From: Polyangiaceae bacterium | Lineage (GTDB): Bacteria > Myxococcota_A > Polyangia > Polyangiales > Polyangiaceae | DNA length: 52,949 nt | Direction of reading: 5' to 3' | Assembly: GCA_046351395.1 (NCBI GenBank) | Contig: JAXLYP010000017.1 | Coordinates: 193,508-246,456 of the forward strand | Shown here: piece after piece, positions 1 to 52,949 of the stretch | Layout of the letters: each line of letters starts with the position of its first letter | How positions within the stretch are numbered: position 1 is the first letter of the stretch | The notes under the pieces: generated by a model | Told to the model about the DNA's origin: nothing | What the model saw: only the letters and a program-made list of their open reading frames with translations | Databases searched by the model: none | Program-made: the position numbers and the translations under genes

Positions 1-242
1 TGCGTGCGGTCCGCTCGGCGCTCGAGGAGCTCACCGATCGCGAGCAGGACATCCTCCGGGTGACGGCGCTCTACCAGCGCCACGGCGAGAAGCACCAACG
101 TTTGCCGAACGACGTCTCGAGCGATCTCGCGACGCGTTGGGGCACGAACAACGAGAACATCCGCGCGATCCGCAGCCGCGCGATGAAGAAGCTCGAGGCT
201 CGCCTCCGAGAGGTGCTGCACGACGACGGGGGGGCGCGGTGA
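1..242 (+). CDS. Sigma-70 family (ECF-type) sigma factor, 3' fragment (region 4 HTH); 5' end lies outside the window
   Basis: Frame-3 translation from nt 3: RAVRSALEELTDREQDILRVTALYQRHGEKHQRLPNDVSSDLATRWGTNNENIRAIRSRAMKKLEARLREVL*. This has the region-4 pattern (LTxRExxVL ... IAxxLGxSxxTVRxRxxRALxKLR). Stop TGA at 240-242. Confidence 0.6.
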   Translation, partial: RAVRSALEELTDREQDILRVTALYQRHGEKHQRLPNDVSSDLATRWGTNNENIRAIRSRAMKKLEARLREVLHDDGGAR

Positions 243-344
243 CCGTGGAACGAAAGGACGACGAGGTGGAGGCGATCGTGAGGCGCGCCGTCGGCGGGCT
301 CCTGCCGACGACGGAGGACGAGGTCCGGCGCGCGGAAGAAGAAG

Positions 345-1415
345 GTGTCGAGTTCGATGGAGAGCTGCCCGCAGGGCTCGCGTCCTTTCGACCGCGCGCC
401 GACGCCCAGCCGGCTCGAGGAGGCGCGTCGGCGGAACCATCGAGGAGCGCCGCGCCCGCCCGCGCACCGCGGTCACGACGGCGGGCAGGGTCGCGGACGT
501 CGTCTCGCTCGAGGATCGGCGCGCCCGGCGTCCGTCGGCGGTCCTCACGCACGCGGCGTTCGGCGCGCTCTGCGGGCGGCCGCCGCCGCGGCCGTCGTGC
601 TCTTCGTCCAGCGTCCTTCCAAGGAGATCGCGGGCGCGGGCCGCGCGGACGATCGCTCCCCGGGAGCGAGCGCGCAGACACACGCCACGCCAGCGCCGAG
701 CGCCGATCCCCCTCGGATCCAGGTCCCGGCGGGGCCCGCGTGCGCATCGAGCCCGACCGAGTGCCCCTCGGGCCGGGCGTGCGTTCCGACCTCGATGGAC
801 GAGATCAGCGCGAGCCGCTATCGCCTGAGGGTCGGTGATTTCGCGCCGACCGAGATCGGGAAGGAGGCGCTCTCGCGGGGACCCATCGACGTCTGCGCGC
901 GCGTGGGCGCCTCGGAGATCGCGTGCCGCCCGGCGCGCATCGGAGAGACGAGCAGCATGGTCGTGCTGCCGATCACGTTCAGCGGCAGCGAGGGCCTCTC
1001 CGGTGTCACGATCGACGTGCGCTTCCGCGGCGCGCAGGTGCCCATCGGACAATGGTCCGGACCGCTCGGCCTGTCCGCGAAGGGCCTCTGCAACGGTCAG
1101 CTCGTCGAGCCGACGCAGCCCGGGGGAGACAAACTCGGGACCATCTCACTCTTCGCCGACGACGCGACGTACGTCGAGGTCGGTCGCGCCGCGACGAGCA
1201 CGGACGCGGAGGCCATCGGCGCCGCGTTCGACACGCCGCTGCCCCTCCGCCTGTTCGAATCGAGCCGCCTTGGACCGGAGAAGTTCGTGGTCGCGTTCGG
1301 GCCCGTCACCGTCGTGGAGGCCGAGCGGATTCGGTGGGCGGTGAACGACGGGGGCGGGCACGCGACCGTGTCGCTCGGAGCAGACTTCCTTGGGGCTCCT
1401 CGCGCGCTTCGCTGA
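345..1415 (+). CDS. Membrane-anchored protein downstream of the sigma factor (anti-sigma candidate); N-terminal frame and start uncertain
   Basis: A GTG at 239 overlaps the sigma stop (GTGA) and opens a frame-2 ORF that decays into Arg-rich sequence. The convincing protein-like sequence is in frame 0: a hydrophobic segment RALRAAAAAAVVLFV, then a ~280-aa non-Arg-rich domain (CPSGRACVPTSMDEISASRYRLRVGDFAPTEIGKEAL...VAFGPVTVVEAERIRWAVNDGGG). The last ~9 codons fall inside repeat copy A. Confidence 0.45.
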   Translation: MSSSMESCPQGSRPFDRAPTPSRLEEARRRNHRGAPRPPAHRGHDGGQGRGRRLARGSARPASVGGPHARGVRRALRAAAAAAVVLFVQRPSKEIAGAGRADDRSPGASAQTHATPAPSADPPRIQVPAGPACASSPTECPSGRACVPTSMDEISASRYRLRVGDFAPTEIGKEALSRGPIDVCARVGASEIACRPARIGETSSMVVLPITFSGSEGLSGVTIDVRFRGAQVPIGQWSGPLGLSAKGLCNGQLVEPTQPGGDKLGTISLFADDATYVEVGRAATSTDAEAIGAAFDTPLPLRLFESSRLGPEKFVVAFGPVTVVEAERIRWAVNDGGGHATVSLGADFLGAPRALR

Positions 1416-1623
1416 GCTGCTTCTCAGGCCGGTTTGGGGTGGCCCGTGAGGTGTCCCATCCCGCCTTCTCGGACGCCCACGCATGGCGCTTGGCGCCGGC
1501 CTTGCCGTTCCAAGTGAAGCGGACCTCGATGAGCCTCTCTGGCTCGCCGTGGACCACCGGATAGTAGTCGTGGAACTGGATGTCGAACACGGTGGAGACC
1601 GGCTCGGACGGTTCGTCGATCAC
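1306..1623 (-). pseudogene. Decayed partial duplicate of the 3' end of the methyltransferase gene at 4242..5039
   Basis: The minus-strand frame encodes ...FDIQFHDYYPVVHGEPERLIEVRFTWNGKAGAKRHAWASEKAGWDTSR.... This aligns to the methyltransferase C-terminus ...YLVPLIPFLFAWDGTVSALRAYAPEELLDIARGVPGTERYAWASEKGGMGLYLTGRPKAS*. Nucleotide identity is ~85% over ~115 bp (1388-1499 vs 4204-4322), with weaker similarity and indels extending to ~1650. The hydrophobic segments are lost and the frame is shifted relative to the intact copy. Confidence 0.35.
1388..1499. repeat. Direct repeat copy A (~115 bp), paired with 4204..4322
   Basis: cttggggctcctcgcgcgcttcgctgagctgcttctcaggccggtttggggtggcccgtgaggtgtcccatcccgccttctcggacgcccacgcatggcgcttggcgccgg aligns with cttgtgggctcctcgcgcgcttcgacgagctcctccctcaggaggccttggggcggcccgtgaggtagaggcccatcccgcccttctcggacgcccacgcatagcgctcggtgccgg. 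Both copies are in the same orientation and flank the 1781..3994 gene. Confidence 0.8.
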
Positions 1624-1780
1624 CGTCGCATCTTCGAAGTCGGGGCGAGGGAACTCCGCGCGGTGGACGTTCGCTTCTCCAGGCGTTGCCCATCGGACGA
1701 GGCGCGCCCCTCCGACGTCGGCAGGTCCGCCGAGGCGTGTCGGCGCTCGGGGCCGTCCTCGCGCCCGAGGTGAGGCGAGC

Positions 1781-3994
1781 TCACAGTCGCAAGATCGAGA
1801 GGAGGTTCGCGTAGTCGTCGGTGAAGGGGCGCGCGCCGGTCGGCGCGGCCGACCAGCCGAGCGCCTCGAGCGCGGCGCGCCTTTTGGGGGCTCGCGTCGC
1901 CGCGATCCAGCGGCTCGGGAGCGCGAGATCCTCGTCCGCTGCGGACCTCGCGCAGAGGAGGGGCGGCGCGCCCAGCGCGTCCAGCGCGGCGGCGAGCGGC
2001 CCCGCGAGATCGTAGAACCGGTTCGAGATCTGCACGGCCAGCACGCCATCGGGGGCGAGGACGCGCAGCGTGTCGGTGAGCGCCTCCATCGTGAGGAGGT
2101 GCACTGGGAGCGAGTCGCTCGAGAAGGCGTCGACGACGACCAGCGCGTACCTCTCGTCCGGCTCTGCGCGGAGCGAGAGGCGCGCGTCCCCCAGGACGAT
2201 CCGCGGGCGCTCCGGCGCGTCCGACACGTACGTGAAGAGGGTCGGGTTCGTCGCGATCGTGACGACGACCGGATCGATCTCGAAGAACGTCATCCTCACG
2301 CCGGGCTGGTCGTACGCGGCGAGCGTGCCCGCGCCGAGCCCGACCACCGCGACGTCGCCGCGCGCCTCCGCGTCGAGCGCGACGCCGAACACGTCCGCGA
2401 TCGGGCTACCTGGAGCGAAGTACGCCGTCGGCCGACGGCGCTTCTCCTGGGCCGTCCACTGCGATCCGTGCACCGTCGTCCCGCTGTAGAGGGTCGCGAC
2501 CTCGCCGCCCCGGGTCCGTCGGACCTCGCTCACGCCGAAGAAGCTCCGCCCGCGGTACGCCACCCCGGTGCGCAGCCCGAACGCGCCGATGACGAGCGCC
2601 GTGGCGGTCGTCGCGACGAGGATCCACGGTCGCGTGCCGAGCAGGAGCAGCAGCCCGCCGACCACGAGCGACAACAAACCGATCTGGCGATCCCTCCCGC
2701 CGTCCCGGACGAGGATCACGGCGAGCACGCCCGCGCCGAAGACGTAGGGACCCAGGCGCCCGGCGAACTCTCCGAGGATGGATCGGAGGTCCTGCCCGCG
2801 CGCGCCCCAGGCGTCTCGGTGGAGCGCGACCGCGACGAGCGCGCCGAGGAGAAGGATGGGGTACTCCCAGATGTCGGGGAACGCGCGCGGCGCCACGAGC
2901 GCGACGAACATCGAGCCCAGCGCGCCCCCGACGGACACGACGACGTAGAACTCGGTCGCTCGCGCGGGATCGGGGCGATCCCGCGCGAGGAGCCCGTGGA
3001 GCGCCACCACGACGACGCCGAACGCGACGAGCATGATCGGCAAGAGCGCGAGTACGGGCCCGGTCGACGCGCCGTAGAGGACCCAGAGCAACGTGATCAT
3101 CGCGGGCGCCGCGACGATCGCCCAGCGGACGACGCGTCGGGTCGAGAACGCGACGATGAAGGAGCCGATGTAGAGCGCGAGCGGCACGACCCAGACGAGC
3201 GGCGCCGCCACGAGATCCGTCGACAGGAACGTGGTCACCGCGGAGAGCAATCCCGAAGGGACCGCGGAGAGGAGCAACCAGCGCGCGCGCCGTCGATGCG
3301 TGATGCGGGGGGGCTCGGCCCGGGCCTCGTCCAGTGTGGCGCGGGACCCGGTCGGCGAGAGAGCGCGCCCCCTCCACCTGGTGACCGCCGCGAGCGCGAG
3401 CGCCAAGACGAGCGCGGCGTACGCCGCGAACCACGCGTGGCGCTGCGCGCGGAGCCCGAGGCGGGGCTCGACGAGGAGAGGGTAGGCGAACAGCGCGAGC
3501 ATCGAGCCCGCGTTGCTGATCGCGTAGAGCCAATAGGGATCGCGCTCGCCCTGCGGTCCGAGCGAAGACCGATACCAAGCCGAGAGCAGCGGGGTGGTCG
3601 CGGTGAGGACGAACAACGGCAGCCCGATGACGACGACGAGCAGCCGGAGCAGCTCCAGCGCGGCGGGGAGCGACCCGATGCCGAGATCGGAGAGGCGATC
3701 CGGGACGAGGAGCGACAGCGCGAGCCCGAGCGACGCGAGCCCCATGTGCACGATCGGCCCCCAACGACCGAGCCGCGTGATCGAGAGGTGCGCGTAGACG
3801 TAGCCCGCGACGAGGCAAATCTGGAAGAAGCAGAGCGCGGTAGCCCAGACCATCGGCGCGCCGCCGAAGACCGGCAGGAGGAGCTTTCCAACGAGCGGCT
3901 CCACGCTGAACAGCAAGAACGCGGAGAGCCCGATCGACACGGCGAAGGGCGCGGTCGTGCCGAGCGTCGTGGAGCGGGGGGGCGGAAGCGGCAC
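1781..3994 (-). CDS. Fused multi-TM (MFS-like) / spermidine-synthase-like polyamine aminopropyltransferase family protein
   Basis: The C-terminal domain carries the spermidine-synthase (SAM-MTase fold) signature: VAVVGLGAGTLAAYDQPGVRMTFFEIDPVVV...RIVLGDARLSL...YALVVVDAFSSDSLPVHLLTMEALTDTLRVLAPDGVLAVQ. The N-terminal ~500 aa is a run of hydrophobic helices. Stop TGA at 1781-1783 (...DDYANLLSILRL*). Start assigned to a GTG at ~3994 (VPLPPPRSTTLGTTAPFAVSIGLSAFLLF...); this is uncertain, and an alternative is the Met at ~3853. Confidence 0.75.
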   Translation of the reverse strand: MPLPPPRSTTLGTTAPFAVSIGLSAFLLFSVEPLVGKLLLPVFGGAPMVWATALCFFQICLVAGYVYAHLSITRLGRWGPIVHMGLASLGLALSLLVPDRLSDLGIGSLPAALELLRLLVVVIGLPLFVLTATTPLLSAWYRSSLGPQGERDPYWLYAISNAGSMLALFAYPLLVEPRLGLRAQRHAWFAAYAALVLALALAAVTRWRGRALSPTGSRATLDEARAEPPRITHRRRARWLLLSAVPSGLLSAVTTFLSTDLVAAPLVWVVPLALYIGSFIVAFSTRRVVRWAIVAAPAMITLLWVLYGASTGPVLALLPIMLVAFGVVVVALHGLLARDRPDPARATEFYVVVSVGGALGSMFVALVAPRAFPDIWEYPILLLGALVAVALHRDAWGARGQDLRSILGEFAGRLGPYVFGAGVLAVILVRDGGRDRQIGLLSLVVGGLLLLLGTRPWILVATTATALVIGAFGLRTGVAYRGRSFFGVSEVRRTRGGEVATLYSGTTVHGSQWTAQEKRRRPTAYFAPGSPIADVFGVALDAEARGDVAVVGLGAGTLAAYDQPGVRMTFFEIDPVVVTIATNPTLFTYVSDAPERPRIVLGDARLSLRAEPDERYALVVVDAFSSDSLPVHLLTMEALTDTLRVLAPDGVLAVQISNRFYDLAGPLAAALDALGAPPLLCARSAADEDLALPSRWIAATRAPKRRAALEALGWSAAPTGARPFTDDYANLLSILRL

Positions 3995-4203
3995 CAGGCG
4001 CCGCCATGCTATCGGGTCTCGGGGACCGGGGGCTCCTCCGCACGCTGGTACGAACGTACCTGAGCGGATCGCCGCCGCACCTGGTGGCGAATCCCGCGCT
4101 GGACCGGACCTTTTTGGACCCCGCGCGATGCGCAAGCCAATGACCGCGCAAGGATGGTTCGAATGTCCAATGAGTCCACCGAGGGGCGTGCCGCCCGGAG
4201 CGT

Positions 4204-4322
4204 TCTTGTGGGCTCCTCGCGCGCTTCGACGAGCTCCTCCCTCAGGAGGCCTTGGGGCGGCCCGTGAGGTAGAGGCCCATCCCGCCCTTCTCGGACGCCC
4301 ACGCATAGCGCTCGGTGCCGGG
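4204..4322. repeat. Direct repeat copy B (~115 bp) inside the 3' end of the methyltransferase gene
   Basis: See the feature at 1388..1499. This copy also contains a small hairpin, cctcc-ctca-ggagg, at ~4235-4250. Confidence 0.8.
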
Positions 4323-5039
4323 GACCCCGCGCGCGATGTCCAGGAGCTCCTCGGGCGCGTACGCGCGGAGCGCGGACACCGTCCCGTCCCACGCGAAGAG
4401 GAACGGGATGAGCGGCACCAAATAGGTGAGGAGCCAGCGCGACGCGCGCACCGGACGCACGAGCGGGACGAGCGCAAACGGCAGCGTGAAGAGCACGAGC
4501 GCGTTCGGCAAGAGCGCAAACGGCGACAGCGGCGCGGGCATCTTGCGCATCATCGGGTTCGCGGCGACGTCGAAGAACGCGACGTGCGCGCCGCTCGCGA
4601 CCGCATCCGCGAGGAGCGAATGGATCGCCTCGGGCGGGAAGTGGTGGAGCGCCCCGAACATGGTCCGCAAACCTCGGAGATCGGAGGGGACGTGCATCGC
4701 GTCGACCGGCTCGCCGTGCACCGCCACGTTCGCGAGTCCCCGCGTCCGCCCGATGGTCGCCTCATTGGGGTGCCGATCGGTCAGCAGGAACCGCACGTCC
4801 GTCCGCCCTCGCGCCGCGAGCGCCCTCGCCATGAAGAGCGCCCCTCCGCCGCCGCCGGAGCAGAGGTCGACGACCTGCTGCCCGCCGCTCGCGTCGATCG
4901 CGCGCTCGAGGACGTCGACGAGCGGCTGGTAGAACTTCACCAGCCCGAAGAAGGTATCCAAGAGGTCCGTCCCGCCGTCTCGAATCGCGCCCGGCATCCA
5001 GTCGAGATCCTCGAGCTCCACGAAGTGCACGCGTCTCAT
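4242..5039 (-). CDS. Class I SAM-dependent methyltransferase with a C-terminal membrane segment
   Basis: Motif I VVDLCSGGGGGALFMARAL and post-I acidic residue in RFLLTDRHP. The C-terminus is hydrophobic (LLPNALVLFTLPFALVPLV...LTYLVPLIPFLFAW). ATG (cat on the + strand) at 5037-5039 gives MRRVHFVELEDLDWMPG...; stop at 4242. Confidence 0.8.
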   Translation of the reverse strand: MRRVHFVELEDLDWMPGAIRDGGTDLLDTFFGLVKFYQPLVDVLERAIDASGGQQVVDLCSGGGGGALFMARALAARGRTDVRFLLTDRHPNEATIGRTRGLANVAVHGEPVDAMHVPSDLRGLRTMFGALHHFPPEAIHSLLADAVASGAHVAFFDVAANPMMRKMPAPLSPFALLPNALVLFTLPFALVPLVRPVRASRWLLTYLVPLIPFLFAWDGTVSALRAYAPEELLDIARGVPGTERYAWASEKGGMGLYLTGRPKAS

Positions 5040-5154
5040 GGCCCGGGAGGATAGGGTCGTTCCTGCGCCGGAGAAGCGCGGCAGATCGCCGCGCCGGTGC
5101 GCTCTTGTCAGCCTCGGCCGCCCCGGCCGTCGTCTCCCCGCGAGGAGGTCAGCC

Positions 5155-5511
5155 ATGTCGGCTGCACGAAGGAGCTCGCTCGCTGCGGCGCTCACGCTCG
5201 CCGTGGTCCACGCGAACGAGGCGAACGCCGAGGAGCCGTTCCCGATCATTTCGCTCCGCGACGCGACGGTCGGCGTCGGTTCGACGGGAGCGCCCGCAGG
5301 GTGGATCGCGCTGCCGACGCTCGCGCTCTCGCCCTCGGGCGGGTCGAGCCTGCGCCCCGTTCTCGAGATCGACGCGATCGACGTCCAGCGCGGCGCCGTG
5401 GTCCCGATCCTTCGCCTCGAGCTGAAGCTCCCCGTCGCGGACTTCGTGCTCGACTGGAGCCCCGACCCCGCCCTCGGGACTCACGCCCGCCTCCGCGTGT
5501 CCCTGAATTGA
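5155..5511 (+). CDS. Small secreted protein (118 aa), function unknown
   Basis: SD gaggagg at 5143-5149 lies 6 nt upstream of ATG 5155. Signal peptide MSAARRSSLAAALTLAVVHANEANA. Stop at 5509-5511. Confidence 0.7.
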   Translation: MSAARRSSLAAALTLAVVHANEANAEEPFPIISLRDATVGVGSTGAPAGWIALPTLALSPSGGSSLRPVLEIDAIDVQRGAVVPILRLELKLPVADFVLDWSPDPALGTHARLRVSLN

Positions 5512-5647
5512 CCGCTCGCCGCTCCGCCGCGCTGAATTTCGCGCCCGCCCCTCGGAGCGTCGTTCGCAAACCTCGGAATTTCGACCTCCCGACCAGCACG
5601 AAAGCCGCGAGAGGGATTTCATTCCGAGCTCGTCACAACGCGCACCG

Positions 5648-6859
5648 ATGCGACTCCGAAGCGCGCTCCTCCCCGCCTTGGGTGTATTGTCTGTCGCGTG
5701 TGGGGGCGGCGCCTCACCTCGTGTGCAGGAGCCGAAGCCGACTGGGCAGTGGCGGGGATCATCGACTGGGCAGTGGACGGGATCCCCGACCGGTGTGCCG
5801 TGGGGTGGCTCCATCGTCGCGGGCGGCCTTGCGATCCTGCGGAGCGGCGCGTGTCCGCTCACGGAGATCGCGCCGGGGCAGTGGGCCCAAGCGGCGTGCG
5901 CGCCCATCGTCCAGTTCAAGAACGCGCTGCCCTATCGGGCGCCACCTTTCGTGGCGAGCGCGCTCCCCGCCTATGTAGACCACCGCGCCTCGGGGCTCGA
6001 GGGCCCCGTGAAGAACCAACAGAACGTGGGCGCGTGCGGCGCCTTCTCCGTCACGACCGCGATGGAGAACGCGCTCCGCAAGCAAGGCCGGCAGGACGTC
6101 CTCTCGGCGCTCCATTACTACGTGAAGTACGGCACGGTCGCCGGCACCGGCGAGAACGGCGACGCGATCACCACGGACGCCGTCTGGCCGTACGACCCCG
6201 TGAAGGCATGCCTCTTGTCGCCCGACGAGGGCGGGGACACGTGCGATCAGGACTTCGGCGTCGTGCGGGGCGGCGGTCGCGGCGATCCGCGGTTGCGCGC
6301 CGAGCAGGCGAACGCAGACAGTCGCGGGCTCGTGCGGCTCGACCGCGCGTGGAGCATCGATCCCCGGGACGTAGACGCCATCGCGGCGATCCTCGCCGCC
6401 GGCGACGACGTCGACGCGACCTTCGCGTTCGATCGGGATGCGTGGAGCTACCGGGGGATCCAGAGCGGCGTCTTCAGCCACTACCAGGGCCCCAAGGACT
6501 ATGGTCATGGCGTCGTCCTCGCGGGGTATCGCTGGGTGAACGGAGAGCGCCAGTTCCTCATCCACAACAGCTGGGGCGCCGACTGGGCGGAGAGCGGCTA
6601 TGCGTGGATGGCGGAGAGCGACGTCCGCGCGAACCTTTGCTCGGCCTACAAGATCGATCTCGCCGAAGCGGGGACGCCGCGCCGGCCCGAGGAGACGGCG
6701 CACTATTGTCCGGGCGGGCTCCCTCCCATCGGCAACCAATGTATCCCCCTCCCGCAAGCCTCGACCGCGTGTCCGCCGGGCACGATCGGCCTTCCGGGTC
6801 TTTGTCTGCCCACCGGGGGCATCAATCCCCTCGGAGACCTCGCGCCAGGTGCGCCGTGA
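5648..6859 (+). CDS. Papain-like (C1 family) cysteine peptidase lipoprotein
   Basis: Lipobox LSVAC-GG. Catalytic residues are present in papain-like context: Gln/Cys in QQNVGACGAFSV, His in HGVVLAGY, Asn in NSWGADWAESGYAWM. Confidence 0.85.
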   Translation: MRLRSALLPALGVLSVACGGGASPRVQEPKPTGQWRGSSTGQWTGSPTGVPWGGSIVAGGLAILRSGACPLTEIAPGQWAQAACAPIVQFKNALPYRAPPFVASALPAYVDHRASGLEGPVKNQQNVGACGAFSVTTAMENALRKQGRQDVLSALHYYVKYGTVAGTGENGDAITTDAVWPYDPVKACLLSPDEGGDTCDQDFGVVRGGGRGDPRLRAEQANADSRGLVRLDRAWSIDPRDVDAIAAILAAGDDVDATFAFDRDAWSYRGIQSGVFSHYQGPKDYGHGVVLAGYRWVNGERQFLIHNSWGADWAESGYAWMAESDVRANLCSAYKIDLAEAGTPRRPEETAHYCPGGLPPIGNQCIPLPQASTACPPGTIGLPGLCLPTGGINPLGDLAPGAP

Positions 6860-7703
6860 GCTCGGTCGCGACGCGCGTGTGGAGCTCGAGCACGGTGAAC
6901 CAATCGATGAGCTCGATGCGGAGCGCGCTCACGGCCGACGCGGCCCGCGCCGTGTGCGCGCGGGGGACCTCCGCGAGCGCATCGAGGAACCCCATGTCCG
7001 TCCCCGCTCCGACGGTCGCGCGCTCGCCGCGCGCGGTCTCGCACTCGACGAGCCCCGCGGTGACGCGGATCCAGTGGTTCGCGACATCTCCCGCGCTCCA
7101 GAGGACGTCGCCTCGCTGAAACCGCACGTCCGTGGACGCGCTCGCGATCTCCGCGAGGCCCTCCACGTTCGCGCGCGCGATGGGCGATCTCCGGAGCTGG
7201 ATGACCCGCTCCACGACCGTCAGCTCCTCGTCCCGAAACGTGCCGTGCTCCGGCGGATCGGAGCGATTGGGCAATGGCCCGCGCTCCGCGAGGAGGTCCC
7301 GCGCGAGGCCCCGCAGCACGAAGCGCTGGAGCGCGAAATCCCGTTGGAGCGCGATCCGGACCGCGTCTCCGGGGATCTCGAGCGCGAGCGTCCGTGCCTC
7401 CGTCGTCGCGCTCAGGTGATCGCGCTCCGTGAGGAGCGCGGTGAACCCGAGCGCGCGCTGGCTCTCCACGCGGCCGACCAGGGTGCCTTCGTGCTCCACG
7501 CGCACGCTCCCCTCGAGCACGTAGAGCACGGACGTGATCGGATCGGTCGCGCGCCAGATCACCGCGCGCGGCCGAAACCGCCGGTAGCGGGAGCGCTCCG
7601 CCATGAGCAGGAGAGTGTCCACGCTGACCGATCGAAGATCGGGCATCGAGCCGAGGAGGCGGGCGCGCGCCTCGACGCTCGCGAGCTCGGGCTCAGCTTG
7701 CAT
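6822..7703 (-). CDS. Tandem cyclic-nucleotide-binding (CAP/Crp-effector-like) domain protein
   Basis: Two cNMP-binding-like units (LLGSMPDLRSVSVDTLLLMAE...AVIWRATDPITSVLYVLEGSVRVEH and ...FQRGDVLWSAGDVANHWIRVTAGLVECE) with no DNA-binding HTH. The start overlaps the stop of the upstream transporter gene by 11 nt; the 3' end overlaps the peptidase 3' end by ~38 nt (convergent). Confidence 0.8.
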   Translation of the reverse strand: MQAEPELASVEARARLLGSMPDLRSVSVDTLLLMAERSRYRRFRPRAVIWRATDPITSVLYVLEGSVRVEHEGTLVGRVESQRALGFTALLTERDHLSATTEARTLALEIPGDAVRIALQRDFALQRFVLRGLARDLLAERGPLPNRSDPPEHGTFRDEELTVVERVIQLRRSPIARANVEGLAEIASASTDVRFQRGDVLWSAGDVANHWIRVTAGLVECETARGERATVGAGTDMGFLDALAEVPRAHTARAASAVSALRIELIDWFTVLELHTRVATELTAHLARGLRGD

Positions 7704-10515
7704 GCGGAGTGTCTCGTGGTGCAGAAGGGAACAGCGACGTCGAGGACGGAATCGAGGCTCGGCGCGTCACCTCCGGCGCCTCGGGTTCGGCCGCGCGATC
7801 GGGAGCTCCAGCGAGGAGGGCGCGGGCGCGCGAGAAGTCGGTCACGTCCGGCTCCTCCCTACAGAGCTCCTCGATCCGCGGGAGCTGACTCGTCATCCCG
7901 AGCTCCGCCGCGTGATAGGCAGCGAACTTGCGGAGGATCGCGCTCGAGCTCCCCAGCATCTGCGCGATCGCCGTCTCGTAGTCGAGATCCACGGATGCAT
8001 GGAACTCCTTCCCGCGCGTGCGTCGCTCGACGTCGTCGACGTCATCGACGAGCCCGATGACGGCGTCGCGCAGCGGATTCTTGAGGACGATGTGGATGAG
8101 CTCGACGGCGGTCGCGCGGTGCTCCTTCCCGCCCCGCTCGATGCTCGTGAAGATCGCGTCGATCTCCTCGTTCGGGTTGAGCAGCGCCAGCAGCCGGAAC
8201 ACGCGACCCACCATGTGTCGCTGCTTGTCTCGCAGCAAATCCACGAGCAGGCCGTGCCCGACCGTCGCTCGGCGTGGGTCCTCCTCCCGCCCGCGCCGGA
8301 GCGCGACGAACCGATCGAAGGACCGGTAGGCGCGGGCGACCGTGCGCTGGATCTCCTCCCCGAGGAGGCGCTCGTCGAGGCGCGTCTCGGGCCGCGCGAC
8401 GACGATCTGTCCGAGCGCGAGGATCGAGCGATACCGCACCATCCCATCGGGCTCCTGTCCGAGGTTCGCGAGCAGGATCTCGGGCGCCTCGGGCGAGTCG
8501 ATGTCCGCGAAGAGGCTCGGCACGAGCCTCCGCACCGCCCGCGGGCGATCCCGATCGCGGAGCGCGCGGACGATCGCGCCCGCGCCCGCGGGGCCCGCGG
8601 CGCTCAGCGCGAGGCGGACGTCCGCGCCCACCTGACTGTCTGCGAGCAGGTCGACCAGGGTGTTCGCGGACGTCTCGGTCGCGAGCCCGCCGAGCGCCGC
8701 GATCGCCGCGCGGCGGACGTCGAGCTCGCGCGCGCGCGTGAGCTCGACGATCTCGGGCTCGAAGCGGGTCGCCTTGCGCCAGCCGACGACCTCGGCCAGG
8801 AGGCGCCGGCTCTCCACGCTGCCCTCCGAGACGATCCGCCCGAGCTCGTGGTGAGCCTCTTCCGCCTCCATCATGGAGAACGCAGCCATCGTCGTGAGGA
8901 TCGCCGCGCGGATGTCCGGCGAGGTCTCCCGCGCGAGCTGCTCTCTCCACCGCGTCGCGTCCGGCGCGAGCACCGCGCGAGCGGCCATCGCCTCGGCGCG
9001 GACGCGGATGGAGGGGTGGCGATCCAAGTGGGTGAGCGCGTGGAGCGCGACCTTCCGACCGCGCACGCCGAAGATCCGGAGCGCGGTCACGACGACGGTC
9101 TCCGACGGGTGATACAGGATGAGCCCCGGGATGACGTGGGCCTTCCCCTCCCGATCCAAGATCCGTAGCGAAGACACGACCGTGCTCTCCGCTTCGCTCT
9201 CGAGCGACTCGAGGAGCGACTCGAGGGAGGCCATGTCGAGCCGCATGAGCGCGCCCGCGAGCCGCCTCCGACCGGACGCGAGGGCGTCCTTGAAGAGCTG
9301 CGCGTAGTCGCCTCGGAGCCATGTCGCGAGGACGACCGCGCCCGCGGCCGTGACGACGAGGAGGACGGCGAGCCATCGCGGTGGCAGCTCGGTCGCCACC
9401 CCGACGAGGATGACGACCGAGCCCACCATCTGGGCGCCCCGTTGACCGAGCGCGTCCATGAAGCTCTTGGCGACCGTCCGCGGACCGTCCTCGAGGGGCA
9501 CGAGCAGGAGCTCCGCGGCCGTGCGGTGCACGCTGAAGCGCATGCTGCCGTCCACGGCCTTCGTGATCACGGCGGGCGCGAGCGTGCCCGTGATCGCGAC
9601 GCCGAGGCCCCCGGCGACGAGCCCGAACGGCAGCACCGCGAACACCAACGGGAGAGGCAAGCGCGCGACGAGCGATCGGACCGCGAACACCTGAACGCAG
9701 ACCGAGATCACGTTCAGGACCACGTTCACGCGGCCGAACACGCGCGCGAGCTGGTCGTGCGCGAAGTGGGCGGTGATCTGCGACTTGAAGATGAAGTCCG
9801 AGATCGTGACGGCGATCGTGATGAGGCCGCAGACCGCGACCACCCGTCGGATGTAGGGGTGGCGAAGGGCCGTGCCGAGGCGCTCGCCGAGCGTCCCGTC
9901 GCGCCCGTCGTGCTCGCCGTCGCGCGCGCGTTCGTCGAGGCCGCCGCTCGAGAACAGCATCGGCATCCAGGCGGCGCCGAAGAACAGCACGCCCGCGAAG
10001 AGGGAGAGGTTCGCCGGCGCGACCCACGTGACGAGCCCGACCGCGCCGCTGCCGAGGATCGCGCCGAGCCCGGCTCCGAGCCCGATCATCCCGTAGAGCC
10101 GTTTGGCCTGGCGAATCGAGAAGAGCCCTCCAACGAGGGACCAGAAATGGATGAGGACAATCGTCGAGAGGACGCCCGACCAGATGTAGAAGACATAGAG
10201 CCCGACCTCACCCAGGCTCGGCAGCGCACGGGAGAGCGCGATCGTCCCGAGCGACGAGGCGACCGTCCAGCCGATCAGCACGCGCCGCGGCGTCGTGCGC
10301 CGGAACACGGCTTGGGCGCGCGTCGCGACGAGCGTCGCGGCGGCGAGCGCGACGTACACCCAAGGGAGTCGGCTCGTCGGGATGTGGGCGAGGAACATCG
10401 CGTCGCGCGTCGCCTCGAGGATGCTGTGGCCGGCCACGAAGACGAACAGGAAGACAAAGGCGGTGATCGCATCCCGCCGCTCCGATCGCCGCACCGGGAA
10501 GAGCCGCCGCAGCAC
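7693..10515 (-). CDS. TLC/NTT-family (Npt1/Npt2-like, ATP/ADP-translocase-like) transporter with a C-terminal HEAT-repeat domain
   Basis: The N-terminal ~430 aa are polytopic with the NTT signature near helix 1 (AFVFLFVFVAGHSILEATRDAMFL, cf. LLLTAYYLIKPVREGL in the paralogue at 21720). The C-terminal ~450 aa are HEAT/PBS-lyase-like repeats (EAMAARAVLAPDATRWREQLARETSPDIRAAILTTMA...VRRAAIAALGGL...). GTG start at 10515, 1 nt after the stop of the upstream gene. Confidence 0.85.
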   Translation of the reverse strand: MLRRLFPVRRSERRDAITAFVFLFVFVAGHSILEATRDAMFLAHIPTSRLPWVYVALAAATLVATRAQAVFRRTTPRRVLIGWTVASSLGTIALSRALPSLGEVGLYVFYIWSGVLSTIVLIHFWSLVGGLFSIRQAKRLYGMIGLGAGLGAILGSGAVGLVTWVAPANLSLFAGVLFFGAAWMPMLFSSGGLDERARDGEHDGRDGTLGERLGTALRHPYIRRVVAVCGLITIAVTISDFIFKSQITAHFAHDQLARVFGRVNVVLNVISVCVQVFAVRSLVARLPLPLVFAVLPFGLVAGGLGVAITGTLAPAVITKAVDGSMRFSVHRTAAELLLVPLEDGPRTVAKSFMDALGQRGAQMVGSVVILVGVATELPPRWLAVLLVVTAAGAVVLATWLRGDYAQLFKDALASGRRRLAGALMRLDMASLESLLESLESEAESTVVSSLRILDREGKAHVIPGLILYHPSETVVVTALRIFGVRGRKVALHALTHLDRHPSIRVRAEAMAARAVLAPDATRWREQLARETSPDIRAAILTTMAAFSMMEAEEAHHELGRIVSEGSVESRRLLAEVVGWRKATRFEPEIVELTRARELDVRRAAIAALGGLATETSANTLVDLLADSQVGADVRLALSAAGPAGAGAIVRALRDRDRPRAVRRLVPSLFADIDSPEAPEILLANLGQEPDGMVRYRSILALGQIVVARPETRLDERLLGEEIQRTVARAYRSFDRFVALRRGREEDPRRATVGHGLLVDLLRDKQRHMVGRVFRLLALLNPNEEIDAIFTSIERGGKEHRATAVELIHIVLKNPLRDAVIGLVDDVDDVERRTRGKEFHASVDLDYETAIAQMLGSSSAILRKFAAYHAAELGMTSQLPRIEELCREEPDVTDFSRARALLAGAPDRAAEPEAPEVTRRASIPSSTSLFPSAPRDTPHAS

Positions 10516-10516
10516 G

Positions 10517-11965
10517 TCAGAACCCCGTCGTCCCGCCGACGAGGAACCGGACGCTCTCGGGCTCGCCGCCCTCCGCGAACGGCTTCGTCCCGAAGCCCAA
10601 GAGGAGGTTCAACGCGTGGTCACGGTGATTCGGCGATTGGAACCCCCCGACGAACGAGAACCGGAGTCGCTCGAGTTCGAAGTCCTCGAAGTCGCGCCCG
10701 AACACGTTCCCCACCTGCGCGCGGAGCGTGGCGTCGACGAACGACCAGATGGGCCAGGTGTACGTGACGCTCGCCGCGGCGGACGTCTCGCCGAGGAGGC
10801 GCCCGGGGGTGAAGCCGAGGAGGGGCTCGTCGTCGGGCACGCGATCGGTCCGACCGCTCCCGATGAGCTCCGTGAACGGCACGCGCGCCGTGCTCGAGAA
10901 GGGCTCGATCGCGCGGACGTCCACGAGGAGCCCGAGCACGCGCCGCGTCCCCGTGACGTCGATGAACCCGCCCACGGACCCGCCCACCTGCGCCCACTCG
11001 ACGTGCGACCCGACGTCGCTCCCGAGCTCGGCGTGCGCGTCGAGCCCGACCCCGGAGCCCGGCCCTGGGCGCGGCTGTCGCGAGTCGAGCACGACGCGCC
11101 CACCGACCTTCACCGCGGTGTATCCGGCGAACCCGTCGGGGAGGGGATAGAGCCCTCGAGCGACCGCGCGGGAGATGGGCAGCGTAGGACACTCGTGTGG
11201 CCATACCGGGCAGCTCTCGTCGGAGAACGAGTGGTGCCGGACGACGGCCCAAGCCTCCACGAAATTGGCCTTTCGCGGCTCCACGTGGGTCCGAATGCCG
11301 CCTCCGACCGAGCGCTGCTCGAACCTCGACTCGTCCGCGTAGCGAGACCGGTACCCCACACCGTAGAACAGGTAGTCGGCGCGGACGACCCCGTCCGCCT
11401 CGAGCTGCAGGTTGGAGCGCACGCGGTGAGAGCCGTCGGGTTCGACCTCGACGTCGAGCGGGACGCGGTCGACCACGCGAGCTGCGAAGTACCTCTCGCC
11501 CCCCGTCGCGACCGACGCGCGGAGTTGATTGTCTGTCACGAGGAAGTCGTCGTAGAAGTGGTAGAGGCCGACGCTCGGACGAAAACCGAACTCGTAGAAC
11601 GCCGTCGGGATGAGGCCCACGTTGTGGTGAGGGCCGAACGTGAAGAAGTCGGTCACCTTCGCCACGATGCCCTCGCGGTCGATCACCGTGGTGATCGCGC
11701 CGAGGGGGCGCCGGATGACGTAGTCCGAGACCACGTAGAGCGGCGCGAAGAGGACGCGGGGGATCCAGAGCGCGCCCTCCGCCGCGGTCGTCTCGCGCGG
11801 TCTGCCCTCGTAGTCCTGCGGTGGGCGCTTCTCTCCGGGCGGCCGGGATGGATCCTCGGGGAGCACGGCGGGGTGCTCGGGGACGTCCCCCCGCGCCGGG
11901 GGCGCCGCCGCGAGGGCAGCGCCGAACGCGAAGACCATGGCACCGAGCGCCTTGGGCGAGTTCAT
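10517..11965 (-). CDS. Secreted beta-barrel-like outer-membrane protein, paralogue of 23156..24616
   Basis: Signal peptide MNSPKALGAMVFAFGAALAAAPPARG. Alternating hydrophobic pattern; C-terminus ...SVRFLVGGTTGF* ends in Phe. Clear paralogy with the 23156..24616 product (PGEKRP.QDYEGRPRETT.AE.ALW.PRVL ... RFSFVGGF.SPNHRDHALN.LLGFGT.PFA.GG.PES.RFL.GGTTGF*). The ATG overlaps the stop of the upstream lipoprotein (ATGA). Confidence 0.75.
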   Translation of the reverse strand: MNSPKALGAMVFAFGAALAAAPPARGDVPEHPAVLPEDPSRPPGEKRPPQDYEGRPRETTAAEGALWIPRVLFAPLYVVSDYVIRRPLGAITTVIDREGIVAKVTDFFTFGPHHNVGLIPTAFYEFGFRPSVGLYHFYDDFLVTDNQLRASVATGGERYFAARVVDRVPLDVEVEPDGSHRVRSNLQLEADGVVRADYLFYGVGYRSRYADESRFEQRSVGGGIRTHVEPRKANFVEAWAVVRHHSFSDESCPVWPHECPTLPISRAVARGLYPLPDGFAGYTAVKVGGRVVLDSRQPRPGPGSGVGLDAHAELGSDVGSHVEWAQVGGSVGGFIDVTGTRRVLGLLVDVRAIEPFSSTARVPFTELIGSGRTDRVPDDEPLLGFTPGRLLGETSAAASVTYTWPIWSFVDATLRAQVGNVFGRDFEDFELERLRFSFVGGFQSPNHRDHALNLLLGFGTKPFAEGGEPESVRFLVGGTTGF

Positions 11966-13779
11966 TGGAGGGCCGCGCCCGGCTCGTCGGGCCTCTGGAT
12001 GGCGACCATCTTGAAGTGGGAGGACGCCCCGAGATCGTACAAATGAACGCGCAGCGGACCCCGCGCCGCGCCGTTCGAGACGTCGAGCACCGCGTATCGA
12101 AGGGGGTGATCGTCGGGCAGCGAGCGGTCGTCCACGACGCGCGGTAGATCCACGCAGACCGTCGCATCGTCGCCGAGGCTGACGGGGAGGGCCTTTCGCT
12201 GGTCGAGGTCGAGCCCCGTCCGGAGCTCGGCGGCGTACGTGAACCGCGTCCTCGGCCAGGTGGTCGTCTTGTGCGCGAGATCGGTCGCGCAGACGCGGTC
12301 GCCCTCGACGGTCACGTCCGCCAGCGGGGATACGACGCTGAAATACCGCGTGAGGATCTCGTCCCTTCGTTGGATGAGTGTCCGCGTGAGGAACTCCGTC
12401 GCGCGAGGGTCCGTGTAGTCGCCGACCCGCACCGCGGCCGCGATGTTCGCGTCGGTGAAGCGCGACAGGATGCGCGCCGCCCACGCGCCGTCCTCCTCCG
12501 TCATGCGAGCGAACGCGGGGTTCGGGTAGCCGCCCTTCCAGTCCTCGGGCACGAAGTCCGGCCTGAAATAGTCGAACATCGGGAGCTCGGTGTTCGCGAC
12601 GGGCCGGTCCCATGGGCGCTCGAACGAGCCGAGCGTCAGGAGGTCGATCGCCACGTCCTCCGGATCGAAGTAGTAGCTGTGGTTGATCCTCCGGTTCCAG
12701 CTCTCCCATTGCCAATGGCTGCCAAAGCAGTCCCCGAGGTCGATGTACCAATGTGTCGTCCGCCCCGGAGAGGAGTCCTTCGACTCGGGGTCCACGGCGT
12801 CCCAGGTGGTCATCGTGTTTTGCTCGCGCGAATCGAAGTGCCCGAGCCACGCGGCCATGAGCCGCGCTCCGCGGAGATCCCTTCGGTCCTCGTGAGGGAT
12901 GATGTCGTTGGGATCGTCTTCTCGCGTCTCCTCGTACCGGAAGGGGCCGATCGCGCGTCCTGGGAGCCACCGCGACGCCACCATTCGTACGAGCCCACCT
13001 CGCTTCTGTGCGCTGTCGAGGATCGCCTGGAGCTTCCCGTCGTCGAACGGCATTTTGGTGCCCGTATTGTCTGCGTAATCGAGCCCGGGCTCGAGCCTGA
13101 GCCAGGACTTGTCGACGTAGACAATCGTGTCGCACGCGGTCCACCAGCCCGCGGCGTGGTAGAGCCTGGACGCGATGGATGTCGCCCCGGTCGCCTTCTC
13201 GCCTTCGCCCTCGGCGTCTGCCTTCAGCATGAACTTGCCGACGCCCTCGATCTCGACCCGAAAGCCCGGGTTCGCGCCGTTCGCCTTGCCCATGTCGACG
13301 CGCCAGGCGCCCGGTTCGTGCGGGGCCGTGGCGATCGTCTTGTGGCCGCAGCTCCCGCGCGTGATCTCCTCGTCGGTCATCGGCCTCACGCCGATGCGGT
13401 TCGTGAACCAGCTCGAGTCGGGCACCTCGTCGACCGCGTTCACGTTCCGCGCAGCGAAGCCGACGTCCGCGGCGAAGAACTTCACGATGGGCCGGAAGAT
13501 GGTCTTGTCGGCGACGTCCCATAGGAACGGGGACTCGTACTCTTCGGGCCGACAGAGTTGCTTCTTCGCGTCCTTCGGATCGGGGCGACACGGCACTCGG
13601 ACCGCCCGCAGATCCTCGTCGATCCAGACCGGGTCGCGGAGCGGGAACCGCCGGATGCCACCGCACCCCGCGACCGAGGTCGCCGCGCCGCTCGCCAGCG
13701 CCGCGCCGATCACGACTCGGCATGCGGCTCGCAGAATCTTTACGGCCCCCGCCTCGCGATGAGCCCACCGAATCGCCAT
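11962..13779 (-). CDS. Periplasmic lipoprotein with protein-kinase-like (APH/ChoK-type) motifs
   Basis: Lipobox VKILRAACRVVIGAALASGAATSVAGC. Motifs in kinase-like order: FRVEIEGVGKFMLKAD (beta3-Lys-like), EKATGATSIASRLYHAAGW (alphaC-like), WLGHFDSREQNTM (HxDxxxxN catalytic-loop-like), HWYIDLGDCFG (metal-binding Asp-like). ATG assigned at 13779, which overlaps the divergent PAP2 start (see findings). Confidence 0.65.
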   Translation of the reverse strand: MAIRWAHREAGAVKILRAACRVVIGAALASGAATSVAGCGGIRRFPLRDPVWIDEDLRAVRVPCRPDPKDAKKQLCRPEEYESPFLWDVADKTIFRPIVKFFAADVGFAARNVNAVDEVPDSSWFTNRIGVRPMTDEEITRGSCGHKTIATAPHEPGAWRVDMGKANGANPGFRVEIEGVGKFMLKADAEGEGEKATGATSIASRLYHAAGWWTACDTIVYVDKSWLRLEPGLDYADNTGTKMPFDDGKLQAILDSAQKRGGLVRMVASRWLPGRAIGPFRYEETREDDPNDIIPHEDRRDLRGARLMAAWLGHFDSREQNTMTTWDAVDPESKDSSPGRTTHWYIDLGDCFGSHWQWESWNRRINHSYYFDPEDVAIDLLTLGSFERPWDRPVANTELPMFDYFRPDFVPEDWKGGYPNPAFARMTEEDGAWAARILSRFTDANIAAAVRVGDYTDPRATEFLTRTLIQRRDEILTRYFSVVSPLADVTVEGDRVCATDLAHKTTTWPRTRFTYAAELRTGLDLDQRKALPVSLGDDATVCVDLPRVVDDRSLPDDHPLRYAVLDVSNGAARGPLRVHLYDLGASSHFKMVAIQRPDEPGAALQ

Positions 13780-14649
13780 CCGATCGCCGTGCGCGCGGCC
13801 GAGCTCCTCGGCTCGAGTCCGCTGCTCGTGCTCGCGGGCGTGGGCGTGTTCTCGATCGGGCTCGTCCTCGTTCTCGTCGTCCTCGCGAGGTGGATGAGCG
13901 CGCGGGGCCTCGGCTGGCGGAAGGCCCTCTTTCGACGCGCCGCGCGCGCTGTCGGCGCCGCCCCGAGCGCGCGCGCGAGGCTCTCGCGGCTCGTCCGGCT
14001 CGAGTACGAGCTCGTCCACCTGGGACTTGGGCTCGCGCTCCTCGCCGGGCTGGTCGTGTTCGTGGCGCTCGCGGTCTCCGTCGTCGACGACGGCGCAGTC
14101 GCGGCGTTCGACGAGTCGCTCGCGCGTGCGGTCCACCGATCGACGCCGCCCGAGCTCGTGCGCGTCATGCTCGTCGCGACCTCGCTCGGCGGCGGTGAGG
14201 CCGTCCTCGTCGTCGCGGTGGTCGTCGCGGTGGGGCTCCTGGTGCGGCGGCGATGGCACCTCGCCATCGGCTGGATCACGGCGGAGGCGGGCGCGGGCCT
14301 CTTCAACGCGCTCCTCAAGTCGCTCTATCGGCGCGCGCGTCCCACGCTCGACGATCCGTTCACGAGCGCATCCGGGTGGAGCTTCCCGAGCGGACACTCC
14401 ATGGGGACGATCGTCACCGCTGGGATGCTCGCTTATGTGTTCTCCCGGTTCTACCCGCCGGGGTGGCCGCGCTTCGTGGCCGTCTTCCTCGCGACGCTGT
14501 GGACGCTCGTCATTGGGTTCAGCCGCGTGTGCCTCGGCGTCCACTACGCGAGCGACGTGCTCGGAGGGTTCGCCGCGGGCGCGGTGTGGCTCGTCGTTTG
14601 CGTTTCGGGCCTCGAGGTGGCGTTGCGCCCCAATCGCTCGGCCGTTTAG
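13759..14649 (+). CDS. PAP2-family integral-membrane phosphatase
   Basis: All three PAP2 motifs are present: KSLYRRARP, SFPSGHS, SRVCLGVHYASDVLGG, across six hydrophobic segments. Alternative GTG start at 13789. Confidence 0.8.
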   Translation: MSPPNRHPIAVRAAELLGSSPLLVLAGVGVFSIGLVLVLVVLARWMSARGLGWRKALFRRAARAVGAAPSARARLSRLVRLEYELVHLGLGLALLAGLVVFVALAVSVVDDGAVAAFDESLARAVHRSTPPELVRVMLVATSLGGGEAVLVVAVVVAVGLLVRRRWHLAIGWITAEAGAGLFNALLKSLYRRARPTLDDPFTSASGWSFPSGHSMGTIVTAGMLAYVFSRFYPPGWPRFVAVFLATLWTLVIGFSRVCLGVHYASDVLGGFAAGAVWLVVCVSGLEVALRPNRSAV

Positions 14650-14773
14650 TCCGTCCCAGTCGTGACGTTTTGCCCCGATTCGTGGCGTTGGTGCGCGCCA
14701 GTCTGCCCTCGAGACGGGTGCCGCGCAGTCGCCAAGTCCGTCGTCCCCCATCGAAGAGAACCGAGGCCACGAC

Positions 14774-15790
14774 ATGCCAACCGTCCTGTCGCAACCGCGT
14801 CGTACCGCGCCCGCATTCGCAGCACGTTCGATGTTCTTCGGTGTCTTGATCAATGGGATCGTCCCTTCGTCCGCGCTCGCAGATCCGCAAGTGGACACAG
14901 CGCCGAGCGCTCCGACGGAGAAGGCAACCGCCGCGCCCACGCCGCTCGCCACGAAGAGCGCCGCGGAGAAGAAGCCGGACTCGCTGGATTGGGATCCGCG
15001 TTGGCCGGAGGTGAAACCCTACGAGTACATCCTCACCGGTGTGTTCGCGCTCGCAGCGATCGGTGGACAGGCGATCCCCGGCGGCCCGAGGTGGACGGGG
15101 CACAACGCGTTCGACGACGCGGGCCGCGAGGCGTTGCTCTTGCCGGACTTCGAGGATCAGGAGCGCGCGAAGGACTTCAGCGACGTGGGCCTCGTGATCC
15201 TCGTGAACCAAGCGCTGATCGACAATCTCTTCGTCACGTGGTGGGCGCGTGATCACCCGAAGACCGCATGGCAGCTGTCCGTGATCGACACCGAGACGCT
15301 GGCGTTCAGTATCGGCGTGGACGCGCTCGTCGCCGGCGCGACGGGCCGCGAGCGCCCGTACGTCGAAGCGCTGTGCGATCAGGAGGACCACAAGAATCGC
15401 GGCTACTGCGACGGGAGCAACCGCTACCGAAGCTTCTTCAGCGGACACTCCACGGCCGCGTTCACCCTGGCGGGGCTCACGTGCATCCATCACGCGGAGC
15501 TCGGTATTTACGGCCACCCCGTCGCTGACGCGTTCGCGTGCGGCGGCGCGATGGCGACGGCGACGGGCGTCGCGCTCCTCCGTGTCGCCTCTGATCAGCA
15601 CGATCTCTCGGACGTGCTCGTCGGGGCAGTGTGGGGCACCGCGACCGGGGTCACGCTGCCGTGGCTCCTCCACTACCGGGGCGGGGCGAAGGTCGAAGAG
15701 AAGAAGCCGGACCCGCATGCCGCCGTCGAGGCCCCGCCGCCGGGCGTGGTCGTCACGCCGAGCGGCGCGTACGTCATGGGAGCGTTCTGA
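14774..15790 (+). CDS. Secreted PAP2-superfamily phosphatase
   Basis: Motifs GATGRERPY, SFFSGHS, RVASDQHDLSDVLVG. N-terminal hydrophobic signal; alternative start at the Met at 14831. Paralogue of 16722..17639. Confidence 0.8.
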   Translation: MPTVLSQPRRTAPAFAARSMFFGVLINGIVPSSALADPQVDTAPSAPTEKATAAPTPLATKSAAEKKPDSLDWDPRWPEVKPYEYILTGVFALAAIGGQAIPGGPRWTGHNAFDDAGREALLLPDFEDQERAKDFSDVGLVILVNQALIDNLFVTWWARDHPKTAWQLSVIDTETLAFSIGVDALVAGATGRERPYVEALCDQEDHKNRGYCDGSNRYRSFFSGHSTAAFTLAGLTCIHHAELGIYGHPVADAFACGGAMATATGVALLRVASDQHDLSDVLVGAVWGTATGVTLPWLLHYRGGAKVEEKKPDPHAAVEAPPPGVVVTPSGAYVMGAF

Positions 15791-15793
15791 GCG

Positions 15794-16690
15794 ATGGGGT
15801 CCTCGAGAGAACGCCGATGGAGCGTCGCCGCGCGATCGATCTTCGTGGTCGTGATCGCCGTTCTCACCCGAGAGGCGCGCGGTCAAGTGCTCGACCTCCC
15901 GGACGCGACGACGAACCCGACCGCGCCACCGCGGGACGTGGATCAGAAGCTCCCCTATTGGGAGAGAGGAGAGATCCGGCCATTCACGTCGGCGGTGTTC
16001 GACGTCGGCGGGTTCTTCGTGCGCCCCGAGTTGAACGTCGGCTACGGGCAGCCGCACTTCAACTGGATCGGCGCGGAGATCTTCAGCAAGCTCACGCTCG
16101 GCGGCGTGACGCTCGGAGCGGGCGTCCACGGTCAGATCCCGAACGTCGACGCGCGCCTCGGCGTGCGGTCGTTCCGGTCGGCGGATCAACGCCTGCTCCA
16201 GCGCAAGAACGTGTATCGGGAGTCGGACCCGACGATCCTCGATCAGCCCGCCTCGGCCTACGACAGCGTCGACGCGGATCTCGCGGTGAACGTCCGCGCG
16301 CTCGGAGGATCCGTCAGCTTGGAGACGCGCGCGCTCGCGCTCTTCCAGGTCCCCGACGGATATGACGTCTTCGAGGACGTGTTCCGCGTCGTGGTCCGAC
16401 CGCCGCTCGTCTGGCAGGCGAAATTGACGTATGTCGTCTTCGCGGGCTGGGACGATCGCCTCGCGCTCGGGTTCACGACGGAGCTCCTCGGCGCTCCAGC
16501 GAGAGACAACCTCGTCTTCCGCGTCGGCCCGGTGCTCACCGTCGCGTTGACGGAGCACCTCCAGGCGATCGGCGGCGGCGCCTTCGCGATCCTGTACCAC
16601 GACGATCTCGGCCTCAGCGGGTCGGATCTCGGGCAGATCGGTCTGCGCTACCGTTGGGCGTCGGGAGAGCCTTACCCCGACTTCCCGTGA
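15794..16690 (+). CDS. Secreted (possibly outer-membrane beta-rich) hypothetical protein
   Basis: ATG lies 3 nt after the PAP2 stop. Signal peptide MGSSRERRWSVAARSIFVVVIAVLTREARG. Amphipathic beta-strand-like C-terminal half. Confidence 0.6.
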   Translation: MGSSRERRWSVAARSIFVVVIAVLTREARGQVLDLPDATTNPTAPPRDVDQKLPYWERGEIRPFTSAVFDVGGFFVRPELNVGYGQPHFNWIGAEIFSKLTLGGVTLGAGVHGQIPNVDARLGVRSFRSADQRLLQRKNVYRESDPTILDQPASAYDSVDADLAVNVRALGGSVSLETRALALFQVPDGYDVFEDVFRVVVRPPLVWQAKLTYVVFAGWDDRLALGFTTELLGAPARDNLVFRVGPVLTVALTEHLQAIGGGAFAILYHDDLGLSGSDLGQIGLRYRWASGEPYPDFP

Positions 16691-16721
16691 CGGGCGGCCC
16701 TCGCCGAGGGCCGCCCGTGCT

Positions 16722-17639
16722 TCAGAACTGCCCGCCCCAGGAGAGCTGCACGGGCGGCCGCGCGGTGACGAGCGGCGCGGACGCCGCCGCGCTCGTGTTC
16801 GGGCCGTCGACGGTCTGCGTGTAGTGCAGGGCGAGGGGGACCGCGAGGCCTACCCCGTACCCGAAGAGGAAGCCGCTGATCGCGTCGCTCATCCAGTGCC
16901 GATCGGAGATGACGCGCATCCCGGCGATGGTGACGGCGAGGGCCGTCGAGCCGACGCACGCGACGACGTCGGGCGCGCCGCCCCCGTAGAGCGGGACATA
17001 GGCGTGGTGGGCGCACGTCAGCCCCGCGCCGACCGCGCTCATCGTCGCGTGACCGCTGAACCAGCTCGCGTTGACGCCGAAGGAGCCACAGTCGTACGCC
17101 CAGCCTTTGTCTGTTTGGCATCCGATCCCGGCTGGGCGCTCCCGCGCGGCGAGCCGGTGGTTCACGCGCATGACGAGATACGCGATCCCGTAGGCCTCGA
17201 GGTTCATCGCCGTCAGCTGCTGGAGCATATCGAGGTTCTCGTCGATCGCCGGGACGAGGACTCCATCGATGAGGACGGGGTAGGCGGCGCTCACGGCGAG
17301 CAAGACGTCGCTCGCGATCTGAATGCCGCGTCGATCCTTAAGCCGCGGCATCGCGACGGCGTCGCGGGCGATCTCGTCGAACAGGATGGGCCCGATCCAC
17401 CGGGGCTCGATGGGCTGTTCGGTCCCGAACTCGATGATGCCCGCGCCGGTGATCGACAGGGCGGTGAGCGTGTACTCGCCCCACACGACGCGCGGGTGGG
17501 ACTCGTCCCAGTGCAGGCGGTGCTCGTCCTTGGCCTGCGCCGCTGCGCGCTCGCATGGCGCGAAAGCTGCGAGCGCCGCGCCCAGAAGGATCGCGTGTTG
17601 GTGTCTGTGCAGCGAGGAGTTCACCAGGGGATCCGTCAC
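16722..17639 (-). CDS. Secreted PAP2-superfamily phosphatase, paralogue of 14774..15790
   Basis: Motifs AARERPAG, WFSGHAT, RVISDRHWMSDAISG. Signal peptide; ends ...SWGGQF*. The ATG overlaps the stop of the upstream small lipoprotein (ATGA). Confidence 0.8.
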   Translation of the reverse strand: MTDPLVNSSLHRHQHAILLGAALAAFAPCERAAAQAKDEHRLHWDESHPRVVWGEYTLTALSITGAGIIEFGTEQPIEPRWIGPILFDEIARDAVAMPRLKDRRGIQIASDVLLAVSAAYPVLIDGVLVPAIDENLDMLQQLTAMNLEAYGIAYLVMRVNHRLAARERPAGIGCQTDKGWAYDCGSFGVNASWFSGHATMSAVGAGLTCAHHAYVPLYGGGAPDVVACVGSTALAVTIAGMRVISDRHWMSDAISGFLFGYGVGLAVPLALHYTQTVDGPNTSAAASAPLVTARPPVQLSWGGQF

Positions 17640-18190
17640 TCGGGTGAGGGGGTCGACGTCGAGGGCTTGGGCGGTTCGGGCGGGGGCGGCGGTGTGGGCT
17701 CTCGCAGCGAGGGCACCGCGGACGCGCTCGATCCTGGCGTGGGCTGCTCCTTCGTCCCCCCCTTGTCGATCGGCGGGCCCTTCTCCGTCCCGTTCGGATC
17801 CTGTTCGGAGGGCTCGAGGTGCTCCTTCGCGTCACGGACAAAGCCGCTCGTGGGGACGTATTTGTAGGTCGCCTTTTGTCCACAGCCGCTGACGCCGAAC
17901 GTCGTCGCGTCGAGCTCGGTGACGTCGAGCGCCGTGTTGCCGCAGGTGAGGTCGAACGCCGCGCGCTCGCGCAGCGAGACCCAGTCGTCCTTCACGGGGT
18001 CGTGGATGATGACGTCCTTCTTCCCGCAGCCCGTGACGATCCGGATCGGGCCGGCGTGGTTCGTCTCGATGTCGTCCTCCTCGCACTCGAGCGTGTGCCG
18101 AGCCTTCGGCATGATCGATGGCCAGAAGCACGCCCCGATCAGCGTCCCCGAGACCACGGAGAGTGTGACGGCAAGCCTCGATGCGCTCAT
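17636..18190 (-). CDS. Small lipoprotein with an internal Cys-containing repeat, translationally coupled to PAP2
   Basis: MSASRLAVTLSVVSGTLIGAC; repeats VTGCGKKDV and VSGCGQKATYKYV; Pro-rich tail. GGAG sits 3 nt upstream of the ATG. Confidence 0.6.
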   Translation of the reverse strand: MSASRLAVTLSVVSGTLIGACFWPSIMPKARHTLECEEDDIETNHAGPIRIVTGCGKKDVIIHDPVKDDWVSLRERAAFDLTCGNTALDVTELDATTFGVSGCGQKATYKYVPTSGFVRDAKEHLEPSEQDPNGTEKGPPIDKGGTKEQPTPGSSASAVPSLREPTPPPPPEPPKPSTSTPSPE

Positions 18191-18280
18191 GAGCTCCGGC
18201 CTCGTCCGAGGGACGTGAAGGTGCGCGGAGGGACCGCGCCGTGAACGAGCGCCCGTGGGGCGTTCATCTCGAAGAGCCAC

Positions 18281-18956
18281 TCACGAGCGCGATCCAAGGA
18301 CCGGACCATCGCCGAGGTCGTCCAAGTGGGAGGTGTCGGCGAGGCGCGTGGGGGTCCAGGCGAGCCCCGCGCTGTCGAGCCGGAATAGACTGGCCACGGG
18401 GCATGGAATGTCCTCCTCCGTGCCCGTGAGACCCTTCACGATCCCGAGGATGGCGACCGCGTGCGTCACGAGAAGGAGTGATCCGTCGTAGGTCGCGGCG
18501 AGGGCACGAGCGGTGAGGGCCGAGCGCGCGAACGCCTCCTCGATCGTCTCGAGCGATGGGGGCACCGAGCGGCGTGTGGCTCCGGTCCACCTCGACCCGC
18601 TCGAGGCGCGCTCGGAGCTCGTCCGCGGACAGCATGTCTCCTAGCCCCGGCCCCCAGTCGGGCCGCTGGAGCTCCGCGAGCCCCGGCTCGAGCGCCACGC
18701 CGCCTCCGATCACGCGCGCGACCTCGGCGGCGGTCTGGACGCAGCGGAGATAGGGGGACGACACGATCCGCGTGATGCCCGACGTCCCGAGGCGTGTCGC
18801 CACGGCTCGGGCCTCCTCGAGGCCGCGCGCGGACAATCCGGGATCGTGGGGCCGCGGGGCGGTGCGCCCCCACTCGAGGTCACTGAAATCGGCGCGGTCA
18901 CCGTGCCGAACCAGCCAAAGCGTTCGGGCGCGGACGGGCTCTGTGGCTGAGGTCAT
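18281..18956 (-). pseudogene. Histidine phosphatase (phosphoglycerate-mutase/SixA superfamily) with a frameshift in a G5/C5 homopolymer
   Basis: The N-terminal part, in the 18264..19064 frame, is MTSATEPVRARTLWLVRHGDRADF... (RHG motif) ...LSADELRARLERVEVDRSHTPLGAP. The C-terminal part, in the 18281..18565 frame, is PSLETIEEAFARSALTARALAATYDGSLLLVTHAVAILGIV. The two frames join if one base is removed from the run ggggg at ~18560-18564. Confidence 0.65.
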
Positions 18957-18996
18957 CGACGCTCCACGGGCACACAGCGTGCTTGGTTGGTATTCG

Positions 18997-19599
18997 ATGC
19001 ACGTCCTCCGCCATGCGGTGATGGGTGCGAGCATGGCGCTCGCCGGCTGCGCCTCGTCGCCCATGCCCGCGTGGCCCGTGTCGACCCCTGCGGAGCTCTG
19101 TCAGGACCCGACCCTCGGCCCCTCCGACTTCTGCATGCCCGCCGCGCGCATCGAGGTGTGGCTCCGCGAGGGCGACTTTCGGATCACGAACGTGGCGTTC
19201 TCGAGCTCGGGCGTGACGCGCCCCTACAAACTCAGGCTCGAGCTCGCGTCGGGGCTGACCATCAACGCGAAGTTCAAGCGCGCGCCGGACGATCTCGAGG
19301 CGTTCAACAACAGCCCGCGGCGCGAGCTCGCCGCCTATGAGATCCAGAAGCTGTTCTTGGACCCGGACGACTACGTCGTCCCTCCGACGGTGCTCGCCTG
19401 CATCCCGGCGCGCACCGAGCTGATGCCGGAGCTCGAGCCGCACCCGAGGGCGACGTGCGCGATCGGCGTACTCGCGTATTGGGTGGAGGGCCTCACGGAC
19501 CAGGGGGTCGTCGACCCCGCGCGGTGGGCGGCGGACGCGGGGTACCGCGACGTACCCGTTCACCCGTCGGACGGGATCAGCGTGGGGACTTCCAGTTGA
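18997..19599 (+). pseudogene. N-terminal part of a kinase-like lipoprotein gene interrupted by the IS66-family remnant
   Basis: MHVLRHAVMGASMALAGC (lipobox). ...FRITNVAFSSSGVTRPYKLRLELASGLTINAKFKRAP (beta1-3 with Lys), ELAAYEIQKLF (alphaC-like), CAIGVLAYWVEGL (hinge-like). The protein-like sequence ends in a short non-homologous tail before the stop at 19597-19599. Confidence 0.5.
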
Positions 19600-19669
19600 G
19601 CTGGGTCGCAAGCTGCAAGGAGGAAGCCGAGGATCGACCTTCGCTGGAGGCGAAGCGAATGGATCACGG

Positions 19670-21042
19670 TCATGACTCGCTGGGCGAACAGGCATCCTCG
19701 CTCGCTCTGGGAGCCGTAAGAGACCTTGCGCCAAAGCACGAACGGCGCAGCGCGCGCTCGGCATGATTATCAGGGATCCACTTCAGGCTCGAAGGCGAAC
19801 GTGAGGAGGGCGGCCTTGTGTTCGAGTATGTCGAGGCAGGAGCCGGAGACGCCGCGCAGGCGCAGCCCCGCGCCGCGTTCGAGGAGTCCCTCGAACGCCA
19901 TCTGCGCTGGTCGCCATCCTCTGGTACTTGGCGCGTGAGGGTGCCGTCCCGCACCTTGTGCCAGGCGGCAGCACAAGGTGAGAGAGCAGAGAAGGTCCTC
20001 CCCGAGTTGGCGTCCCGCGTCCTTGCGTTCGGAGAAGGCGACGAACTTCCTGATGAGGTGCGCCCAGCAGATCTGCCGCCGCCCTGATGGCCCAGAAGCC
20101 GAACTGCGAGCCTCGGTCCGTCACCAAGGATCCCGGAGAGGGCCCATGAGCGCGGCGATTGTCCGCGACAAGCATCGGCGGTGACGAAGAACACAGCGAC
20201 GGACCGCGTTGCGATCGTCCAGAGCGCGGCATACAGGCCGGCGACTCGCCAGGTGCTTCCGTCCACGTGCTTCACGGGGTGCGCGCGGACGTAGCAGGCC
20301 GCGGCATCCACCGGGGCAGCGATAGCGTCGTTGATCCGCTCCTCGGCCTCGCTGAGGGCGCCGAGCGAGACTGGGATGCCGAAGATCTCGGAGAGGTACT
20401 CCCGGCAACTGTCGCGCCACTGTCCGCGCGCCGAGGAACAGCCGATGAACGCGAGCAGCCGGGGACCGAACATGTGGCTCGGGACGCTGCCGGCAGACTC
20501 GCCCACGTCGTCTTCCCGCAGTCCTTGCAACAGGCCCCGCCCATGACGATCTCGTGAACGTCCGGCTTGATCCTTCGGGGATGTCGACGACCTGATGCAG
20601 GCGCGGGTCGATCCCCTCCGCCGCGAGATTCCGTCCGCCGCATCCTCGACATCTCTTCGGCGCCAGCTTCGTCCGACGGGTCACCTTCTCGGGCGGGAAC
20701 AGCACGCGGGTGTTCGGCTTGTGTCCGGGCTGGCCGCCGCGACTTCGACCGGTCGGCTTCTTCTCGGGTCGAGTCCCAGGTAGATCGGTCGACGGAGGCT
20801 TGCCCGACTCCTCGAGTTCTGCCCCAGCTGCTGCTCGAGGTCGGCGACTCGCACCTTGAGCTGCGCGATCTCCGCGTCCTGCCCGCGATGATCGGTGTCG
20901 CGCTCCGCGACCATGGCAAGCAGCGCCGCGACCTGGGCTTCCAACTTCGCCAGACGCTTGCCGACCGAGGTCACCGACCCACTCGATCATGCGGCGATCC
21001 TCGTGTCGATCCCCGATCGCGTATGATCACATATGATCATGT
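19670..21042 (-). mobile_element. IS66-family transposase (TnpC) remnant with multiple frameshifts; possible imperfect terminal repeats at both ends
   Basis: Fragments in three minus-strand frames, in TnpC order: leucine zipper (LAKLEAQVAALLAMVAERD...LEQQLGQNSRSR, 20974..20681); zinc-finger region (RGGQPGHKPNTRVLFPPEKVTRRTKLAPKRCRGCGG...HQVVDIPE); DDE-core pieces (HVDGSTWRVAGLYAALW..., then LVTDRGSQFGF). AT-rich near-palindromic ends: catgattatcag (~19762) and tgatcacatatgatcatg (~21024-21042). Confidence 0.7.
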
Positions 21043-21549
21043 ATGGCTGCTCGACCCGGTGAACGGGTACACCGCGACAACCTCGGGAACTTGAACGTGC
21101 TGACGGCGCTCATCGGTCACCAAGACGACATTGGAGTGAACTTCTACCGGTCGAAGGACGCGGCGCGCCCGCGGCTATTGTCTGTCGACAATGGGCTCGC
21201 GTTCGGCGCGATGGGAGACAATCCCATTCGGTTCTTCAGCAGCGCATGGAGCGACGTGCGAGTCCCGCTCCTGCCTTCGAAGACGGTGGACAGGCTCGGC
21301 TCGGTCGACCGGGCGCGCCTCGAGCCCCTCGGCGTGGTCGCGCAGATGCGCCTCGAGGGCGGCGCGTTCCATCCCATCCCACGGACGCCGACGCTCGATC
21401 CGAACCAGGCCGTGCGCTGGAACGGGGACGACGTCCAGCTCGGGCTCACCGCCGAGGAGATCACGGACGTCGATGTCCGGCTGGCACGGCTCCTCGGCGC
21501 GATCGACTCCGAGGAGGTCCAGCGCGGTCGTCCCCGCGAATCGAAGTGA
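21043..21549 (+). pseudogene. C-terminal part of the interrupted kinase-like lipoprotein gene
   Basis: ...VHRDNLGNLNVLTALIGHQDDIGVNFYRSKDAARPRLLSVDNGLAFGA... has an HxDxxxxN catalytic-loop-like motif and a DNG (DFG-position) motif. There is an in-frame stop just upstream (21034), consistent with truncation. Confidence 0.5.
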
Positions 21550-21719
21550 TCGCTCGCTTCGAGGGGAGATCGCTGCCGACGATCGACGTCGCCGAGGAGG
21601 GCGGTGCGCTCGCCACCTCGGCGTGGGTCGAAAGTGCCTCGACTTGGCACCCAAATGCCACATCGAGCCGCCCTGCGAGCCCTCCTCGGGCTGGTGCGCG
21701 AATCGCATGAGCACCAAGG

Positions 21720-23159
21720 ATGAGCAACGCGCCGCGACGATCGTCGAGTCCACCCGATCCCAAAGAGGTCGCCCGGCGCTCCCTCGTCGAACGAGCGCTC
21801 GGGGTGATCACCGAGGTGAGGGCAGGCGAGGGGGGGACCGCACTCCTCATGACGCTCAATGTCTTTCTGCTGCTCACCGCATACTATCTCATCAAGCCGG
21901 TCCGTGAGGGCCTCATCGGGAGCGTGAAGCACGGCCCCGAGTACAAGAGCTACATGGGGGGCGCGGTCGCGCTCGCGCTCTTCGCCATCGTCCCGCTCTA
22001 CGGGATGCTCGCCGCGAGGCTGAAGCGGAACGTGCTCATCTCGAGCGTCTCGCTCTTCTTCGTCGCGAACCTCGTCGGCTTCTGGATGCTCGGCCGCCTC
22101 CCCTGGGTCGCGACCGAGACGGGGGCGACGGTCTATGCGCTCGCGTTCCTCCTCTGGGTGGGCGTGTTCAACCTCATGATCGTCGCGCAGTTCTGGGCGT
22201 TCGCCGCCGACGTGTACACCGACGAGCAGGGGAAGCGGTTGTTCGCGCTCATCGGTCTGGGCGCGTCCGTCGGCGCGGTGATGGGGAGCCTGGTCATGAA
22301 CCGCGTCGTGACCGAGCTCGGCACGGAGCACATGATGCTCGTCGCCGCCGTGACGCTCGCGCTCGCGACGGCGGTGACGCTGCTCATCCATCGGCGCGAG
22401 TCCCGGCGGCCGCGGGCGCCGGACCCGGAGAAGGAGCGGAAACAGCGCGAGGAGAAGGAGGCGAAGCAGAGCAGTCAGGGCGCGTTCTCGCTCGTGCTCC
22501 ACGACCGGTATTTGCTGCTCATCGCGGCGTTCACCGTGCTCTTCCAGATCGTGAACACCAATGGCGAGTTCATCCTCTCGAGCCTCGTGGCGGACGCGTC
22601 GCGCGCCGTGACCGAGACGCGAGAGGAGCAGAAGGCGTGGATCGCCTCGTACTACGGGAGCTTCTTTCTCTGGGTGAACATCGCGGGCGTGGCGATCCAG
22701 ACGTTCCTCGTCTCGCGGATCGTGAAGTGGGGCGGGCTCAAGGTCGGCCTCCTCATCTTCCCCGTCGTCGCGCTCATCAGCGAGGCGGCCATCGCGGTCG
22801 TCCCGGTGCTCCTCCTCGTTCGGATCGGCAAGACGGCGGAGAACTCGCTCGACTATTCGCTCAACAACACGCTCCGCAACGCCCTCTGGCTCCCCACGAC
22901 GACGCGCGCGAAGTACGTCGCGAAGCAGGCGATCGACAGCTTCGTGTCGCGCGTGGGCGACATGGGGTCGGCGCTCGCGATCTTCATCCTCATCGACGCG
23001 CTCCACTTGACCGTGCGAGCGGTCGCGACGCTCAACGCGTGCCTCGTCCTCGCTTGGATCTACGTGTCGATCGAGATCGTCCGCGAGAACGGCAAGCTCA
23101 CCGAGGACGCGAAGGGCAAAGCGCTTTCACGGCTGGAGGCGGCGGGGGCGAGCGCGTGA
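21720..23159 (+). CDS. TLC/NTT-family (Npt1/Npt2-like) nucleotide-transporter-like membrane protein
   Basis: N-terminal signature ...GVITEVRAGEGGTALLMTLNVFLLLTAYYLIKPVREGLIG.... About 12 predicted TM helices and a charged central loop (RRESRRPRAPDPEKERKQREEKEAKQ). The stop overlaps the GTG of the next gene (GTGA). Confidence 0.9.
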   Translation: MSNAPRRSSSPPDPKEVARRSLVERALGVITEVRAGEGGTALLMTLNVFLLLTAYYLIKPVREGLIGSVKHGPEYKSYMGGAVALALFAIVPLYGMLAARLKRNVLISSVSLFFVANLVGFWMLGRLPWVATETGATVYALAFLLWVGVFNLMIVAQFWAFAADVYTDEQGKRLFALIGLGASVGAVMGSLVMNRVVTELGTEHMMLVAAVTLALATAVTLLIHRRESRRPRAPDPEKERKQREEKEAKQSSQGAFSLVLHDRYLLLIAAFTVLFQIVNTNGEFILSSLVADASRAVTETREEQKAWIASYYGSFFLWVNIAGVAIQTFLVSRIVKWGGLKVGLLIFPVVALISEAAIAVVPVLLLVRIGKTAENSLDYSLNNTLRNALWLPTTTRAKYVAKQAIDSFVSRVGDMGSALAIFILIDALHLTVRAVATLNACLVLAWIYVSIEIVRENGKLTEDAKGKALSRLEAAGASA

Positions 23160-24616
23160 GGACACCGGGGGCGAGCCTCACCCTCGTCCTCGTGTGCGCG
23201 CTCGCGGGCAGGTCCGCGACGGCGCGCGCGGACGGCGCGAGCCCCCCCGCGCCGCCGCCGCACCCGTCGACGCTCCCAGAGGACGCGCGCCGCGCCCCGG
23301 GGGAGAAGCGCCCGCTGCAAGAGTACGAGGGGCGCCCGCGCGAGACCACGACCGCGGAGGACGCCCTCTGGGTCCCACGCGTCCTCCTGTTCCCCGCGTA
23401 CCTCGTCTCGGAGTTCGTGGTTCGGAGGCCGCTCGGCGCGATCGACACCGCGCTCGAGACGGGCTCGACGGGCGGCCGGCTCATCGACGTGTTCACGTTC
23501 GGACCGCGCCACAACGCCGGTTTGGTCCCGACCGCGTTCTACGACTTCGGGTTCCGTCCGAGCGCGGGGCTCTACCTCTTCTACGACGACTTCCTCGCGA
23601 CAGACAATCAGCTCCGCGCGGCGTTCGCGACCGGCGGAGAGCGGTATTTCAGGGCGCGGGTGGTGGACCGAATCCCCCTTCACGTCGTCCGGGGCGAGGA
23701 CGGCGAGCACGAGGTCAGGGCGAACCTCCAGCTCGAGCTCGCTGGGCTCGCGCGGCCCGACCATCGGTTCTACGGCCTCGGCTTCGGATCGAAGAGCGCG
23801 CACGGATCGGAGTTCGAACAGAGATCGGTCGGGGGAGGAGTCCGCTTCCGCGCGGAGCCCTGGAGGTGGTCCTTCCTCGAGTCTTGGGTGCTCTATCGGC
23901 ACCACGACTTCTCGGATGGGGGGTGCGACGCACGCCCGTCGGACTGTGATCACCCGCCGATCTCATGGGCCATCGAGAGGGGCTGGTACGCGGCGCCAGT
24001 GGGCTTCGACGGATACCAGACAATCAAAGTCGGCGCGCGAGCGGTGGTGGACACGCGCCCGGATCGACCCGCGCCGGGATCGGGCGCGGGCTCGGAGATC
24101 CGCTTGGAGCTGACGAACGACACGCGCGGCGGGGAGTGGGCGGAGGGGGGCGCCACCGTGGGCGGCTTCCTCGATCTCACCGGGACGCGGAGGGTCCTCG
24201 AGCTGACGCTCGACGTGCGCGCCCTCGAGCCGCTCTCGTCGGGAACGGCGATCCCGTTCACCGAGCTCGTCGGCGCGGCCCGCATGGATGGAATCCTCGA
24301 GGACGGCGTGCTGCGCGGGTTCATCGCGGGTCGCCTGCTCGGAGAGAGCTCCGTGGTGGCCTCGCTCGGGTATTCGTGGCCCATCTGGGCCTGGGTCGAC
24401 GCCACTCTGCAAGCCCAAGTCGGCAACGTGTTCGCGCACCGGCTCGCCGATTTCGCGCCGGAGCGGCTGCGGTTCTCGTTCGTCGGCGGCTTTCGATCAC
24501 CGAATCACCGGGACCACGCGCTCAACGTGCTGCTGGGGTTCGGGACCGAGCCGTTCGCCGACGGCGGCTCGCCGGAGAGCCTGCGGTTCCTCATCGGGGG
24601 CACGACCGGGTTCTAA
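23156..24616 (+). CDS. Secreted beta-barrel-like outer-membrane protein, paralogue of 10517..11965
   Basis: GTG start. Signal peptide MRTPGASLTLVLVCALAGRSATARA. C-terminus ...ESLRFLIGGTTGF*. Confidence 0.8.
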   Translation: MRTPGASLTLVLVCALAGRSATARADGASPPAPPPHPSTLPEDARRAPGEKRPLQEYEGRPRETTTAEDALWVPRVLLFPAYLVSEFVVRRPLGAIDTALETGSTGGRLIDVFTFGPRHNAGLVPTAFYDFGFRPSAGLYLFYDDFLATDNQLRAAFATGGERYFRARVVDRIPLHVVRGEDGEHEVRANLQLELAGLARPDHRFYGLGFGSKSAHGSEFEQRSVGGGVRFRAEPWRWSFLESWVLYRHHDFSDGGCDARPSDCDHPPISWAIERGWYAAPVGFDGYQTIKVGARAVVDTRPDRPAPGSGAGSEIRLELTNDTRGGEWAEGGATVGGFLDLTGTRRVLELTLDVRALEPLSSGTAIPFTELVGAARMDGILEDGVLRGFIAGRLLGESSVVASLGYSWPIWAWVDATLQAQVGNVFAHRLADFAPERLRFSFVGGFRSPNHRDHALNVLLGFGTEPFADGGSPESLRFLIGGTTGF

Positions 24617-24653
24617 CGACGAGGGCGCCGGGGTACTCTCCGCGGTCACGCCG

Positions 24654-26060
24654 ATGACCGAAGCGCTACCCGACGACGCCGAGATCTTGGGAACGCTCGA
24701 TGAACTCATCGAGCGCCTTTCGAAGAGCAAGCGCGGCGCTGATCTCCGGAACGCGCTGCACGACGCGAAGCGCTTGAGGAGCGCGACGCTCAAGTGGGGC
24801 ATCATCCCGCCTCCGCCCGATGCGCGGCGCGAGCTGCTCGACCGCGTCGCGCAGCTCCTCGCGCTCGCGGCGGGTGCCCAGGCGGACGGGGACGACGGTG
24901 AGCGTCCGCCGGAGTCGGCGCGGTCGCGGTCTTCGAGGAAGGCGCGCGGCGCGGCCCTCGAGGAGAAGCCCGCGCGTGGCGCAGCGTCGCTCGGTTCGCG
25001 CATCCACGACGAGGCGACGAAGCCCGAGGGGCGGTTTCCGAGCATCCACGACGAGGAGACCGCGCCCCTCCCGAGCAGGCCGCCCACCGCGGCGGAGCGC
25101 CGACGAGGCAAGGCGCGCGCGGAGGGCGCGTATGCGAAGTCGGTGCACGACGAGGACACCGCGCCCGGGCCCGAGGTTCGTGCGGCGCAAGCGGTGGAGG
25201 CGCGCGTGATTCGCCGGCCCGAGATCGCCGACGAGGAGACGGTCCGCGAGGGCTATCGCAAGGCCGCTCCACCGAAGTCGTCTCCCACACCGGTGGCCGC
25301 GCCGCCGTCGAAGGCGCCGTCCGCGCCTCCGCCGAAGGCGCCCTCCCCGACGCCACCGAAGGTGCCGTCTGCGCCTCCGCCGAAGGCGCCCTCCGCACCG
25401 CCGCCGAAGTCGCCGTCCGCGCCCCCTGCACCGCACCCCAAGCTCCAGCGGACGCAGAGCGGCGCGGTCGCGCTCGCGCCGCTCCAGGACCTCGACCTCA
25501 GCGACCTCGAGCTCTTCGCGGCGCCGCCGAGCAAGAGCTCGCTCTCGGCGAGCCCGCAGCTACCGCCGATCGTCATGCCCGCATTGTCCGACGGGGGCGC
25601 CGCGCCCAAGTCGAAGATCGAGGGGTTCAGCACGTCGGTCTCCACGCCCAAGATGGCCGCGGTGCGGCCGCCCCCGTCCAAGCCGACCGAGCCGCTGCCC
25701 GCCGTGAAGGAGGCTTCGGGCGTCACCATCGTGCGCGGGAATGCGTCGGCGTGGCGGCCGCTCCCCGCCGCTCCCGCGGTGCTCGTGCGCACCGTCCAGT
25801 CGACGGCGACGGGCGTGATCGCGCTCGTCAAGCTGCCCGTCTCGGCGCGTGTCCCCTCGAAGCGAGTGGACGGCGAGGTGCAGCTCTTCGTGTTGATTGG
25901 AGGCATCACGCTCGGTCCGCACGAGCTCGCCGCGGGCGACGCGTGTCGCCTCGAGAAGGGCTCGACGCGACAAGCGATCACGACGACGGGCCCCGCGACG
26001 ATCCTCTACGTGGGCCCGAGCCTCGGCGGCGACACGACCGATCCACAGGCCGACGTCTGA
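24654..26060 (+). CDS. Three-part protein: N-terminal helical domain, Pro/Ala/Ser/Lys-rich disordered repeat linker, C-terminal ~140-aa globular domain
   Basis: MTEALPDDAEILGTLDELIERLSK.... Three [RS][IV]HDE[AED]T[KA]P repeats (RIHDEATKPEG / SIHDEETAPLPS / SVHDEDTAPGP), five APPPKAPS-type repeats, then GVTIVRGNASAWRPL...FVLIGGITLGPHELAAGDACRLEKG. Confidence 0.65.
   Translation: MTEALPDDAEILGTLDELIERLSKSKRGADLRNALHDAKRLRSATLKWGIIPPPPDARRELLDRVAQLLALAAGAQADGDDGERPPESARSRSSRKARGAALEEKPARGAASLGSRIHDEATKPEGRFPSIHDEETAPLPSRPPTAAERRRGKARAEGAYAKSVHDEDTAPGPEVRAAQAVEARVIRRPEIADEETVREGYRKAAPPKSSPTPVAAPPSKAPSAPPPKAPSPTPPKVPSAPPPKAPSAPPPKSPSAPPAPHPKLQRTQSGAVALAPLQDLDLSDLELFAAPPSKSSLSASPQLPPIVMPALSDGGAAPKSKIEGFSTSVSTPKMAAVRPPPSKPTEPLPAVKEASGVTIVRGNASAWRPLPAAPAVLVRTVQSTATGVIALVKLPVSARVPSKRVDGEVQLFVLIGGITLGPHELAAGDACRLEKGSTRQAITTTGPATILYVGPSLGGDTTDPQADV
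25300..25435. repeat. Tandem ~24-nt coding repeats (ccgccgaaggcgccctccgcgcct-like) encoding (A/S)PPPK(A/V/S)PS x5
   Basis: Periodicity visible directly in the sequence. Confidence 0.8.
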
Positions 26061-26075
26061 GCGCGGAGGGAACGG

Positions 26076-27797
26076 GTGGCCGACGCGCAGACCGAACGCT
26101 GCGAGGGATGTGGCGCCGAGCTGACCGCGGGCGCCCGCTTCTGCGCGACGTGTGGGCGCCCGGTCGCCGCGCTCGCTCCAACCGAGCTGCACGCCCCGAG
26201 GTTCGACGCGACCCCCGCGATGCGCCTCGCGCCGGGGACGATGCTGGGGAGTTACCGGATCGAGGCGCTCCTCGGCGAAGGCGGGATGGGCGTCGTCTAC
26301 CGCGCGCGCGACGAGGTCATGCACCGCACGGTCGCGCTCAAATGTCTGCACACGAACCTCGCGGGGGACGCGGGGATCCGCCGGCGCTTCGGGCGAGAGG
26401 CGCGCGCGCTCGCGACGGTCGTGCACCCGAACGTCGTGCGCGTGTACGACTTCGTCGATCACGAGCACGTCCCCGCGATCGTCATGGAGCTCGTCGACGG
26501 ACCGAGCCTGTCCGCGCACGTCGCGGCGTGGCGTGAGTCCGTCCCGTTCGAGGAGATCCGCGGCCTCTTCGGGCAGATCCTCGCCGCCGTCGGCCACGGG
26601 CACGACAACGGCATCATCCACCGCGATCTCAAGCCAGACAATGTGCTGCTCGCGCGGGAGGCGCGCGGGCTCCGCCCGAAGGTCGTGGATTTCGGGCTCG
26701 CGAAGATCCTCGAGGGGACGACGTACACCGTCACGGGCGCCCTCCTCGGGACGTGCCGGTACATGGCGCCCGAGCAGGTGCAGGACCCGGAGCGCGCGGA
26801 TCTGCGCGCCGACATCTATTCGCTGGGCGTCACCCTCTATCAGCTCGTGACGGGGAGCGTGCCCTTCGATCGGGCGACCCACTTCGCGGTCATGATGGCG
26901 CACGTCAACGAAGCACCGCGCCCGCCATCCTCGATCCGCGCGGACGTCCCTGCGCTCCTCGAGCGCCTCGTCCTCGACGCGCTCGCGAAGGATCCGAGCG
27001 CGCGCCCTCCCTCGTGCGCCGTGTTCCGCGAGCGGCTCGACGAGGCGCTCGCGGCGTACGAGCCGGAGGACGCACCGCCGGGCTCGCTCCCGCGCGTCGT
27101 GCGAGGGGCGGAGACGGCAGATCTCGTGCTCGTGCCCGAGGGTCCGTTTCTCTTTGGCCCGCACCGGCGCCGCGTCGATTTGGACGCGTTCTACATCGAT
27201 CGGACGCCGGTCACGAACGGCGAGTTCGCCGCGTTCGTGAGGGCCACGCGATATGCGCCGTCGGACGAGGGGAGCGGACGGTTCCTGCATCACTTCCGGG
27301 GTGGGAAGGCGCCCGTCGGCGCGGAGCATCACCCGGTGACGCACGTCTCGTGGACCGACGCGCGGGCGTACGCGACGTGGGCGGGCAAGCGACTCCCGAC
27401 GGAGGCGGAGTGGGAGAAGGCCGCGCGAGGGACGGACGGACGGAGGTACCCATGGGGCCGCGCGGAGCCCACCGCGGATCGCGCGAACTACGGGAAGCTG
27501 AACGGTGGAACGACGCCCGTCACCGCGCACGCCGCGGGAGCGTCACCGTACGGTGTGTTGGATCTTGCGGGCAATGTCTGGGAGTGGTGCGAGGACGTCG
27601 ACGATCCCGCGTTTTACCTCGACGGTCCTACGCGGAACCCGAAGAACGCGCCGCGCGCGGGCGAGCGCGCGCGGCACGTGGTGCGCGGCGGCTCCTGGCT
27701 CTACGGCCCGCGCGCCCTGCGCACGGTGTACCGCGCGAGCTTCGAAGCGCACTATCGCGTCGCGAGCGGCGGATTCCGCTGCGCGCGCTCCGCCTGA
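26076..27797 (+). CDS. Ser/Thr protein kinase with N-terminal zinc ribbon and C-terminal FGE-sulfatase (SUMF1/formylglycine-generating-enzyme-like) domain
   Basis: SD ggaggg lies 5 nt upstream of GTG 26076. CEGCGAEL...CATCG. Kinase motifs GSYRIEALLGEGGMGVVYRA, VALK, HRDLKPDNVLL, DFG, APE. FGE-like domain RTPVTNGEFAAFV...HPVTHVSWTDARAYATWAGKRLPTEAEWEKAARG...GNVWEWC...RGGSW. Confidence 0.9.
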   Translation: MADAQTERCEGCGAELTAGARFCATCGRPVAALAPTELHAPRFDATPAMRLAPGTMLGSYRIEALLGEGGMGVVYRARDEVMHRTVALKCLHTNLAGDAGIRRRFGREARALATVVHPNVVRVYDFVDHEHVPAIVMELVDGPSLSAHVAAWRESVPFEEIRGLFGQILAAVGHGHDNGIIHRDLKPDNVLLAREARGLRPKVVDFGLAKILEGTTYTVTGALLGTCRYMAPEQVQDPERADLRADIYSLGVTLYQLVTGSVPFDRATHFAVMMAHVNEAPRPPSSIRADVPALLERLVLDALAKDPSARPPSCAVFRERLDEALAAYEPEDAPPGSLPRVVRGAETADLVLVPEGPFLFGPHRRRVDLDAFYIDRTPVTNGEFAAFVRATRYAPSDEGSGRFLHHFRGGKAPVGAEHHPVTHVSWTDARAYATWAGKRLPTEAEWEKAARGTDGRRYPWGRAEPTADRANYGKLNGGTTPVTAHAAGASPYGVLDLAGNVWEWCEDVDDPAFYLDGPTRNPKNAPRAGERARHVVRGGSWLYGPRALRTVYRASFEAHYRVASGGFRCARSA

Positions 27798-27863
27798 GGC
27801 CGGGGCGCCGAGCGCGCTTTTTCAGAGGCTCACCGCCCGCGGGGACCGTACACTCGGCCTCGC

Positions 27864-28361
27864 ATGCTCGATCGACCCCAGATCCTCGCCGAGCTCGCGC
27901 GCACCCGGACCCAACCGGTGGACGTGGAGGAGCTCCGCTCGCTCGGGTTTCCTCCGCACTATCTCGCGCTCGTCGCGGAGGTCGGGGTGCAGGAGATCGC
28001 GCCCGACTTCCTGATGCCGACGTCGATGCACGTCGCCGTCGAGAACCTCCGGAACGCGAAGCGACTCGGCTCGTACCTCGTCTTCGGGGTCTCCGCGTCG
28101 GGGGACATGTGGCTGCTCGACAAAGATCCGTCGAGGGATCGCGTCGCGTTCCTCCCGCAAGAAGAGGAGAGCGGGCCGCGGGTCGAGCTCGGCATCGGCC
28201 TCGACCAGTGGTTCGAGCTCGCGCTGTTCATGCGCACGCACGAGGCCGCGAAGGCGCGCGCGAAGAGCGAGAGCGAGAAGCGCGCGCTGAAGGCGCGCGC
28301 CAAGAAGTTCATCGAGACGATGTCGCGGACGCTCGCGGAGGCGTACCCGTACCTCCTCTGA
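27864..28361 (+). CDS. SUKH (Smi1/Knr4)-family immunity-like protein
   Basis: LRSLGFPPHYLALVAEVGVQE...SYLVFGVSASGDMWLLDKDP...LDQWFELALFM matches the SUKH core pattern. Confidence 0.65.
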   Translation: MLDRPQILAELARTRTQPVDVEELRSLGFPPHYLALVAEVGVQEIAPDFLMPTSMHVAVENLRNAKRLGSYLVFGVSASGDMWLLDKDPSRDRVAFLPQEEESGPRVELGIGLDQWFELALFMRTHEAAKARAKSESEKRALKARAKKFIETMSRTLAEAYPYLL

Positions 28362-28363
28362 AC

Positions 28364-29629
28364 GTGGGCAACGGAACTTCGATCCCCGCTCACGCGGAGC
28401 TCGGCGACTCGCACAACTTCGGGCGCCGCGTCTCGATCTCGGGCGATCGGGTGCGGAAGCCCCGCACGCTGTTCTGGGAGTGGCTGGTCCTCGCGGCAGA
28501 CAGTCCGCTGCGCCTCGCGCTCGATCGCATGGCGCGCGAGGCGCCGGCGTCGTCCGGCCTCGACGCGAACGCGTTCTCGTTCTTGCCTTCGCTGGCGTTC
28601 TCGGGGCACGAGTCGCGCGAGGGAGGCGAGGTCGAGCGCGTCGACCTGGATCCGCTGCCCGCGCTCTCGGACGGCGAGAGGACCCGATTTGCGAGGCTCG
28701 TGGGCCGCTCGATCGCCCTCTTCGCGTGGCTCGGGGTGTCCGACCTGCACTGGGAGAACCTCGTGCTCGGCGTCCGGAGGGACGGTGGAGTGGTGTTCGG
28801 CCCGCTGGACGTCGAGATCATCCTGAGCGACCTCTCGCTCCCGACGGAGACGAAGCTGCTCCCGGACGCGGATCCGGAGTACGCGGCGCTCTGTCGGCAC
28901 GCGTGCGGTGTGCGCCGGGCCCTGCCGTGGCTCGGCAAGCCGATCCGCGCGGGGGATCTCGTCGCGATGGCCTCGGACTATCGCGCCACGCTCGCGCTCC
29001 TCGACCGACAGTCCAACGCGGTCGCGGAGGCGCTCGCGGGCCTACCGGGGCTCGCGGACGCGCCGATCCGCGTTTGTCTGCGCAGCACGGGCGACTACGT
29101 CGAGGCGCGACGCGCCGTGCGCCGAAGCGCGCTCTGGCCTCCCTTGCTGGACGCCGAAGCGGAGCAGCTCGCGCGCGGAGACATTCCCTATTTCTTCCGT
29201 CTGTACGGGCGCCCCGGGATTCACTGGTTCCCCGAGCCGGAGTTGAAAGAGCTCGGGACGCTGCCTTCGAAGGGGGACGTCCCCAAGCTCGATAGGCTGC
29301 TCTCCGTGGCCAAAGGCCTCCGCTCGAGCTCGCGAAAGAGCCTCCGCGAAGAGGGCCTGTTCGCGCTGCTGGGCGCGTTCGATCATCCGTCGATGGGAGG
29401 AAAGTACGAAGATCGCGGCCTCGAGGTCGCGTTCCAGCGGCGCTCCATCGTGCTGACGCTGAAAGGGGGAGAGGAGCTGCGTGCGCACCGCGATTTGGGG
29501 GCGTACGTCGGGAGCGTCTATTTGCCGTGCACCTGCGGGGAGGTCCGCACGGTGTTCGTCCCTCCCGTGACCACCTGCGAAGGCGGGACCGCGGCTCCGC
29601 CACCTGCGAAGGTCAAACCGGGTCGGTGA
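28364..29629 (+). CDS. Standalone LanM-N-terminal-dehydratase-like (DUF4135-type, lipid-kinase-like) domain protein
   Basis: GTG lies 2 nt after the SUKH stop. Motif ...FAWLGVSDLHWENLVLGVRRDGGVVFGPLDVEIIL... resembles the DLHxENhh...P.hhDhE catalytic motif of class II lanthipeptide-synthetase dehydratase domains. No LanC-like cyclase domain follows. Confidence 0.6.
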   Translation: MGNGTSIPAHAELGDSHNFGRRVSISGDRVRKPRTLFWEWLVLAADSPLRLALDRMAREAPASSGLDANAFSFLPSLAFSGHESREGGEVERVDLDPLPALSDGERTRFARLVGRSIALFAWLGVSDLHWENLVLGVRRDGGVVFGPLDVEIILSDLSLPTETKLLPDADPEYAALCRHACGVRRALPWLGKPIRAGDLVAMASDYRATLALLDRQSNAVAEALAGLPGLADAPIRVCLRSTGDYVEARRAVRRSALWPPLLDAEAEQLARGDIPYFFRLYGRPGIHWFPEPELKELGTLPSKGDVPKLDRLLSVAKGLRSSSRKSLREEGLFALLGAFDHPSMGGKYEDRGLEVAFQRRSIVLTLKGGEELRAHRDLGAYVGSVYLPCTCGEVRTVFVPPVTTCEGGTAAPPPAKVKPGR

Positions 29630-29636
29630 TCGCGGA

Positions 29637-30266
29637 TCAAGGGCAGCCCCCATCGATCACGAGTCCAGTCCGGCCGAGCGGCTCGGCGTCGGGCGTCCAG
29701 TCGAGCCCGTCCGCGAACGACATCACGCCCTCCACGTCCACCGCGCAGGGGGGAGCTGAAATCGCGAGCTTCCCACCGAGCGAGGTCGCGTTCGCGATCT
29801 CGCCGATGGGTGTAGGCGGACCGATCCCGGTCCACGGCGCGCAGTCGTCCGCGTCGTGGGTGACGCGCGCGAACTTGATGAGATCGAGCGGGTATTGCCC
29901 GAGATCGACGACCTCCATCGAGAGCGCGTCGAGCCCGAGCTGGAAGCAGAGATCCCGCGCGTCGTCGCGCTTGAGGATCGCGACGGCCCCGGCGTTCGTG
30001 AAGAGGTTGATGGCGCTGTAGGCGTCGCAGGGACCCGCGCACGATCCACTCCCCGTGCTGCTCGACGCGCTCGCGCTCCCGGCTCCACTTCCGGTCGCGC
30101 TCGAGCCGACGGTCGTTCCGCCCCCATCATCCTCGAGCGTGGCGACGTCGCGACACGCGCCGAGGAGCACAATCGCGATCACGAGGGTCGCCCGCGGCGC
30201 CGTGCGCTCGCGAAGGAGTGCTCCGAGGGAGGTCCCTTGGGGTGCGGTTTCGCCGCGCGCCCTCAT
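29637..30266 (-). CDS. Lipoprotein (Gly/Ser-rich linker plus Cys-containing domain), translationally coupled to the TssC-like gene
   Basis: ATG 30266..30264 overlaps the TssC stop (ATGA). ...TLVIAIVLLGAC (lipobox), GSSATGSGAGSASASSSTGSGSCAGPCDAYSAINLF... Confidence 0.6.
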   Translation of the reverse strand: MRARGETAPQGTSLGALLRERTAPRATLVIAIVLLGACRDVATLEDDGGGTTVGSSATGSGAGSASASSSTGSGSCAGPCDAYSAINLFTNAGAVAILKRDDARDLCFQLGLDALSMEVVDLGQYPLDLIKFARVTHDADDCAPWTGIGPPTPIGEIANATSLGGKLAISAPPCAVDVEGVMSFADGLDWTPDAEPLGRTGLVIDGGCP

Positions 30267-31607
30267 GGATCGAGCGTCCCTTTCAAGCTGAGCGTGAAGA
30301 ACGCGCCCATGTGCTTGAAGTGCGGGCGCAGCCTCAGATCGAAGGAGCGCCACGCCTCGCCGTCGGTCGAGTCGCGCACGATCACCTGCACCTTCCGCAG
30401 CGGCCTTCGCCCCCGGAGCGCGGGGGGCACGACCTCCCGATCGGCGACGTATTGGCCCGCCCAGTCGTTGAGCTCGCGTTCGTCGTCCACTGCCGTCGTC
30501 GCCCATGATGGCTTTTCGACACGCCGAGGGGGCGCGCCCGGGACGAGCGCCTCTGGGTCGTTGATTTGGAAGGAGCGGTGCACCACCTTCAGGTACTGAC
30601 CAATCCTCGTGGAGATGAACACGTAGGGGAGCTCGGTGCCGAGCCGGTGGTTGAACTCGGCGGCGCGCGCCTCCTCCGAGTTGCCGAAGCGCTTGGGCTT
30701 CATGAGCGACCGCGCCGAGAAGAAGCCCGCGGACGTCGCGTCGACGAAGGAGAGGGGAATGAACCCCTCCTCCGACAGATCGTACTCGGTCCGCTCGCCG
30801 AGGTTCGCGTCGAGCGGCGAGATCGCGCCCTCGGGCGCGCGCGGCAGGTCCTCGATCAGGCCGTCCGCGCGCCCGACGATGTTCGGACACCAGCGGTACT
30901 TCGCGAACGACGACGTGAGGCGCGTCGCGAACGCAACGACCGCGAGCCCCCAAGCGAGATCTTCGGCGCGAGCGGTCTCGTCGTACGTGAAGCCCCCGAG
31001 CGTCTCGGTCGCCTCACGGGCAACGGCGAAGGGAGCGCGGAGGAGGAATCGGCCCACGGTGAGCCCCAGGAGGGATGCGCTCGCCTGGTCTCGCAGTGCA
31101 GCGAACGCGCGGTGATGCGCGGCGAAGTGCGCAAGAAGATCGACCGTGCCGATCGCGCGGCGGTCCTCGATCCCGAAGAAGCCTGGTGAGGCGGCCGCGA
31201 TGAAGGGGGCGAGGGAGCACGTCCCGACCTCCGCGATGCGCTCGAGGAGCGTGATGTCCTCCGGCGTGGGGTCGAACTCGAAGTCGGCGAGGATCGCCCC
31301 GTACGGTCGGTCGGTCGCGCCTCGGGCCGTCACCGCAAAGAACGCGCTCTCGCGCGCGGGCGCGCCGGAGCGCACGAGGTCGACGCGGAGCTCGTCGAGC
31401 GTACACGGGTAGAACGCGATCTCGATGTTCTCGCGGAAGTTCGTCCGCTCGACCAGGAACGCGAGGCTCCGCCACGCCCGCTCGAGGCGCTGGAACTTCG
31501 GGTGATGGAGGATCGCGTCGAGCTGCGCGGCGATCCGACGGTCCAGCGAGTCGATGATCGCGTCCGCGCGCGTGGCGGCGAGATCGACGAGGAGCGCATC
31601 ATCGTGC
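30263..31607 (-). CDS. T6SS contractile-sheath large-subunit (TssC/VipB)-like protein, N-terminally short
   Basis: Full-length colinear similarity to VipB: AQLDAILHHPKFQRLERAWRSLAFLVERTNFRENIEIAF..., FAKYRWCPNIVG, LPYVFISTRIGQYLKVVHR, LRLRPHFKHMGAFFTLSLKGTLDP*. Only ~30 aa precede the ILHHP motif, against ~80 in V. cholerae VipB. No tssB lies upstream; the divergent DTW gene starts 68 bp away. Confidence 0.85.
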
Positions 31608-31675
31608 CGTACCATCCTGGCATTCGGACCTGCGCGACCTCGCTTGTCAAGGCACGGTGCGCCGATGAAGGCGCC

Positions 31676-32371
31676 GTGATAACGAGCGTCGTGGACGCGA
31701 CCCCGCCCGCCCCGAAACCCGACTCGACGCCTTGCGAGGTGTGCCGGCGTCCTCGCTTCGCGTGCGTGTGCGACCGCGTCGTCGCTTACCCCACCGAGCG
31801 GCGCGTGTTGATCCTGCAGCATCCGCAGGAGCAGGACGCGCTCCTCGGCACCGCGCAGCTCCTCGCGGCGAGCTTGCCGGCGGCGCGCATCGTCATCGGG
31901 TTGAGCTGGCCGAACCTCGGCGCGGCGCTCGGCGAGCCCGAGGTGGACGTGAAGAAGTGGGCGGTGTTGTTCCCCGATCGCGAAGCGGAAGGCGAGGGCG
32001 TCGCCACGCGCCGCGGAGCTCCGGTGGATCCGCGCGCGCTCTCGGGGATCGTCGTGCTCGATGGCACGTGGTCGAAGGCGAAGGCGCTCTGGTGGCGGAA
32101 CCCGTGGCTCACGAAGCTGCACCGCATGACGCTGAAGCCGAAGCAGCCCTCGATCTACGGCAGGCTGCGAGCGGAGCCGAAGCGCGAATACGTCTCCACG
32201 CTCGAGTCCGTGGGCGCCGCGCTCACGCTCTCGGGCGAACCCCCGGAGATCGAAGCGGGCCTCTCGCGCGTCTTTCGGACGCTCGTGCAGCGTGTCCGAG
32301 ACGCGGACGTCGCCCCCGAGGAGCGCAGGCTTTCGAAGAGCACGCGGCCCCCGCGACGACGGCCGGGCTGA
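31676..32371 (+). CDS. DTW-domain protein (tRNA aminocarboxypropyltransferase-like)
   Basis: Cys-rich N-terminus (CEVCRRPRFACVCDRV) and DTW motif (IVVLDGTWSKAKALWWRNPWL). GTG start at 31676 (alternative 31691). Confidence 0.7.
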   Translation: MITSVVDATPPAPKPDSTPCEVCRRPRFACVCDRVVAYPTERRVLILQHPQEQDALLGTAQLLAASLPAARIVIGLSWPNLGAALGEPEVDVKKWAVLFPDREAEGEGVATRRGAPVDPRALSGIVVLDGTWSKAKALWWRNPWLTKLHRMTLKPKQPSIYGRLRAEPKREYVSTLESVGAALTLSGEPPEIEAGLSRVFRTLVQRVRDADVAPEERRLSKSTRPPRRRPG

Positions 32372-32622
32372 CTGGACGACCCGGCGTCTGCCCGTGGATA
32401 CGTGCGACGACCACCGAGCGCACGCAATTCCGCGGAGGACCGCGGCTGAATGGCTCCGTTCTGCGGCGGGTCCTCCACCGCATTCCACGACCGCCCTCCT
32501 GGGCGAAGTGGACAAAAGGCTCCGAATGTCCTCCTCGCGTTGGCGCGCGACGAGGAACTCCGCACGTCGCGGGTGCTCCGCGCGCCGCTCCCCGGGCCAA
32601 CGCGCTGATAGCGTCTCCATCG

Positions 32623-34107
32623 ATGGACGCAGAACCGGAGTCCGACGCTCGCGCGCCGTCGTCGGCGCCGACCTCCGCACCCCTGTCGGACGCGGAGCCC
32701 GCGGTGTCCACGCCAATGTCTGTCGCCGATCCGCCGCGACCCGAGCCCGCGCGACCGACGAGGCCCAGCCGAGATCGACGCGTCGTCGCGGGGATCGTGG
32801 CCGCGCTCGTGGCGGTCGCGGTCGCCGCGTGGGTGATCGTTCGCGCGCTCGCGGGAGCGCCGCGCGTCGCGTTCGGTGTGGCCGCGCTGTCGTCCGACGA
32901 GGCGATCCTCTTCACGCGCCGCGGGGACGGCGCGGCGGCGCGCGTGAACGCCGTCGAGCTCGTCCGCGCGACTGGAGGCCTCCGGTGGACTCATGACGTG
33001 AGCCCACTCGAACCGTTCGAGGTGTCCGGGTACTCCGCAGTCGCCGCGAGTGACGATCGCGTCGTCCTCTCCGGCGCCCGCGACGGGGGGACGGTCGTCG
33101 AAGCGCTCGTTCGGACGTCGGGCGACTTCGCGTGGGCGACCGTCGTCGCGCGGGACGCGTCCACGCCGCGCGCGGGGCCGATGCTGCTCGTGGACGCGCC
33201 TCGCGTGTACGCGATCCACGCGAAGGCGGGTGGGGGAGCGGCGATCACCGCGCTCGAGCTGGACGCGGGCCACGCGCTCTGGACGCTCGACCTCGCCTCG
33301 CCGGACGCGCCGGTCGTGCTGCTCGCGGCGGAGCGTCTCCTCGTCGGGGGGAGCGACGGCGTCGCGCTCGTCGACGGCGTCACCGGTGGAGTGAAGCGCG
33401 CGGTCCCGATGAGACAGATCGCGTGCGAGACGCCGCTCGGGGTCGTCGGGTTCGACGGGGCTCATCACGTGACCCTGTTCGCCCCGCCCGGGCCGACCGG
33501 TGAATCGGGGGCGTCGGTGACCGAGCTCGATCGAAATGCGTCGCGTGGCCCGTGCGGCGTGCGCGGCGAGGATGTGGTGTTCAGCGTCGTCCGGGACGGC
33601 AGGCGCGGCCTCATGCGACTCGAGCCGACGACGGGGAGGCAGCGGTGGATCGTGGATCTCGGCTCGGTCGAGCTCGGCGCATTCGAGACGGTCGACGGGC
33701 GGCTGCCCCGCTTCCTCCCCGTCGCGCTGACGCGTCGAGCGGACGACGCGACCCACGTGGCGGTCGTCGACGTGGACGAGGGCGTCGTCGTCAGAGACCC
33801 ACCCATCGACGCGCGCGCGAGCGCGTTCGTGAGCGCTGAGCGCGCGTGGATTCGCGCCGGTTCGGTGATCGTCGCCCTCGACCCTGCGACGGGGAACATC
33901 GAGCGCGCAACCTCCTATCCCTCGCTCTTTCGGGAGGGCGTCGTCCGTCGCGACGACGCGCGGTTCGGTGTCCTCTTCGCCGTCGGGGACGACAGTCGCC
34001 GTCCCCCCGACCTACCGTGGATCGCGATCGATCTCGCGACCGCGCTCACGCGCCGCACGAACGGTGGGGTCGCGTCGACCGACGTGACGGCTCGCGGCTG
34101 GCCCTGA
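32623..34107 (+). CDS. Membrane-anchored protein with a Pro/Ala/Ser-rich N-terminus and PQQ/BamB-like beta-propeller repeats
   Basis: TM segment VVAGIVAALVAVAVAAWVIV. Repeated units DDRVVLSGARDGGTVVEAL, HALWTLDL, ERLLVGGSDGVALVDGVTG, GRQRWIVDLG. Confidence 0.6.
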   Translation: MDAEPESDARAPSSAPTSAPLSDAEPAVSTPMSVADPPRPEPARPTRPSRDRRVVAGIVAALVAVAVAAWVIVRALAGAPRVAFGVAALSSDEAILFTRRGDGAAARVNAVELVRATGGLRWTHDVSPLEPFEVSGYSAVAASDDRVVLSGARDGGTVVEALVRTSGDFAWATVVARDASTPRAGPMLLVDAPRVYAIHAKAGGGAAITALELDAGHALWTLDLASPDAPVVLLAAERLLVGGSDGVALVDGVTGGVKRAVPMRQIACETPLGVVGFDGAHHVTLFAPPGPTGESGASVTELDRNASRGPCGVRGEDVVFSVVRDGRRGLMRLEPTTGRQRWIVDLGSVELGAFETVDGRLPRFLPVALTRRADDATHVAVVDVDEGVVVRDPPIDARASAFVSAERAWIRAGSVIVALDPATGNIERATSYPSLFREGVVRRDDARFGVLFAVGDDSRRPPDLPWIAIDLATALTRRTNGGVASTDVTARGWP

Positions 34108-34276
34108 GGGGCCATCTGGACTTCGAGCGCGCGCGGAGTCCGCTGACGGGCGCTCGATCGTCGTCGATGGATCGGCTGGGACGCCGCCTCGGTCGTCCTC
34201 CGCGCGCACGGATCCGCTGGCATCTCGTCCGCTCATCGACTGGCGGAGACACGCGTGCGGGCGTAAAAGCAGCGCC

Positions 34277-35062
34277 GTGCCCACGAGACGCGTTGCCCTG
34301 TGGTGTTCGGTTGCGTGCATGTTCGTCGCGGGTTGCGCGAGCTCGAAAGGGGTCGAGCGCGAATCCGCCGGCGACCGCTCCCCCGCGACGAGCCCTGCAC
34401 CGCGGATCTCGCGCGGGCCGATCGTCGTCAACGGCTACCCCACGAATGTCGGAAGTGGGTTCGCCGCCGTCGCGACGTACGCGGGATTCACCCGCGACGG
34501 GCGGGAGCTCGGCCTCTGCTGGAGTGACGGCGCCTCCGACGAGATGCATTGTCGCTTCGAGGACCGCGCGGGGGGCGCACGCGGGTTCGACGCGCCCTTG
34601 GCGACGCAGTTCACAATCGCGAGCGGCGAGGTCGCGACCTGGCTCGCGGCGCAGGGCATCCGGCCGTTCGAGCGAATGAAGGGACCGGACGCCGCCGCGT
34701 GGGACTCGCTGCCGCCGCCGCTCGTCGGAGAGTGGAAGCACCCCGAGATCACCCTCGAAGTGCGGGAAACTCCGCCCGTCGTCGCGCCCGGGGGTGTCGC
34801 CACGACGCCGCCTCGCCTCGAGCTCGGTGGCAGCATGCCTGGCCGCGCGCCCTTCTTTCCCTACGTGTTCGAGCCCGCGGACGATCCGCTCGACGCGCAC
34901 TACATGCAGGCGGTCTTGCTCGCGCTCTCCCCCGATGGGACCGAGCTCGGCCTCATCACACAATCCCCTCGGGGGGAGTACGACACGAGCTTCGTCATCC
35001 GCCGGATCCCACTCGACGACCTCGGGGCTCGCATCAAATTCCGCCGGCCGTGCTGCCGCTGA
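34277..35062 (+). CDS. Lipoprotein, function unknown
   Basis: GTG start; MPTRRVALWCSVACMFVAGC (lipobox). Confidence 0.55.
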   Translation: MPTRRVALWCSVACMFVAGCASSKGVERESAGDRSPATSPAPRISRGPIVVNGYPTNVGSGFAAVATYAGFTRDGRELGLCWSDGASDEMHCRFEDRAGGARGFDAPLATQFTIASGEVATWLAAQGIRPFERMKGPDAAAWDSLPPPLVGEWKHPEITLEVRETPPVVAPGGVATTPPRLELGGSMPGRAPFFPYVFEPADDPLDAHYMQAVLLALSPDGTELGLITQSPRGEYDTSFVIRRIPLDDLGARIKFRRPCCR

Positions 35063-35103
35063 CACGGGGGCGTCCGATGGACGTTCCCTTCACGCCAAGC
35101 CCA

Positions 35104-35850
35104 TCAGAACGAGCCGTGCACGAGGATCCCGGTCGGACCCACCGACACTTCCGCGGTGACACCCGACGTCGCGGCGCGCGCGCCGCGCGTCTCGTCGGGG
35201 ACCTGCTTCGCCCCCACGGCGAGGAGGGGAATGCCGACACCGATCATGGCGATGCCACCGATGAGGAAGCCCGTCGCCACCCCCGATTGCACCTCTGCGT
35301 CCGCGTACCGGGCGTTGCACGCCGCGTCGACAGGGTCGATGCTGCAGGAGTTGGCGAGGGTGTCGTTGGCGAGCGAGAGTCCGATCGCGCTGGCGGTGAG
35401 GGTGACCGCGCCCGTGCCCAAGAGGACGCCGCCCGCGATCATCATCTCGGGGCTGTTCGTTCGCGTAGGACCGACGTATTTCGGAACAGGCGGTCCAACG
35501 GGGACCTGCACCGCTCCCGCGATGGTGAGCGGCAGCCCGACGAGGACGAGCGGACCACCGACGATGGTGCCGAGTGAACCCCAGAGGATGCCGCCCCAAC
35601 CGCCCTCGGCGAACGACACGCCGGCCGTGACGATCCCGACGGTGCCGAGCCCGAGCAGCACGCTGCCGCTGACCACCATCCCGGGGCTGTTCATCCGCGT
35701 CTCCGACTGCGGCGCGGGCGCGGGCGTGCCGGCGGGGGGAAGCGAGGTGATCGTCTCCTCCGCGCGCGTCGTGGACGGGATGGCGAGCGCGAGCGACGTT
35801 GCACAAGCAGCTGCCGCGAGAGGTCCGATGCCGGGCCCTGGTCTCTTCAT
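35104..35850 (-). CDS. Secreted/membrane Gly-zipper protein with an internal duplication
   Basis: Signal peptide. Duplicated units NSPGMVVSGSVLLGLGTVGIVTAGVSFAEG and NSPEMMIAGGVLLGTGAVTLTASAIGLSLAND. Ends ...VHGSF*. Confidence 0.55.
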   Translation of the reverse strand: MKRPGPGIGPLAAAACATSLALAIPSTTRAEETITSLPPAGTPAPAPQSETRMNSPGMVVSGSVLLGLGTVGIVTAGVSFAEGGWGGILWGSLGTIVGGPLVLVGLPLTIAGAVQVPVGPPVPKYVGPTRTNSPEMMIAGGVLLGTGAVTLTASAIGLSLANDTLANSCSIDPVDAACNARYADAEVQSGVATGFLIGGIAMIGVGIPLLAVGAKQVPDETRGARAATSGVTAEVSVGPTGILVHGSF

Positions 35851-36203
35851 GCGGCGAATCAGAACAGGAGCGGCGCCAACGCGAAAGGTGAATGGCGGCG
35901 GGAGCCCGTGGGAGCGAGCTGCCGCCCGAGATCGTTCAGGAAACCGCGCGTCGGTTCAGGGCGGCCGCGCCCAGCGCGATCCTTCAGGGCGTAGCTCGTC
36001 CGCCGCGAAGGTCTCCACAGGGTCGTCGCTCGAGGGCGTCACTCCACGGAGCAGACTCAGGCCACCGGTGTAGTCCAAGGACCACGCGCGCCATTGTCTG
36101 CATACCCAGTGTCGATCGCGTCATCACGCCCGGGTGTCCGCGCGGGACTCGCGGTGGCGAGCGCGTCGTCCGACTGGAGTATCACCGAGCGGGCCGGCTC
36201 TCT

Positions 36204-36423
36204 GACAGTATGGAAATCCATGGTAGTGCGTGGTGACGGCAGCGCGCTTCGAGCGCAGTCGGCGTGATAGGGAGAACCCTTGGTTCGGTGCGCGTGAAAC
36301 GAACCCGCGCCGATCGGGCGCGCTGGTCGCCGAGACAATATGGAAATCCATGGGTTTGGTGAGCCGGATAGGCGGTTCTCGGGACGCGCTGGTTCTTTCC
36401 TCAGACAATATGGAAATCCCTGG
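36204..36423. promoter_or_regulatory. Three direct repeats of a 20-bp AT-rich motif, GACA(A/G)TATGGAAATCC(A/C)TGG, in the 830-bp intergenic region upstream of the histidine-kinase operon
   Basis: Copies at 36204-36223, 36334-36353 and 36404-36423. Each contains the inverted half-sites ATGGA-AA-TCCAT. An A8 tract follows at ~36448. Confidence 0.6.
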
Positions 36424-36679
36424 GCGGCGCGCACGAACGTGGCCGCCGAAAAAAAAGGCGCAGGAATCCCTCCATGGCGGGGACGAGGAATATCTCTCTC
36501 GCTCCACGACGGTCGCGCGCATTTCAGGTGTGTTGGTTTGATGGGTTGCAATGGACGCAATCGCTGCGGACGAATGCAGGTCTTGCGCGTCTCGCGTCTG
36601 CCGTGAAGTACCCCCCTTGGGATGGAGTCTAGCGCAGGAGGCCGTCGTCGTGGTGTGAAAGCTGCAGCCGCTGAGGGGC

Positions 36680-37753
36680 GTGACGACCTCCATTCCGCCA
36701 GCGTTCGACGAGGCGCTCGACCCTGCTCCGAGATGTGAGGACGCCGTCGCCATCCTGGACGCGCTCAGCGCTGCGGTGCTCGCGGCGCGCTCCGACGGCG
36801 TCATCACGTGGGCGAACCCATGGGCTGCGCGCGTCCTCCGGCGCTCACGGGCCTCGATCATCGGGCGAAACCTCGCGGATGTGCTGCCTCTCTCGTTCGC
36901 GGTCGGGGAGGACACGCCCTCGGAGCACCGCCGCGGTGAGCTCACTTATCAAGCGGACGACGGCTCCCGTTGTCAGCTCGGATTTTCGCTCGCTCGGCGG
37001 GCCGTCACGGCGCCGGACGAGGTCGCCATCATCGCGCTGTTCCAAGAGATCTCGAGCCTCATCGAGCTGCGACGCCAGCGCGATCGACTCCTCCAGATGG
37101 CGGCGCTCGGGGACGCCCTCCCAGCGGTGCTCCACGAGGTCCGCAACCCGCTCGCGGCGATCACCACGGCGCTGGAGGTTTTGACCGAAGACGAGGGGCC
37201 GCTGCAAGCGGATCTCCACGCGGTTCTGAACGAGGCGCGCCGCGCCACCCTGACGCTCGACGGGCTCGGGGGCCTCGCGCGCGAAACCCACAGTCGGAAG
37301 TGGGAAGCCATCGATCACGCGGTCGCGGAGGCCACCCGAGTGCTCGAACCCACCGCCGCGAGGCGGGGTATTTCCCTTCGAACGACGGGGCCGGCGCTCC
37401 CGCTCCTGCCGCTCGATCGCGCGGCGATCAGCGGCGTGGTGTTCAATCTCGTGCGCAATGCCATCGACGCGTGCGGCGAGGGTGATGTGGTCGCCGTCGA
37501 GGCCCGTTTGCCGTCGCCGAACGAGTTCCTGCTCGAGGTTCGCGACACGGGCCATGGCATGTCCGTTCCCATCGTGAAGCGCTGCACGGAGCTCTTCTTC
37601 ACGACGAAGGATACCGGGTCTGGGATTGGGCTCGCATTGTGCAAGCGGTTCGCGGAGTCGTCGGGAGGATCGCTGGAAGTGGAGAGCGAACTCGGGCGGG
37701 GGACGACGGTATCGGTTCGCGTCGCTCTCCGCACCGACGCACGAGGAGGGTGA
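36680..37753 (+). CDS. Cytoplasmic PAS-domain sensor histidine kinase
   Basis: H-box LHEVRNPLAAI, N-box NLVRNAIDA, DTGHGM, GSGIGLALC. GTG start. Confidence 0.85.
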   Translation: MTTSIPPAFDEALDPAPRCEDAVAILDALSAAVLAARSDGVITWANPWAARVLRRSRASIIGRNLADVLPLSFAVGEDTPSEHRRGELTYQADDGSRCQLGFSLARRAVTAPDEVAIIALFQEISSLIELRRQRDRLLQMAALGDALPAVLHEVRNPLAAITTALEVLTEDEGPLQADLHAVLNEARRATLTLDGLGGLARETHSRKWEAIDHAVAEATRVLEPTAARRGISLRTTGPALPLLPLDRAAISGVVFNLVRNAIDACGEGDVVAVEARLPSPNEFLLEVRDTGHGMSVPIVKRCTELFFTTKDTGSGIGLALCKRFAESSGGSLEVESELGRGTTVSVRVALRTDARGG

Positions 37754-37754
37754 C

Positions 37755-38120
37755 ATGTCACGTGTCGACAACCTGAACAAGATTCTACGTGGGCTGCAGA
37801 GCGCTTCGCCGGACGTCGAGGCGAGCGCGCTCATCTCGGACGATGGGCTCATGATCGCGAGCGCCCTGCCACAGCACATCGACGAGACGCGCGTCGCCGG
37901 GATGAGCGCCACGCTCTCGAGCCTGGGTACGCGCGCGGCGGCCGAGCTCGAGCGCGGCAACGTCGAGGAGGTCCTCGTGCGGGGCTCGAACGGCTATGCC
38001 GTCATGCTCGCCGCGGGGTCCGGGACGCTCCTCTTGGTCCTTGCGAGCAAGCAGGCGAAGCTCGGCCTCATCTTCCTCGACATGCGTCGGGCGGTCGACG
38101 ACATCCGTCGCGTCCTCTAG
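37755..38120 (+). CDS. Roadblock/LC7 (MglB-like) domain protein
   Basis: SD ggaggg lies 4 nt upstream of the ATG. ...LISDDGLMIASAL...LLLVLASKQAKLGLIFLDMRRAVDDI is typical roadblock-domain sequence. Confidence 0.8.
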   Translation: MSRVDNLNKILRGLQSASPDVEASALISDDGLMIASALPQHIDETRVAGMSATLSSLGTRAAAELERGNVEEVLVRGSNGYAVMLAAGSGTLLLVLASKQAKLGLIFLDMRRAVDDIRRVL

Positions 38121-38266
38121 ACCCGTTCGAGAAGCGAGCAGATCCCCGGGCCCGGGCGCGACAAAGCGTCATCGGGGTGACGCCCGAGCGTCATCGTTTT
38201 GACAGTCTTCGCGCGATCCACGCGTTAGAACGTACCCAACAGCCGATCGATAGGAGGGGGTCTTCG

Positions 38267-39026
38267 ATGCCCAATACGATTTTGTTCGATCAAGGTGCCC
38301 ACAAGAACGTCCTGCTCGAGGACGTGTCCGCGGGCAGCCACGCCCGTACAAGCCAATCAGCACGTCATCGTCGACCACGCGTCGGGCATGATCCTCGACC
38401 CGGGCGGACACAAGGTCTACTCGAAGGTCCTCTCCGGCACGCTCGCCACCCTCGGCAAGGCGAAGCTCGAGATCCTGTTCCTGTCGCACCAAGATCCGGA
38501 CATCGTCGCCGCGACGAATGGCTGGCTGATGACCACGGACGCCGTGGGCTACGTCTCCGCGCTGTGGACTCGGTTCGTCCCGCATTTCGGGCTCGATCAC
38601 CTCGTCCAGTCCCGCCTCCTGCCGATCCCGGACGAGGGCATGCGGATGAAGCTGGGCCAGAGCGAGCTGCTCATCCTCCCCGCGCACTTCCTCCACTCGC
38701 CGGGAAACTTCCACGTCTACGACCCCGTCTCGAAGATCCTCTACAGCGGCGATCTCGGGGCATCCATTGGTGGGGATTACGTCGAGGTGACCGACTTCGA
38801 CGCGCACCTCCCACTCATGGCGGGGTTTCACCGGCGCTACATGGCTGGGGGGGCCGCGATGCGCGGCTGGGCGAAGATGGTCCGCCAGTTGCCGATCGAG
38901 ATCATCGCGCCGCAGCACGGGGCGCTGTTTCGCGGGAAGGAGATGGTCGATCGGTTCATTGGATGGTGCGAGGGCATGCAGTGCGGACTGGATGTGATGG
39001 GCGATGGTTACCGCATCCCCGCTTGA
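38267..39026 (+). pseudogene. MBL-fold (ODP/flavodiiron-N-terminal-like) protein with a +1 frameshift near 38340
   Basis: A strong SD (aggaggggg) precedes ATG 38267. The first frame reads MPNTILFDQGAHKNVLLEDVSAGSHA... and then switches to the 38295 frame: ...VQANQHVIVDHASGMILDPGGHKVYS...FLSHQDPDIVAATNGW.... Removing one C from the ccc run at ~38344-38346 restores a continuous protein. Confidence 0.65.
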
Positions 39027-40158
39027 GTCCCCGCGCCGCACCGTGCTCGTCGTGGAGGACGAGCCGATGCTGCGCGCCTCGATGGTCAAGGGGCTCGCGA
39101 AGCTCTCGTCGGTCGCGCTCGTCGACGCCGGCTCGCTGCGAGAGGCGCGGCGACTCGCCGAGCTGCACCGCCCCGTGCTGGTCGTGAGCGATCTCGACCT
39201 GCCCGACGGCTCGGGGATCGAAATGGCGTCGACGCTCGACGAGCTCGGTCTTCGCGTCCCGATCCTGTTCGTGTCGGCCTACGTGCGGGAGTACCAGGGG
39301 CGATTGCCGAAGCGGCCGGGGATCGAGGTCTACGAGAAGCCGCTGCCCCTCGAGCGCCTTCGGAGCGCGGTGGAGGCGCACCTCGGGATCGAAGCCGAGG
39401 CTTCGCCGTTCGGTGTGATCGACTTCGTCCAGCTCGCCGGCATGGGGCGGCGCTCGGTCGTCATCGAGGTGCGAGGCCGGATCGCGGGGAGCGGGCGAAT
39501 CGTCATCCGCGCGGGCGAGGTGTGGTCGGCGCGCGACGAGCGGGGCGAAGGAATGGAAGCGTTCAAGCGCCTCGCGTTCCTTCGGGACGCGGTCGTCACG
39601 TGCCGCTCGTTCGATCGTCGCGACTCGTCTCCTCGCATCATCCAAGGGGGCTGCGAGAGTGTCCTGCTCGAGGCGGCGCGCCAGTACGACGAAGCGGGCG
39701 GGGCGCCGCCGGAGCGCGACGAGCTCGGCGACCTCGACGAGGGCTGGGACTCCCGAGACGCGGGCCGCGGTGACAGCTGGGAAGGCTCCGCGCGGTCGCA
39801 CGACCCCGTCGTCTCGTCCACGCCGGTGCCGCCCGGCCGGCATCGGTCCGAGGTTCGCCCGGTCGTGCCGGAGCCCCGAGGGGAATGGCGCTCCGCGACC
39901 CTGACGCCCGCGGTCGACGAGCCGCCGCCGACTCAGCCCTCGACGCGACTTCGTGACGTCGATCCGCGCGAGCTCGCGACGGTCGCACGGCTCGCGGCGG
40001 GGTTCTCCGACGTGTACGAGCGGGGCGTCGACGCGCTGCTCGCGAAGGACTATCGCAAAGCGTACGCGGCGTTCCTCGAAGCGCGAGAGCTCTCGCCGGA
40101 GGACCGGCGGGTCGAAGCGAACCTCGTCCGCCTCCGAGAGATGGGGTTCGGAACGTGA
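39004..40158 (+). CDS. Response regulator (REC) with a C-terminal DUF4388-like domain and a TPR-like tail
   Basis: REC motifs VLVVEDEP, VVSDLDLPDGSG, K in EKPL. Then FGVIDFVQLAGMGRRSVVIEVRG...GRIVIRAGEVWSA...GMEAFKRLAFL. The stop overlaps the next GTG (GTGA). Confidence 0.8.
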   Translation: MVTASPLESPRRTVLVVEDEPMLRASMVKGLAKLSSVALVDAGSLREARRLAELHRPVLVVSDLDLPDGSGIEMASTLDELGLRVPILFVSAYVREYQGRLPKRPGIEVYEKPLPLERLRSAVEAHLGIEAEASPFGVIDFVQLAGMGRRSVVIEVRGRIAGSGRIVIRAGEVWSARDERGEGMEAFKRLAFLRDAVVTCRSFDRRDSSPRIIQGGCESVLLEAARQYDEAGGAPPERDELGDLDEGWDSRDAGRGDSWEGSARSHDPVVSSTPVPPGRHRSEVRPVVPEPRGEWRSATLTPAVDEPPPTQPSTRLRDVDPRELATVARLAAGFSDVYERGVDALLAKDYRKAYAAFLEARELSPEDRRVEANLVRLREMGFGT

Positions 40159-40817
40159 GGCGCGCCGCGTTCGCCGTTCCCGGAGAGGAACTCGGAGTAT
40201 GGGCGCCCGCCACGCTCCTGTCGTGCGGCGCCCTGGGCGCGGTCGTCGTCGCGGTCCTCCTCGGATCCCCCGCCGTCCCCGCGGAGGCGAGCTCGATGTC
40301 GCGCGCGACGCCGGGCGCGGAGGGCGCCGCAGCGACGGTGTCCACGGACGCGATCCGCCCGCCGACCGCGCCGTCGATCGCGCCGCCGCCGCCTGCACCG
40401 AGCGCGATCGCTGCACCCCCGGGCCCCTCGGGGTCGGGCGGGGCGATCCCTCAATGTCCACCCGTGCGGGTGGGCTTCCAATCGAACGCGTTCGGCCCGA
40501 GCCCCGCGGCGATCACCGAGCTCGACCGGCTCGCGGCGTGGCTGCGCGAACATTCGGACACGACGCTCGTCGTGAGCGGGCACGCCGACGCGGTGGGCAC
40601 GGAGGACGGCAATTTGCGCCTCAGTCACATCCGCGCGGAGTCGATCGCGCGAGAGCTCTCGGCGCGAGGGGTGGCTCGGAGCCGCATGACGGTGCGGGGG
40701 TATGGAGCCTATCAGCCCCTCGAGGGCGTGCTCGAGGACGCCGCAGACAATCGAAGGGTCGTCATCTATGTCCGCGGGGATTGTCTCCGCGGCTTCGAGG
40801 AGGTCATAGGACCATGA
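40155..40817 (+). CDS. OmpA/MotB-like peptidoglycan-binding domain protein with an N-terminal membrane anchor
   Basis: VVSGHADAVGTEDGNLRLSHIRAESIARELSARGVARSRMTVRGYGAYQPL...NRRVVIYV. Confidence 0.8.
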   Translation: MRRAAFAVPGEELGVWAPATLLSCGALGAVVVAVLLGSPAVPAEASSMSRATPGAEGAAATVSTDAIRPPTAPSIAPPPPAPSAIAAPPGPSGSGGAIPQCPPVRVGFQSNAFGPSPAAITELDRLAAWLREHSDTTLVVSGHADAVGTEDGNLRLSHIRAESIARELSARGVARSRMTVRGYGAYQPLEGVLEDAADNRRVVIYVRGDCLRGFEEVIGP

Positions 40818-41746
40818 TCGTGACACTCACCTTGGTCACCGTGGGCGCGGCGTCCGCGTTGCTGGGCTCGGGATACCTCTTCGGTGCGCGGCGGGGGCGA
40901 ACGGCGCGCGCTGCGCTCGCGGCGCACGCGGAGTCGCGCGAGGTCGCGCTGCGCGAGGCGGAGTCGAGGCTGTCGCTCGAGCGGCGGACGGCGGAGAGCG
41001 ACGCGGCGCGAAGACGGGAGCTCGAGTCGATCCTCGTCCCGCTCACGCGTCAAACCCAGACCTCGAACGAGGAGCTCGAGAAGGTGGAGGAGCTCAAGCG
41101 AGAGGTGCGGGCGATCGCCCGGTCCCTCGCGGAGCGCGACAGCCATCAAGACGAGCTCCGACGCGAAGTCCGGGGCGCGCTCGCGTCGTTCGCGAAGCAG
41201 CCCGGGGACGAGGCGAAGCTCGAGGGCCACGTGCGACGGCTCGTCGCGCCGCTCCTCCAGCGCGAGGAGCAGTCGGAGAAGCTGCGCGACGCGCTGCAGG
41301 AGGTGCTCCGACCCATGATCGAGCGGGAGCGCATGGGACGCGATCTCGCGCGCCTCCCGCCGTCCACGAGCGGGCTCGGCGGGCTCCCCAAGCTGCTCGA
41401 CGCGATCGCCGAGCGGGGCGGGTTCACCGCGGTGGTGCTGAGCGACGACGTGGGGCTCCCGCTCGCGGCGAGCGCGGGCGCCCTGGACGTCGAGACGCTG
41501 GCGGGCTCCTCGTCGCTGCTCCTCACGCTCGCGGACCGCGCCGCGCGCGATGGCGCACCCCCGCCCCAGGCGGTCGTCGTTCGCGACGCGTCGAACCAGA
41601 CACTCCTTCACCGCATCTTCCGCGTCGGGGACGAACGCTTCATGCTGACGGCGGTCGCCCGCGGCGTCGAGATCGCGACGGGCGCGCTGGATCCGGCGCT
41701 TGGAACGCTGGAGCGCGCGCTCGCGCGCAACAACATCGCGGCGTGA
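40814..41746 (+). CDS. Membrane-anchored coiled-coil protein with a C-terminal roadblock-like domain
   Basis: ATG overlaps the upstream stop (ATGA). TM MIVTLTLVTVGAASALLGSGYLF. Heptad-rich middle region. C-terminal GGFTAVVLSDDVGLPLAASAG...LLHRIFRVGDERFMLTAVA. Confidence 0.6.
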   Translation: MIVTLTLVTVGAASALLGSGYLFGARRGRTARAALAAHAESREVALREAESRLSLERRTAESDAARRRELESILVPLTRQTQTSNEELEKVEELKREVRAIARSLAERDSHQDELRREVRGALASFAKQPGDEAKLEGHVRRLVAPLLQREEQSEKLRDALQEVLRPMIERERMGRDLARLPPSTSGLGGLPKLLDAIAERGGFTAVVLSDDVGLPLAASAGALDVETLAGSSSLLLTLADRAARDGAPPPQAVVVRDASNQTLLHRIFRVGDERFMLTAVARGVEIATGALDPALGTLERALARNNIAA

Positions 41747-41797
41747 TCCGCGGAGGGGCGCGGGCCGGCCCCTTGGACGCGGGGCAAACACACCCCG

Positions 41798-42376
41798 CTA
41801 TTGGAACCGGAGCTCGCGGACGAACGCGTAGGTCTTGGGCGCGAGCCGCAGCTGAAAGCTCTGTCCGCCCTCGTTCGCGCGCGACTCGAGGTCTTTTTTG
41901 TAGCGCACGGTGACGACCACGTTCCCCTCGGCGTCGGTTCCTTCGATCGTGTGCGTCCAGGCGTCGGCGGGCCACGCTCGCTTGTCGGAGACGTACGCTT
42001 CGACGGCGATCGCGACGCGCGCGTCGTCGATGTCGTCGGGCCACGGCATGACGAGTTTGCTCTCGCCGGGCGCGATGGGGCCGACGTGATCGAGGACGGA
42101 TGCGTACTTGGGATCGCCCGGCGCGTACTTCCTTTGCGCGGGCGCGGGCCGGAAGAGATCGAGGACGATCGTCCCGTCCGGGAGCATCCTCGCTTGACCA
42201 ATCGCTTCCATGGGACCTCCGCTCGACGCTGGGGCCGATGGTAGCCGCCCTTCCGCGCTTGGCGCGACGGACGCACCCGCGGGCGCCGACGGGGATCCCG
42301 TGGGTGTCCGAGGATCGGCGGAGGAGCAGGCGAAGAACGTGAGGGCGAGGGCGAGGGCCGAACCCGGGAAACGCAT
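41798..42376 (-). CDS. Lipoprotein, function unknown
   Basis: MRFPGSALALALTFFACSS. Lies 8 nt downstream of the hydroxylase stop. Confidence 0.6.
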   Translation of the reverse strand: MRFPGSALALALTFFACSSADPRTPTGSPSAPAGASVAPSAEGRLPSAPASSGGPMEAIGQARMLPDGTIVLDLFRPAPAQRKYAPGDPKYASVLDHVGPIAPGESKLVMPWPDDIDDARVAIAVEAYVSDKRAWPADAWTHTIEGTDAEGNVVVTVRYKKDLESRANEGGQSFQLRLAPKTYAFVRELRFQ

Positions 42377-42384
42377 GCGCGGTT

Positions 42385-43050
42385 CTACGGGCTCGCGGCC
42401 GCCGCGGTCTGCCCGGCTCCGTCGTTTCCTGTGGGCTCGACGACCGGGCTCGCCCCGGTGTCGCGGGCGCGACCCACGAGCTCGTAGTCGTGCTCGAATT
42501 CGGCGCGGACGGCGCCGCGCTCGTCGACCAACCAGGTCGGGGCGACGTGGCGGGGCACTTTGATGCGCTCGGACGGCACGTGACTCCGGAACGCGACGTC
42601 CCAGAGCGGGCTCGTCACACCGTGGTTGAGGCGGGGCGTCTTGTGGTGGTGCAAGAGGTGATGCCGGCGCGCCCAACGCCCGTACGCCGTGGTCGGGGGC
42701 CGCGTGTGGATCCAGCGGTGGAGGACCTCGTACCCGCCATAGACGAGGGAGAAGCCGGCGGCGAACGAGAGGGCGCGACGCGGTCCCACGAGGGGCGTGA
42801 GGGCGCCGCCGAGGAGAGGGATAGCGACCGCGGCGGCGCGCACTTTGCGCGCGGTGGGCGCGAAATAGGTCGGGGTCGCGTGGTGGGCGAGGTGCTCGGC
42901 GTTGAACTCCGCCGCGAGCCCCGAGGGCGTGAGCTTCTCGAGGAGGTTCGGCTTGAGCGCGCGCTTCGGTCCGTGACCGACGAACCGATGAATCGCGTAT
43001 TCGCTCGCCGACCAGCCGAGCCCGCCGAGCGCCATCCAGAGTATCGACAT
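42385..43050 (-). CDS. Fatty-acid hydroxylase / sterol-desaturase-superfamily membrane protein
   Basis: His boxes HRFVGH, EHLAHH, HRWIHT, HHLLHHH. SD gaaggga upstream; the ATG shares one nucleotide with the TetR stop (TGATG). Confidence 0.75.
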   Translation of the reverse strand: MSILWMALGGLGWSASEYAIHRFVGHGPKRALKPNLLEKLTPSGLAAEFNAEHLAHHATPTYFAPTARKVRAAAVAIPLLGGALTPLVGPRRALSFAAGFSLVYGGYEVLHRWIHTRPPTTAYGRWARRHHLLHHHKTPRLNHGVTSPLWDVAFRSHVPSERIKVPRHVAPTWLVDERGAVRAEFEHDYELVGRARDTGASPVVEPTGNDGAGQTAAAASP

Positions 43051-43826
43051 CACACACGTCCCTTCTTCTTCTTGATCCCAGGCTTCGATGCGGCGGGCTC
43101 GGTCTCTCCGGGCCGCGCGGTGCGAGTCAGTTGGTGCGCGGCGGAGAGCCGCGCGGGGGTCGCCCCCCAGCTCGTGAGCAGCGCGCCGGACGCGAAGCGA
43201 CCAATGTCTGCGACGCTCGGCGCGCGGCGCGCGACGCGACGCGCTTTGTCCATGCAGTGAGCCCCGTGGAGCGCGGACCAGAACGCGTAGACGCGCGCGT
43301 TCGCGTCCCCGGGGGAGAGCGCCTCGGTCTCTTGAGCGAGCGCGAAGACGGACTCCATGCGCTCGAGGAAGGCCCCGAGGAGCGGAGCGGTCTTCGTCGC
43401 CTCTTCGTCGGAGAGGAGTTGTCGGGGGTCCCCGAGGAGGCGCGCGACGAGGCGCCACTCGTGCGGGTGCGTATCGGGGAGAGAGAGGTAGAGGTCGGCG
43501 AGCGTGAGGAGCGTCGCGAGGCTCGCCGTAGCGGGTGCGACCTTGCCGAGCGTCGCGGTGAGGGTCTCGAGCTCGGATTCGAAGTGCGCGCTGATCTCGC
43601 GCACGGCGCGCCGCTGCAGGGCGGCGATGAGCGCGTCCTTGGAAGGGAAGTAGCGGTAGATGGCCGTCGTCACGAGCCCGAGGGTCTGCGCCACGCGCTG
43701 GAGGGTCAGCCCGTCGAGATCGTCGGACTCGAGGATCTCCATCGCGCGGTCCAGGATCGCCTCCGTGCGGAGCTCCCGCCGGTCGCTCGCCCGCGTCGTG
43801 GCGTCGCCGTTGTGAATCATGTTCAC
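43050..43826 (-). CDS. TetR-family transcriptional regulator
   Basis: HTH LTLQRVAQTLGLVTTAIYRYFPSKDAL. Start is GTG 43826 or the ATG 2 codons in. A poly-Lys tail precedes the stop. Confidence 0.85.
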   Translation of the reverse strand: MNMIHNGDATTRASDRRELRTEAILDRAMEILESDDLDGLTLQRVAQTLGLVTTAIYRYFPSKDALIAALQRRAVREISAHFESELETLTATLGKVAPATASLATLLTLADLYLSLPDTHPHEWRLVARLLGDPRQLLSDEEATKTAPLLGAFLERMESVFALAQETEALSPGDANARVYAFWSALHGAHCMDKARRVARRAPSVADIGRFASGALLTSWGATPARLSAAHQLTRTARPGETEPAASKPGIKKKKGRV

Positions 43827-43845
43827 AATAGTGAACCACGTTCAC
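43812..43845. promoter_or_regulatory. Two adjacent 15-bp palindromes, GTGAA-N5-TTCAC (gtgaatcatgttcac and gtgaaccacgttcac), overlapping the TetR start codon: candidate autoregulatory operator
   Basis: Read directly from the sequence; perfect 5-bp inverted half-sites, twice, 4 bp apart. Confidence 0.7.
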
Positions 43846-43972
43846 GTTGGTGTCAAGCGGGGAGGGATGAAAGGGTTGGGGAGGGATGAACGAGTTGGGG
43901 CGTACGCTCGTCAGACGCCATGCGAACGTTCCCCGCGTCGCGGGATTCCTCCCAGCACTCGAACGACCCCGG

Positions 43973-44728
43973 ATGACGCGCTTCTCTCGAACTTCAACGT
44001 GGGCGATGTGCGCGCTGATCCTCGCGGGGTGCGGCGGCAGTCCCGCGCGTGTCGCGGGGGACCGCGGTCCGAGCGCGTCGGCGAGCGTGGCGGCGAATCC
44101 ACCCGGGGCCACGAGCGCGCCCGAGCCGGTGGGAGGGGACGGCGAGCGGGTCGTGGCGGGCGAGTCGCCCGGGACTCCCGTGATCGCGCCGCCGCCCCCG
44201 GAGGAGCCGCGCCCCGCGCTGCTCTCGACGTGTGAGGAGCGCCGGAGCATCGTGATCCACAAGGCGGAGCGGACGTTGGAGCTTCGATGCGGGGACGCGC
44301 TCGCGGCGCGGTTCGCGGCGTCGCTCGGGAATGCGCCGGAGGGCGCGAAGCAGCACGAGGGGGACGGGCGAACGCCGGAGGGGGACTACTTCATCAGCAT
44401 GAAGTACCCGAGCCAGTACCATCGGTCGCTCCAGCTCGCGTATCCGAACGTCGCGGACGCGGACGCGGGGCTCGCGAAGGGGACGATCAAAGCGACGGAG
44501 CACGCGAAGATCGTGCAGGCGTACGCCACGTGTCGCGAGCCACCCCAGACGACGGCGCTCGGGAGCTTGATCCAGATCCACGGCGGCGGCGGCGGTCCGG
44601 ACGTGGGCGATTGGACGCTCGGTTGCGTCGCCGTGGACAACGACGAGATCGAGGTGGTGTTCGCGTTTCAAAAGCCGGGGTGCGACGCGCAGAATCGCCC
44701 GAACACGCTCGTCCGAATCCTTCCTTGA
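43973..44728 (+). CDS. L,D-transpeptidase (YkuD) domain lipoprotein
   Basis: MTRFSRTSTWAMCALILAGCGG. Catalytic core HEGDGRTPEGDYFI...GSLIQIHGGGG...WTLGCVAVDNDEIEVVF. An upstream in-frame ATG at 43886 is less consistent with the signal peptide. Confidence 0.8.
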   Translation: MTRFSRTSTWAMCALILAGCGGSPARVAGDRGPSASASVAANPPGATSAPEPVGGDGERVVAGESPGTPVIAPPPPEEPRPALLSTCEERRSIVIHKAERTLELRCGDALAARFAASLGNAPEGAKQHEGDGRTPEGDYFISMKYPSQYHRSLQLAYPNVADADAGLAKGTIKATEHAKIVQAYATCREPPQTTALGSLIQIHGGGGGPDVGDWTLGCVAVDNDEIEVVFAFQKPGCDAQNRPNTLVRILP

Positions 44729-44918
44729 GGGGCCGACCGCTCCCACGGGCATCGCGGATTGTCTGTCACGCCGCGGGCGCGCGCTCGCTCGGCGGTCGAC
44801 GCGGCGGTGGGACGCGCGCACGCGGGGTCGTTCTCGAGGTGGGGCGGGCGCCTGACGGGAGGCTCGGGAGGCGGTCGACGCGTGCAGCGGGCTGCGCGGA
44901 ACGCGCTATCGTCGACGT

Positions 44919-46043
44919 GTGAGCTCCTACCGAGACGAGCGCGAGGCGCTCCGAGCGCGCGTCGACTCCCTCCAGACGGACGTCGATGGGAAGCAGCGCG
45001 AGCTCGACGCGCTGCGCGCCGCGGGGCCTCCGGCCGAGCGCCTCGACGAGATGGAGCGGCAGGTCGCGGAGGCGCAGCGCGAGATCAAGCGCATGCGCGC
45101 GGCGTATGGGCCGCCGCGATCCCGGTGGCGCGGTGTGGTCGCGGGGGTCGTCGTCGGCGCCGGGGTCGCGACGGGCGTGATGCTCCTCGTGAGAACGAGC
45201 TCCGATCCCGCGCCCGTTTCGGTGGCGTCAGGGAGCGCTCGCCGTGTGAGCCTCGGGTCGTCCGCCGCGGCGGACGTGCGACCGCCACCACTACCTCTGC
45301 CTCCGACTCCGGCGCCGTCCGCGTCGGCGCGACCGTCGCGCACGATGCAGACGGCGTGGAACGCGAAGGTGAAGCGCGCGAAGGGAGCGCCCGTCGCGCT
45401 GGGGGCGCCGTGCGTCGTGAGCGCGACGCTCGTCGAGGACGGGGCGGTCCACGCGTGGGGCGTCTCGGTGAAGTGCGGGGAGGTCTCGCTCTACTCGGCG
45501 AAGGACACGTTCAACGGGACGTCGTCGATCGTGTCCTCGGTGGAGGAGGAGAAAGGGCCCAAGGGGTTCGCTCGCGCGCTCGCGTACGAGGACAAGGGCG
45601 ATCGATCGGGGCGGAGCCAAATCTCGATCGCGACGTGGGACCACGCCGCTCGCGTTTGGGACGAGGGCGTGCGCGCGATGGAGGTGGAGCTCGACGTCGA
45701 CGCGTTCGACGCGCCCACGGAGGAGCACTTCGATCCGAGGACGGGGACGCGGTGCGCGCGCACGAGCGGAGGCGCGCGCGTGAAGAGCGTCGAGGGTATG
45801 CCGGGCGTGCTCGTGGGCGCGCGGTGCACGGTCGCGACGGAGCCCGCGGACGCGGAGTGCAGGGTGACGGTGAAGTGCGGCACGACGCTGCTCTACGATC
45901 GCGGCTTCGCGCCGGTCATCGACGGGGTCATCATGGACGACGCGCCGACCTCGAGCGGGGGCGACCCGCGCCTGCGAATCGAGGGTCGGTCGGTGCTCGT
46001 GTCGGACGAGGGGTGGTCGGTGGGAATCGAGCGCGACAAGTAG
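44919..46043 (+). CDS. Membrane protein: N-terminal coiled coil, one TM helix, duplicated Cys-containing extracytoplasmic domain
   Basis: GTG start. LRARVDSLQTDVDGKQRELDALRAAG...; TM VVAGVVVGAGVATGVMLLV. Duplicated CVVSATLVEDGAVHAWGVSVKCGEVSLYS / CTVATEPADAECRVTVKCGTTLLYD. Confidence 0.55.
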   Translation: MSSYRDEREALRARVDSLQTDVDGKQRELDALRAAGPPAERLDEMERQVAEAQREIKRMRAAYGPPRSRWRGVVAGVVVGAGVATGVMLLVRTSSDPAPVSVASGSARRVSLGSSAAADVRPPPLPLPPTPAPSASARPSRTMQTAWNAKVKRAKGAPVALGAPCVVSATLVEDGAVHAWGVSVKCGEVSLYSAKDTFNGTSSIVSSVEEEKGPKGFARALAYEDKGDRSGRSQISIATWDHAARVWDEGVRAMEVELDVDAFDAPTEEHFDPRTGTRCARTSGGARVKSVEGMPGVLVGARCTVATEPADAECRVTVKCGTTLLYDRGFAPVIDGVIMDDAPTSSGGDPRLRIEGRSVLVSDEGWSVGIERDK

Positions 46044-47180
46044 ATGAACGCACCGCTCTCATGGCCGGTGACGGTGTTCTTCGTCCTCGTGTTCGGGGTG
46101 CTTCTCCCGCTCGGGGTCGCGGTCATCGCCGCGATCCGCGTGAGAGGGTACCTCGCGCGAGCGAGGCATTTTCGGGACGCGGCGAGCGCGCCGTTCACCG
46201 GTCGCCCGGGGCCCGCCGTGCTGAGCGGGCGGACGCGATGGATCGAGCCCGCGGAGTGCCCGGTCCACGTGACGATCACGCAGGCGGGATCGGAGCGGAC
46301 CGCGAAGGGCAACCCGTACGTCGCGTGGACGGAGCAGGGCCGGCGCGCGCACTTCGCGCCGTTCGAAGTGGAGACGGGGAAGACCCCGATCCGCGTCGAG
46401 CCGGACGACGAGACGCTGTACGCGGACGCGCTGGACGAATCGGAGATTGTCGGTCCGGGTGTCCGTGAGAAGCGAGCGCGCCTGAGTCAGGGCGAGCCGG
46501 TGTGGATCGAGGGAGCGCTACGGCCGACGCGCAACCGGACGGGGGCGGCGACGGCGTATCGGGGCGCGGTGGCGACGGATCCGGAGTCCGTCACGCGCCC
46601 GCTCGTGTTCATGCGCAAGCCGTTCGAGCCGCTGGTGATCCACACGTCGCCTCCTGGGCAGGAGCAGCGATCGCGCATTTTGTTCAACGTCGCGGCGATC
46701 GCGGGCGCGATCGCGGTGTTCCTCGCGATGAACCTCGTGGTGAACCGGGACTTCGTCGACTCGCTGCTCCACGGCCGGGTCGCGCTCGGGGTGGCGACGG
46801 GGCGGCGGACGGAGATCGGCGCCCGGAGCAAGACGGGGGCGGTGATTCGGCTCGTGCACTTCGTGACGTTCGAGCTTCCGCCGAGCGAGCTCGAGCGGAC
46901 GGTCGAAGCGCGCACGGATCCGGAGACGTACGCCGAGGTCGAGCAAGACGAGCACACGCGCAAGACGTGTAGCCGGCTGGTCCGGTACACGCCGGGGGAT
47001 CCGTGGAATGCGGTGCTCGGAGAGCGCCCCCTCGCGCGGTGGTGGGTGGTGGTGGTGTCGCCGATCGTGATGATCCTCGCGGCCGCCTACTTCCTTCAAG
47101 AGCGGAACCTCAGGCCCTGGTACGAGGGGAGGAAGCTGAACGAGACGGAGCCCGGGCGGCTGCCGTGGAGCCCGCGCTGA
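46044..47180 (+). CDS. Membrane protein (3 TM segments), function unknown
   Basis: ATG follows the upstream TAG directly. The 3' end overlaps the AraC 3' end by ~70 nt (convergent). Confidence 0.55.
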   Translation: MNAPLSWPVTVFFVLVFGVLLPLGVAVIAAIRVRGYLARARHFRDAASAPFTGRPGPAVLSGRTRWIEPAECPVHVTITQAGSERTAKGNPYVAWTEQGRRAHFAPFEVETGKTPIRVEPDDETLYADALDESEIVGPGVREKRARLSQGEPVWIEGALRPTRNRTGAATAYRGAVATDPESVTRPLVFMRKPFEPLVIHTSPPGQEQRSRILFNVAAIAGAIAVFLAMNLVVNRDFVDSLLHGRVALGVATGRRTEIGARSKTGAVIRLVHFVTFELPPSELERTVEARTDPETYAEVEQDEHTRKTCSRLVRYTPGDPWNAVLGERPLARWWVVVVSPIVMILAAAYFLQERNLRPWYEGRKLNETEPGRLPWSPR

Positions 47181-48072
47181 CGGGCGCCGCGTGGACGGAT
47201 TGGATGTACGCGCTCGGTGATGCGCCGACGACGCGCTTGAAGTCGCGCGCGAAGTGGGCCTGATCGGAGTAGCCGAGGGCGAGCGCGAGATCGGCGAGGG
47301 ATGGGGGCGAGGGGGCCTTGAGGCGCTCCGCGGCTTCATGGAGTCGATAGCGAGCGAGCACCCACTTCGGGGTGACGCCGACGAAGCGCTGGAACTGGCG
47401 CTGGAGGGTGCGGACGTCGACGCGCGCGATCCGCGCGACGTCCTCGACGCGCACGAGGGTTCGATCCTCGGAGATCCGCTCCACGAGGTCGCGGACGCGC
47501 GCGATCTCGACGGGGGGGCGCTCGAGGCGGGGGCGGAGGAAGGCTTCGGACGCGTCGATCCGCGCCGCGGTGTCCGGGAGGGATGCGATGAGGCGCCCGA
47601 GCTCGATTCCAGGGGCGCCGAACAGGTCCTCGATGGGGACGACCTTCCCCGTGAGGGTGTGGAGCGAGCGCCCGAGGACGGGGTGGAAGCAGGCGGGTCG
47701 GAATTTGATGCCGAACACCCAGCCATCCCCGTGGAGCGTGCGCTCGAAGCGCGCGCGGGGCACGCCGCTCACCTCGGCGGTCGGGGCGCGTCTGGATTGC
47801 TGGCTCTCGAAGAGGATGTGGACCGTGGGGTGCGGGAGCGTCGCGGCGGTGAAGGGGGCACGAAGGGCCCATTGGACGCTCCAGAAGTGGGCGATGCTGT
47901 GCGCGAGCGCGGCGGAAGGCGCGACGCGATCGTGATGTGTGGTGCCGTTCGGTGCGGGCGGATGGGCGTGAAGGACGCCTCTCGGCGGACCGAGTCGGGG
48001 GCTCTGCGAGCTGAACCGGTCGTGGGCCGACGAACTGAGTGCACGTGCGGGCCGAGGCGTCAGACCCGTCAT
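47110..48072 (-). CDS. AraC-family transcriptional regulator with an N-terminal effector domain
   Basis: HTHs ARIARVDVRTLQRQFQRFVGVTPKWVLARYRLHEA and LADLALALGYSDQAHFARDFKRVVGASPSAY. Start uncertain (ATG at ~48072). Confidence 0.7.
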   Translation of the reverse strand: MTGLTPRPARALSSSAHDRFSSQSPRLGPPRGVLHAHPPAPNGTTHHDRVAPSAALAHSIAHFWSVQWALRAPFTAATLPHPTVHILFESQQSRRAPTAEVSGVPRARFERTLHGDGWVFGIKFRPACFHPVLGRSLHTLTGKVVPIEDLFGAPGIELGRLIASLPDTAARIDASEAFLRPRLERPPVEIARVRDLVERISEDRTLVRVEDVARIARVDVRTLQRQFQRFVGVTPKWVLARYRLHEAAERLKAPSPPSLADLALALGYSDQAHFARDFKRVVGASPSAYIQSVHAAPVSAGSTAAARAPSRSASSPRTRA

Positions 48073-48427
48073 CGTAGGTGAAGGAGCGCGACTCGGGGGG
48101 GTTGGGTGGGCCCCCACTCGCGCGCTGGCGCGCGCGGTCTCCCCCTTGTCCGTGCTCGGGCGCGCCCGCGGCGGTGACTTTTTCGTGCGGGGCGCTCGTG
48201 CGGCGCGCCCTGCGCGCGGACGGGGGAGACAGGTCCGACTCACCCCACCCGCTGGATCGTGTGGCGACGATCGACAAGACCCGGTCGCGGCTCCGAGGGT
48301 GCCTCCATGTCGCGAGCCCGGGCTTCAATGCGGGGTATCGGGGGACCGCTCTCCTCGCATCTTGGAGGCGGTAGCCGCCCCCTCGCGCCTATCGCGCGCG
48401 GCGACTCACGTCGCGCGGGGTGCGGTG

Positions 48428-48477
48428 AAGACTCATGCCCCCAAGTTCCCACGTGCGCGAGATGGACACTACTGCGC
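48428..48477. repeat. Conserved ~50-nt element, copy 1 (paired with 50164..50215)
   Basis: gaagactcatgcccccaagttcccacgtgcgcgagatggacactactgcgc versus gaagactcatgcccccaagtcttcttacgtgcgcgagatggacgctattgcgc. Copy 1 overlaps the stop of the 48469..50106 gene and lies ~350 bp upstream of the AraC start. Confidence 0.7.
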
Positions 48478-50106
48478 GGGAAGCTTCAGCGTCTCCGCGC
48501 CGGATCCGTCGTCGCCCTTGCCGCCGGCATCCGATGCACCACCCAGCCCGCCGCCCGCTCGCGTGGACGTGAAGCCAGCGGCCGGTGCCGAGGTCACGTA
48601 GGCGATTGCCAACGAGTGTCCGCCGTGGCCGCCGCCACCCGCGCCGCCATTGCTGCCCTGGCCTCCCTTGCCTCCATCGCAGGCCGTCGGGGTGCCGGCG
48701 CCAGAGCCGGCATTGCCGCCCTTTCCGCCGACCGCACCAAACTGTCCAGCTGCGCCGCTTCCGCCGGCGCCACCCTTGCCGACGGTGAAGCTCACGCCCG
48801 AGAGAGTTGGGGCCGCGCCCAGGACGATCATCCCGATGCTCGCGCCCCCAGCGCCGCCTCCGGGGGCTCCGTGGCCCCCGCAACCGCCCGCGCCGCCGCC
48901 GCCCCTGCTCGCGCCGCGAATGTCTGCGAGAGGCGGCGTCACGTCCTTGAGTCCCTTCGCGCCGCCGCCTCCGCCTCCGAGGCCGGGACGCCCGTCCTCG
49001 CCGACTCCGCCGGAAGCTCCTGCGTAGCCCATCGAGGAGATTGTCCCCGGCAGGGTCGCGTTCGGGCCCGGCATGACGGAGGCGCCGTTGGAGCCCTGAT
49101 GTCCGGGCGCGCAGCCACCCCCCATGTCACCAGGTCCTCCCACGCCATCATTCCCCGCCACAATCGGGGGCGTTGGCGTCGCAGTCCCATCATCACCCTT
49201 TATGCCGTCGCTTGCGACCGCAACGACCTTTCCACCCTCTCCTCCAGCCCCGCCAGTGGTCGTGCAAAACGGGTTCGTCCCCGGGAGTCCACCTGGATTG
49301 GTCATGGTCGGCGTGGTCGTGTTGGCGTCGGCCCCGACGCCGCCCGCGATGGGGGCGGCCATCGAGTTTGTCGGACCGATGTTGTCCGTCGGCGTGGTGC
49401 TGTCCTGTCCCGCGGCAGCGTCGCCCGTCTCCACGTCCACGTCCGCAAACACGGACGGGACCTCGCCCACGATCACTCCAATCGCGCTCGAGCCCGGCGC
49501 CGCGCCCGCAGTCGCAAGGACCTTCAGGCGGTCGACCTCCGTCGTCCCCTGACCATCCGCCAGCCTCAGGCCGATCTCGCCCGCATCCGGCTCGAGCGTG
49601 GTGCGCGCGTCCGCCGCCTTGATCTTGTACCCCGCCGAACAATCCAGGCCGCCATACACGACCACCCCCGCCGGAAGCACGATGCCGCTCGTGTCCGTCA
49701 GCGCGCCCTCACAGACATAGATCGTCTTGCCCGCCGTCCACGCGATGACCGCGGCGCTCAACGTCTTGAGGGGCGCCGCCATCGTCCCCGCCTGCATGTT
49801 GTCGCCCCCCACCGGGTCGACGAACACCCCGCACGAGTCCCCCTTCGTCGGACCGCTCGTCAGAGACACGGCGCAGTCCATCGACACCCCCGTGCTGCTC
49901 GACGTCATCGTCGCGGATGACGAATTCGTCATGCTCGCCGCCGTCGTACTCGAGGTCGCGCCTCCTGCGCCCCCGGAGCAAGGAGCCGAGTGATCCGCGC
50001 AGGAGTCCGTGGACTCCGAGGGGCACCCGGCCATGAGGCTCGCGAGCGCGAGCGACGCCACGAGCGCGCAGGCGCTGGTCTTGATGTGCGAACGAGGAAG
50101 CGTCAT
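48469..50106 (-). CDS. Gly-rich repeat lipoprotein
   Basis: MTLPRSHIKTSACALVASLALASLMAGC. Long GGxGG / PGxxG-rich C-terminal half. Paralogue of 50299..51897. Confidence 0.7.
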   Translation of the reverse strand: MTLPRSHIKTSACALVASLALASLMAGCPSESTDSCADHSAPCSGGAGGATSSTTAASMTNSSSATMTSSSTGVSMDCAVSLTSGPTKGDSCGVFVDPVGGDNMQAGTMAAPLKTLSAAVIAWTAGKTIYVCEGALTDTSGIVLPAGVVVYGGLDCSAGYKIKAADARTTLEPDAGEIGLRLADGQGTTEVDRLKVLATAGAAPGSSAIGVIVGEVPSVFADVDVETGDAAAGQDSTTPTDNIGPTNSMAAPIAGGVGADANTTTPTMTNPGGLPGTNPFCTTTGGAGGEGGKVVAVASDGIKGDDGTATPTPPIVAGNDGVGGPGDMGGGCAPGHQGSNGASVMPGPNATLPGTISSMGYAGASGGVGEDGRPGLGGGGGGAKGLKDVTPPLADIRGASRGGGGAGGCGGHGAPGGGAGGASIGMIVLGAAPTLSGVSFTVGKGGAGGSGAAGQFGAVGGKGGNAGSGAGTPTACDGGKGGQGSNGGAGGGGHGGHSLAIAYVTSAPAAGFTSTRAGGGLGGASDAGGKGDDGSGAETLKLPAQ

Positions 50107-50163
50107 GGGTGTTCTCCGAACGGAGCGGCAGTTGGAGGGCGGAGGAGTGTGCGTGCGCGGACG

Positions 50164-50215
50164 AAGACTCATGCCCCCAAGTCTTCTTACGTGCGCGAGA
50201 TGGACGCTATTGCGC
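50164..50215. repeat. Conserved ~50-nt element, copy 2, ~60 nt upstream of the Gly-rich lipoprotein start
   Basis: See the feature at 48428..48477. On the minus strand it reads ...GCGCAATAGCGTCCATCTCGCGCACGTAAGAAGACTTGGGGGCATGAGTCTTC, ending in GGGGG-ATG. Confidence 0.7.
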
Positions 50216-50298
50216 CGAAAGTTAAAATTCTCGTGCCGCGGCCTCCTACGCTCGAGTCCAACCCCAACGAATCCCATGGTCGAGACTGCCGAAGCCAT

Positions 50299-51897
50299 TC
50301 ATTCGGGCAACTCCATGGACGCCGCGACGCTGCCGTCTGCGCCACTCGTCGCCTGATCAATACCGTTCGAGCCACCGCTGCCGCCCATGCCGGCGGTTCC
50401 GGGAGACGCGACTGTGGGCATCTCCGTCGGTGGCGATCCCGCATAGGCCACCGCGATAGCGTGCCCGCCACGACCGCCGCCCCCAGACCCGCCGTTCCCG
50501 CCGGAACCTCCAGTGCCACCACCACACGCGGGTTTGACGCCCCCGCCGCCCATACCCCCGCCCATGCCTGTGCCCCCCAGCTGACCAAGCTGCCCGTTCC
50601 CGCCTCTACCGCCGACGCCACCCGACCCGAGCGAGATGGAGACATTGCTGAATGAGATCGTCGAGTGGAACGACAGAACGCCGATGCTCGAGCCACCGCC
50701 GCCGCCACCGGTTCCCTTGGTACCCCCACAGCCCCCCGCACCGCCACTCCCGCCGCCAGCCCCGTGCACTGTGGCCGTGGCCTTCGATCCCCCGCCGCCT
50801 CCCGCGCCTTGGCCCCTCTTTCCAGATCCGCCGTCGCCACCCGACGCGTTTGCATAGGCGCCCGCCGTCAGCTGTCCGAAGGTACTCATCGATGCCCCTT
50901 GCCCGGTTGAGCCATCCATTCCGCCCGCGCCGAACCCTCCACCACCAACTCCGGTCGCGCAACTCCACATCACGCCGCCGTTGTCGCCGATTCCGCCCAG
51001 CGTGGGACCCAGGTTGTCGTCTCCATTGTCTCCGGCGGCTCCGTTTCCGTTCATGATGGTGCCTCCGTCACCGCCCTTGCCACCATTGCTTACACCGTCC
51101 GGGCACGTGTTGTTGGCCGATTTTGCGCCACCCGCAAGCATCACGTCTGCTGCATTCTTGCCAGGGTTGCCGCCTGGCGCCTGATTGGCCTGCGGCCCAC
51201 CGTCGACGCCGGCAGACCCGGGGGCGCCATCTCCGCCCACGAGTACCGCGTTGTTGATGTCCAGGGTGGCATTCGCAGCATGAACTACTACGCTCGAGGC
51301 TCCCATCGTGGTCGCCTTGGGTGAGGTCAGGTCGATTGAATCGACCACCGAGCCCCCTGAACCAGTGATAGAGAGTGCCGGCTGGTTGACGGATCCCATC
51401 ACCTGGGGGTGAGGGTTGGAGTGCGAAAACGTCCAGTCGGTGCATGACAGCCCGCCGAGCAGGGAAATGCCGCCTGGCAGTGTGATGGAACCGTCGAAGG
51501 ATCCGCTGCCGCAGACATATACGCGTGGCTTCTCACTCGTCGTTGCAGCAACGGCCTCAGCGATACTCCCCAGAGGATCCATCTGAGTTCCGCCTCCCGA
51601 CGCCCCCTGCTTTACGAACACGCCACACTCGGCACCGACCGGCTTCCCCTCGACGAGCGCACATTGCTCAGGGGTTCCGGTCGAGGAAGACACTGTTGAC
51701 GTACTCGTCATGCTCGCCGCCGTCGTGCTGGACGACCCCGAGCCACCACCCGTTCCCGACGGGCAGCCCGCGTCGTACAGTTCGGGGTGTGTGTTGCAGG
51801 TGTTCTCTTGGTCGAAGAACACGCATGAGCCCGTCAAGCAGGCGGCGACCAGCGAAAGTGCGATGGAACCTCGGGTCAACTGTCGCTGGCTTCTCAT
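50299..51897 (-). CDS. Gly-rich repeat lipoprotein, tandem paralogue
   Basis: GGAG 9 nt upstream. MRSQRQLTRGSIALSLVAACLTGSC. The C-terminus ...GGRGGHAIAVAYAGSPP... parallels ...GGHGGHSLAIAYVTSAP... in the neighbouring gene. Confidence 0.7.
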   Translation of the reverse strand: MRSQRQLTRGSIALSLVAACLTGSCVFFDQENTCNTHPELYDAGCPSGTGGGSGSSSTTAASMTSTSTVSSSTGTPEQCALVEGKPVGAECGVFVKQGASGGGTQMDPLGSIAEAVAATTSEKPRVYVCGSGSFDGSITLPGGISLLGGLSCTDWTFSHSNPHPQVMGSVNQPALSITGSGGSVVDSIDLTSPKATTMGASSVVVHAANATLDINNAVLVGGDGAPGSAGVDGGPQANQAPGGNPGKNAADVMLAGGAKSANNTCPDGVSNGGKGGDGGTIMNGNGAAGDNGDDNLGPTLGGIGDNGGVMWSCATGVGGGGFGAGGMDGSTGQGASMSTFGQLTAGAYANASGGDGGSGKRGQGAGGGGGSKATATVHGAGGGSGGAGGCGGTKGTGGGGGGSSIGVLSFHSTISFSNVSISLGSGGVGGRGGNGQLGQLGGTGMGGGMGGGGVKPACGGGTGGSGGNGGSGGGGRGGHAIAVAYAGSPPTEMPTVASPGTAGMGGSGGSNGIDQATSGADGSVAASMELPE

Positions 51898-51921
51898 GTT
51901 TCAAATCTCCAAGCTTCGGAA

Positions 51922-52800
51922 TCAGAAGTGCGTCGAGAGCTCGACGCCGAACGCATCTGTGCTGACGATGGGGACGACGGCCACGGGCGCGGGCTCGGAC
52001 TGTGGCTTTCCCAGCGCCCATATCAAGAGGACTGTGGAGGGGATGGCCACTACGCCCGCGCTGATGAACAACCACGGAGACGCGTTGCTCAACGTTCGCT
52101 TGTTCGTTTCGAAGTCCGTCCCCGCCTCGCACGGGTAGGAAGGGCAGTGAAAGTCCGGGTCGGCATTGGCCGCGACAGCGGTTCCAATGCCCGCACCGAG
52201 GAGTCCCGCGGTCACGCTCAGGCCCAAGATGGCCGGCCAAATCGGTCTGTGCTGCCCGGGCGGAGGCGTCGTCGGAAAAGGGATGACCACGGGCTCTGGT
52301 GGCTTCGTGCCCGCCACCGCATCGAAGTCCACCGCACCCTTCTTGGCGCCCGAGGTCGCTTCGAAGTGGTGCTTGCCCGGGTCCAAGAACAGCGTGATGG
52401 GGCCGCGTCCCATAGGCTGTGAATCGATGGTGATATCCGCCGAGGTCTCGGCACCCTGCACCGTCAGCTCGGCCACGTGCTCCTTCGCCTTCTTCAGGGC
52501 GTCCAGAAAGTCCTGCTCGACTCCCGACGTCGAATTCTTCGCGTAGAACGCGATGTGCGTCGCCCCCTCGCGGTACTTTCCGAGCTCGACCTCACACTTC
52601 CCCTGAAGTCCGCGGATCTGGCCGTGCTGGAAAATGGCCCACGCTGCTTCGGCTTTTGCGACGCACTCGCTCCAATCCTTTCGCCCCGCGGCGATTCCGG
52701 CCTGTTCGAACACCTTGGCGGCATCGTCCGCCGGGTCTGCGCTCGCCACCCCCGCCACGCTCATGGCGGCGAGTGAGGCGATCATCCATGACGCTTTCAC
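51922..52800 (-). CDS. Secreted protein with C-terminal hydrophobic segments, function unknown
   Basis: Strong SD ggagggag 8 nt upstream of GTG 52800. MKASWMIASLAAMSVAGVASA. Ends ...VELSTHF*. Confidence 0.6.
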   Translation of the reverse strand: MKASWMIASLAAMSVAGVASADPADDAAKVFEQAGIAAGRKDWSECVAKAEAAWAIFQHGQIRGLQGKCEVELGKYREGATHIAFYAKNSTSGVEQDFLDALKKAKEHVAELTVQGAETSADITIDSQPMGRGPITLFLDPGKHHFEATSGAKKGAVDFDAVAGTKPPEPVVIPFPTTPPPGQHRPIWPAILGLSVTAGLLGAGIGTAVAANADPDFHCPSYPCEAGTDFETNKRTLSNASPWLFISAGVVAIPSTVLLIWALGKPQSEPAPVAVVPIVSTDAFGVELSTHF

Positions 52801-52949
52801 GGTTTGCTCCCTCCGAACTTCGTCGAATAGGGACTGCTTGCTGTCGGTGCTGCGCTCGGCGTGACCTGGGGTGTCGTGGGGGTCGTGCCGACGCTCGGGC
52901 TCGTGCTCTTCACCGTCGGCGCGATCGGTGCCCCCGTCGTCACCGCCGG
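52797..52949 (-). CDS. 3' end of a gene continuing beyond the window (Pro/Thr/Ser-rich tail)
   Basis: Open minus-strand frame ...PAVTTGAPIAPTVKSTSPSVGTTPTTPQVTPSAAPTASSPYSTKFGGSKP*. Its TGA overlaps the GTG of the downstream gene (GTGA). The low-complexity sequence makes the coding call weak. Confidence 0.3.
   Translation of the reverse strand, partial: PAVTTGAPIAPTVKSTSPSVGTTPTTPQVTPSAAPTASSPYSTKFGGSKP

What the first reader, a model, noticed from the sequence alone, without database searches (positions are those of the whole stretch)
24654..29629. Cluster of a Thr-containing repeat protein, a zinc-ribbon Ser/Thr kinase fused to an FGE-like domain, a SUKH immunity-like protein and a standalone LanM-dehydratase-like (DUF4135) protein
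Four co-oriented, closely spaced genes. The first protein carries three [RS][IV]HDE[AED]T[KA]P repeats and five APPPKAPS repeats in a disordered linker. The DUF4135-type domain (SDLHWENLV…PLDVEII) is the module that, in class II lanthipeptide synthetases, phosphorylates and eliminates Ser/Thr, yet here there is no LanC cyclase and no obvious short precursor peptide. It sits 2 nt after an SUKH-type gene, a family typical of toxin-immunity pairs. One possibility is a protein-targeted Ser/Thr phosphorylation and dehydration system acting on the repeat protein; another is a polymorphic-toxin-like module.
Basis: inference. Interest (0 to 1): 0.7.

Follow-up and report, generated by a model that had tools for sequence, protein, structure and literature searches.

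The report
Stand-alone mini-LanM gene, not a four-gene system
The four neighbouring genes are real but are not a conserved system; the notable one encodes a stripped-down version of the enzyme domain that dehydrates serine and threonine in lantibiotics, and across its bacterial order this gene normally sits next to a tRNA-modifying enzyme gene instead.

Summary
Four co-oriented genes lie at 24654-29629, with gaps of 15, 66 and 2 nt:
- g1 is a repeat protein.
- g2 is a zinc-ribbon/Ser-Thr kinase/FGE fusion.
- g3 has a SUKH fold.
- g4 is a 421-aa DUF4135 protein.

g4 is a true homologue of the LanM dehydratase domain (hhalign 98%, E 1e-12). All nine CylM residues needed for phosphorylation and phosphate elimination are invariant in its family.

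None of 80 species-level loci with a g4 homologue has g1 or g3 within 10 kb. Kinases there are only 30-39% identical and scattered. In the closest relative, g3 is followed by DNA that lies at 41.8 kb in this window, so the g3|g4 junction is a synteny break.

The conserved partner of g4 is a TapT-like DTW gene immediately downstream, seen in 65 of 78 informative genome loci and 50 of 55 metagenome loci. In this window an inserted tssC-like/lipoprotein pair displaces it by 2.1 kb.

A sister clade without DTW carries short Ser/Thr-rich peptide ORFs just upstream, which suggests a peptide substrate.

Verdict: g4 is a new minimal, cyclase-less variant of a known enzyme kind. Its substrate is unknown, and the proposed four-gene system is not supported.

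The parts
24654..26060 (+). g1: 468-aa protein. It has a conserved ~70-aa N-terminal helical domain, a disordered linker with three [RS][IV]HDExT[KA]P motifs (nt 24999, 25041, 25140), and a weak C-terminal ChrR-type cupin. It is not part of the g4 unit.
   Evidence: ORF and repeats. Cupin_7 scores only E 0.15 here but is precomputed for homologues. The family has 11 members. The HDExT motifs are conserved in the three closest homologues.
25297..25423 (+). 24-nt tandem array of 5.3 copies, encoding the [AT]PP[PS]K[ASV]PS repeats of g1.
   Evidence: Tandem Repeats Finder. The array is absent from g1 homologues, so it is a lineage-specific expansion.
25491..25511 (+). LDLSDLE motif in g1 (aa 280), followed by the Ser-rich stretch LFAAPPSKSSLSAS. 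It resembles the motif in candidate precursor peptides of the peptide-associated mini-LanM clade. This is an unexplained lead.
   Evidence: The motif is conserved in P0130-P0132. About 0.003 occurrences are expected in g1-g3 from background, but the test is post hoc.
26076..27797 (+). g2: zinc-ribbon + Hanks-type Ser/Thr kinase + FGE-sulfatase domain fusion.
   Evidence: Pfam and NCBIfam. A 79% ortholog lies next to the g3 ortholog only in the closest relative (L085). PADLOC hits are to generic kinase models.
27864..28361 (+). g3: 165-aa SUKH-fold protein from a very small family (8 members).
28362..28363 (.). Synteny breakpoint. In the closest relative, the DNA after the g3 stop corresponds to window 41798 onward.
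   Evidence: blastn of L083-L086 against the window. No boundary repeats were found.
28364..29629 (+). g4: 421-aa stand-alone minimal LanM-type dehydratase (DUF4135) domain. Key residues are the P-loop GD15-S-H17-NFGRR, K32-PR, D127-L-H129-WE-N132, D149-V-E151, R236-x5-T242 and G272-DIPYF. A C-terminal beta domain carries invariant C389, C391 and C405.
29637..30266 (-). Lipoprotein-like gene with lipobox LLGAC. Its ATG overlaps the tssC-like stop by 4 nt. It is part of the insertion that splits g4 from DTW.
   Evidence: No family hit. Absent from all other loci.
30263..31615 (-). Orphan TssC/VipB-like T6SS sheath gene (450 aa), inserted between g4 and DTW.
   Evidence: Pfam VipB E 9e-64. TIGR03355 scores 302.7 bits against a cutoff of 271.5. 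Coordinates. Absent from the other 161 loci.
31691..32371 (+). DTW-domain (TapT-like) gene, the conserved partner of g4. The start is uncertain (GTG at 31676 or 31691).
   Evidence: Pfam DTW E 2.7e-38. PDB TapT 9kyt E 1e-5. 75% identical to the gene directly downstream of the Minicystis rosea g4 homologue. Adjacency statistics.

Best explanation
The interval is a lineage-specific juxtaposition of unrelated genes, not a system.

The feature worth noting is g4. It is a stand-alone 'mini-LanM': the ATP-dependent kinase/phospho-lyase core of the class II lanthipeptide synthetase dehydratase domain. It lacks the N-terminal capping helices and the LanC cyclase.

Inferred mechanism, by homology to CylM:
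- Mg-ATP binds between a small N-lobe (P-loop D15/H17, K32) and the C-lobe.
- D127/H129 activate a Ser/Thr hydroxyl for phosphoryl transfer.
- N132 and D149 hold the metal.
- R236/T242 together with D15/H17 then promote beta-elimination of phosphate, giving dehydroalanine or dehydrobutyrine.

The family is present across Polyangiales. Its conserved genomic partner is a TapT-like DTW gene (SAM-dependent aminocarboxypropyl transferase) about 10-60 nt downstream. In this genome the pair has been split by a tssC-like/lipoprotein insertion, and a rearrangement has placed g4 2 nt after the unrelated SUKH gene g3.

The substrate in Polyangiales is unknown. I infer a peptide or protein Ser/Thr, because DTW-less sister-clade genes are preceded by 23-35-aa ORFs with a shared acidic motif and a Ser/Thr-rich tail.

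Shown: homology, residue conservation, synteny pattern and breakpoints. Inferred: enzymatic activity, substrate class, and any functional link to DTW.
For: Homology to LanM:
- hhalign of the g4 family against six LanM N-domains gives probability 98.0%, E 1e-12, 323 columns, g4 1-368 aligned to CylM 238-660.
- The residue map is D15/H17 to D252/H254, K32 to K274, D127/H129/N132 to D347/H349/N352, D149 to D364, and R236/T242 to R506/T512. The roles of these CylM residues are in PMC4550811.
- All are invariant in 38 family members and nearly so in a 69-sequence alignment at 28% mean identity.
- Fragments and relatives map colinearly onto Pfam DUF4135, with E down to 1e-13.

Synteny:
- tblastn finds no g1 or g3 in 80 loci.
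- DTW is directly downstream in 65 of 78 informative genome loci and in 50 of 55 metagenome loci.
- The breakpoint after g3 is shown.
- g3 and g1 have other contexts elsewhere.

Sister clade:
- Small ORFs with Shine-Dalgarno sites lie upstream in L104, L098, L106 and L116.
- Their enzymes are only 32-41% identical to each other.
- These four loci are four of the five metagenome loci without DTW.
Against: - No biochemical data exist for any member of the family.
- The Pfam score of g4 itself is only just above threshold (33.5 against 29). Sequence and profile searches against PDB sequences did not retrieve LanM.
- The AF2 model is weak in places (mean pLDDT 66.5, and below 50 for residues 156-181 and 234-314), so the geometry of the elimination site is not modelled reliably.
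- No conserved small ORF was found next to the Polyangiales genes, so the peptide-substrate inference rests on a distant clade.
- Conserved adjacency to DTW could reflect inherited gene order among related genomes rather than shared function. 12 loci lack it.
- In this genome the 2-nt spacing means g4 is probably co-transcribed with g3, so a local functional link cannot be excluded on synteny alone.
Confidence: 0.7

Rival explanations
1. One reading: the four genes form a protein-targeted Ser/Thr phosphorylation and dehydration system, in which g2 and/or g4 modify the repeat protein g1.
For: - The genes are tightly spaced and co-oriented, with gaps of 15, 66 and 2 nt.
- g4 has a full catalytic set.
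- g1 carries conserved Thr-containing motifs.
- g1 also has an LDLSDLE + Ser-rich segment that resembles the candidate precursor peptides of the sister clade. About 0.003 such hits are expected in g1-g3.
- In the closest g1 relative, a co-oriented gene starts 8 nt after g1.
Against: - No g1 or g3 lies within 10 kb of g4 homologues in 80 species.
- g1 has 11 homologues and g3 has 8, whereas the g4 family spans an order.
- More distant g1 and g3 homologues lack a kinase-FGE or DUF4135 neighbour.
- The g3|g4 junction is a rearrangement breakpoint.
- The motif match is post hoc and lies in an acidic low-complexity region.
Confidence: 0.07
2. g4 and the DTW protein work together on tRNA or another RNA. 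For example, the kinase-fold protein might regulate TapT or use tRNA or aminoacyl-tRNA as its substrate.
For: - Same-strand adjacency with gaps mostly of 10-60 nt, in 65 of 78 genome loci and 50 of 55 metagenome loci, while every other neighbour varies.
- The DTW protein matches solved TapT and keeps the DGTW motif and the N-terminal Cys cluster.
Against: - No fusion of the two genes was found. The apparent overlaps were alignment read-through past stop codons.
- 12 Polyangiales loci and this window lack direct adjacency.
- The sister clade has no DTW and instead has peptide ORFs.
- From my own knowledge, LanM-type enzymes are known only on peptides, with no RNA precedent.
- No tRNA gene lies in the window.
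Confidence: 0.13
3. A polymorphic-toxin-like pair, with g3 as a SUKH immunity protein and g4 as its toxin. A variant links it to the nearby tssC-like gene as a T6SS effector/immunity pair.
For: - g3 has the SUKH fold. Its best structural matches include T6SS and Rhs immunity proteins.
- The g3-g4 gap is 2 nt.
- A TssC-like gene lies 0.6 kb downstream of g4.
Against: - The g4 family is conserved at 52-67% identity as a single gene across Polyangiales, without g3.
- g3 relatives are not next to toxins.
- g4 has no trafficking, PAAR, Rhs or toxin domain.
- The usual gene order of toxin then immunity is reversed here.
- The tssC-like gene is an orphan insertion unique to this genome.
Confidence: 0.03
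4. g4 is a kinase only, for example a regulatory protein kinase or a small-molecule kinase, and the LanM elimination residues are kept for phosphate binding rather than for lyase chemistry.
For: - In CylM, D252 and H254 also contact the nucleotide phosphate.
- No cyclase or other consumer of dehydro-residues is encoded nearby.
Against: R236 and T242 align to CylM R506 and T512, which are needed specifically for elimination. Both are invariant across a family with 28% mean identity.
Confidence: 0.15

Closest known systems
Dehydratase domain of class II lanthipeptide synthetases (LanM; CylM, PDB 5DZT; Pfam DUF4135)
   Same: The two are homologous (hhalign 98%). They share the P-loop GDxHxxG(R/K), the KP(R/K) lysine, the DLHxEN catalytic loop, the DxE metal site, the Rx5TxxY elimination motif and the GDIPxF motif. 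The fold is kinase-like.
   Different: g4 is about 400 aa, whereas LanM proteins are about 900-1050 aa. The alignment starts at CylM residue 238, so the capping helices and much of the N-lobe are missing. g4 has a shorter KA-domain region, no LanC cyclase domain, no adjacent LanA precursor or LanT, and its own C-terminal beta domain with three invariant Cys. Its conserved neighbour is a DTW gene.
LanMbC / CcaM of the dehydrazoles (PMC10676384)
   Same: It is a divergent DUF4135 dehydratase used outside classical lanthionine formation. It makes dehydro-residues that are not cyclised.
   Different: CcaM is over 1000 aa, is fused to a class III-type cyclase domain that it needs for activity, and sits in a YcaO-containing RiPP cluster. 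That study excluded DUF4135 proteins under 500 aa from its network.
PI3K/PI4K/PIKK lipid-kinase-like catalytic domains
   Different: Sequence identity is 9-14%. g4 carries LanM-specific motifs (the P-loop D/H and Rx5T) that these kinases lack. There are no FAT/FATC or lipid-binding elements.
TapT/YfiP tRNA-uridine aminocarboxypropyltransferase (DTW domain)
   Same: The partner gene at 31691-32371 matches Pfam DTW (E 2.7e-38) and solved TapT (E 1e-5). It keeps the D-x-T-W motif.
   Different: Pairing of a DTW gene with a DUF4135 gene did not appear in the papers I searched. NCBIfam assigns it no equivalog. Its substrate has not been tested.
SUKH (SMI1/KNR4) immunity proteins
   Different: The Pfam match is below threshold (E 0.26). 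No toxin gene is adjacent here or in relatives. g3 has an extra C-terminal helical hairpin.
Orphan LanM-like proteins without precursor genes (e.g. Clostridium CA_C0082, PMC10301443)
   Same: These are LanM-family genes found without the rest of a lanthipeptide cluster (abstract seen).
   Different: The abstract describes them as class II (lanM) synthetase-like genes, and I did not read the paper. g4 is only the catalytic core of the dehydratase domain.

Membership tests
Class II lanthipeptide synthetase (LanM) | Homology to the DUF4135 dehydratase domain | tested here: met
Class II lanthipeptide synthetase (LanM) | Phosphotransfer residues (CylM K274, D347, H349, N352, D364) | tested here: met
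   K32, D127, H129, N132 and D149 are aligned and invariant. Their roles are described in PMC4550811.
Class II lanthipeptide synthetase (LanM) | Phosphate-elimination residues (CylM D252, H254, R506, T512) | tested here: met
   D15, H17, R236 and T242 are aligned and invariant.
Class II lanthipeptide synthetase (LanM) | C-terminal LanC-like zinc cyclase domain | tested here: not met
   The protein ends at 421 aa. No LANC_like hit appears in Pfam or NCBIfam. TIGR03897 scores 18.4 bits against a cutoff of 304.
Class II lanthipeptide synthetase (LanM) | N-terminal capping helices and full N-lobe (CylM 5-237) | tested here: not met
   The alignment begins at CylM 238. Only 12 residues precede the P-loop in g4.
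Class II lanthipeptide synthetase (LanM) | Adjacent LanA precursor peptide gene | tested here: not met
   No conserved small ORF lies next to g4 in the window or in 80 Polyangiales loci. Candidate peptides are found only in the DTW-less sister clade.
Class II lanthipeptide synthetase (LanM) | ATP-dependent dehydration of Ser/Thr in a peptide | not testable with these tools
   This needs an enzyme assay and mass spectrometry.
SUKH / SMI1-KNR4 superfamily (g3) | SUKH alpha/beta fold | tested here: met
SUKH / SMI1-KNR4 superfamily (g3) | Sequence-profile match above the family threshold | tested here: not met
   PF09346 scores 12.4 bits against a cutoff of 25.4, E 0.26.
Polymorphic toxin-immunity module | A toxin-domain gene adjacent to the immunity gene, with the pairing recurring in other genomes | tested here: not met
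   g3 relatives have globin, BolA or guanylate-cyclase neighbours. g4 homologues lack g3. No toxin or trafficking domains were found.
Ser/Thr kinase-FGE fusion (g2) | Hanks-type kinase domain plus FGE-sulfatase domain in one protein | tested here: met
   Pkinase E 3e-48, FGE-sulfatase E 1.4e-54, Zn ribbon E 8e-5.
TapT / DTW-domain aminocarboxypropyl transferases (partner gene) | DTW domain with the (D/E)x(T/S)W motif | tested here: met
   PF03942 scores 132 bits. The sequence contains LDGTWSKAK. It matches TapT 9kyt at E 1e-5. The motif definition is from PMC10491745.
TapT / DTW-domain aminocarboxypropyl transferases (partner gene) | Formation of acp3U47 in tRNA | not testable with these tools
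   This needs tRNA mass spectrometry.
Type VI secretion system locus | TssC together with the other core genes (TssB etc.) | tested here: inconclusive
   TssC scores above the NCBIfam cutoff. Its upstream neighbour is the divergent DTW gene and its downstream neighbour is a lipoprotein, so no adjacent tssB exists. The rest of the window was not screened.

The most novel reading that the evidence does not exclude
The ~350-420-aa mini-LanM proteins are an uncharacterised class of stand-alone Ser/Thr dehydratases with two lifestyles.
- A peptide-associated clade makes short linear dehydro-peptides, encoded just upstream and possibly sensed by the neighbouring SBP_bac_5/histidine-kinase genes.
- A Polyangiales clade is coupled to a TapT-like DTW enzyme. 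It would act on a protein or on a translation-related substrate.

In this genome the substrate might include g1, through its leader-like LDLSDLE + Ser-rich segment.
Probability: 0.15. Interest if true: 0.75.

Novelty: new variant of a known kind. Interest (0 to 1): 0.45.

Why it matters
If active, this family would show that the LanM kinase/lyase chemistry works in about 400 residues, without capping helices, a cyclase or a leader-binding platform. That would define a minimal dehydratase useful for enzyme engineering.

It would also open a search for dehydro-amino-acid-containing peptides or proteins in Polyangiales, which are prolific natural-product producers. DUF4135 mining has passed over short proteins: one study set a 500-aa minimum length.

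The unexplained, strongly conserved pairing with a tRNA aminocarboxypropyl transferase is a testable lead to a link between the two enzymes.

For the scan itself, the result is a caution. Tight spacing and co-orientation in one genome produced an attractive four-gene system that comparative genomics does not support.

Tried and rejected
- phmmer of g4 and hmmsearch of the family profile against PDB sequences found no LanM. The homology only appeared with Pfam, profile-profile and fold comparison.
- Apparent g4-DTW overlaps of -600 to -850 nt looked like fusions. They were tblastn alignments reading through stop codons.
- A search for a conserved small ORF or the IDLDSIE-type motif next to Polyangiales g4 genes found nothing beyond low-complexity noise.
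- No repeats mark the boundaries of the 13.4-kb block between g3 and 41798.
- ORFs at 19.6-21 kb looked to me like a degraded transposase, but Pfam found nothing.
- PADLOC hits to g2 (PD-T4-6, mad6, PglW) cover only the generic kinase domain, and none of the other genes hit. A defence-system reading was therefore dropped.
- The promoter and terminator scan was uninformative at 70% GC.
- No tRNA genes lie in the window.
- The afdb50 fold library was unavailable.
- The contig with the closest g1 relative had no retrievable DNA, so the gene after it could not be identified.
Full report
**Source and gene calls.** The window is 70% G+C. It comes from a Polyangiaceae MAG, whose public proteins U0414_27395, _27405 and _27410 match g1, g3 and g4 exactly. 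The interval holds four + strand genes:
- g1, 24654-26060
- g2, 26076-27797
- g3, 27864-28361
- g4, 28364-29629 (GTG start, 2 nt after the g3 stop)

**Checking the observation.**
- g1 has RIHDEATKP, SIHDEETAP and SVHDEDTAP plus a degenerate EIADEETVR. A 24-nt x 5.3 tandem array at 25297-25423 encodes the PPxKxPS repeats.
- g2 is Zn-ribbon + Pkinase (E 3e-48) + FGE-sulfatase (E 1.4e-54).
- g4 hits Pfam DUF4135 at 33.5 bits, just above the gathering score of 29.

**What g4 is.**
- Sequence searches against PDB did not find LanM.
- I fetched six genuine LanM genes from plasmids: CylM, LctM, LtnM1, LtnM2, an Anabaena LanM and a Rhizobium LanM. I aligned their N-domains and compared that profile with the g4 family alignment. 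hhalign gave 98.0% probability and E 1e-12 over 323 columns, with g4 1-368 matching CylM 238-660.
- The alignment places D15/H17 on CylM D252/H254, K32 on K274, D127/H129/N132 on D347/H349/N352, D149 on D364, and R236/T242 on R506/T512. The GDIPYF motif falls on GDIPIF.
- The CylM paper shows that K274, D347, H349, N352 and D364 are needed for phosphorylation, and that D252, H254, R506 and T512 are needed for phosphate elimination (PMC4550811).
- All nine residues are invariant in 38 close family members. They are invariant or nearly so in 69 sequences with 28% mean identity.
- Fragments of g4 and distant relatives map colinearly on the DUF4135 profile.
- g4 lacks the capping helices and most of the N-lobe (CylM 5-237). 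It also lacks the cyclase domain and has a shorter KA region. It adds a small C-terminal beta domain with invariant C389, C391 and C405.
- g4 is thus a minimal, cyclase-less LanM dehydratase core that appears catalytically complete.

**Is the four-gene cluster a system?** No.
- The g4 family is large: 842 or more relatives at E up to 0.001, the best 120 of them 60-67% identical, and 504 representatives at the 50% clustering level. It is present across Polyangiales, including Minicystis rosea and Polyangium species.
- In 80 loci, one per species, with 10 kb on each side, tblastn finds no g1 and no g3. Kinases there are only 30-39% identical to g2 and sit at scattered positions and on either strand. 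That is what the abundant kinases of these genomes would give by chance.
- g3 belongs to a family of 8.
- In the closest relative (86% identity), the order is g2 ortholog (79%), a globin gene that is absent here, g3, and then DNA that in this window lies at 41798-43857. The 13.4 kb beginning with g4 is therefore not at that junction in the relative. The g3|g4 boundary is a synteny breakpoint.
- The 57%-identical g3 homologues lie between BolA and a MASE7-guanylate cyclase gene.
- g1 belongs to a family of 11. Homologues at 45-47% identity are followed by a convergent LTD-domain gene, and a more distant one by an oxidase gene. In the closest relative a co-oriented gene follows g1 after 8 nt, but it could not be identified.

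**The real partner of g4.**
- Clustering the neighbours of g4 homologues revealed one recurrent gene, a ~200-230-aa + strand ORF directly downstream. It is a DTW-domain protein (Pfam E 2.7e-38) that matches the solved tRNA-uridine aminocarboxypropyltransferase TapT (E 1e-5).
- It is adjacent in 65 of 78 informative genome loci. After correcting alignment artefacts, the gaps are about -20 to +170 nt, typically 10-60 nt. It is also adjacent in 50 of 55 metagenome loci with room downstream.
- In the window the DTW gene lies at about 31691-32371, 2.1 kb from g4. Between them, on the opposite strand, are a TssC-like gene (30263-31615; TIGR03355 above cutoff) and a lipoprotein gene whose start overlaps its stop (29637-30266). 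Neither occurs in any other locus. This looks like a lineage-specific insertion.
- No g4-DTW fusion was found.

**A sister clade with peptides.**
- Distant family members from lower-G+C contigs lack DTW (one cluster includes a Bdellovibrionales MAG). They have SBP_bac_5 and histidine-kinase genes downstream.
- Immediately upstream they carry a 23-35-aa ORF with a Shine-Dalgarno site:
  - MEAQNQTEFEVIDLDSIEATTVISSSTVGTF
  - MENVKIIDLDSIENNAAQLLSTRTPITRPINDQSE
  - MNYEIINIDVIEAEANVSGTSIN
  - MSDFQWIDLSDVEAGSDVLFTTDTM
- The associated enzymes are only 32-41% identical to one another. These four loci are four of the five DTW-less metagenome loci.
- The pattern of a shared acidic motif followed by a Ser/Thr-rich tail is what a leader and core peptide would look like. 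I take it as indirect support that the family acts on peptide Ser/Thr. I derived the motif from these same sequences, so its enrichment is not an independent test.
- No such ORF accompanies the Polyangiales genes.

**An unexplained coincidence.** A relaxed form of the motif occurs once in the window, in g1. LDLSDLE at aa 280 is followed by LFAAPPSKSSLSAS, and it is conserved in the closest g1 homologues. Background frequency (7 other hits in 1.68 Mb x 6 frames) predicts about 0.003 hits in g1-g3. The test is post hoc, the region is acidic and of low complexity, and g1 is far too narrowly distributed to be the general substrate. I keep it as a low-probability lead only.

**Mechanism and rivals.**
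- Most likely, g4 is an ATP-dependent Ser/Thr kinase/phospho-lyase acting on an unidentified peptide or protein. Its position after g3 results from rearrangement.
- The last two are disfavoured by synteny and by the absence of toxin features.

**Comparison with known systems.**
- g4 works like, and is homologous to, the LanM dehydratase domain.
- It fails three defining features of LanM synthetases: the cyclase domain, the capping N-terminal region and an adjacent precursor. It should not be filed as a lanthipeptide synthetase.
- The closest published variant is the DUF4135-cyclase fusion CcaM of the dehydrazoles. The network analysis in that study excluded proteins under 500 aa (PMC10676384).
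- Fifteen papers in the library mention DUF4135. In the two I opened and in the titles and abstracts of the other listed papers, none deals with a stand-alone ~400-aa form or a DTW pairing.

**Verdict.** The domain-level inference is right and the system-level interpretation is not supported. What remains is an uncharacterised, order-wide, minimal variant of a known enzyme domain with an unexpected conserved neighbour. It is of moderate interest.

Noticed in passing
L104 3835-3930, L098 4877-4984, L106 3915-3986, L116 2701-2778, L172 1498-1581: Short ORFs (23-35 aa) lie directly upstream of DTW-less mini-LanM genes. Most have Shine-Dalgarno sites. They share an (I/L)(D/N)(L/I)(D/S)x(I/V)E motif followed by a Ser/Thr-rich tail. 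SBP_bac_5 and histidine-kinase genes lie downstream. This may be a new small RiPP-like or signalling-peptide locus.
   Followed up: partly
window 29637-31615 (- strand): An orphan TssC/VipB-like sheath gene is translationally coupled (ATGA overlap) to a lipoprotein gene. The pair is inserted between g4 and its usual DTW partner. No tssB is adjacent, and the pair is absent from all 161 other loci.
   Followed up: partly
window 25491-25511 (g1 aa 280-286): An LDLSDLE motif followed by a Ser-rich stretch resembles the candidate precursor peptides of the sister clade. It is conserved in the closest g1 homologues.
   Followed up: partly
L182 3293-5248: A single open reading frame joins a GNAT acetyltransferase domain to a mini-LanM domain. 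The frame runs straight into the LGDSHNFGRR P-loop with no stop. It could be a genuine fusion or an assembly error.
   Followed up: partly
L085 1088-1486 compared with window 27798-27863: The closest relative has a bacterial-globin gene between the g2 and g3 orthologues. The window has only a 66-nt spacer there.
   Followed up: yes
L087-L091: The 57%-identical g3 (SUKH-fold) homologues are consistently flanked by a BolA gene upstream and a MASE7-guanylate cyclase gene downstream.
   Followed up: no
window 21720-23159 (+): A membrane protein matches both MFS_1 and the TLC ATP/ADP transporter family (E about 1e-16 each).
   Followed up: no
window 19670-21000 (- strand): Several overlapping ORFs in different frames looked to me like a frameshifted transposase remnant. 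Pfam gave no significant hit.
   Followed up: partly
L121 and L127, directly upstream of the g4 homologue: The upstream ORF ends in a VGPEGGWS...LRAETA-type sequence. From memory this resembles the rRNA methyltransferase RsmE. No tool was used to check it.
   Followed up: no
L103 1-4618 (Rhizobium plasmid pRlX3): A 754-aa gene annotated lanM sits after MoaD/ThiS, ThiF and SAM-methyltransferase genes rather than in a classical lanthipeptide cluster.
   Followed up: no
L045, L050, L051, L054, downstream of the g4 homologue (- strand): In four of the Polyangiales loci that lack DTW, the downstream neighbour is a conserved convergent gene with a cupin-like LYLPPGFAHHG motif. It was not identified further.
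   Followed up: no

Follow-up and report, generated by a model that had tools for sequence, protein, structure and literature searches.

A short, stand-alone paralogue of TssC/VipB is encoded in the 52.9-kb stretch of DNA analysed here (the window), and by its sequence and predicted fold the protein is a true TssC. It belongs to a clade of stand-alone short TssC proteins of Polyangiaceae-type myxobacteria that is apparently both rare and undescribed; a literature search on orphan tssC and on Sorangium tssC returned no relevant paper. The reading that we favour, tentatively, is that the window gene is an intact and functional member of this distinct clade, whose product pairs with TssB in trans and serves as an alternative or accessory sheath subunit.

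Results

Family and fold of the short TssC

The reading frame runs on the minus strand from an ATG at 31615 to a stop at 30263 (Table 1), and its product is an exact match of MFO0616352.1 from a MAG (Polyangiaceae bacterium). The start at 31607 given in the initial annotation lies 8 nt away from this ATG and in another frame. The protein covers positions 1–300 of the 301 of the Pfam VipB profile (PF05943, 9e-64), matches VipB_2 (PF18945, 3.5e-19) and scores 302.5 bits against TIGR03355, above the curated cut-off of 271.5, with the best stretch beginning at model position 46 of 473. A sequence search of the PDB retrieves solved VipB/TssC chains with values down to 1e-89, the alignments extending over residues 66–492 of M. 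xanthus TssC and over the portion of VipB that is ordered in 3J9G, where they begin at about VipB residue 61. The AF2 monomer is of moderate confidence (pLDDT 65, pTM 0.67). Searched with Foldseek, it finds 5urx and 3j9g as best matches (E 4e-29, TM 0.62), followed closely by 5myu and 5urw (top matches E 4e-29 to 4e-28, TM about 0.6), the best fold match being M. xanthus TssC; phage and pyocin sheath folds match far more weakly (E 2.5e-4 or worse). The strong TssC similarity reported earlier for all but the first ~50 residues is thus confirmed by profile coverage and by the TIGR03355 score.

By HMM and by predicted fold the protein is in one family with the canonical T6SS-i TssC/VipB (V. cholerae VipB, 3J9G/5MXN; M. 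xanthus TssC, 5URW/5URX), with 38–48% identity over the whole ordered core. Three elements are common to both: the third domain-3 helix, an RYRWCPNI-type motif and the C-terminal handshake strands. The C-terminal strands are conserved, and are equivalent to those described as handshake strands of the sheath inner layer (PMC5807055). Unlike canonical TssC, the window protein is missing ~50 N-terminal residues, has no upstream tssB and no surrounding T6SS cluster, carries an insertion of 19–24 residues, retains 115 of 196 invariant positions and has evolved about three times faster. The insertion, a gap opposite VipB and M. xanthus TssC, stands where canonical TssC has QREQIGxWKE, a motif that is replaced throughout the short clade, and pLDDT is low in this region (residues 352–354 and 362–372).

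Table 1 Features at and around the short TssC gene (window coordinates)
Feature	Position	Strand	Basis
Short stand-alone TssC/VipB paralogue, 450 aa	30263..31615	-	Pfam, TIGR03355, PDB, Foldseek, exact database match
Retained third N-terminal domain-3 helix, residues 6-36	31508..31600	-	Alignments; AF2 helix 6-36; PMC5807055, PMC4632598
Lineage-specific insertion, about 19-24 residues (around residues 349-372)	30500..30571	-	PDB alignment gap, pLDDT
C-terminal beta-strands, residues 406-448, including RPHFKHMGAFFTLSL	30272..30400	-	Alignments; AF2 strands 406-415, 423-431, 442-448
ATGA stop/start overlap of TssC paralogue and downstream ORF	30263..30266	-	Sequence read directly; junction comparison
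Predicted lipoprotein, 209 aa, no known family	29637..30266	-	Translation
Intergenic region TssC/DTW, 60 bp, divergent	31616..31675	.	No room for tssB
DTW-domain gene, divergent	31676..32371	+	Pfam DTW 1.4e-38; start GTG 31676

The N-terminus lacks the ClpV-binding helix and keeps a TssB-facing helix

Alignments and HMM coverage agree that canonical residues ~1–50 are absent from the window TssC. A mis-called start is excluded, as no in-frame ATG, GTG or TTG occurs in the 67 codons upstream of 31615 and tblastn with full-length canonical TssC finds no TssC-like sequence upstream of it in any frame; the short N-terminus remarked on in the initial annotation is genuine. All 80 of the 80 canonical TssCs recovered measure 485–512 aa, against 429–455 aa in the short clade.

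The missing residues had been taken to contribute to the TssB interface. They are best known, however, as the ClpV-binding helix (VipB 15–28) and the second of the three N-terminal domain-3 helices (PMC4632598, PMC5807055), and a role of the TssC N-terminus in ClpV recognition has been described (PMC4632598). The third helix, the equivalent of TssC1 S66–M86, which packs against the C-terminal helix of TssB (domain definitions from PMC5807055 and PMC4632598), is kept in the window TssC, where all canonical sequence N-terminal to it is absent, and ranks among the best conserved parts of the short clade. Because the helix that faces TssB is retained, what was lost is mainly the recycling handle and not the TssB interface. 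The initial annotation had proposed structure prediction as a check on the N-terminal helices; the AF2 model has the third of them, as a helix at residues 6–36, and the earlier ones are absent. The stretch 'DDALLVDLAATR' resembles the canonical 'GSLLDEILAETK', as it might after an internal deletion that spared the ClpV helix. Such a deletion is unsupported: when short N-termini are scored with an HMM built on the canonical N-terminus, 12–80% of shuffled sequences reach the real scores.

The gene stands apart from T6SS loci

Besides the TssC gene, the window holds no T6SS gene detectable by tblastn with TssB, TssK, TssL, TssM, TagF, VgrG, DUF2169, PAAR and RHS, or with every ORF lying within 10 kb of canonical tssC at 11 Polyangiaceae loci; Pfam scans of about 42 window genes revealed no other T6SS family, and no Hcp, VgrG or PAAR gene is present in it. 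An HMM built from 80 TssB sequences detected no TssB-like ORF among all window ORFs while its positive controls performed as expected, and neither the 21 kb of window beyond the TssC start nor the 29 kb beyond its stop contains a tssB. The earlier observation that no tssB, hcp or tssA–M gene adjoins the TssC gene therefore stands, and extends to every T6SS core gene across 52.9 kb. Around seven other short-TssC loci the surrounding DNA examined is likewise free of tssB, with working positive controls. Small same-strand ORFs upstream of the short copies in L089 and L090 were considered as short TssBs and rejected, being unrelated to TssB and to one another.

In most loci the genomic context of the short copy is unlinked to T6SS. 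Four complete Sorangium genomes carry both copies (So ce291, with the short copy at L001 and the canonical one at L002; So ce1335; So ce1000; So ce302), and in these the canonical tssB–tssC cluster sits apart from the short copy. In Sorangium, where a canonical T6SS appears to be present in nearly all genomes, finding one alongside the short copy is not informative. VgrG islands are found near two Sorangium short copies (L001, L004) and are absent at L003, L087, L088 and the window; VgrG linkage as a conserved feature was rejected, as only L001 and L004 have it among the loci compared.

On its upstream side the short tssC is flanked by the divergent DTW-domain gene of the initial annotation, whose identity is upheld by Pfam (Table 1) and whose distance is revised, the 68 bp reported earlier being measured from 31607. 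The DTW gene is a neighbour only, outside the system, and is not listed among the called genes at other short-TssC loci. No sigma-70-like site was found in the 60-bp intergenic region, and promoter/terminator, tRNA and Rfam scans yielded nothing informative.

The ATGA junction is older than the lipoprotein gene

The coupling of the TssC gene to a downstream lipoprotein gene through ATGA, noted at the outset, is real by direct reading of the sequence. The downstream ORF encodes a predicted lipoprotein with a signal peptide, a lipobox LLGAC (Cys38), a Ser/Gly-rich linker and a Cys-containing C-terminal domain, and has no Pfam/NCBIfam match at E 0.01 or better. Identification as TssJ is not supported, there being no T6SS-SciN/TssJ match at that threshold; the AF2 model (pLDDT 29) is unusable for judging the fold. 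Homologues number only two in 5.8 billion clusters; the only other relative, 58% identical, comes from another Polyangiaceae MAG for which the protein database holds no matching short TssC. A 99.3%-identical strain variant has the same gene pair, and differs in TssC by 3 synonymous and 2 non-synonymous changes and in the lipoprotein by mostly non-synonymous changes clustered in the N-terminal leader.

We compared the junction across L001, L003, L004, L087, L088, L090 and L085. Six of these loci have ATGA leading into an intact or contig-cut gene for a ferritin-like protein of about 245 aa, and the seventh (L001, So ce291) has ATGA leading into a disrupted one; at L089 a 5-nt gap, not ATGA, separates short tssC from the ferritin-like gene. 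The ferritin-like protein has weak EncB/rubrerythrin-type matches, below all curated cut-offs, and is under purifying selection (dN/dS 0.16–0.31); a metagenome scan with its alignment recovered only an already known contig. No homologue of it occurs in the window by tblastn, and homology between it and the lipoprotein was rejected by sequence comparison and tblastn. The short tssC is intact both where the ferritin-like partner is pseudogenised (L001) and where it is replaced (window). As judged from this comparison, the ATGA junction is ancestral to the short-TssC family, and the lipoprotein gene came to it secondarily and is not a partner that the family conserves. With an ancestral junction now leading into a non-homologous gene, the junction says little about function.

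The initial annotation had read the coupling as a sign of an envelope-associated role, which these data do not support. A module in which the TssC paralogue and an ATGA-coupled, TssJ-like lipoprotein act together at the membrane is very improbable: the 4-bp overlap and same-strand order are real and are kept in the near-identical strain, but the junction predates the lipoprotein, which matches neither TssJ nor any other family, is unrelated to the usual partner, has its 58% homologue in a MAG without a matching short TssC in the database, and accumulates mostly non-synonymous leader changes between strains.

A rare and fast-evolving clade under purifying selection

The short TssC paralogues (429–455 aa) form a clade in 97 of 100 NJ bootstraps, apart from 21 canonical TssCs of many phyla. 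As defined here, the clade comprises proteins of about 430–455 aa that start just before the third domain-3 helix, and the window TssC (450 aa) falls within it by length and by N-terminal boundary when aligned with P0002–P0094 and P0149–P0192. Its members have in common derived states at canonical invariant positions, such as S96R. The clade is rare and patchy: a set of 5.8 billion clusters contains just 11 of it at 90% identity, and Sorangium contributes about 16 short sequences against a canonical cluster of 235 members. The Sorangium/Polyangiaceae short TssCs (among them those of So ce291, So ce1335 and So ce1000; labelled simply TssC at NCBI) have the same N-terminal boundary, the same lack of tssB and the same ATGA as the window TssC, but are only about 50% identical to it and are followed by the ferritin-like gene rather than by a lipoprotein gene.

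Canonical TssC is 81–98% identical within Polyangiaceae, and short copies evolve about three-fold faster. Their dN/dS is 0.27–0.37 versus 0.07–0.19 for canonical copies; by these sequence comparisons, purifying selection on the short clade is relaxed. Of the 196 canonical invariant positions, 80 are all that the clade retains, and most of the lost ones became variable. Among short copies the window TssC keeps the fewest (the 115 given above, including 10 falling in gaps), with the fold core and the C-terminal strands preserved and large stretches relaxed, and it retains 79 of the 84 positions (94%) conserved in the rest of the clade despite its long branch.

The suggestion of a T6SS remnant is unlikely to hold, because the gene sits in a monophyletic stand-alone clade under purifying selection. 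Stated in full, it would have a duplicated tssC lose its 5′ end and its tssB and drift, non-functional, towards loss. Rarity and patchiness, the three-fold faster evolution, the loss of the usual ferritin-like partner in the window and So ce291, and the small number of invariants kept by the window copy agree with such decay; against it, the reading frame is intact in 15 or more lineages that share no more than 50% identity, dN/dS lies near 0.3 and not near 1, the window TssC conserves 94% of the positions typical of its clade and still exceeds the curated TIGR03355 cut-off, and third-position GC stays high along its ORF.

A less probable explanation than pairing with TssB in trans, though one with appreciable weight, is that the short clade left T6SS and works with the ATGA-coupled ferritin-like (di-iron, two ExxH) partner, for which it might be a carrier or a polymeric scaffold, the partner having been exchanged for the lipoprotein in the window. 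The pair of short tssC and ferritin-like gene is kept across deep divergence (about 52% TssC identity) and in unrelated contexts (L003, L004, L087, L088, L089, L090), the partner is itself under purifying selection and has EncB/rubrerythrin-type, if weak, matches, and tssB is absent from the DNA examined around every locus of the family. Two points count against a T6SS sheath role: the partner conserved in the operon is ferritin-like and does not belong to the T6SS, and about 60% of canonical invariants have been lost, a retention of 80 of 196 that sits poorly with a place in so highly conserved a machine. Yet TssC in solved sheaths is completed by interlaced TssB strands (PMC5807055), for which no substitute is evident in the short protein; the T6SS-specific, TssB-facing helix is among the best conserved parts of the clade; the partner is dispensable for an intact TssC in So ce291 and the window; and its ferritin-like assignment lies below all curated cut-offs. 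It is rather doubtful that the clade has a sheath fold with no need of TssB or T6SS and a new role, such as self-assembly into filaments or tubules on which a di-iron ferritin-like enzyme is carried or organised, with the window representing a partner swap for a lipoprotein at ATGA.

Discussion

The short clade has lost two N-terminal helices, the one that binds ClpV and the second of domain 3; the third helix of that domain has been kept, as have the core of the fold and the handshake strands at the C-terminus. The beta-sheets of TssC domains 1 and 2 are completed by strands from TssB, and the short TssC therefore most likely pairs in trans with TssB of a canonical T6SS that would be encoded elsewhere in the genome. 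A partner encoded elsewhere, already one of the options raised in the initial annotation, is our best mechanistic guess. With borrowed TssB, the short protein may form sheath-type protomers able to polymerise, and such protomers would be without the handle that ClpV needs to recognise contracted sheath and unfold it. The short TssC may then be no relic in decay but an accessory or alternative subunit with an influence on the stability or the recycling of the sheath.

Known systems offer partial parallels. The sheaths of R-type pyocins and phage tails, which consist of domains 1 and 2 only and are never recycled, resemble the short TssC in their reduced outer recycling layer, and absence of the ClpV handle may be analogous to the situation in these non-recycled sheaths (PMC5807055). 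Unlike them, the window TssC is of T6SS type and still has one helix of domain 3, and its homology implies that it would need a separate TssB-like chain. P. aeruginosa H1 TssC1 with TagJ, a variant with altered ClpV recognition, sets a precedent for evolutionary flexibility of the TssC N-terminus and ClpV handle (PMC4632598, PMC5807055). TssC1, in contrast to the window TssC, belongs to a complete T6SS cluster, adjoins tssB and has a full-length N-terminal region. Francisella IglB, with altered ClpV recognition, is a further precedent of this kind and also lies in a complete T6SS cluster, beside iglA, and has a full-length N-terminal region. Orphan hcp/vgrG/PAAR islands are likewise T6SS structural genes located away from the main cluster, but the islands described in print consist of genes for tube, spike and effectors and have none for the sheath (PMC13098142).

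Sheath genes that stand alone escape the usual T6SS phylogenies and detection tools, because these generally take TssC into account only where the cluster around it is nearly complete; one recent T6SS survey, for instance, was restricted to clusters of 10 or more components (PMC13098142). Should the short clade assemble together with canonical TssB, nature would have provided a sheath subunit that has no ClpV recycling handle, and with it a ready-made means of probing what sets sheath stability and turnover. Should it function without TssB, it would be the first known case in which a T6SS sheath protein was exapted to a different function. Some of the Sorangium carriers are named strains with complete genomes (So ce291, So ce1000, So ce1335, So ce302), and the question should therefore be open to experiment.

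Identity and extent of the short TssC

The protein encoded by the focal gene is securely a member of the TssC family, in agreement with the initial annotation, which had called the similarity full-length and strong outside the N-terminus. Pfam VipB matches at 9e-64 over profile positions 1–300 of 301, VipB_2 at 3.5e-19, and NCBIfam TIGR03355 scores 302.5 bits (cut-off 271.5) with its best-scoring stretch beginning at model position 46. In a search of solved structures, the focal protein aligned end to end with the residues that are ordered in V. cholerae VipB (3J9G chain B, from near residue 61) and, with an E of about 1e-89, with residues 66–492 of M. xanthus TssC; a fold search with the AF2 model (pLDDT 65, pTM 0.67) returned the same VipB/TssC structures as top matches (E 4e-29, TM about 0.62). 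The exact protein is MFO0616352.1 at NCBI ('MAG: type VI secretion system contractile sheath large subunit [Polyangiaceae bacterium]', 246-kb contig), and since these proteins already carry the TssC label there, placing the protein in this family is not new.

The N-terminus is genuinely short. Across 67 codons upstream of the ATG there is no in-frame ATG, GTG or TTG, any start further upstream would lie more than 140 bp inside the DTW gene, and a full-length canonical TssC matches the window by tblastn only from query residue 68 on. The gene end first placed at 31607 is 8 nt short of the true ATG and out of frame. In a genome scan, canonical TssCs from many phyla were 485–512 aa in 80 of 80 cases. 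Two canonical elements are missing, the ClpV-binding helix and the helix next in order, equivalent to TssC1 E39–E54, while a third helix is kept; its equivalent, TssC1 S66–M86, forms the tri-helical bundle of domain 3 together with the TssB C-terminal helix (PMC5807055). The first few residues, DDALLVDLAATR, were considered as a remnant of the ClpV helix; this is unsupported, as an HMM of the canonical N-terminus scores short N-termini no higher than shuffles.

Genomic context and the downstream gene

The reported absence of tssB and other T6SS core genes beside the focal gene extends to the whole window. It was searched by tblastn with Sorangium TssB, TssK, TssL, TssM, TagF, VgrG, DUF2169, Tox-PAAR and RHS proteins, then with every ORF of at least 70 aa within 10 kb of canonical tssC at 11 Polyangiaceae loci, and with an HMM of TssB from 80 canonical loci; these searches matched only the TssC gene itself and one unrelated FGE-sulfatase domain. 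As a positive control, each canonical TssC tested had its TssB recovered directly upstream. Among about 42 window genes scanned with Pfam, no T6SS family beyond TssC appeared; the matches were to kinases, PAP2 phosphatases, transporters, regulators and the like. The upstream DTW-domain gene is indeed divergent, at a distance of 60 bp rather than 68 bp.

The ATGA coupling to a lipoprotein gene can be read directly in the sequence, the tssC stop overlapping the ATG of a 209-aa ORF that has a predicted signal peptide, a lipobox (LLGA-C38), a Ser/Gly linker and a C-terminal domain with Cys. It has no family match in Pfam or NCBIfam and no homology to the ferritin-like partner found downstream of short tssC genes in relatives. 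Only two relatives occur in the database, one from a near-identical strain and one, 58% identical, from another Polyangiaceae MAG; because the same database holds no TssC of 50–100% identity to the window protein, that MAG apparently carries the lipoprotein but no annotated orthologous TssC. A TssJ-like identity was also considered; it lacks sequence support, and the AF2 model (pLDDT 29) is unusable. At L085, the near-identical strain's locus (Logan SRR14234089), lipoprotein codon 22 is ATG where the window has ACG (30202); translation from this additional start would begin with a lipoprotein signal peptide of textbook form, 16 residues long (MAPRAALVIAIVLLGA-C). The two lipoprotein ORFs differ at eight sites, five of them non-synonymous and four of those five in the leader.

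No tssB was found near the seven other short-TssC loci in the flanks examined (10 kb each side in four complete genomes, much shorter on small contigs). The complete genomes of So ce291, So ce1335, So ce1000 and So ce302 also encode a canonical 494-aa TssC, which in So ce291 lies inside a tssK-tssL-tssM-tagF-tssB-tssC cluster about 5 Mb from the short copy. The only conserved neighbour of short tssC lies downstream and encodes about 245 aa, with two ExxH motifs and weak, sub-threshold rubrerythrin/EncB-type (ferritin-like) matches; its dN/dS is 0.16–0.31. In So ce291 this partner is disrupted, the N-terminal 'MIDLATDDP...' and the second ExxH half lying in different frames, and the short tssC upstream is still intact. 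The other flanks differ, with VgrG/RHS islands at two loci and housekeeping genes elsewhere, and therefore the pair behaves as a small movable cassette. Short tssC and the ferritin-like gene constitute an undescribed two-gene cassette; our literature search found no description of stand-alone or N-terminally shortened TssC paralogues. In large surveys, only clusters of 10 or more components entered the TssC trees, and orphan islands were defined by hcp, vgrG and PAAR (PMC13098142).

The ATGA junction is older than the lipoprotein, and the coupling in the window is best read as a cassette junction inherited after gene replacement. The envelope-associated role first proposed from the coupled lipoprotein finds little support here: a genuine TssC–lipoprotein envelope module, for which the ATGA overlap would speak, is very improbable given that this junction predates the lipoprotein.

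Coordinates of the short tssC, its neighbours, the ferritin-like partner in related loci and other window features
Feature	Location	Strand	Remarks
Short tssC	30263-31615	-	ATG 31615, stop ending 30263; 450 aa; window G+C about 70%
Lipoprotein ORF	29637-30266	-
DTW-domain gene	start GTG 31676	+	divergent, upstream of tssC
Ferritin-like partner	L003:5874-6605		ATGA overlap with short tssC
Ferritin-like partner	L004:11329-12072		ATGA overlap with short tssC
Ferritin-like partner	L087:11308-12051		ATGA overlap with short tssC
Ferritin-like partner	L088:11305-12042		ATGA overlap with short tssC
Ferritin-like partner	L089:1687-1881		5 nt downstream of short tssC; only N-terminal 65 residues on contig
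Ferritin-like partner	L090:1723-1845		ATGA overlap; only N-terminal 41 residues on contig
Ferritin-like partner, So ce291	L001:11308-11768		internal deletion and frameshift
TLC ATP/ADP transporter family	7693-10518	-
TLC ATP/ADP transporter family	21888-23159	+
PAP2-superfamily phosphatase	13780-14649	+
PAP2-superfamily phosphatase	15068-15790	+
PAP2-superfamily phosphatase	16722-17543	-
ORF with long Pro-rich repeat region	24744-26060	+	PPPKAPSAPPPK...
Ser/Thr kinase fused to FGE-sulfatase domain	26076-27797		directly downstream of Pro-rich ORF
Signalling cluster	36995-40158	+	histidine kinase, Roadblock/LC7 (MglB-like) protein, ODP-family metallo-beta-lactamase-fold protein, DUF4388 response regulator
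Secreted/lipoprotein-like ORF, 609 aa	48469-50298	-	Pfam on 48469-49917: no match
Secreted/lipoprotein-like ORF, 532 aa	50299-51897	-	tandem paralogue of the preceding ORF

Elsewhere in the window, one of the two TLC-family transporters (941 aa) also has HEAT repeats, and the three PAP2 genes fall within 4 kb. The tandem 609- and 532-aa ORFs have linkers rich in Ser/Thr and long C-terminal regions rich in Gly (GGxGG repeats), and coincide with a sharp GC-skew change and lower G+C near the window end.

A clade of short TssCs under relaxed constraint

A database search recovered short TssCs of 431–444 aa from several Sorangium genomes and metagenomes, with 48–50% identity to the window protein; a profile search found only 11 short-TssC clusters among 5.8 billion, and exhaustive HMMER searching of 50%-identity representatives added seven divergent lineages (437–455 aa), all metagenomic. 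A neighbour-joining tree that also included 21 canonical TssCs, drawn from many phyla, and seven TssB–TssC fusion proteins places the 15 short representatives, the window protein among them, in a single group (bootstrap 97/100). The window protein is a typical member, keeping 79 of 84 clade-conserved positions (clade range 81–98%). Another short TssC-like lineage from Polyangiaceae MAGs (P0194/P0300/P0301, 423–436 aa) lies outside this clade in the neighbour-joining tree and no longer carries the RYRWCPNI motif; it may have been shortened independently or may represent a more degenerate branch. Six retrieved proteins (P0153, P0155, P0156, P0157, P0163, P0171) are single chains in which a TssB N-terminal part is fused to TssC; in P0153 (550 aa), the third TssC helix follows straight on from TssB at about residue 125, and most of domain 3 is absent. 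These proteins may be fused in nature, or may result from errors of assembly or gene calling.

Short lineages share 48–60% identity among themselves, whereas canonical Polyangiaceae TssCs share 81–98%, and Nei–Gojobori dN/dS is 0.27–0.37 for the Sorangium short copies against 0.07–0.19 for canonical copies from overlapping genomes. Of 196 canonical positions, each at least 95% invariant in 80 proteins, the window protein keeps 115 and the clade as a whole 80; at most of the lost positions the residue now varies, and no other residue has become fixed. The blocks that stay conserved comprise the third domain-3 helix with the following FQxLExAWRGL helix, LPRFLLR, SFARYRWCPNI, EEGRAAExNYRLGTQLPY and, at the C-terminus, the RPHFKxMGAFFTL strands. 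The TssC–lipoprotein arrangement recurs in a strain variant of 99.3% identity, taken from a sequencing-run assembly, whose TssC gene differs by three synonymous and two non-synonymous changes. Taken together, these data indicate a maintained, much less constrained protein and no pseudogene; a decaying relic, which the loosened constraint might suggest, is unlikely.

A possible accessory sheath subunit

In solved sheaths, five TssC strands of domain 2 interlace with two TssB strands, and the TssB N-terminal strand is part of the inner-layer handshake sheet (PMC5807055). Both the handshake strands and the TssB-facing domain-3 helix are preserved in the short clade, which has no TssB gene of its own. 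Against pairing with TssB stand the disappearance of about 60% of the residues invariant in canonical TssC and a conserved partner that is not a T6SS protein, features that would suit repurposing of the clade with the ferritin-like protein, independently of T6SS; we regard this as a lesser possibility, the TssB-facing helix being kept. The most economical reading, which we favour tentatively and short of an even chance, is that the short TssC pairs with TssB from a canonical T6SS encoded elsewhere. The resulting protomers would lack the ClpV handle, and the short TssC would then serve as an accessory subunit of the sheath, with a possible effect on its stability or recycling.

Follow-up and report, generated by a model that had tools for sequence, protein, structure and literature searches.

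A conserved roadblock and gas-sensor operon of uncultured myxobacteria, possibly an envelope-tethered oxygen-signalling module

To our knowledge, the bacterial roadblock proteins characterised so far act on GTPases, and the ODP oxygen sensor has a known role in chemotaxis alone, as an accessory protein of spirochaetes and Thermotoga. Elsewhere, the membrane-anchored roadblock-fold dimers of Ragulator/MP1-p14 position kinases at a membrane. In Treponema denticola, ODP is a stand-alone O2 sensor that acts on a partner receptor (PMC7666581), and in the roadblock-containing conservons accessory stand-alone sensors control sensor-less kinases (PMC13343842). PATAN regulators bind the pilus motor PilB (bioRxiv 10.1101/2021.06.11.447907), and PATAN genes cluster with those of MglB homologues, 328 of the 749 surveyed being orphans that are not linked to mglA, none of them characterised (PMC4316618). 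We describe here an operon in which such components occur together; no description of it was found in the literature.

The operon lies in a 52.9-kb stretch of DNA that was analysed as a whole (the window), and consists of six co-directional genes on the + strand at 36680-41746 (Table 1), as the initial annotation had listed them. When the junctions were recomputed, the 23-nt overlap of ODP and RR and the GTGA (RR/OmpA) and ATGA (OmpA/gene 6) overlaps reported there were reproduced, the last of which points to translational coupling of OmpA and gene 6, but the spacer between the HK stop codon and the Robl ATG is 1 nt and not 4 nt. The initial annotation also passed over the gap between the Robl stop codon and the ODP ATG, in which promoter-like and terminator-like consensus sequences were sought without a match and which contains no protoglobin remnant.

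Table 1. Features of the operon in the window.
Feature	Position	Strand	Product or length	Evidence or remark
HK (histidine kinase) gene	36680..37753	+	357 aa, cytoplasmic PAS-HisKA-HATPase_c	
Robl (gene 2), stand-alone Roadblock/LC7	37755..38120	+	121 aa	Pfam Robl_LC7
Robl-ODP intergenic gap	38121..38266	.	146 nt	
ODP-family gene, MBL fold	38267..39026	+	252 aa after removal of one C	Pfam ODP
RR, REC-PATAN response regulator gene	39004..40158	+	384 aa	Pfam, motif positions
OmpA-like bitopic protein gene	40155..40817	+	220 aa	Pfam, NCBIfam, hydropathy
Gene 6, TM/coiled-coil/roadblock protein	40814..41746	+	310 aa	AF2, Foldseek, family alignment

About 45 related loci with the same gene order are found in different species, namely Polyangiaceae, Labilithrix, other Myxococcota MAGs and a few MAGs labelled Proteobacteria, and their flanks differ in every locus. 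The conserved order has HK upstream, followed by Robl-[Pgb]-ODP-[REC-PATAN]-OmpA-gene 6, which bears out the initial view of a single cluster. As predicted from these comparisons, the operon is a conserved functional gene cluster of uncultured myxobacteria, confined to lineages known only from metagenomes, and it adds a new variant to the signalling modules that contain roadblock proteins. Its core comprises Robl, a gas sensor, the TM-OmpA protein and the TM-coiled-coil-roadblock protein, and two roadblock proteins are present in every related locus. Eight loci (L008, L021, L024, L027, L030, L036, L037 and L039), some of them in MAGs labelled as Alpha- or Gammaproteobacteria, carry Robl-ODP-OmpA-gene 6 with neither HK nor RR. 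Because of these eight loci, the two-component pair appears to be an add-on and not the core switch, and the suggestion in the initial annotation that the HK/RR pair stands in for a small GTPase is not borne out; as the phosphorelay is dispensable, the four-gene core must have its own output or unlinked partners. One locus (L040) is missing OmpA, and in another (L001) gene 6 shares its last bases with a REC-EAL gene.

The kinase is recognised by Pfam (PAS, E 3e-6; HisKA, 7e-7; HATPase_c, 6e-21), is closest in NCBIfam to AtoS/NtrB-type kinases, and has no TM segment by hydropathy (maximum KD19 1.40); its relatives are about 50% identical. The regulator combines Response_reg (3e-12, residues 14-123) with DUF4388/PatA_N (7e-6, residues 136-231), the latter being the PATAN domain (PF14332; 26.5 bits, the cut-off being 25, over positions 7-121 of a profile of 122), which the orthologues match too. 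PATAN is followed by a linker rich in Pro and Arg and, at the C-terminus, by a TPR-like hairpin, and Pfam finds no DNA-binding domain. The phospho-motifs of both proteins are intact: in HK the H-box LHEVRNP (151-157, with His152), the N-box NLVRNAIDA and the G1 and G2 boxes DTGHG and GSGIGL, and in the REC pocket E19/D20, the acceptor Asp63, S91 and K112, within the motifs VVEDE, VVSDLDLPDG, FVSAY and YEKP. HK is present in 26 of the 27 loci that have a REC-PATAN gene and readable upstream DNA, and in none of six loci without RR; L038 has the regulator with no kinase nearby, and L035 lacks HK and retains a PATAN protein without REC. This distribution suggests that HK and REC-PATAN were gained or lost together and are a predicted cognate pair.

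The ODP domain is covered over its full profile (PF19583, E 3e-67, positions 1-194 of 194). As sequenced, the ODP frame is broken by a +1 frameshift, seen by comparison with L006 and with an intact copy from another assembly (P0183, 252 aa, 97% identical), relative to which the CCC run of the window at 38343-38345 has one C too many; the open reading frame begins at GTG 38295 and encodes 243 aa, and the first 26 homologous codons, from ATG 38267, sit in another frame. The frameshift, overlooked in the initial annotation, is either an assembly error or a genuine lesion, and if it is genuine the window copy may be without its sensor. Along its whole length, the frame-corrected protein shares about 50% identity with crystallised oxygen-binding di-iron proteins (6qrq/6qwo, E 1.6e-69; 6qnm/6r9n, 5e-63; residues 3-248). 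Its HQDPD, HFLHS (H-x-x-H-S), SGDLGA (SGD) and PQHG segments are identical in both crystallised ODPs, and, as in MBL folds generally, HQDPD, H-x-x-H-S, SGD and PQHG are the putative metal ligands. The Pfam match and the match to the solved structures uphold the di-metal MBL/ODP call made earlier, and the window ODP is a predicted member of the O2-binding di-iron family. In some relatives the position of the Robl-ODP gap is occupied by the gene for a protoglobin, an unrelated heme-type gas binder of 180 aa with the proximal-His motif RIGLAHVRIGL, which stands beside ODP as an addition in five loci and takes its place in L004 and L035. The envelope-anchored gas-sensing complex that had been proposed from the window alone thus gains independent support, a second kind of gas binder standing beside ODP, or in its stead, at the same position.

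Stand-alone Robl matches Robl_LC7 (PF03259) at 2e-15 (56.7 bits against a cut-off of 23) and, among solved structures, the Thorarchaeota roadblock 7f8m (E 2e-31), CvnB5 (3leq, 5e-11) and, at only 8e-4, MglB. It is the most conserved component, at 77-92% identity across Polyangia relatives against 40-50% for the others, which fits a hub with several partners. Gene 6, a family of 348 representatives, has an N-terminal TM helix, then long helices over about 150 aa, and finally a divergent C-terminal domain (188-309); the family alignment shows a conserved GYLFGARRG at the TM boundary and the motifs LPKLLDAIA and VVLSDDVGLP in the domain. The window protein has no Pfam roadblock match at E<=0.1. 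Its AF2 model (pLDDT 87, and 94-97 over residues 190-300) has the order alpha-beta-beta-alpha-beta-beta-beta-alpha over residues 188-309, and Foldseek returns M. xanthus MglB (E 1e-6, prob 1.0, TM 0.69) as well as Asgard roadblocks, LAMTOR2/3 and Rag C-terminal domains, with 74 PDB matches at E<=1e-3. Two relatives match Robl_LC7/LAMTOR5, P0242 at 23.4 bits, just at threshold, and the L036 orthologue at 19.4 bits, and hhalign of the domain with the Robl (gene 2) family gives E 0.029. By structure prediction, then, the C-terminus of gene 6 probably has a roadblock fold. In every solved structure among those returned (MglB, LAMTOR2/3, Rag CTDs), the roadblock domains form platforms that are obligate dimers, either homo- or heteromeric.

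The OmpA-like protein carries an OmpA domain (PF00691, E 1e-14, 54.7 bits against a cut-off of 27.2), so that the peptidoglycan-anchoring domain noted initially holds, and NCBIfam places its C-terminal domain with those of YiaD, Pal and MotB. Hydropathy indicates a short cytoplasmic N-terminus, one TM segment, an Ala/Pro-rich linker and the periplasmic OmpA domain, in which GHAD (142-145) and NLRLSHIRA (153-161) form the peptidoglycan-binding segment. In 27 loci a near-invariant acidic G-E-[DE] lies at the cytoplasmic end of the TM segment; OmpA and gene 6 each have one TM segment with conserved juxtamembrane motifs. A MotB/ExbD/TolR-type stator subunit was considered and is ruled against by the lack of a polytopic MotA/ExbB/TolQ partner in the window operon and in the related loci. 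Across the operon, the domain calls for HK, Robl, ODP, REC-DUF4388 and OmpA were all recovered by Pfam; that for gene 6, and with it the second of the two roadblock domains claimed, was recovered by fold prediction but not by Pfam.

We suggest, with a probability of roughly 0.45, that the operon encodes an envelope-tethered, roadblock-scaffolded sensor of O2 (or of redox state, NO or Fe(II)) that feeds a two-component phosphorelay. The stand-alone di-iron ODP, joined or replaced by protoglobin in relatives, would be the input, its conformation shifting with ligand or oxidation state, and would signal through protein-protein contact to the small, extremely conserved Robl. Robl would pair with the roadblock domain that caps gene 6, a coiled-coil stalk in the inner membrane beside the single-pass, peptidoglycan-bound OmpA-like protein, and this fixed platform would recruit or modulate the soluble PAS kinase. 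The kinase would phosphorylate the REC-PATAN regulator, which would not bind DNA but act through protein contacts on a machine at the membrane; as a class of target, the type IV pilus or motility apparatus is the most likely. In this scheme we infer every physical interaction, the ligand, which way regulation runs and what the output is, and the link to polarity or motility is drawn by analogy with PATAN and roadblock proteins elsewhere. Speaking against such a sensor are the PAS domain of HK, which may sense independently, the loci without HK and RR, the composition of L038 and L040, the broken ODP frame in the window, and the GTPase targets of the bacterial roadblock proteins characterised so far, since such a GTPase may be encoded elsewhere in the genome. 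More tentatively, and with some doubt, the operon may represent a GTPase-independent use of roadblock proteins in bacteria, in which soluble Robl and the membrane-anchored gene 6 domain form a peptidoglycan-fixed scaffold that turns the ligand state of an interchangeable gas sensor (di-iron ODP or heme protoglobin) into kinase signalling at a fixed place or, where only the four genes are present, into direct envelope output. By analogy, such a scaffold would be a prokaryotic counterpart of the Ragulator/MP1-p14 idea.

Alternatively, the operon could belong to a small-GTPase module with an unlinked MglA/SofG-like GTPase, for which Robl and/or gene 6 would be the GAP/GEF platform and whose switch ODP and HK/RR would tune, giving O2-responsive polarity or motility. 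Myxococcota typically encode several MglA-family GTPases, Robl and gene 6 are both of the MglB/roadblock fold, RR with two roadblock proteins appears to parallel M. xanthus RomR-MglC-MglB, and orphans are frequent among MglB homologues (328/749; PMC4316618). On the other hand, no Ras-like GTPase was found in 619 kb, comprising the window and the 45 related loci, by a G1-G3-G4 scan and Pfam analysis of the flanks, in agreement with the earlier statement that no MglA-type GTPase is adjacent. Robl is also far closer to the Thorarchaeota roadblock and to CvnB than to MglB, and at its length is presumably too short for the C-terminal extension of M. xanthus MglB. An MglB-type Robl with MglA within a few genes was rejected on the same scan, and we consider the version with an unlinked GTPase unlikely.

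The effector may instead be the four-gene core itself, as a structure of the inner membrane that is anchored to peptidoglycan and controlled by O2, perhaps tether- or stator-like, whose assembly or conformation would depend on the state of ODP, with HK/RR as a lineage-specific read-out. The eight loci without HK and RR speak for this reading, and the OmpA-like protein has a MotB/ZorB-like topology in addition to its near-invariant G-E-[DE]. However, a polytopic partner of the MotA/ExbB/TolQ type is found neither in the window operon nor in any related locus, gene 6 has a single TM segment, and no enzymatic or mechanical output domain can be recognised. We consider this reading unlikely too, slightly more so than an unlinked GTPase.

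Much less probable still is that ODP is an enzyme, either an O2/NO-scavenging di-iron protein or an MBL hydrolase, in an envelope or oxidative-stress cluster under an ordinary two-component system. The MBL fold, a distant flavodiiron likeness (2q9u, E 5e-4; NorV in NCBIfam, 2e-4) and the NCBI name 'MBL fold metallo-hydrolase' would fit, but sensor ODPs are matched 60 orders of magnitude more strongly, flavodoxin and rubredoxin are absent both as domains and as partners, it is a protoglobin and not a hydrolase that substitutes for ODP, and RR has no DNA-binding domain. Lastly, a fortuitous adjacency of six genes that form no functional unit, to which only the 146-nt gap would lend itself, is effectively refuted by the gene order kept in ~45 loci with ever-changing flanks, the three overlapping junctions and the carriage of the whole operon twice in L010, and its probability is negligible.

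The orphan MglB/roadblock homologues number in the hundreds, and for one clade of them the operon provides concrete neighbours, with O2, sensed by ODP or protoglobin, as a plausible input and the phosphorylated PATAN regulator as a plausible read-out, in a phylum with oxygen-dependent social motility and development. The operon would extend the reach of ODP to a classical two-component pathway, and the exchange of ODP and protoglobin is a rare natural case of two unrelated gas-sensor folds at one pathway slot. Should the roadblock pair work without a GTPase, the assumption that the roadblock fold means a GTPase regulator would change.

Among described systems, the conservons (CvnA-CvnB-CvnC-CvnD with accessory CvnE/CvnF) likewise have an HK gene adjoining a stand-alone roadblock gene, a CvnB5 that Robl resembles (3leq, E 5e-11), and stand-alone accessory sensors for kinases without extracytoplasmic sensor domains (PMC13343842). 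The conservon kinase, however, is a membrane HAMP-type protein with a C-terminal LPxR, and conservons have no response regulator (PMC4316618), whereas the operon has one and its kinase is soluble, PAS-type and ends in ...RVALRTDARGG, with no LPxR motif. The operon, from Myxococcota and not Actinomycetota, further lacks the CvnD GTPase and CvnC/DUF742 among its six proteins and their neighbours, and adds ODP/protoglobin, TM-OmpA and a second, membrane-anchored roadblock protein. As only HK and roadblock of the four core genes cvnA-cvnD are represented, assignment as a conservon/AGPS was rejected.

The M. xanthus MglA-MglB-MglC-RomR/RomX module, from the same phylum, shares two roadblock-fold proteins and a REC protein with a Pro-rich linker and a conserved C-terminal segment, and MglB is the best structural match of the gene 6 domain; it differs in that the operon has no linked MglA, includes genes for a kinase and a gas sensor, has a coiled-coil membrane-anchored roadblock protein and PATAN on RR, and shows only marginal MglB similarity (8e-4). 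The ODP-receptor pairs of Treponema denticola and Thermotoga maritima share the protein family (~50% identity, with the metal-site segments conserved) and a stand-alone ODP encoded beside its presumed signalling partner (PMC7666581). Their partner is a soluble MCP feeding CheA, whereas the neighbours here are roadblock proteins and HK/RR, with no MCP, CheA or CheW at the operon and no che genes nearby.

The PatA-type regulators PixG, PixE and PatA and M. xanthus SgnC also unite REC and PATAN in one non-DNA-binding regulator, but the PatA-type order is PATAN-REC; the REC-PATAN order of RR and its place away from che genes led us to reject a PatA-type assignment, and it has in addition the Pro-rich linker and TPR-like C-terminus and stands outside a chemotaxis operon. 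Group 1 Rup GTPase neighbourhoods (Wuichet & Sogaard-Andersen 2015) resemble the operon in their coiled-coil, TM-OmpA and kinase or c-di-GMP output genes, the last comparable to REC-EAL in L001; they contain a Rup GTPase and no roadblock or ODP, and the operon is the reverse. With Ragulator/MP1-p14 (LAMTOR) the relationship is one of analogy only: LAMTOR2/3/5 do turn up among the structural hits and the weak sequence hits, but the operon has no Rag GTPases, and its anchor would be a TM helix together with a partner that binds peptidoglycan, where Ragulator uses lipidation.

The six genes clearly make up a real, conserved and unstudied operon, encoding in order a histidine kinase (HK), a small roadblock protein (Robl, gene 2), an ODP (gene 3), a response regulator (RR, gene 4), an OmpA-like protein (gene 5) and a membrane coiled-coil protein (gene 6). 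Recomputing the junctions confirmed the 23-nt overlap of the ODP and RR genes, the GTGA common to the RR and OmpA-like genes and the ATGA common to the OmpA-like gene and gene 6, as listed in the initial annotation, which missed a 146-nt gap between the Robl and ODP genes and gave 4 nt for an HK/Robl spacer that is a single base. A consensus scan inside the cluster, which turned up neither a sigma-70-like promoter nor a convincing terminator, is not informative (three terminator-like sites, with 2.1 expected); in 35000-42500, Rfam gave a single snoRNA match at chance level. The window is about 70% G+C, and the operon lies between an 829-nt divergent intergenic region upstream and a convergent neighbour that ends 52 nt downstream, among flanking genes for a PQQ/BamB-like protein, lipoproteins, a fatty-acid hydroxylase, TetR and YkuD. 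Within an AT-richer island of the divergent region, upstream of the kinase, GACARTATGGAAATCC occurs three times, with similarity extending over 24 nt and an inverted-repeat core, ATGGAnnTCCAT. Zero matches are expected by chance and none occurs in the remaining window or in 39 related loci, and the triplet may be a candidate operator array for a local regulator. The change of GC skew farther along the window is probably a coding-strand switch rather than a replication landmark.

Features of the window and of related loci (L numbers), with their coordinates.
Feature	Sequence	Coordinates	Strand	Remark
Operon, six genes	window	36680-41746	+	gene model
HK stop codon	window	37751-37753	+	TGA
Robl gene	window	37755-38120	+	ATG to TAG
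ODP gene	window	38267-39026	+	ATG to TGA
RR start	window	39004	+	ATG
OmpA-like G-E-[DE] and TM helix	window	40155-40250	+	
GACARTATGGAAATCC copies	window	36200-36423		at 36204, 36334, 36404
940-aa protein	window	7693-10515		TLC ATP/ADP-transporter-like region fused to HEAT repeats
479-aa protein	window	21720-23159		MFS/TLC-like, TLC ATP/ADP-transporter-like region
573-aa protein	window	26076-27797		N-terminal zinc ribbon, Ser/Thr protein kinase, C-terminal FGE-sulfatase (formylglycine-generating-enzyme-like)
GC skew sign change, sharp	window	46000-50000		+0.17 (46-48 kb) to -0.11 (48-52 kb)
Two complete operon copies	L010	3966-13901		head to tail
REC-EAL gene	L001	8909-10213		overlaps gene 6 end
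EAL gene	L013	1979-3109		upstream of operon
Hemerythrin and REC-GGDEF genes	L043	845-2446		upstream of operon
ODP gene	L009	5783-6519		split tblastn matches
ODP gene	L025	5371-6113		split tblastn matches
ORF of ~335 aa	L036	4975-5985		C-terminal roadblock domain
ORF of ~335 aa	L037	2828-3826		C-terminal roadblock domain

The comparison covers 45 related loci, collected through context look-ups and a single scan of species-representative genomes and mapped by tblastn with the window proteins and with the protoglobin and EAL protein of one of them, L001. All are MAGs, mostly Polyangiaceae, Labilithrix or 'Myxococcales', with a few labelled Chromatiaceae or Alphaproteobacteria (Roseiarcus, Siculibacillus), and the host range is narrow and uncultured. 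The order Robl, ODP, OmpA-like, gene 6 is essentially universal, and the flanks differ in every locus. Most Polyangia loci carry the six-gene set as in the window, and eight (L008, L021, L024, L027, L030, L036, L037 and L039) carry only the four-gene core of Robl, gas sensor, OmpA-like protein and gene 6. In L040, on a 12.8-Mb contig, the locus runs HK, Robl, ODP, RR and then a gene 6 homologue of 381 aa (hhalign probability 100), and has no OmpA gene. Robl is 77-92% identical to its window counterpart, the ODP about 70%, and HK, RR, OmpA-like protein and gene 6 only 40-55%; such unusually high conservation of Robl fits a hub touching several partners. The two operon copies in one Polyangiaceae MAG (L010) have diverged, their variable genes being ~45-54% and 38-54% identical to those of the window. 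In some relatives (L001, L013 and L043, tabulated above) the operon adjoins c-di-GMP genes and others with a relation to O2.

Profile searches upheld the domain assignments first made for the kinase and for genes 2 to 5. Pfam finds Robl_LC7 in gene 2 (E 2e-15), ODP (PF19583, E 3e-67) with Lactamase_B in the MBL-fold product of gene 3, and OmpA in gene 5. The ODP gene is FRAMESHIFTED in the window sequence, where the start of homologous ODPs, MPNTILFDQGAHKNVLLEDVSAGSHA, is out of frame with the rest of the gene, and alignment with the nearest relative, L006 (79% related), shows that the CCC run at 38343-38345 is one base too long. Removing one C yields a 252-aa protein (relatives' ODPs have 251-253 aa), and an intact 252-aa ODP from an independent assembly, P0183, is 97% identical; NCBI labels the 243-aa ORF from GTG 38295 'MBL fold metallo-hydrolase'. 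The frameshift is either a homopolymer assembly error or a real lesion. The split ODP genes of L009 and L025 are possibly frameshifted as well, and if indel errors are common in such MAG assemblies, as they may be, these cases would favour an artefact in the window. Residues 3-248 of the corrected ODP align with solved di-iron proteins (6qrq/6qwo, E 1.6e-69; 6qnm/6r9n, E 5e-63), and it shares the HQDPD, HFLHS, SGDxGA and PQHG segments exactly with these solved oxygen-binding di-iron proteins. In T. denticola, the ODP senses O2 as a stand-alone protein; its target is a soluble receptor to which it is genetically coupled, and it influences CheA order (PMC7666581).

The slot between Robl and RR holds an ODP, a protoglobin or both: a 180-aa protoglobin is inserted between Robl and ODP in five loci and replaces the ODP in L004 and L035. 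The window and L006 have none, and a search for a remnant in the 146-nt gap and the whole window found nothing. That two unrelated gas-binding proteins occupy one slot speaks more strongly than anything else for a sensory-input role of the slot and for a cue that is O2 or some similar diatomic or redox signal.

The kinase (PAS, HisKA and HATPase_c in Pfam) has no hydrophobic segment and keeps its H-box His and its N, G1 and G2 boxes. Gene 4 combines Response_reg with DUF4388/PatA_N (26.5 bits against a cut-off of 25) and a weak C-terminal TPR match; in its receiver the acidic pocket, Asp63, Ser91 and Lys112 are intact, and the regulator has no DNA-binding domain. Where upstream DNA is readable, HK is present in 26 of the 27 loci with a REC-PATAN gene (the exception is L038) and in none of those without an RR, and L035, which has no HK, retains a PATAN protein without REC. 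This joint gain and loss of HK and REC argues for a cognate pair. Elsewhere, the type IV pilus motor is a binding target of PATAN-REC regulators and social motility in M. xanthus requires a PATAN protein (bioRxiv 10.1101/2021.06.11.447907), and MglB homologues are known to have PATAN genes as neighbours (PMC4316618).

The solved structure closest to gene 2 is a Thorarchaeota roadblock, 7f8m (E 2e-31, full length, about 50% identity as counted from the printed alignment), followed in the PDB by CvnB5, with MglB a distant third; its authors proposed a protein-protein scaffold role for the 7f8m protein (PMC10933270). Being far closer to this roadblock from a Thorarchaeota MAG than to M. xanthus MglB, Robl either is strikingly conserved across domains or owes this similarity to horizontal transfer or contamination. 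In two closely related loci from MAGs labelled Alphaproteobacteria (L036, L037), the roadblock domain ends a longer ORF. Its putatively coding extension, in which about 70 conserved residues at the N-terminus accompany an acidic linker of low complexity, has no Pfam match.

Gene 6 (NCBI MFO0616362.1, locus tag U0414_27470) has no roadblock match in Pfam or NCBIfam, gives only coiled-coil noise in a PDB sequence search, and compares marginally with gene 2 by BLASTP and hhalign; the evidence for a roadblock thus comes from the predicted fold and from family members that score better. An AlphaFold2 model from an alignment of 55 homologues (pLDDT 87) has long helices over residues 2-179 and an alpha-beta-beta-alpha-beta-beta-beta-alpha domain at residues 188-309 (pLDDT 94-97). 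Foldseek matched it in the PDB to M. xanthus MglB (E 1e-6, target-normalised TM 0.69, probability 1.00) and, again with probability 1.00, to Asgard roadblocks, T. thermophilus MglB, LAMTOR2/3 and Rag/Gtr C-terminal domains. Against the Robl_LC7 profile, the homologous protein P0242 scores 23.4 bits and the L036 orthologue 19.4 bits, and several family members have weak LAMTOR5 matches. At the level of predicted fold, then, the 'membrane coiled-coil roadblock protein' of the initial annotation is right. An exhaustive profile search (1.84 billion entries) gave 348 cluster representatives, 168 of them at E<=1e-30, in length classes of ~300 and ~200-260 aa, all matching through the C-terminal domain. 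The product of gene 6 starts at a hydrophobic helix with RRGR after it, has a conserved juxtamembrane motif, GYLFGxRRG, and is predicted to have an N-terminal anchor with the remainder cytoplasmic. The OmpA-like protein, with a 16-residue N-terminus before a single strongly hydrophobic segment, is predicted to be N-in with its peptidoglycan-binding domain periplasmic.

We suggest, with a probability of about 0.45, that the operon encodes an envelope-tethered, roadblock-scaffolded O2/redox sensor feeding an HK to REC-PATAN phosphorelay, a mechanism whose contacts we infer. The remaining four genes persist in loci that lack HK and REC, which points to Robl, sensor, OmpA-like protein and gene 6 as the core assembly, and since roadblock domains dimerise and each locus has exactly two kinds, a heteromeric roadblock platform seems indicated. 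Gene 6 would hold this platform at the inner membrane and its OmpA-like partner would fix it to the cell wall, as supported by the ATGA overlap of their genes and the conserved juxtamembrane motif in each. By analogy with other PATAN proteins, the target of the RR would be membrane-associated machinery, for example the pilus motor; of all the steps, this output is the one we are least sure of.

Roadblock proteins dimerise into platforms that usually serve small GTPases (PMC4316618), and the same module might work through an unlinked GTPase. We consider this less likely: tblastn with an MglA sequence, a G1-G3-G4 motif expression run on six-frame ORFs and Pfam annotations of neighbour genes were all empty for the window and all loci, a negative that covers these 619 kb and agrees with the original observation of no adjacent MglA-type GTPase. 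Linkage to mglA was lacking for 328 of 749 MglB homologues, none of which had been studied (PMC4316618), and the operon makes the role of such orphan bacterial roadblock proteins directly testable.

In MotB, ExbD and TolR, function depends on an acidic residue where the TM helix meets the cytoplasm, and a near-invariant G-E-[DE] directly before the helix of the OmpA-like protein in the window and 26 related loci is reminiscent of it. That the four-gene core is an effector in its own right, as its retention without HK and RR in eight loci might suggest, is rather improbable, as no locus contains a MotA/ExbB/TolQ-type partner; a MotB-like stator was set aside for lack of a MotA-type partner, and a known defence system because all that PADLOC detected was a generic resemblance of the OmpA domain to MotB.

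A full-text literature search combining domain names and Pfam accessions found no description of the gene set. Group 1 Rup GTPase clusters pair a coiled-coil protein and a TM-OmpA protein with a kinase or c-di-GMP enzyme (Wuichet & Sogaard-Andersen 2015). In conservons a kinase is grouped with roadblock, DUF742 and GTPase proteins, and stand-alone accessory proteins control the sensor-less kinases (PMC13343842), whereas the present operon lacks the GTPase and DUF742 and has a different type of kinase. It also lacks the coupled GTPase of the MglA/MglB module, and its RR has the reverse domain order of PatA-type chemotaxis regulators, with no che genes nearby. The operon shares its logic with all three, conservon, MglA/MglB and PatA-type systems, yet departs from each in what defines it.
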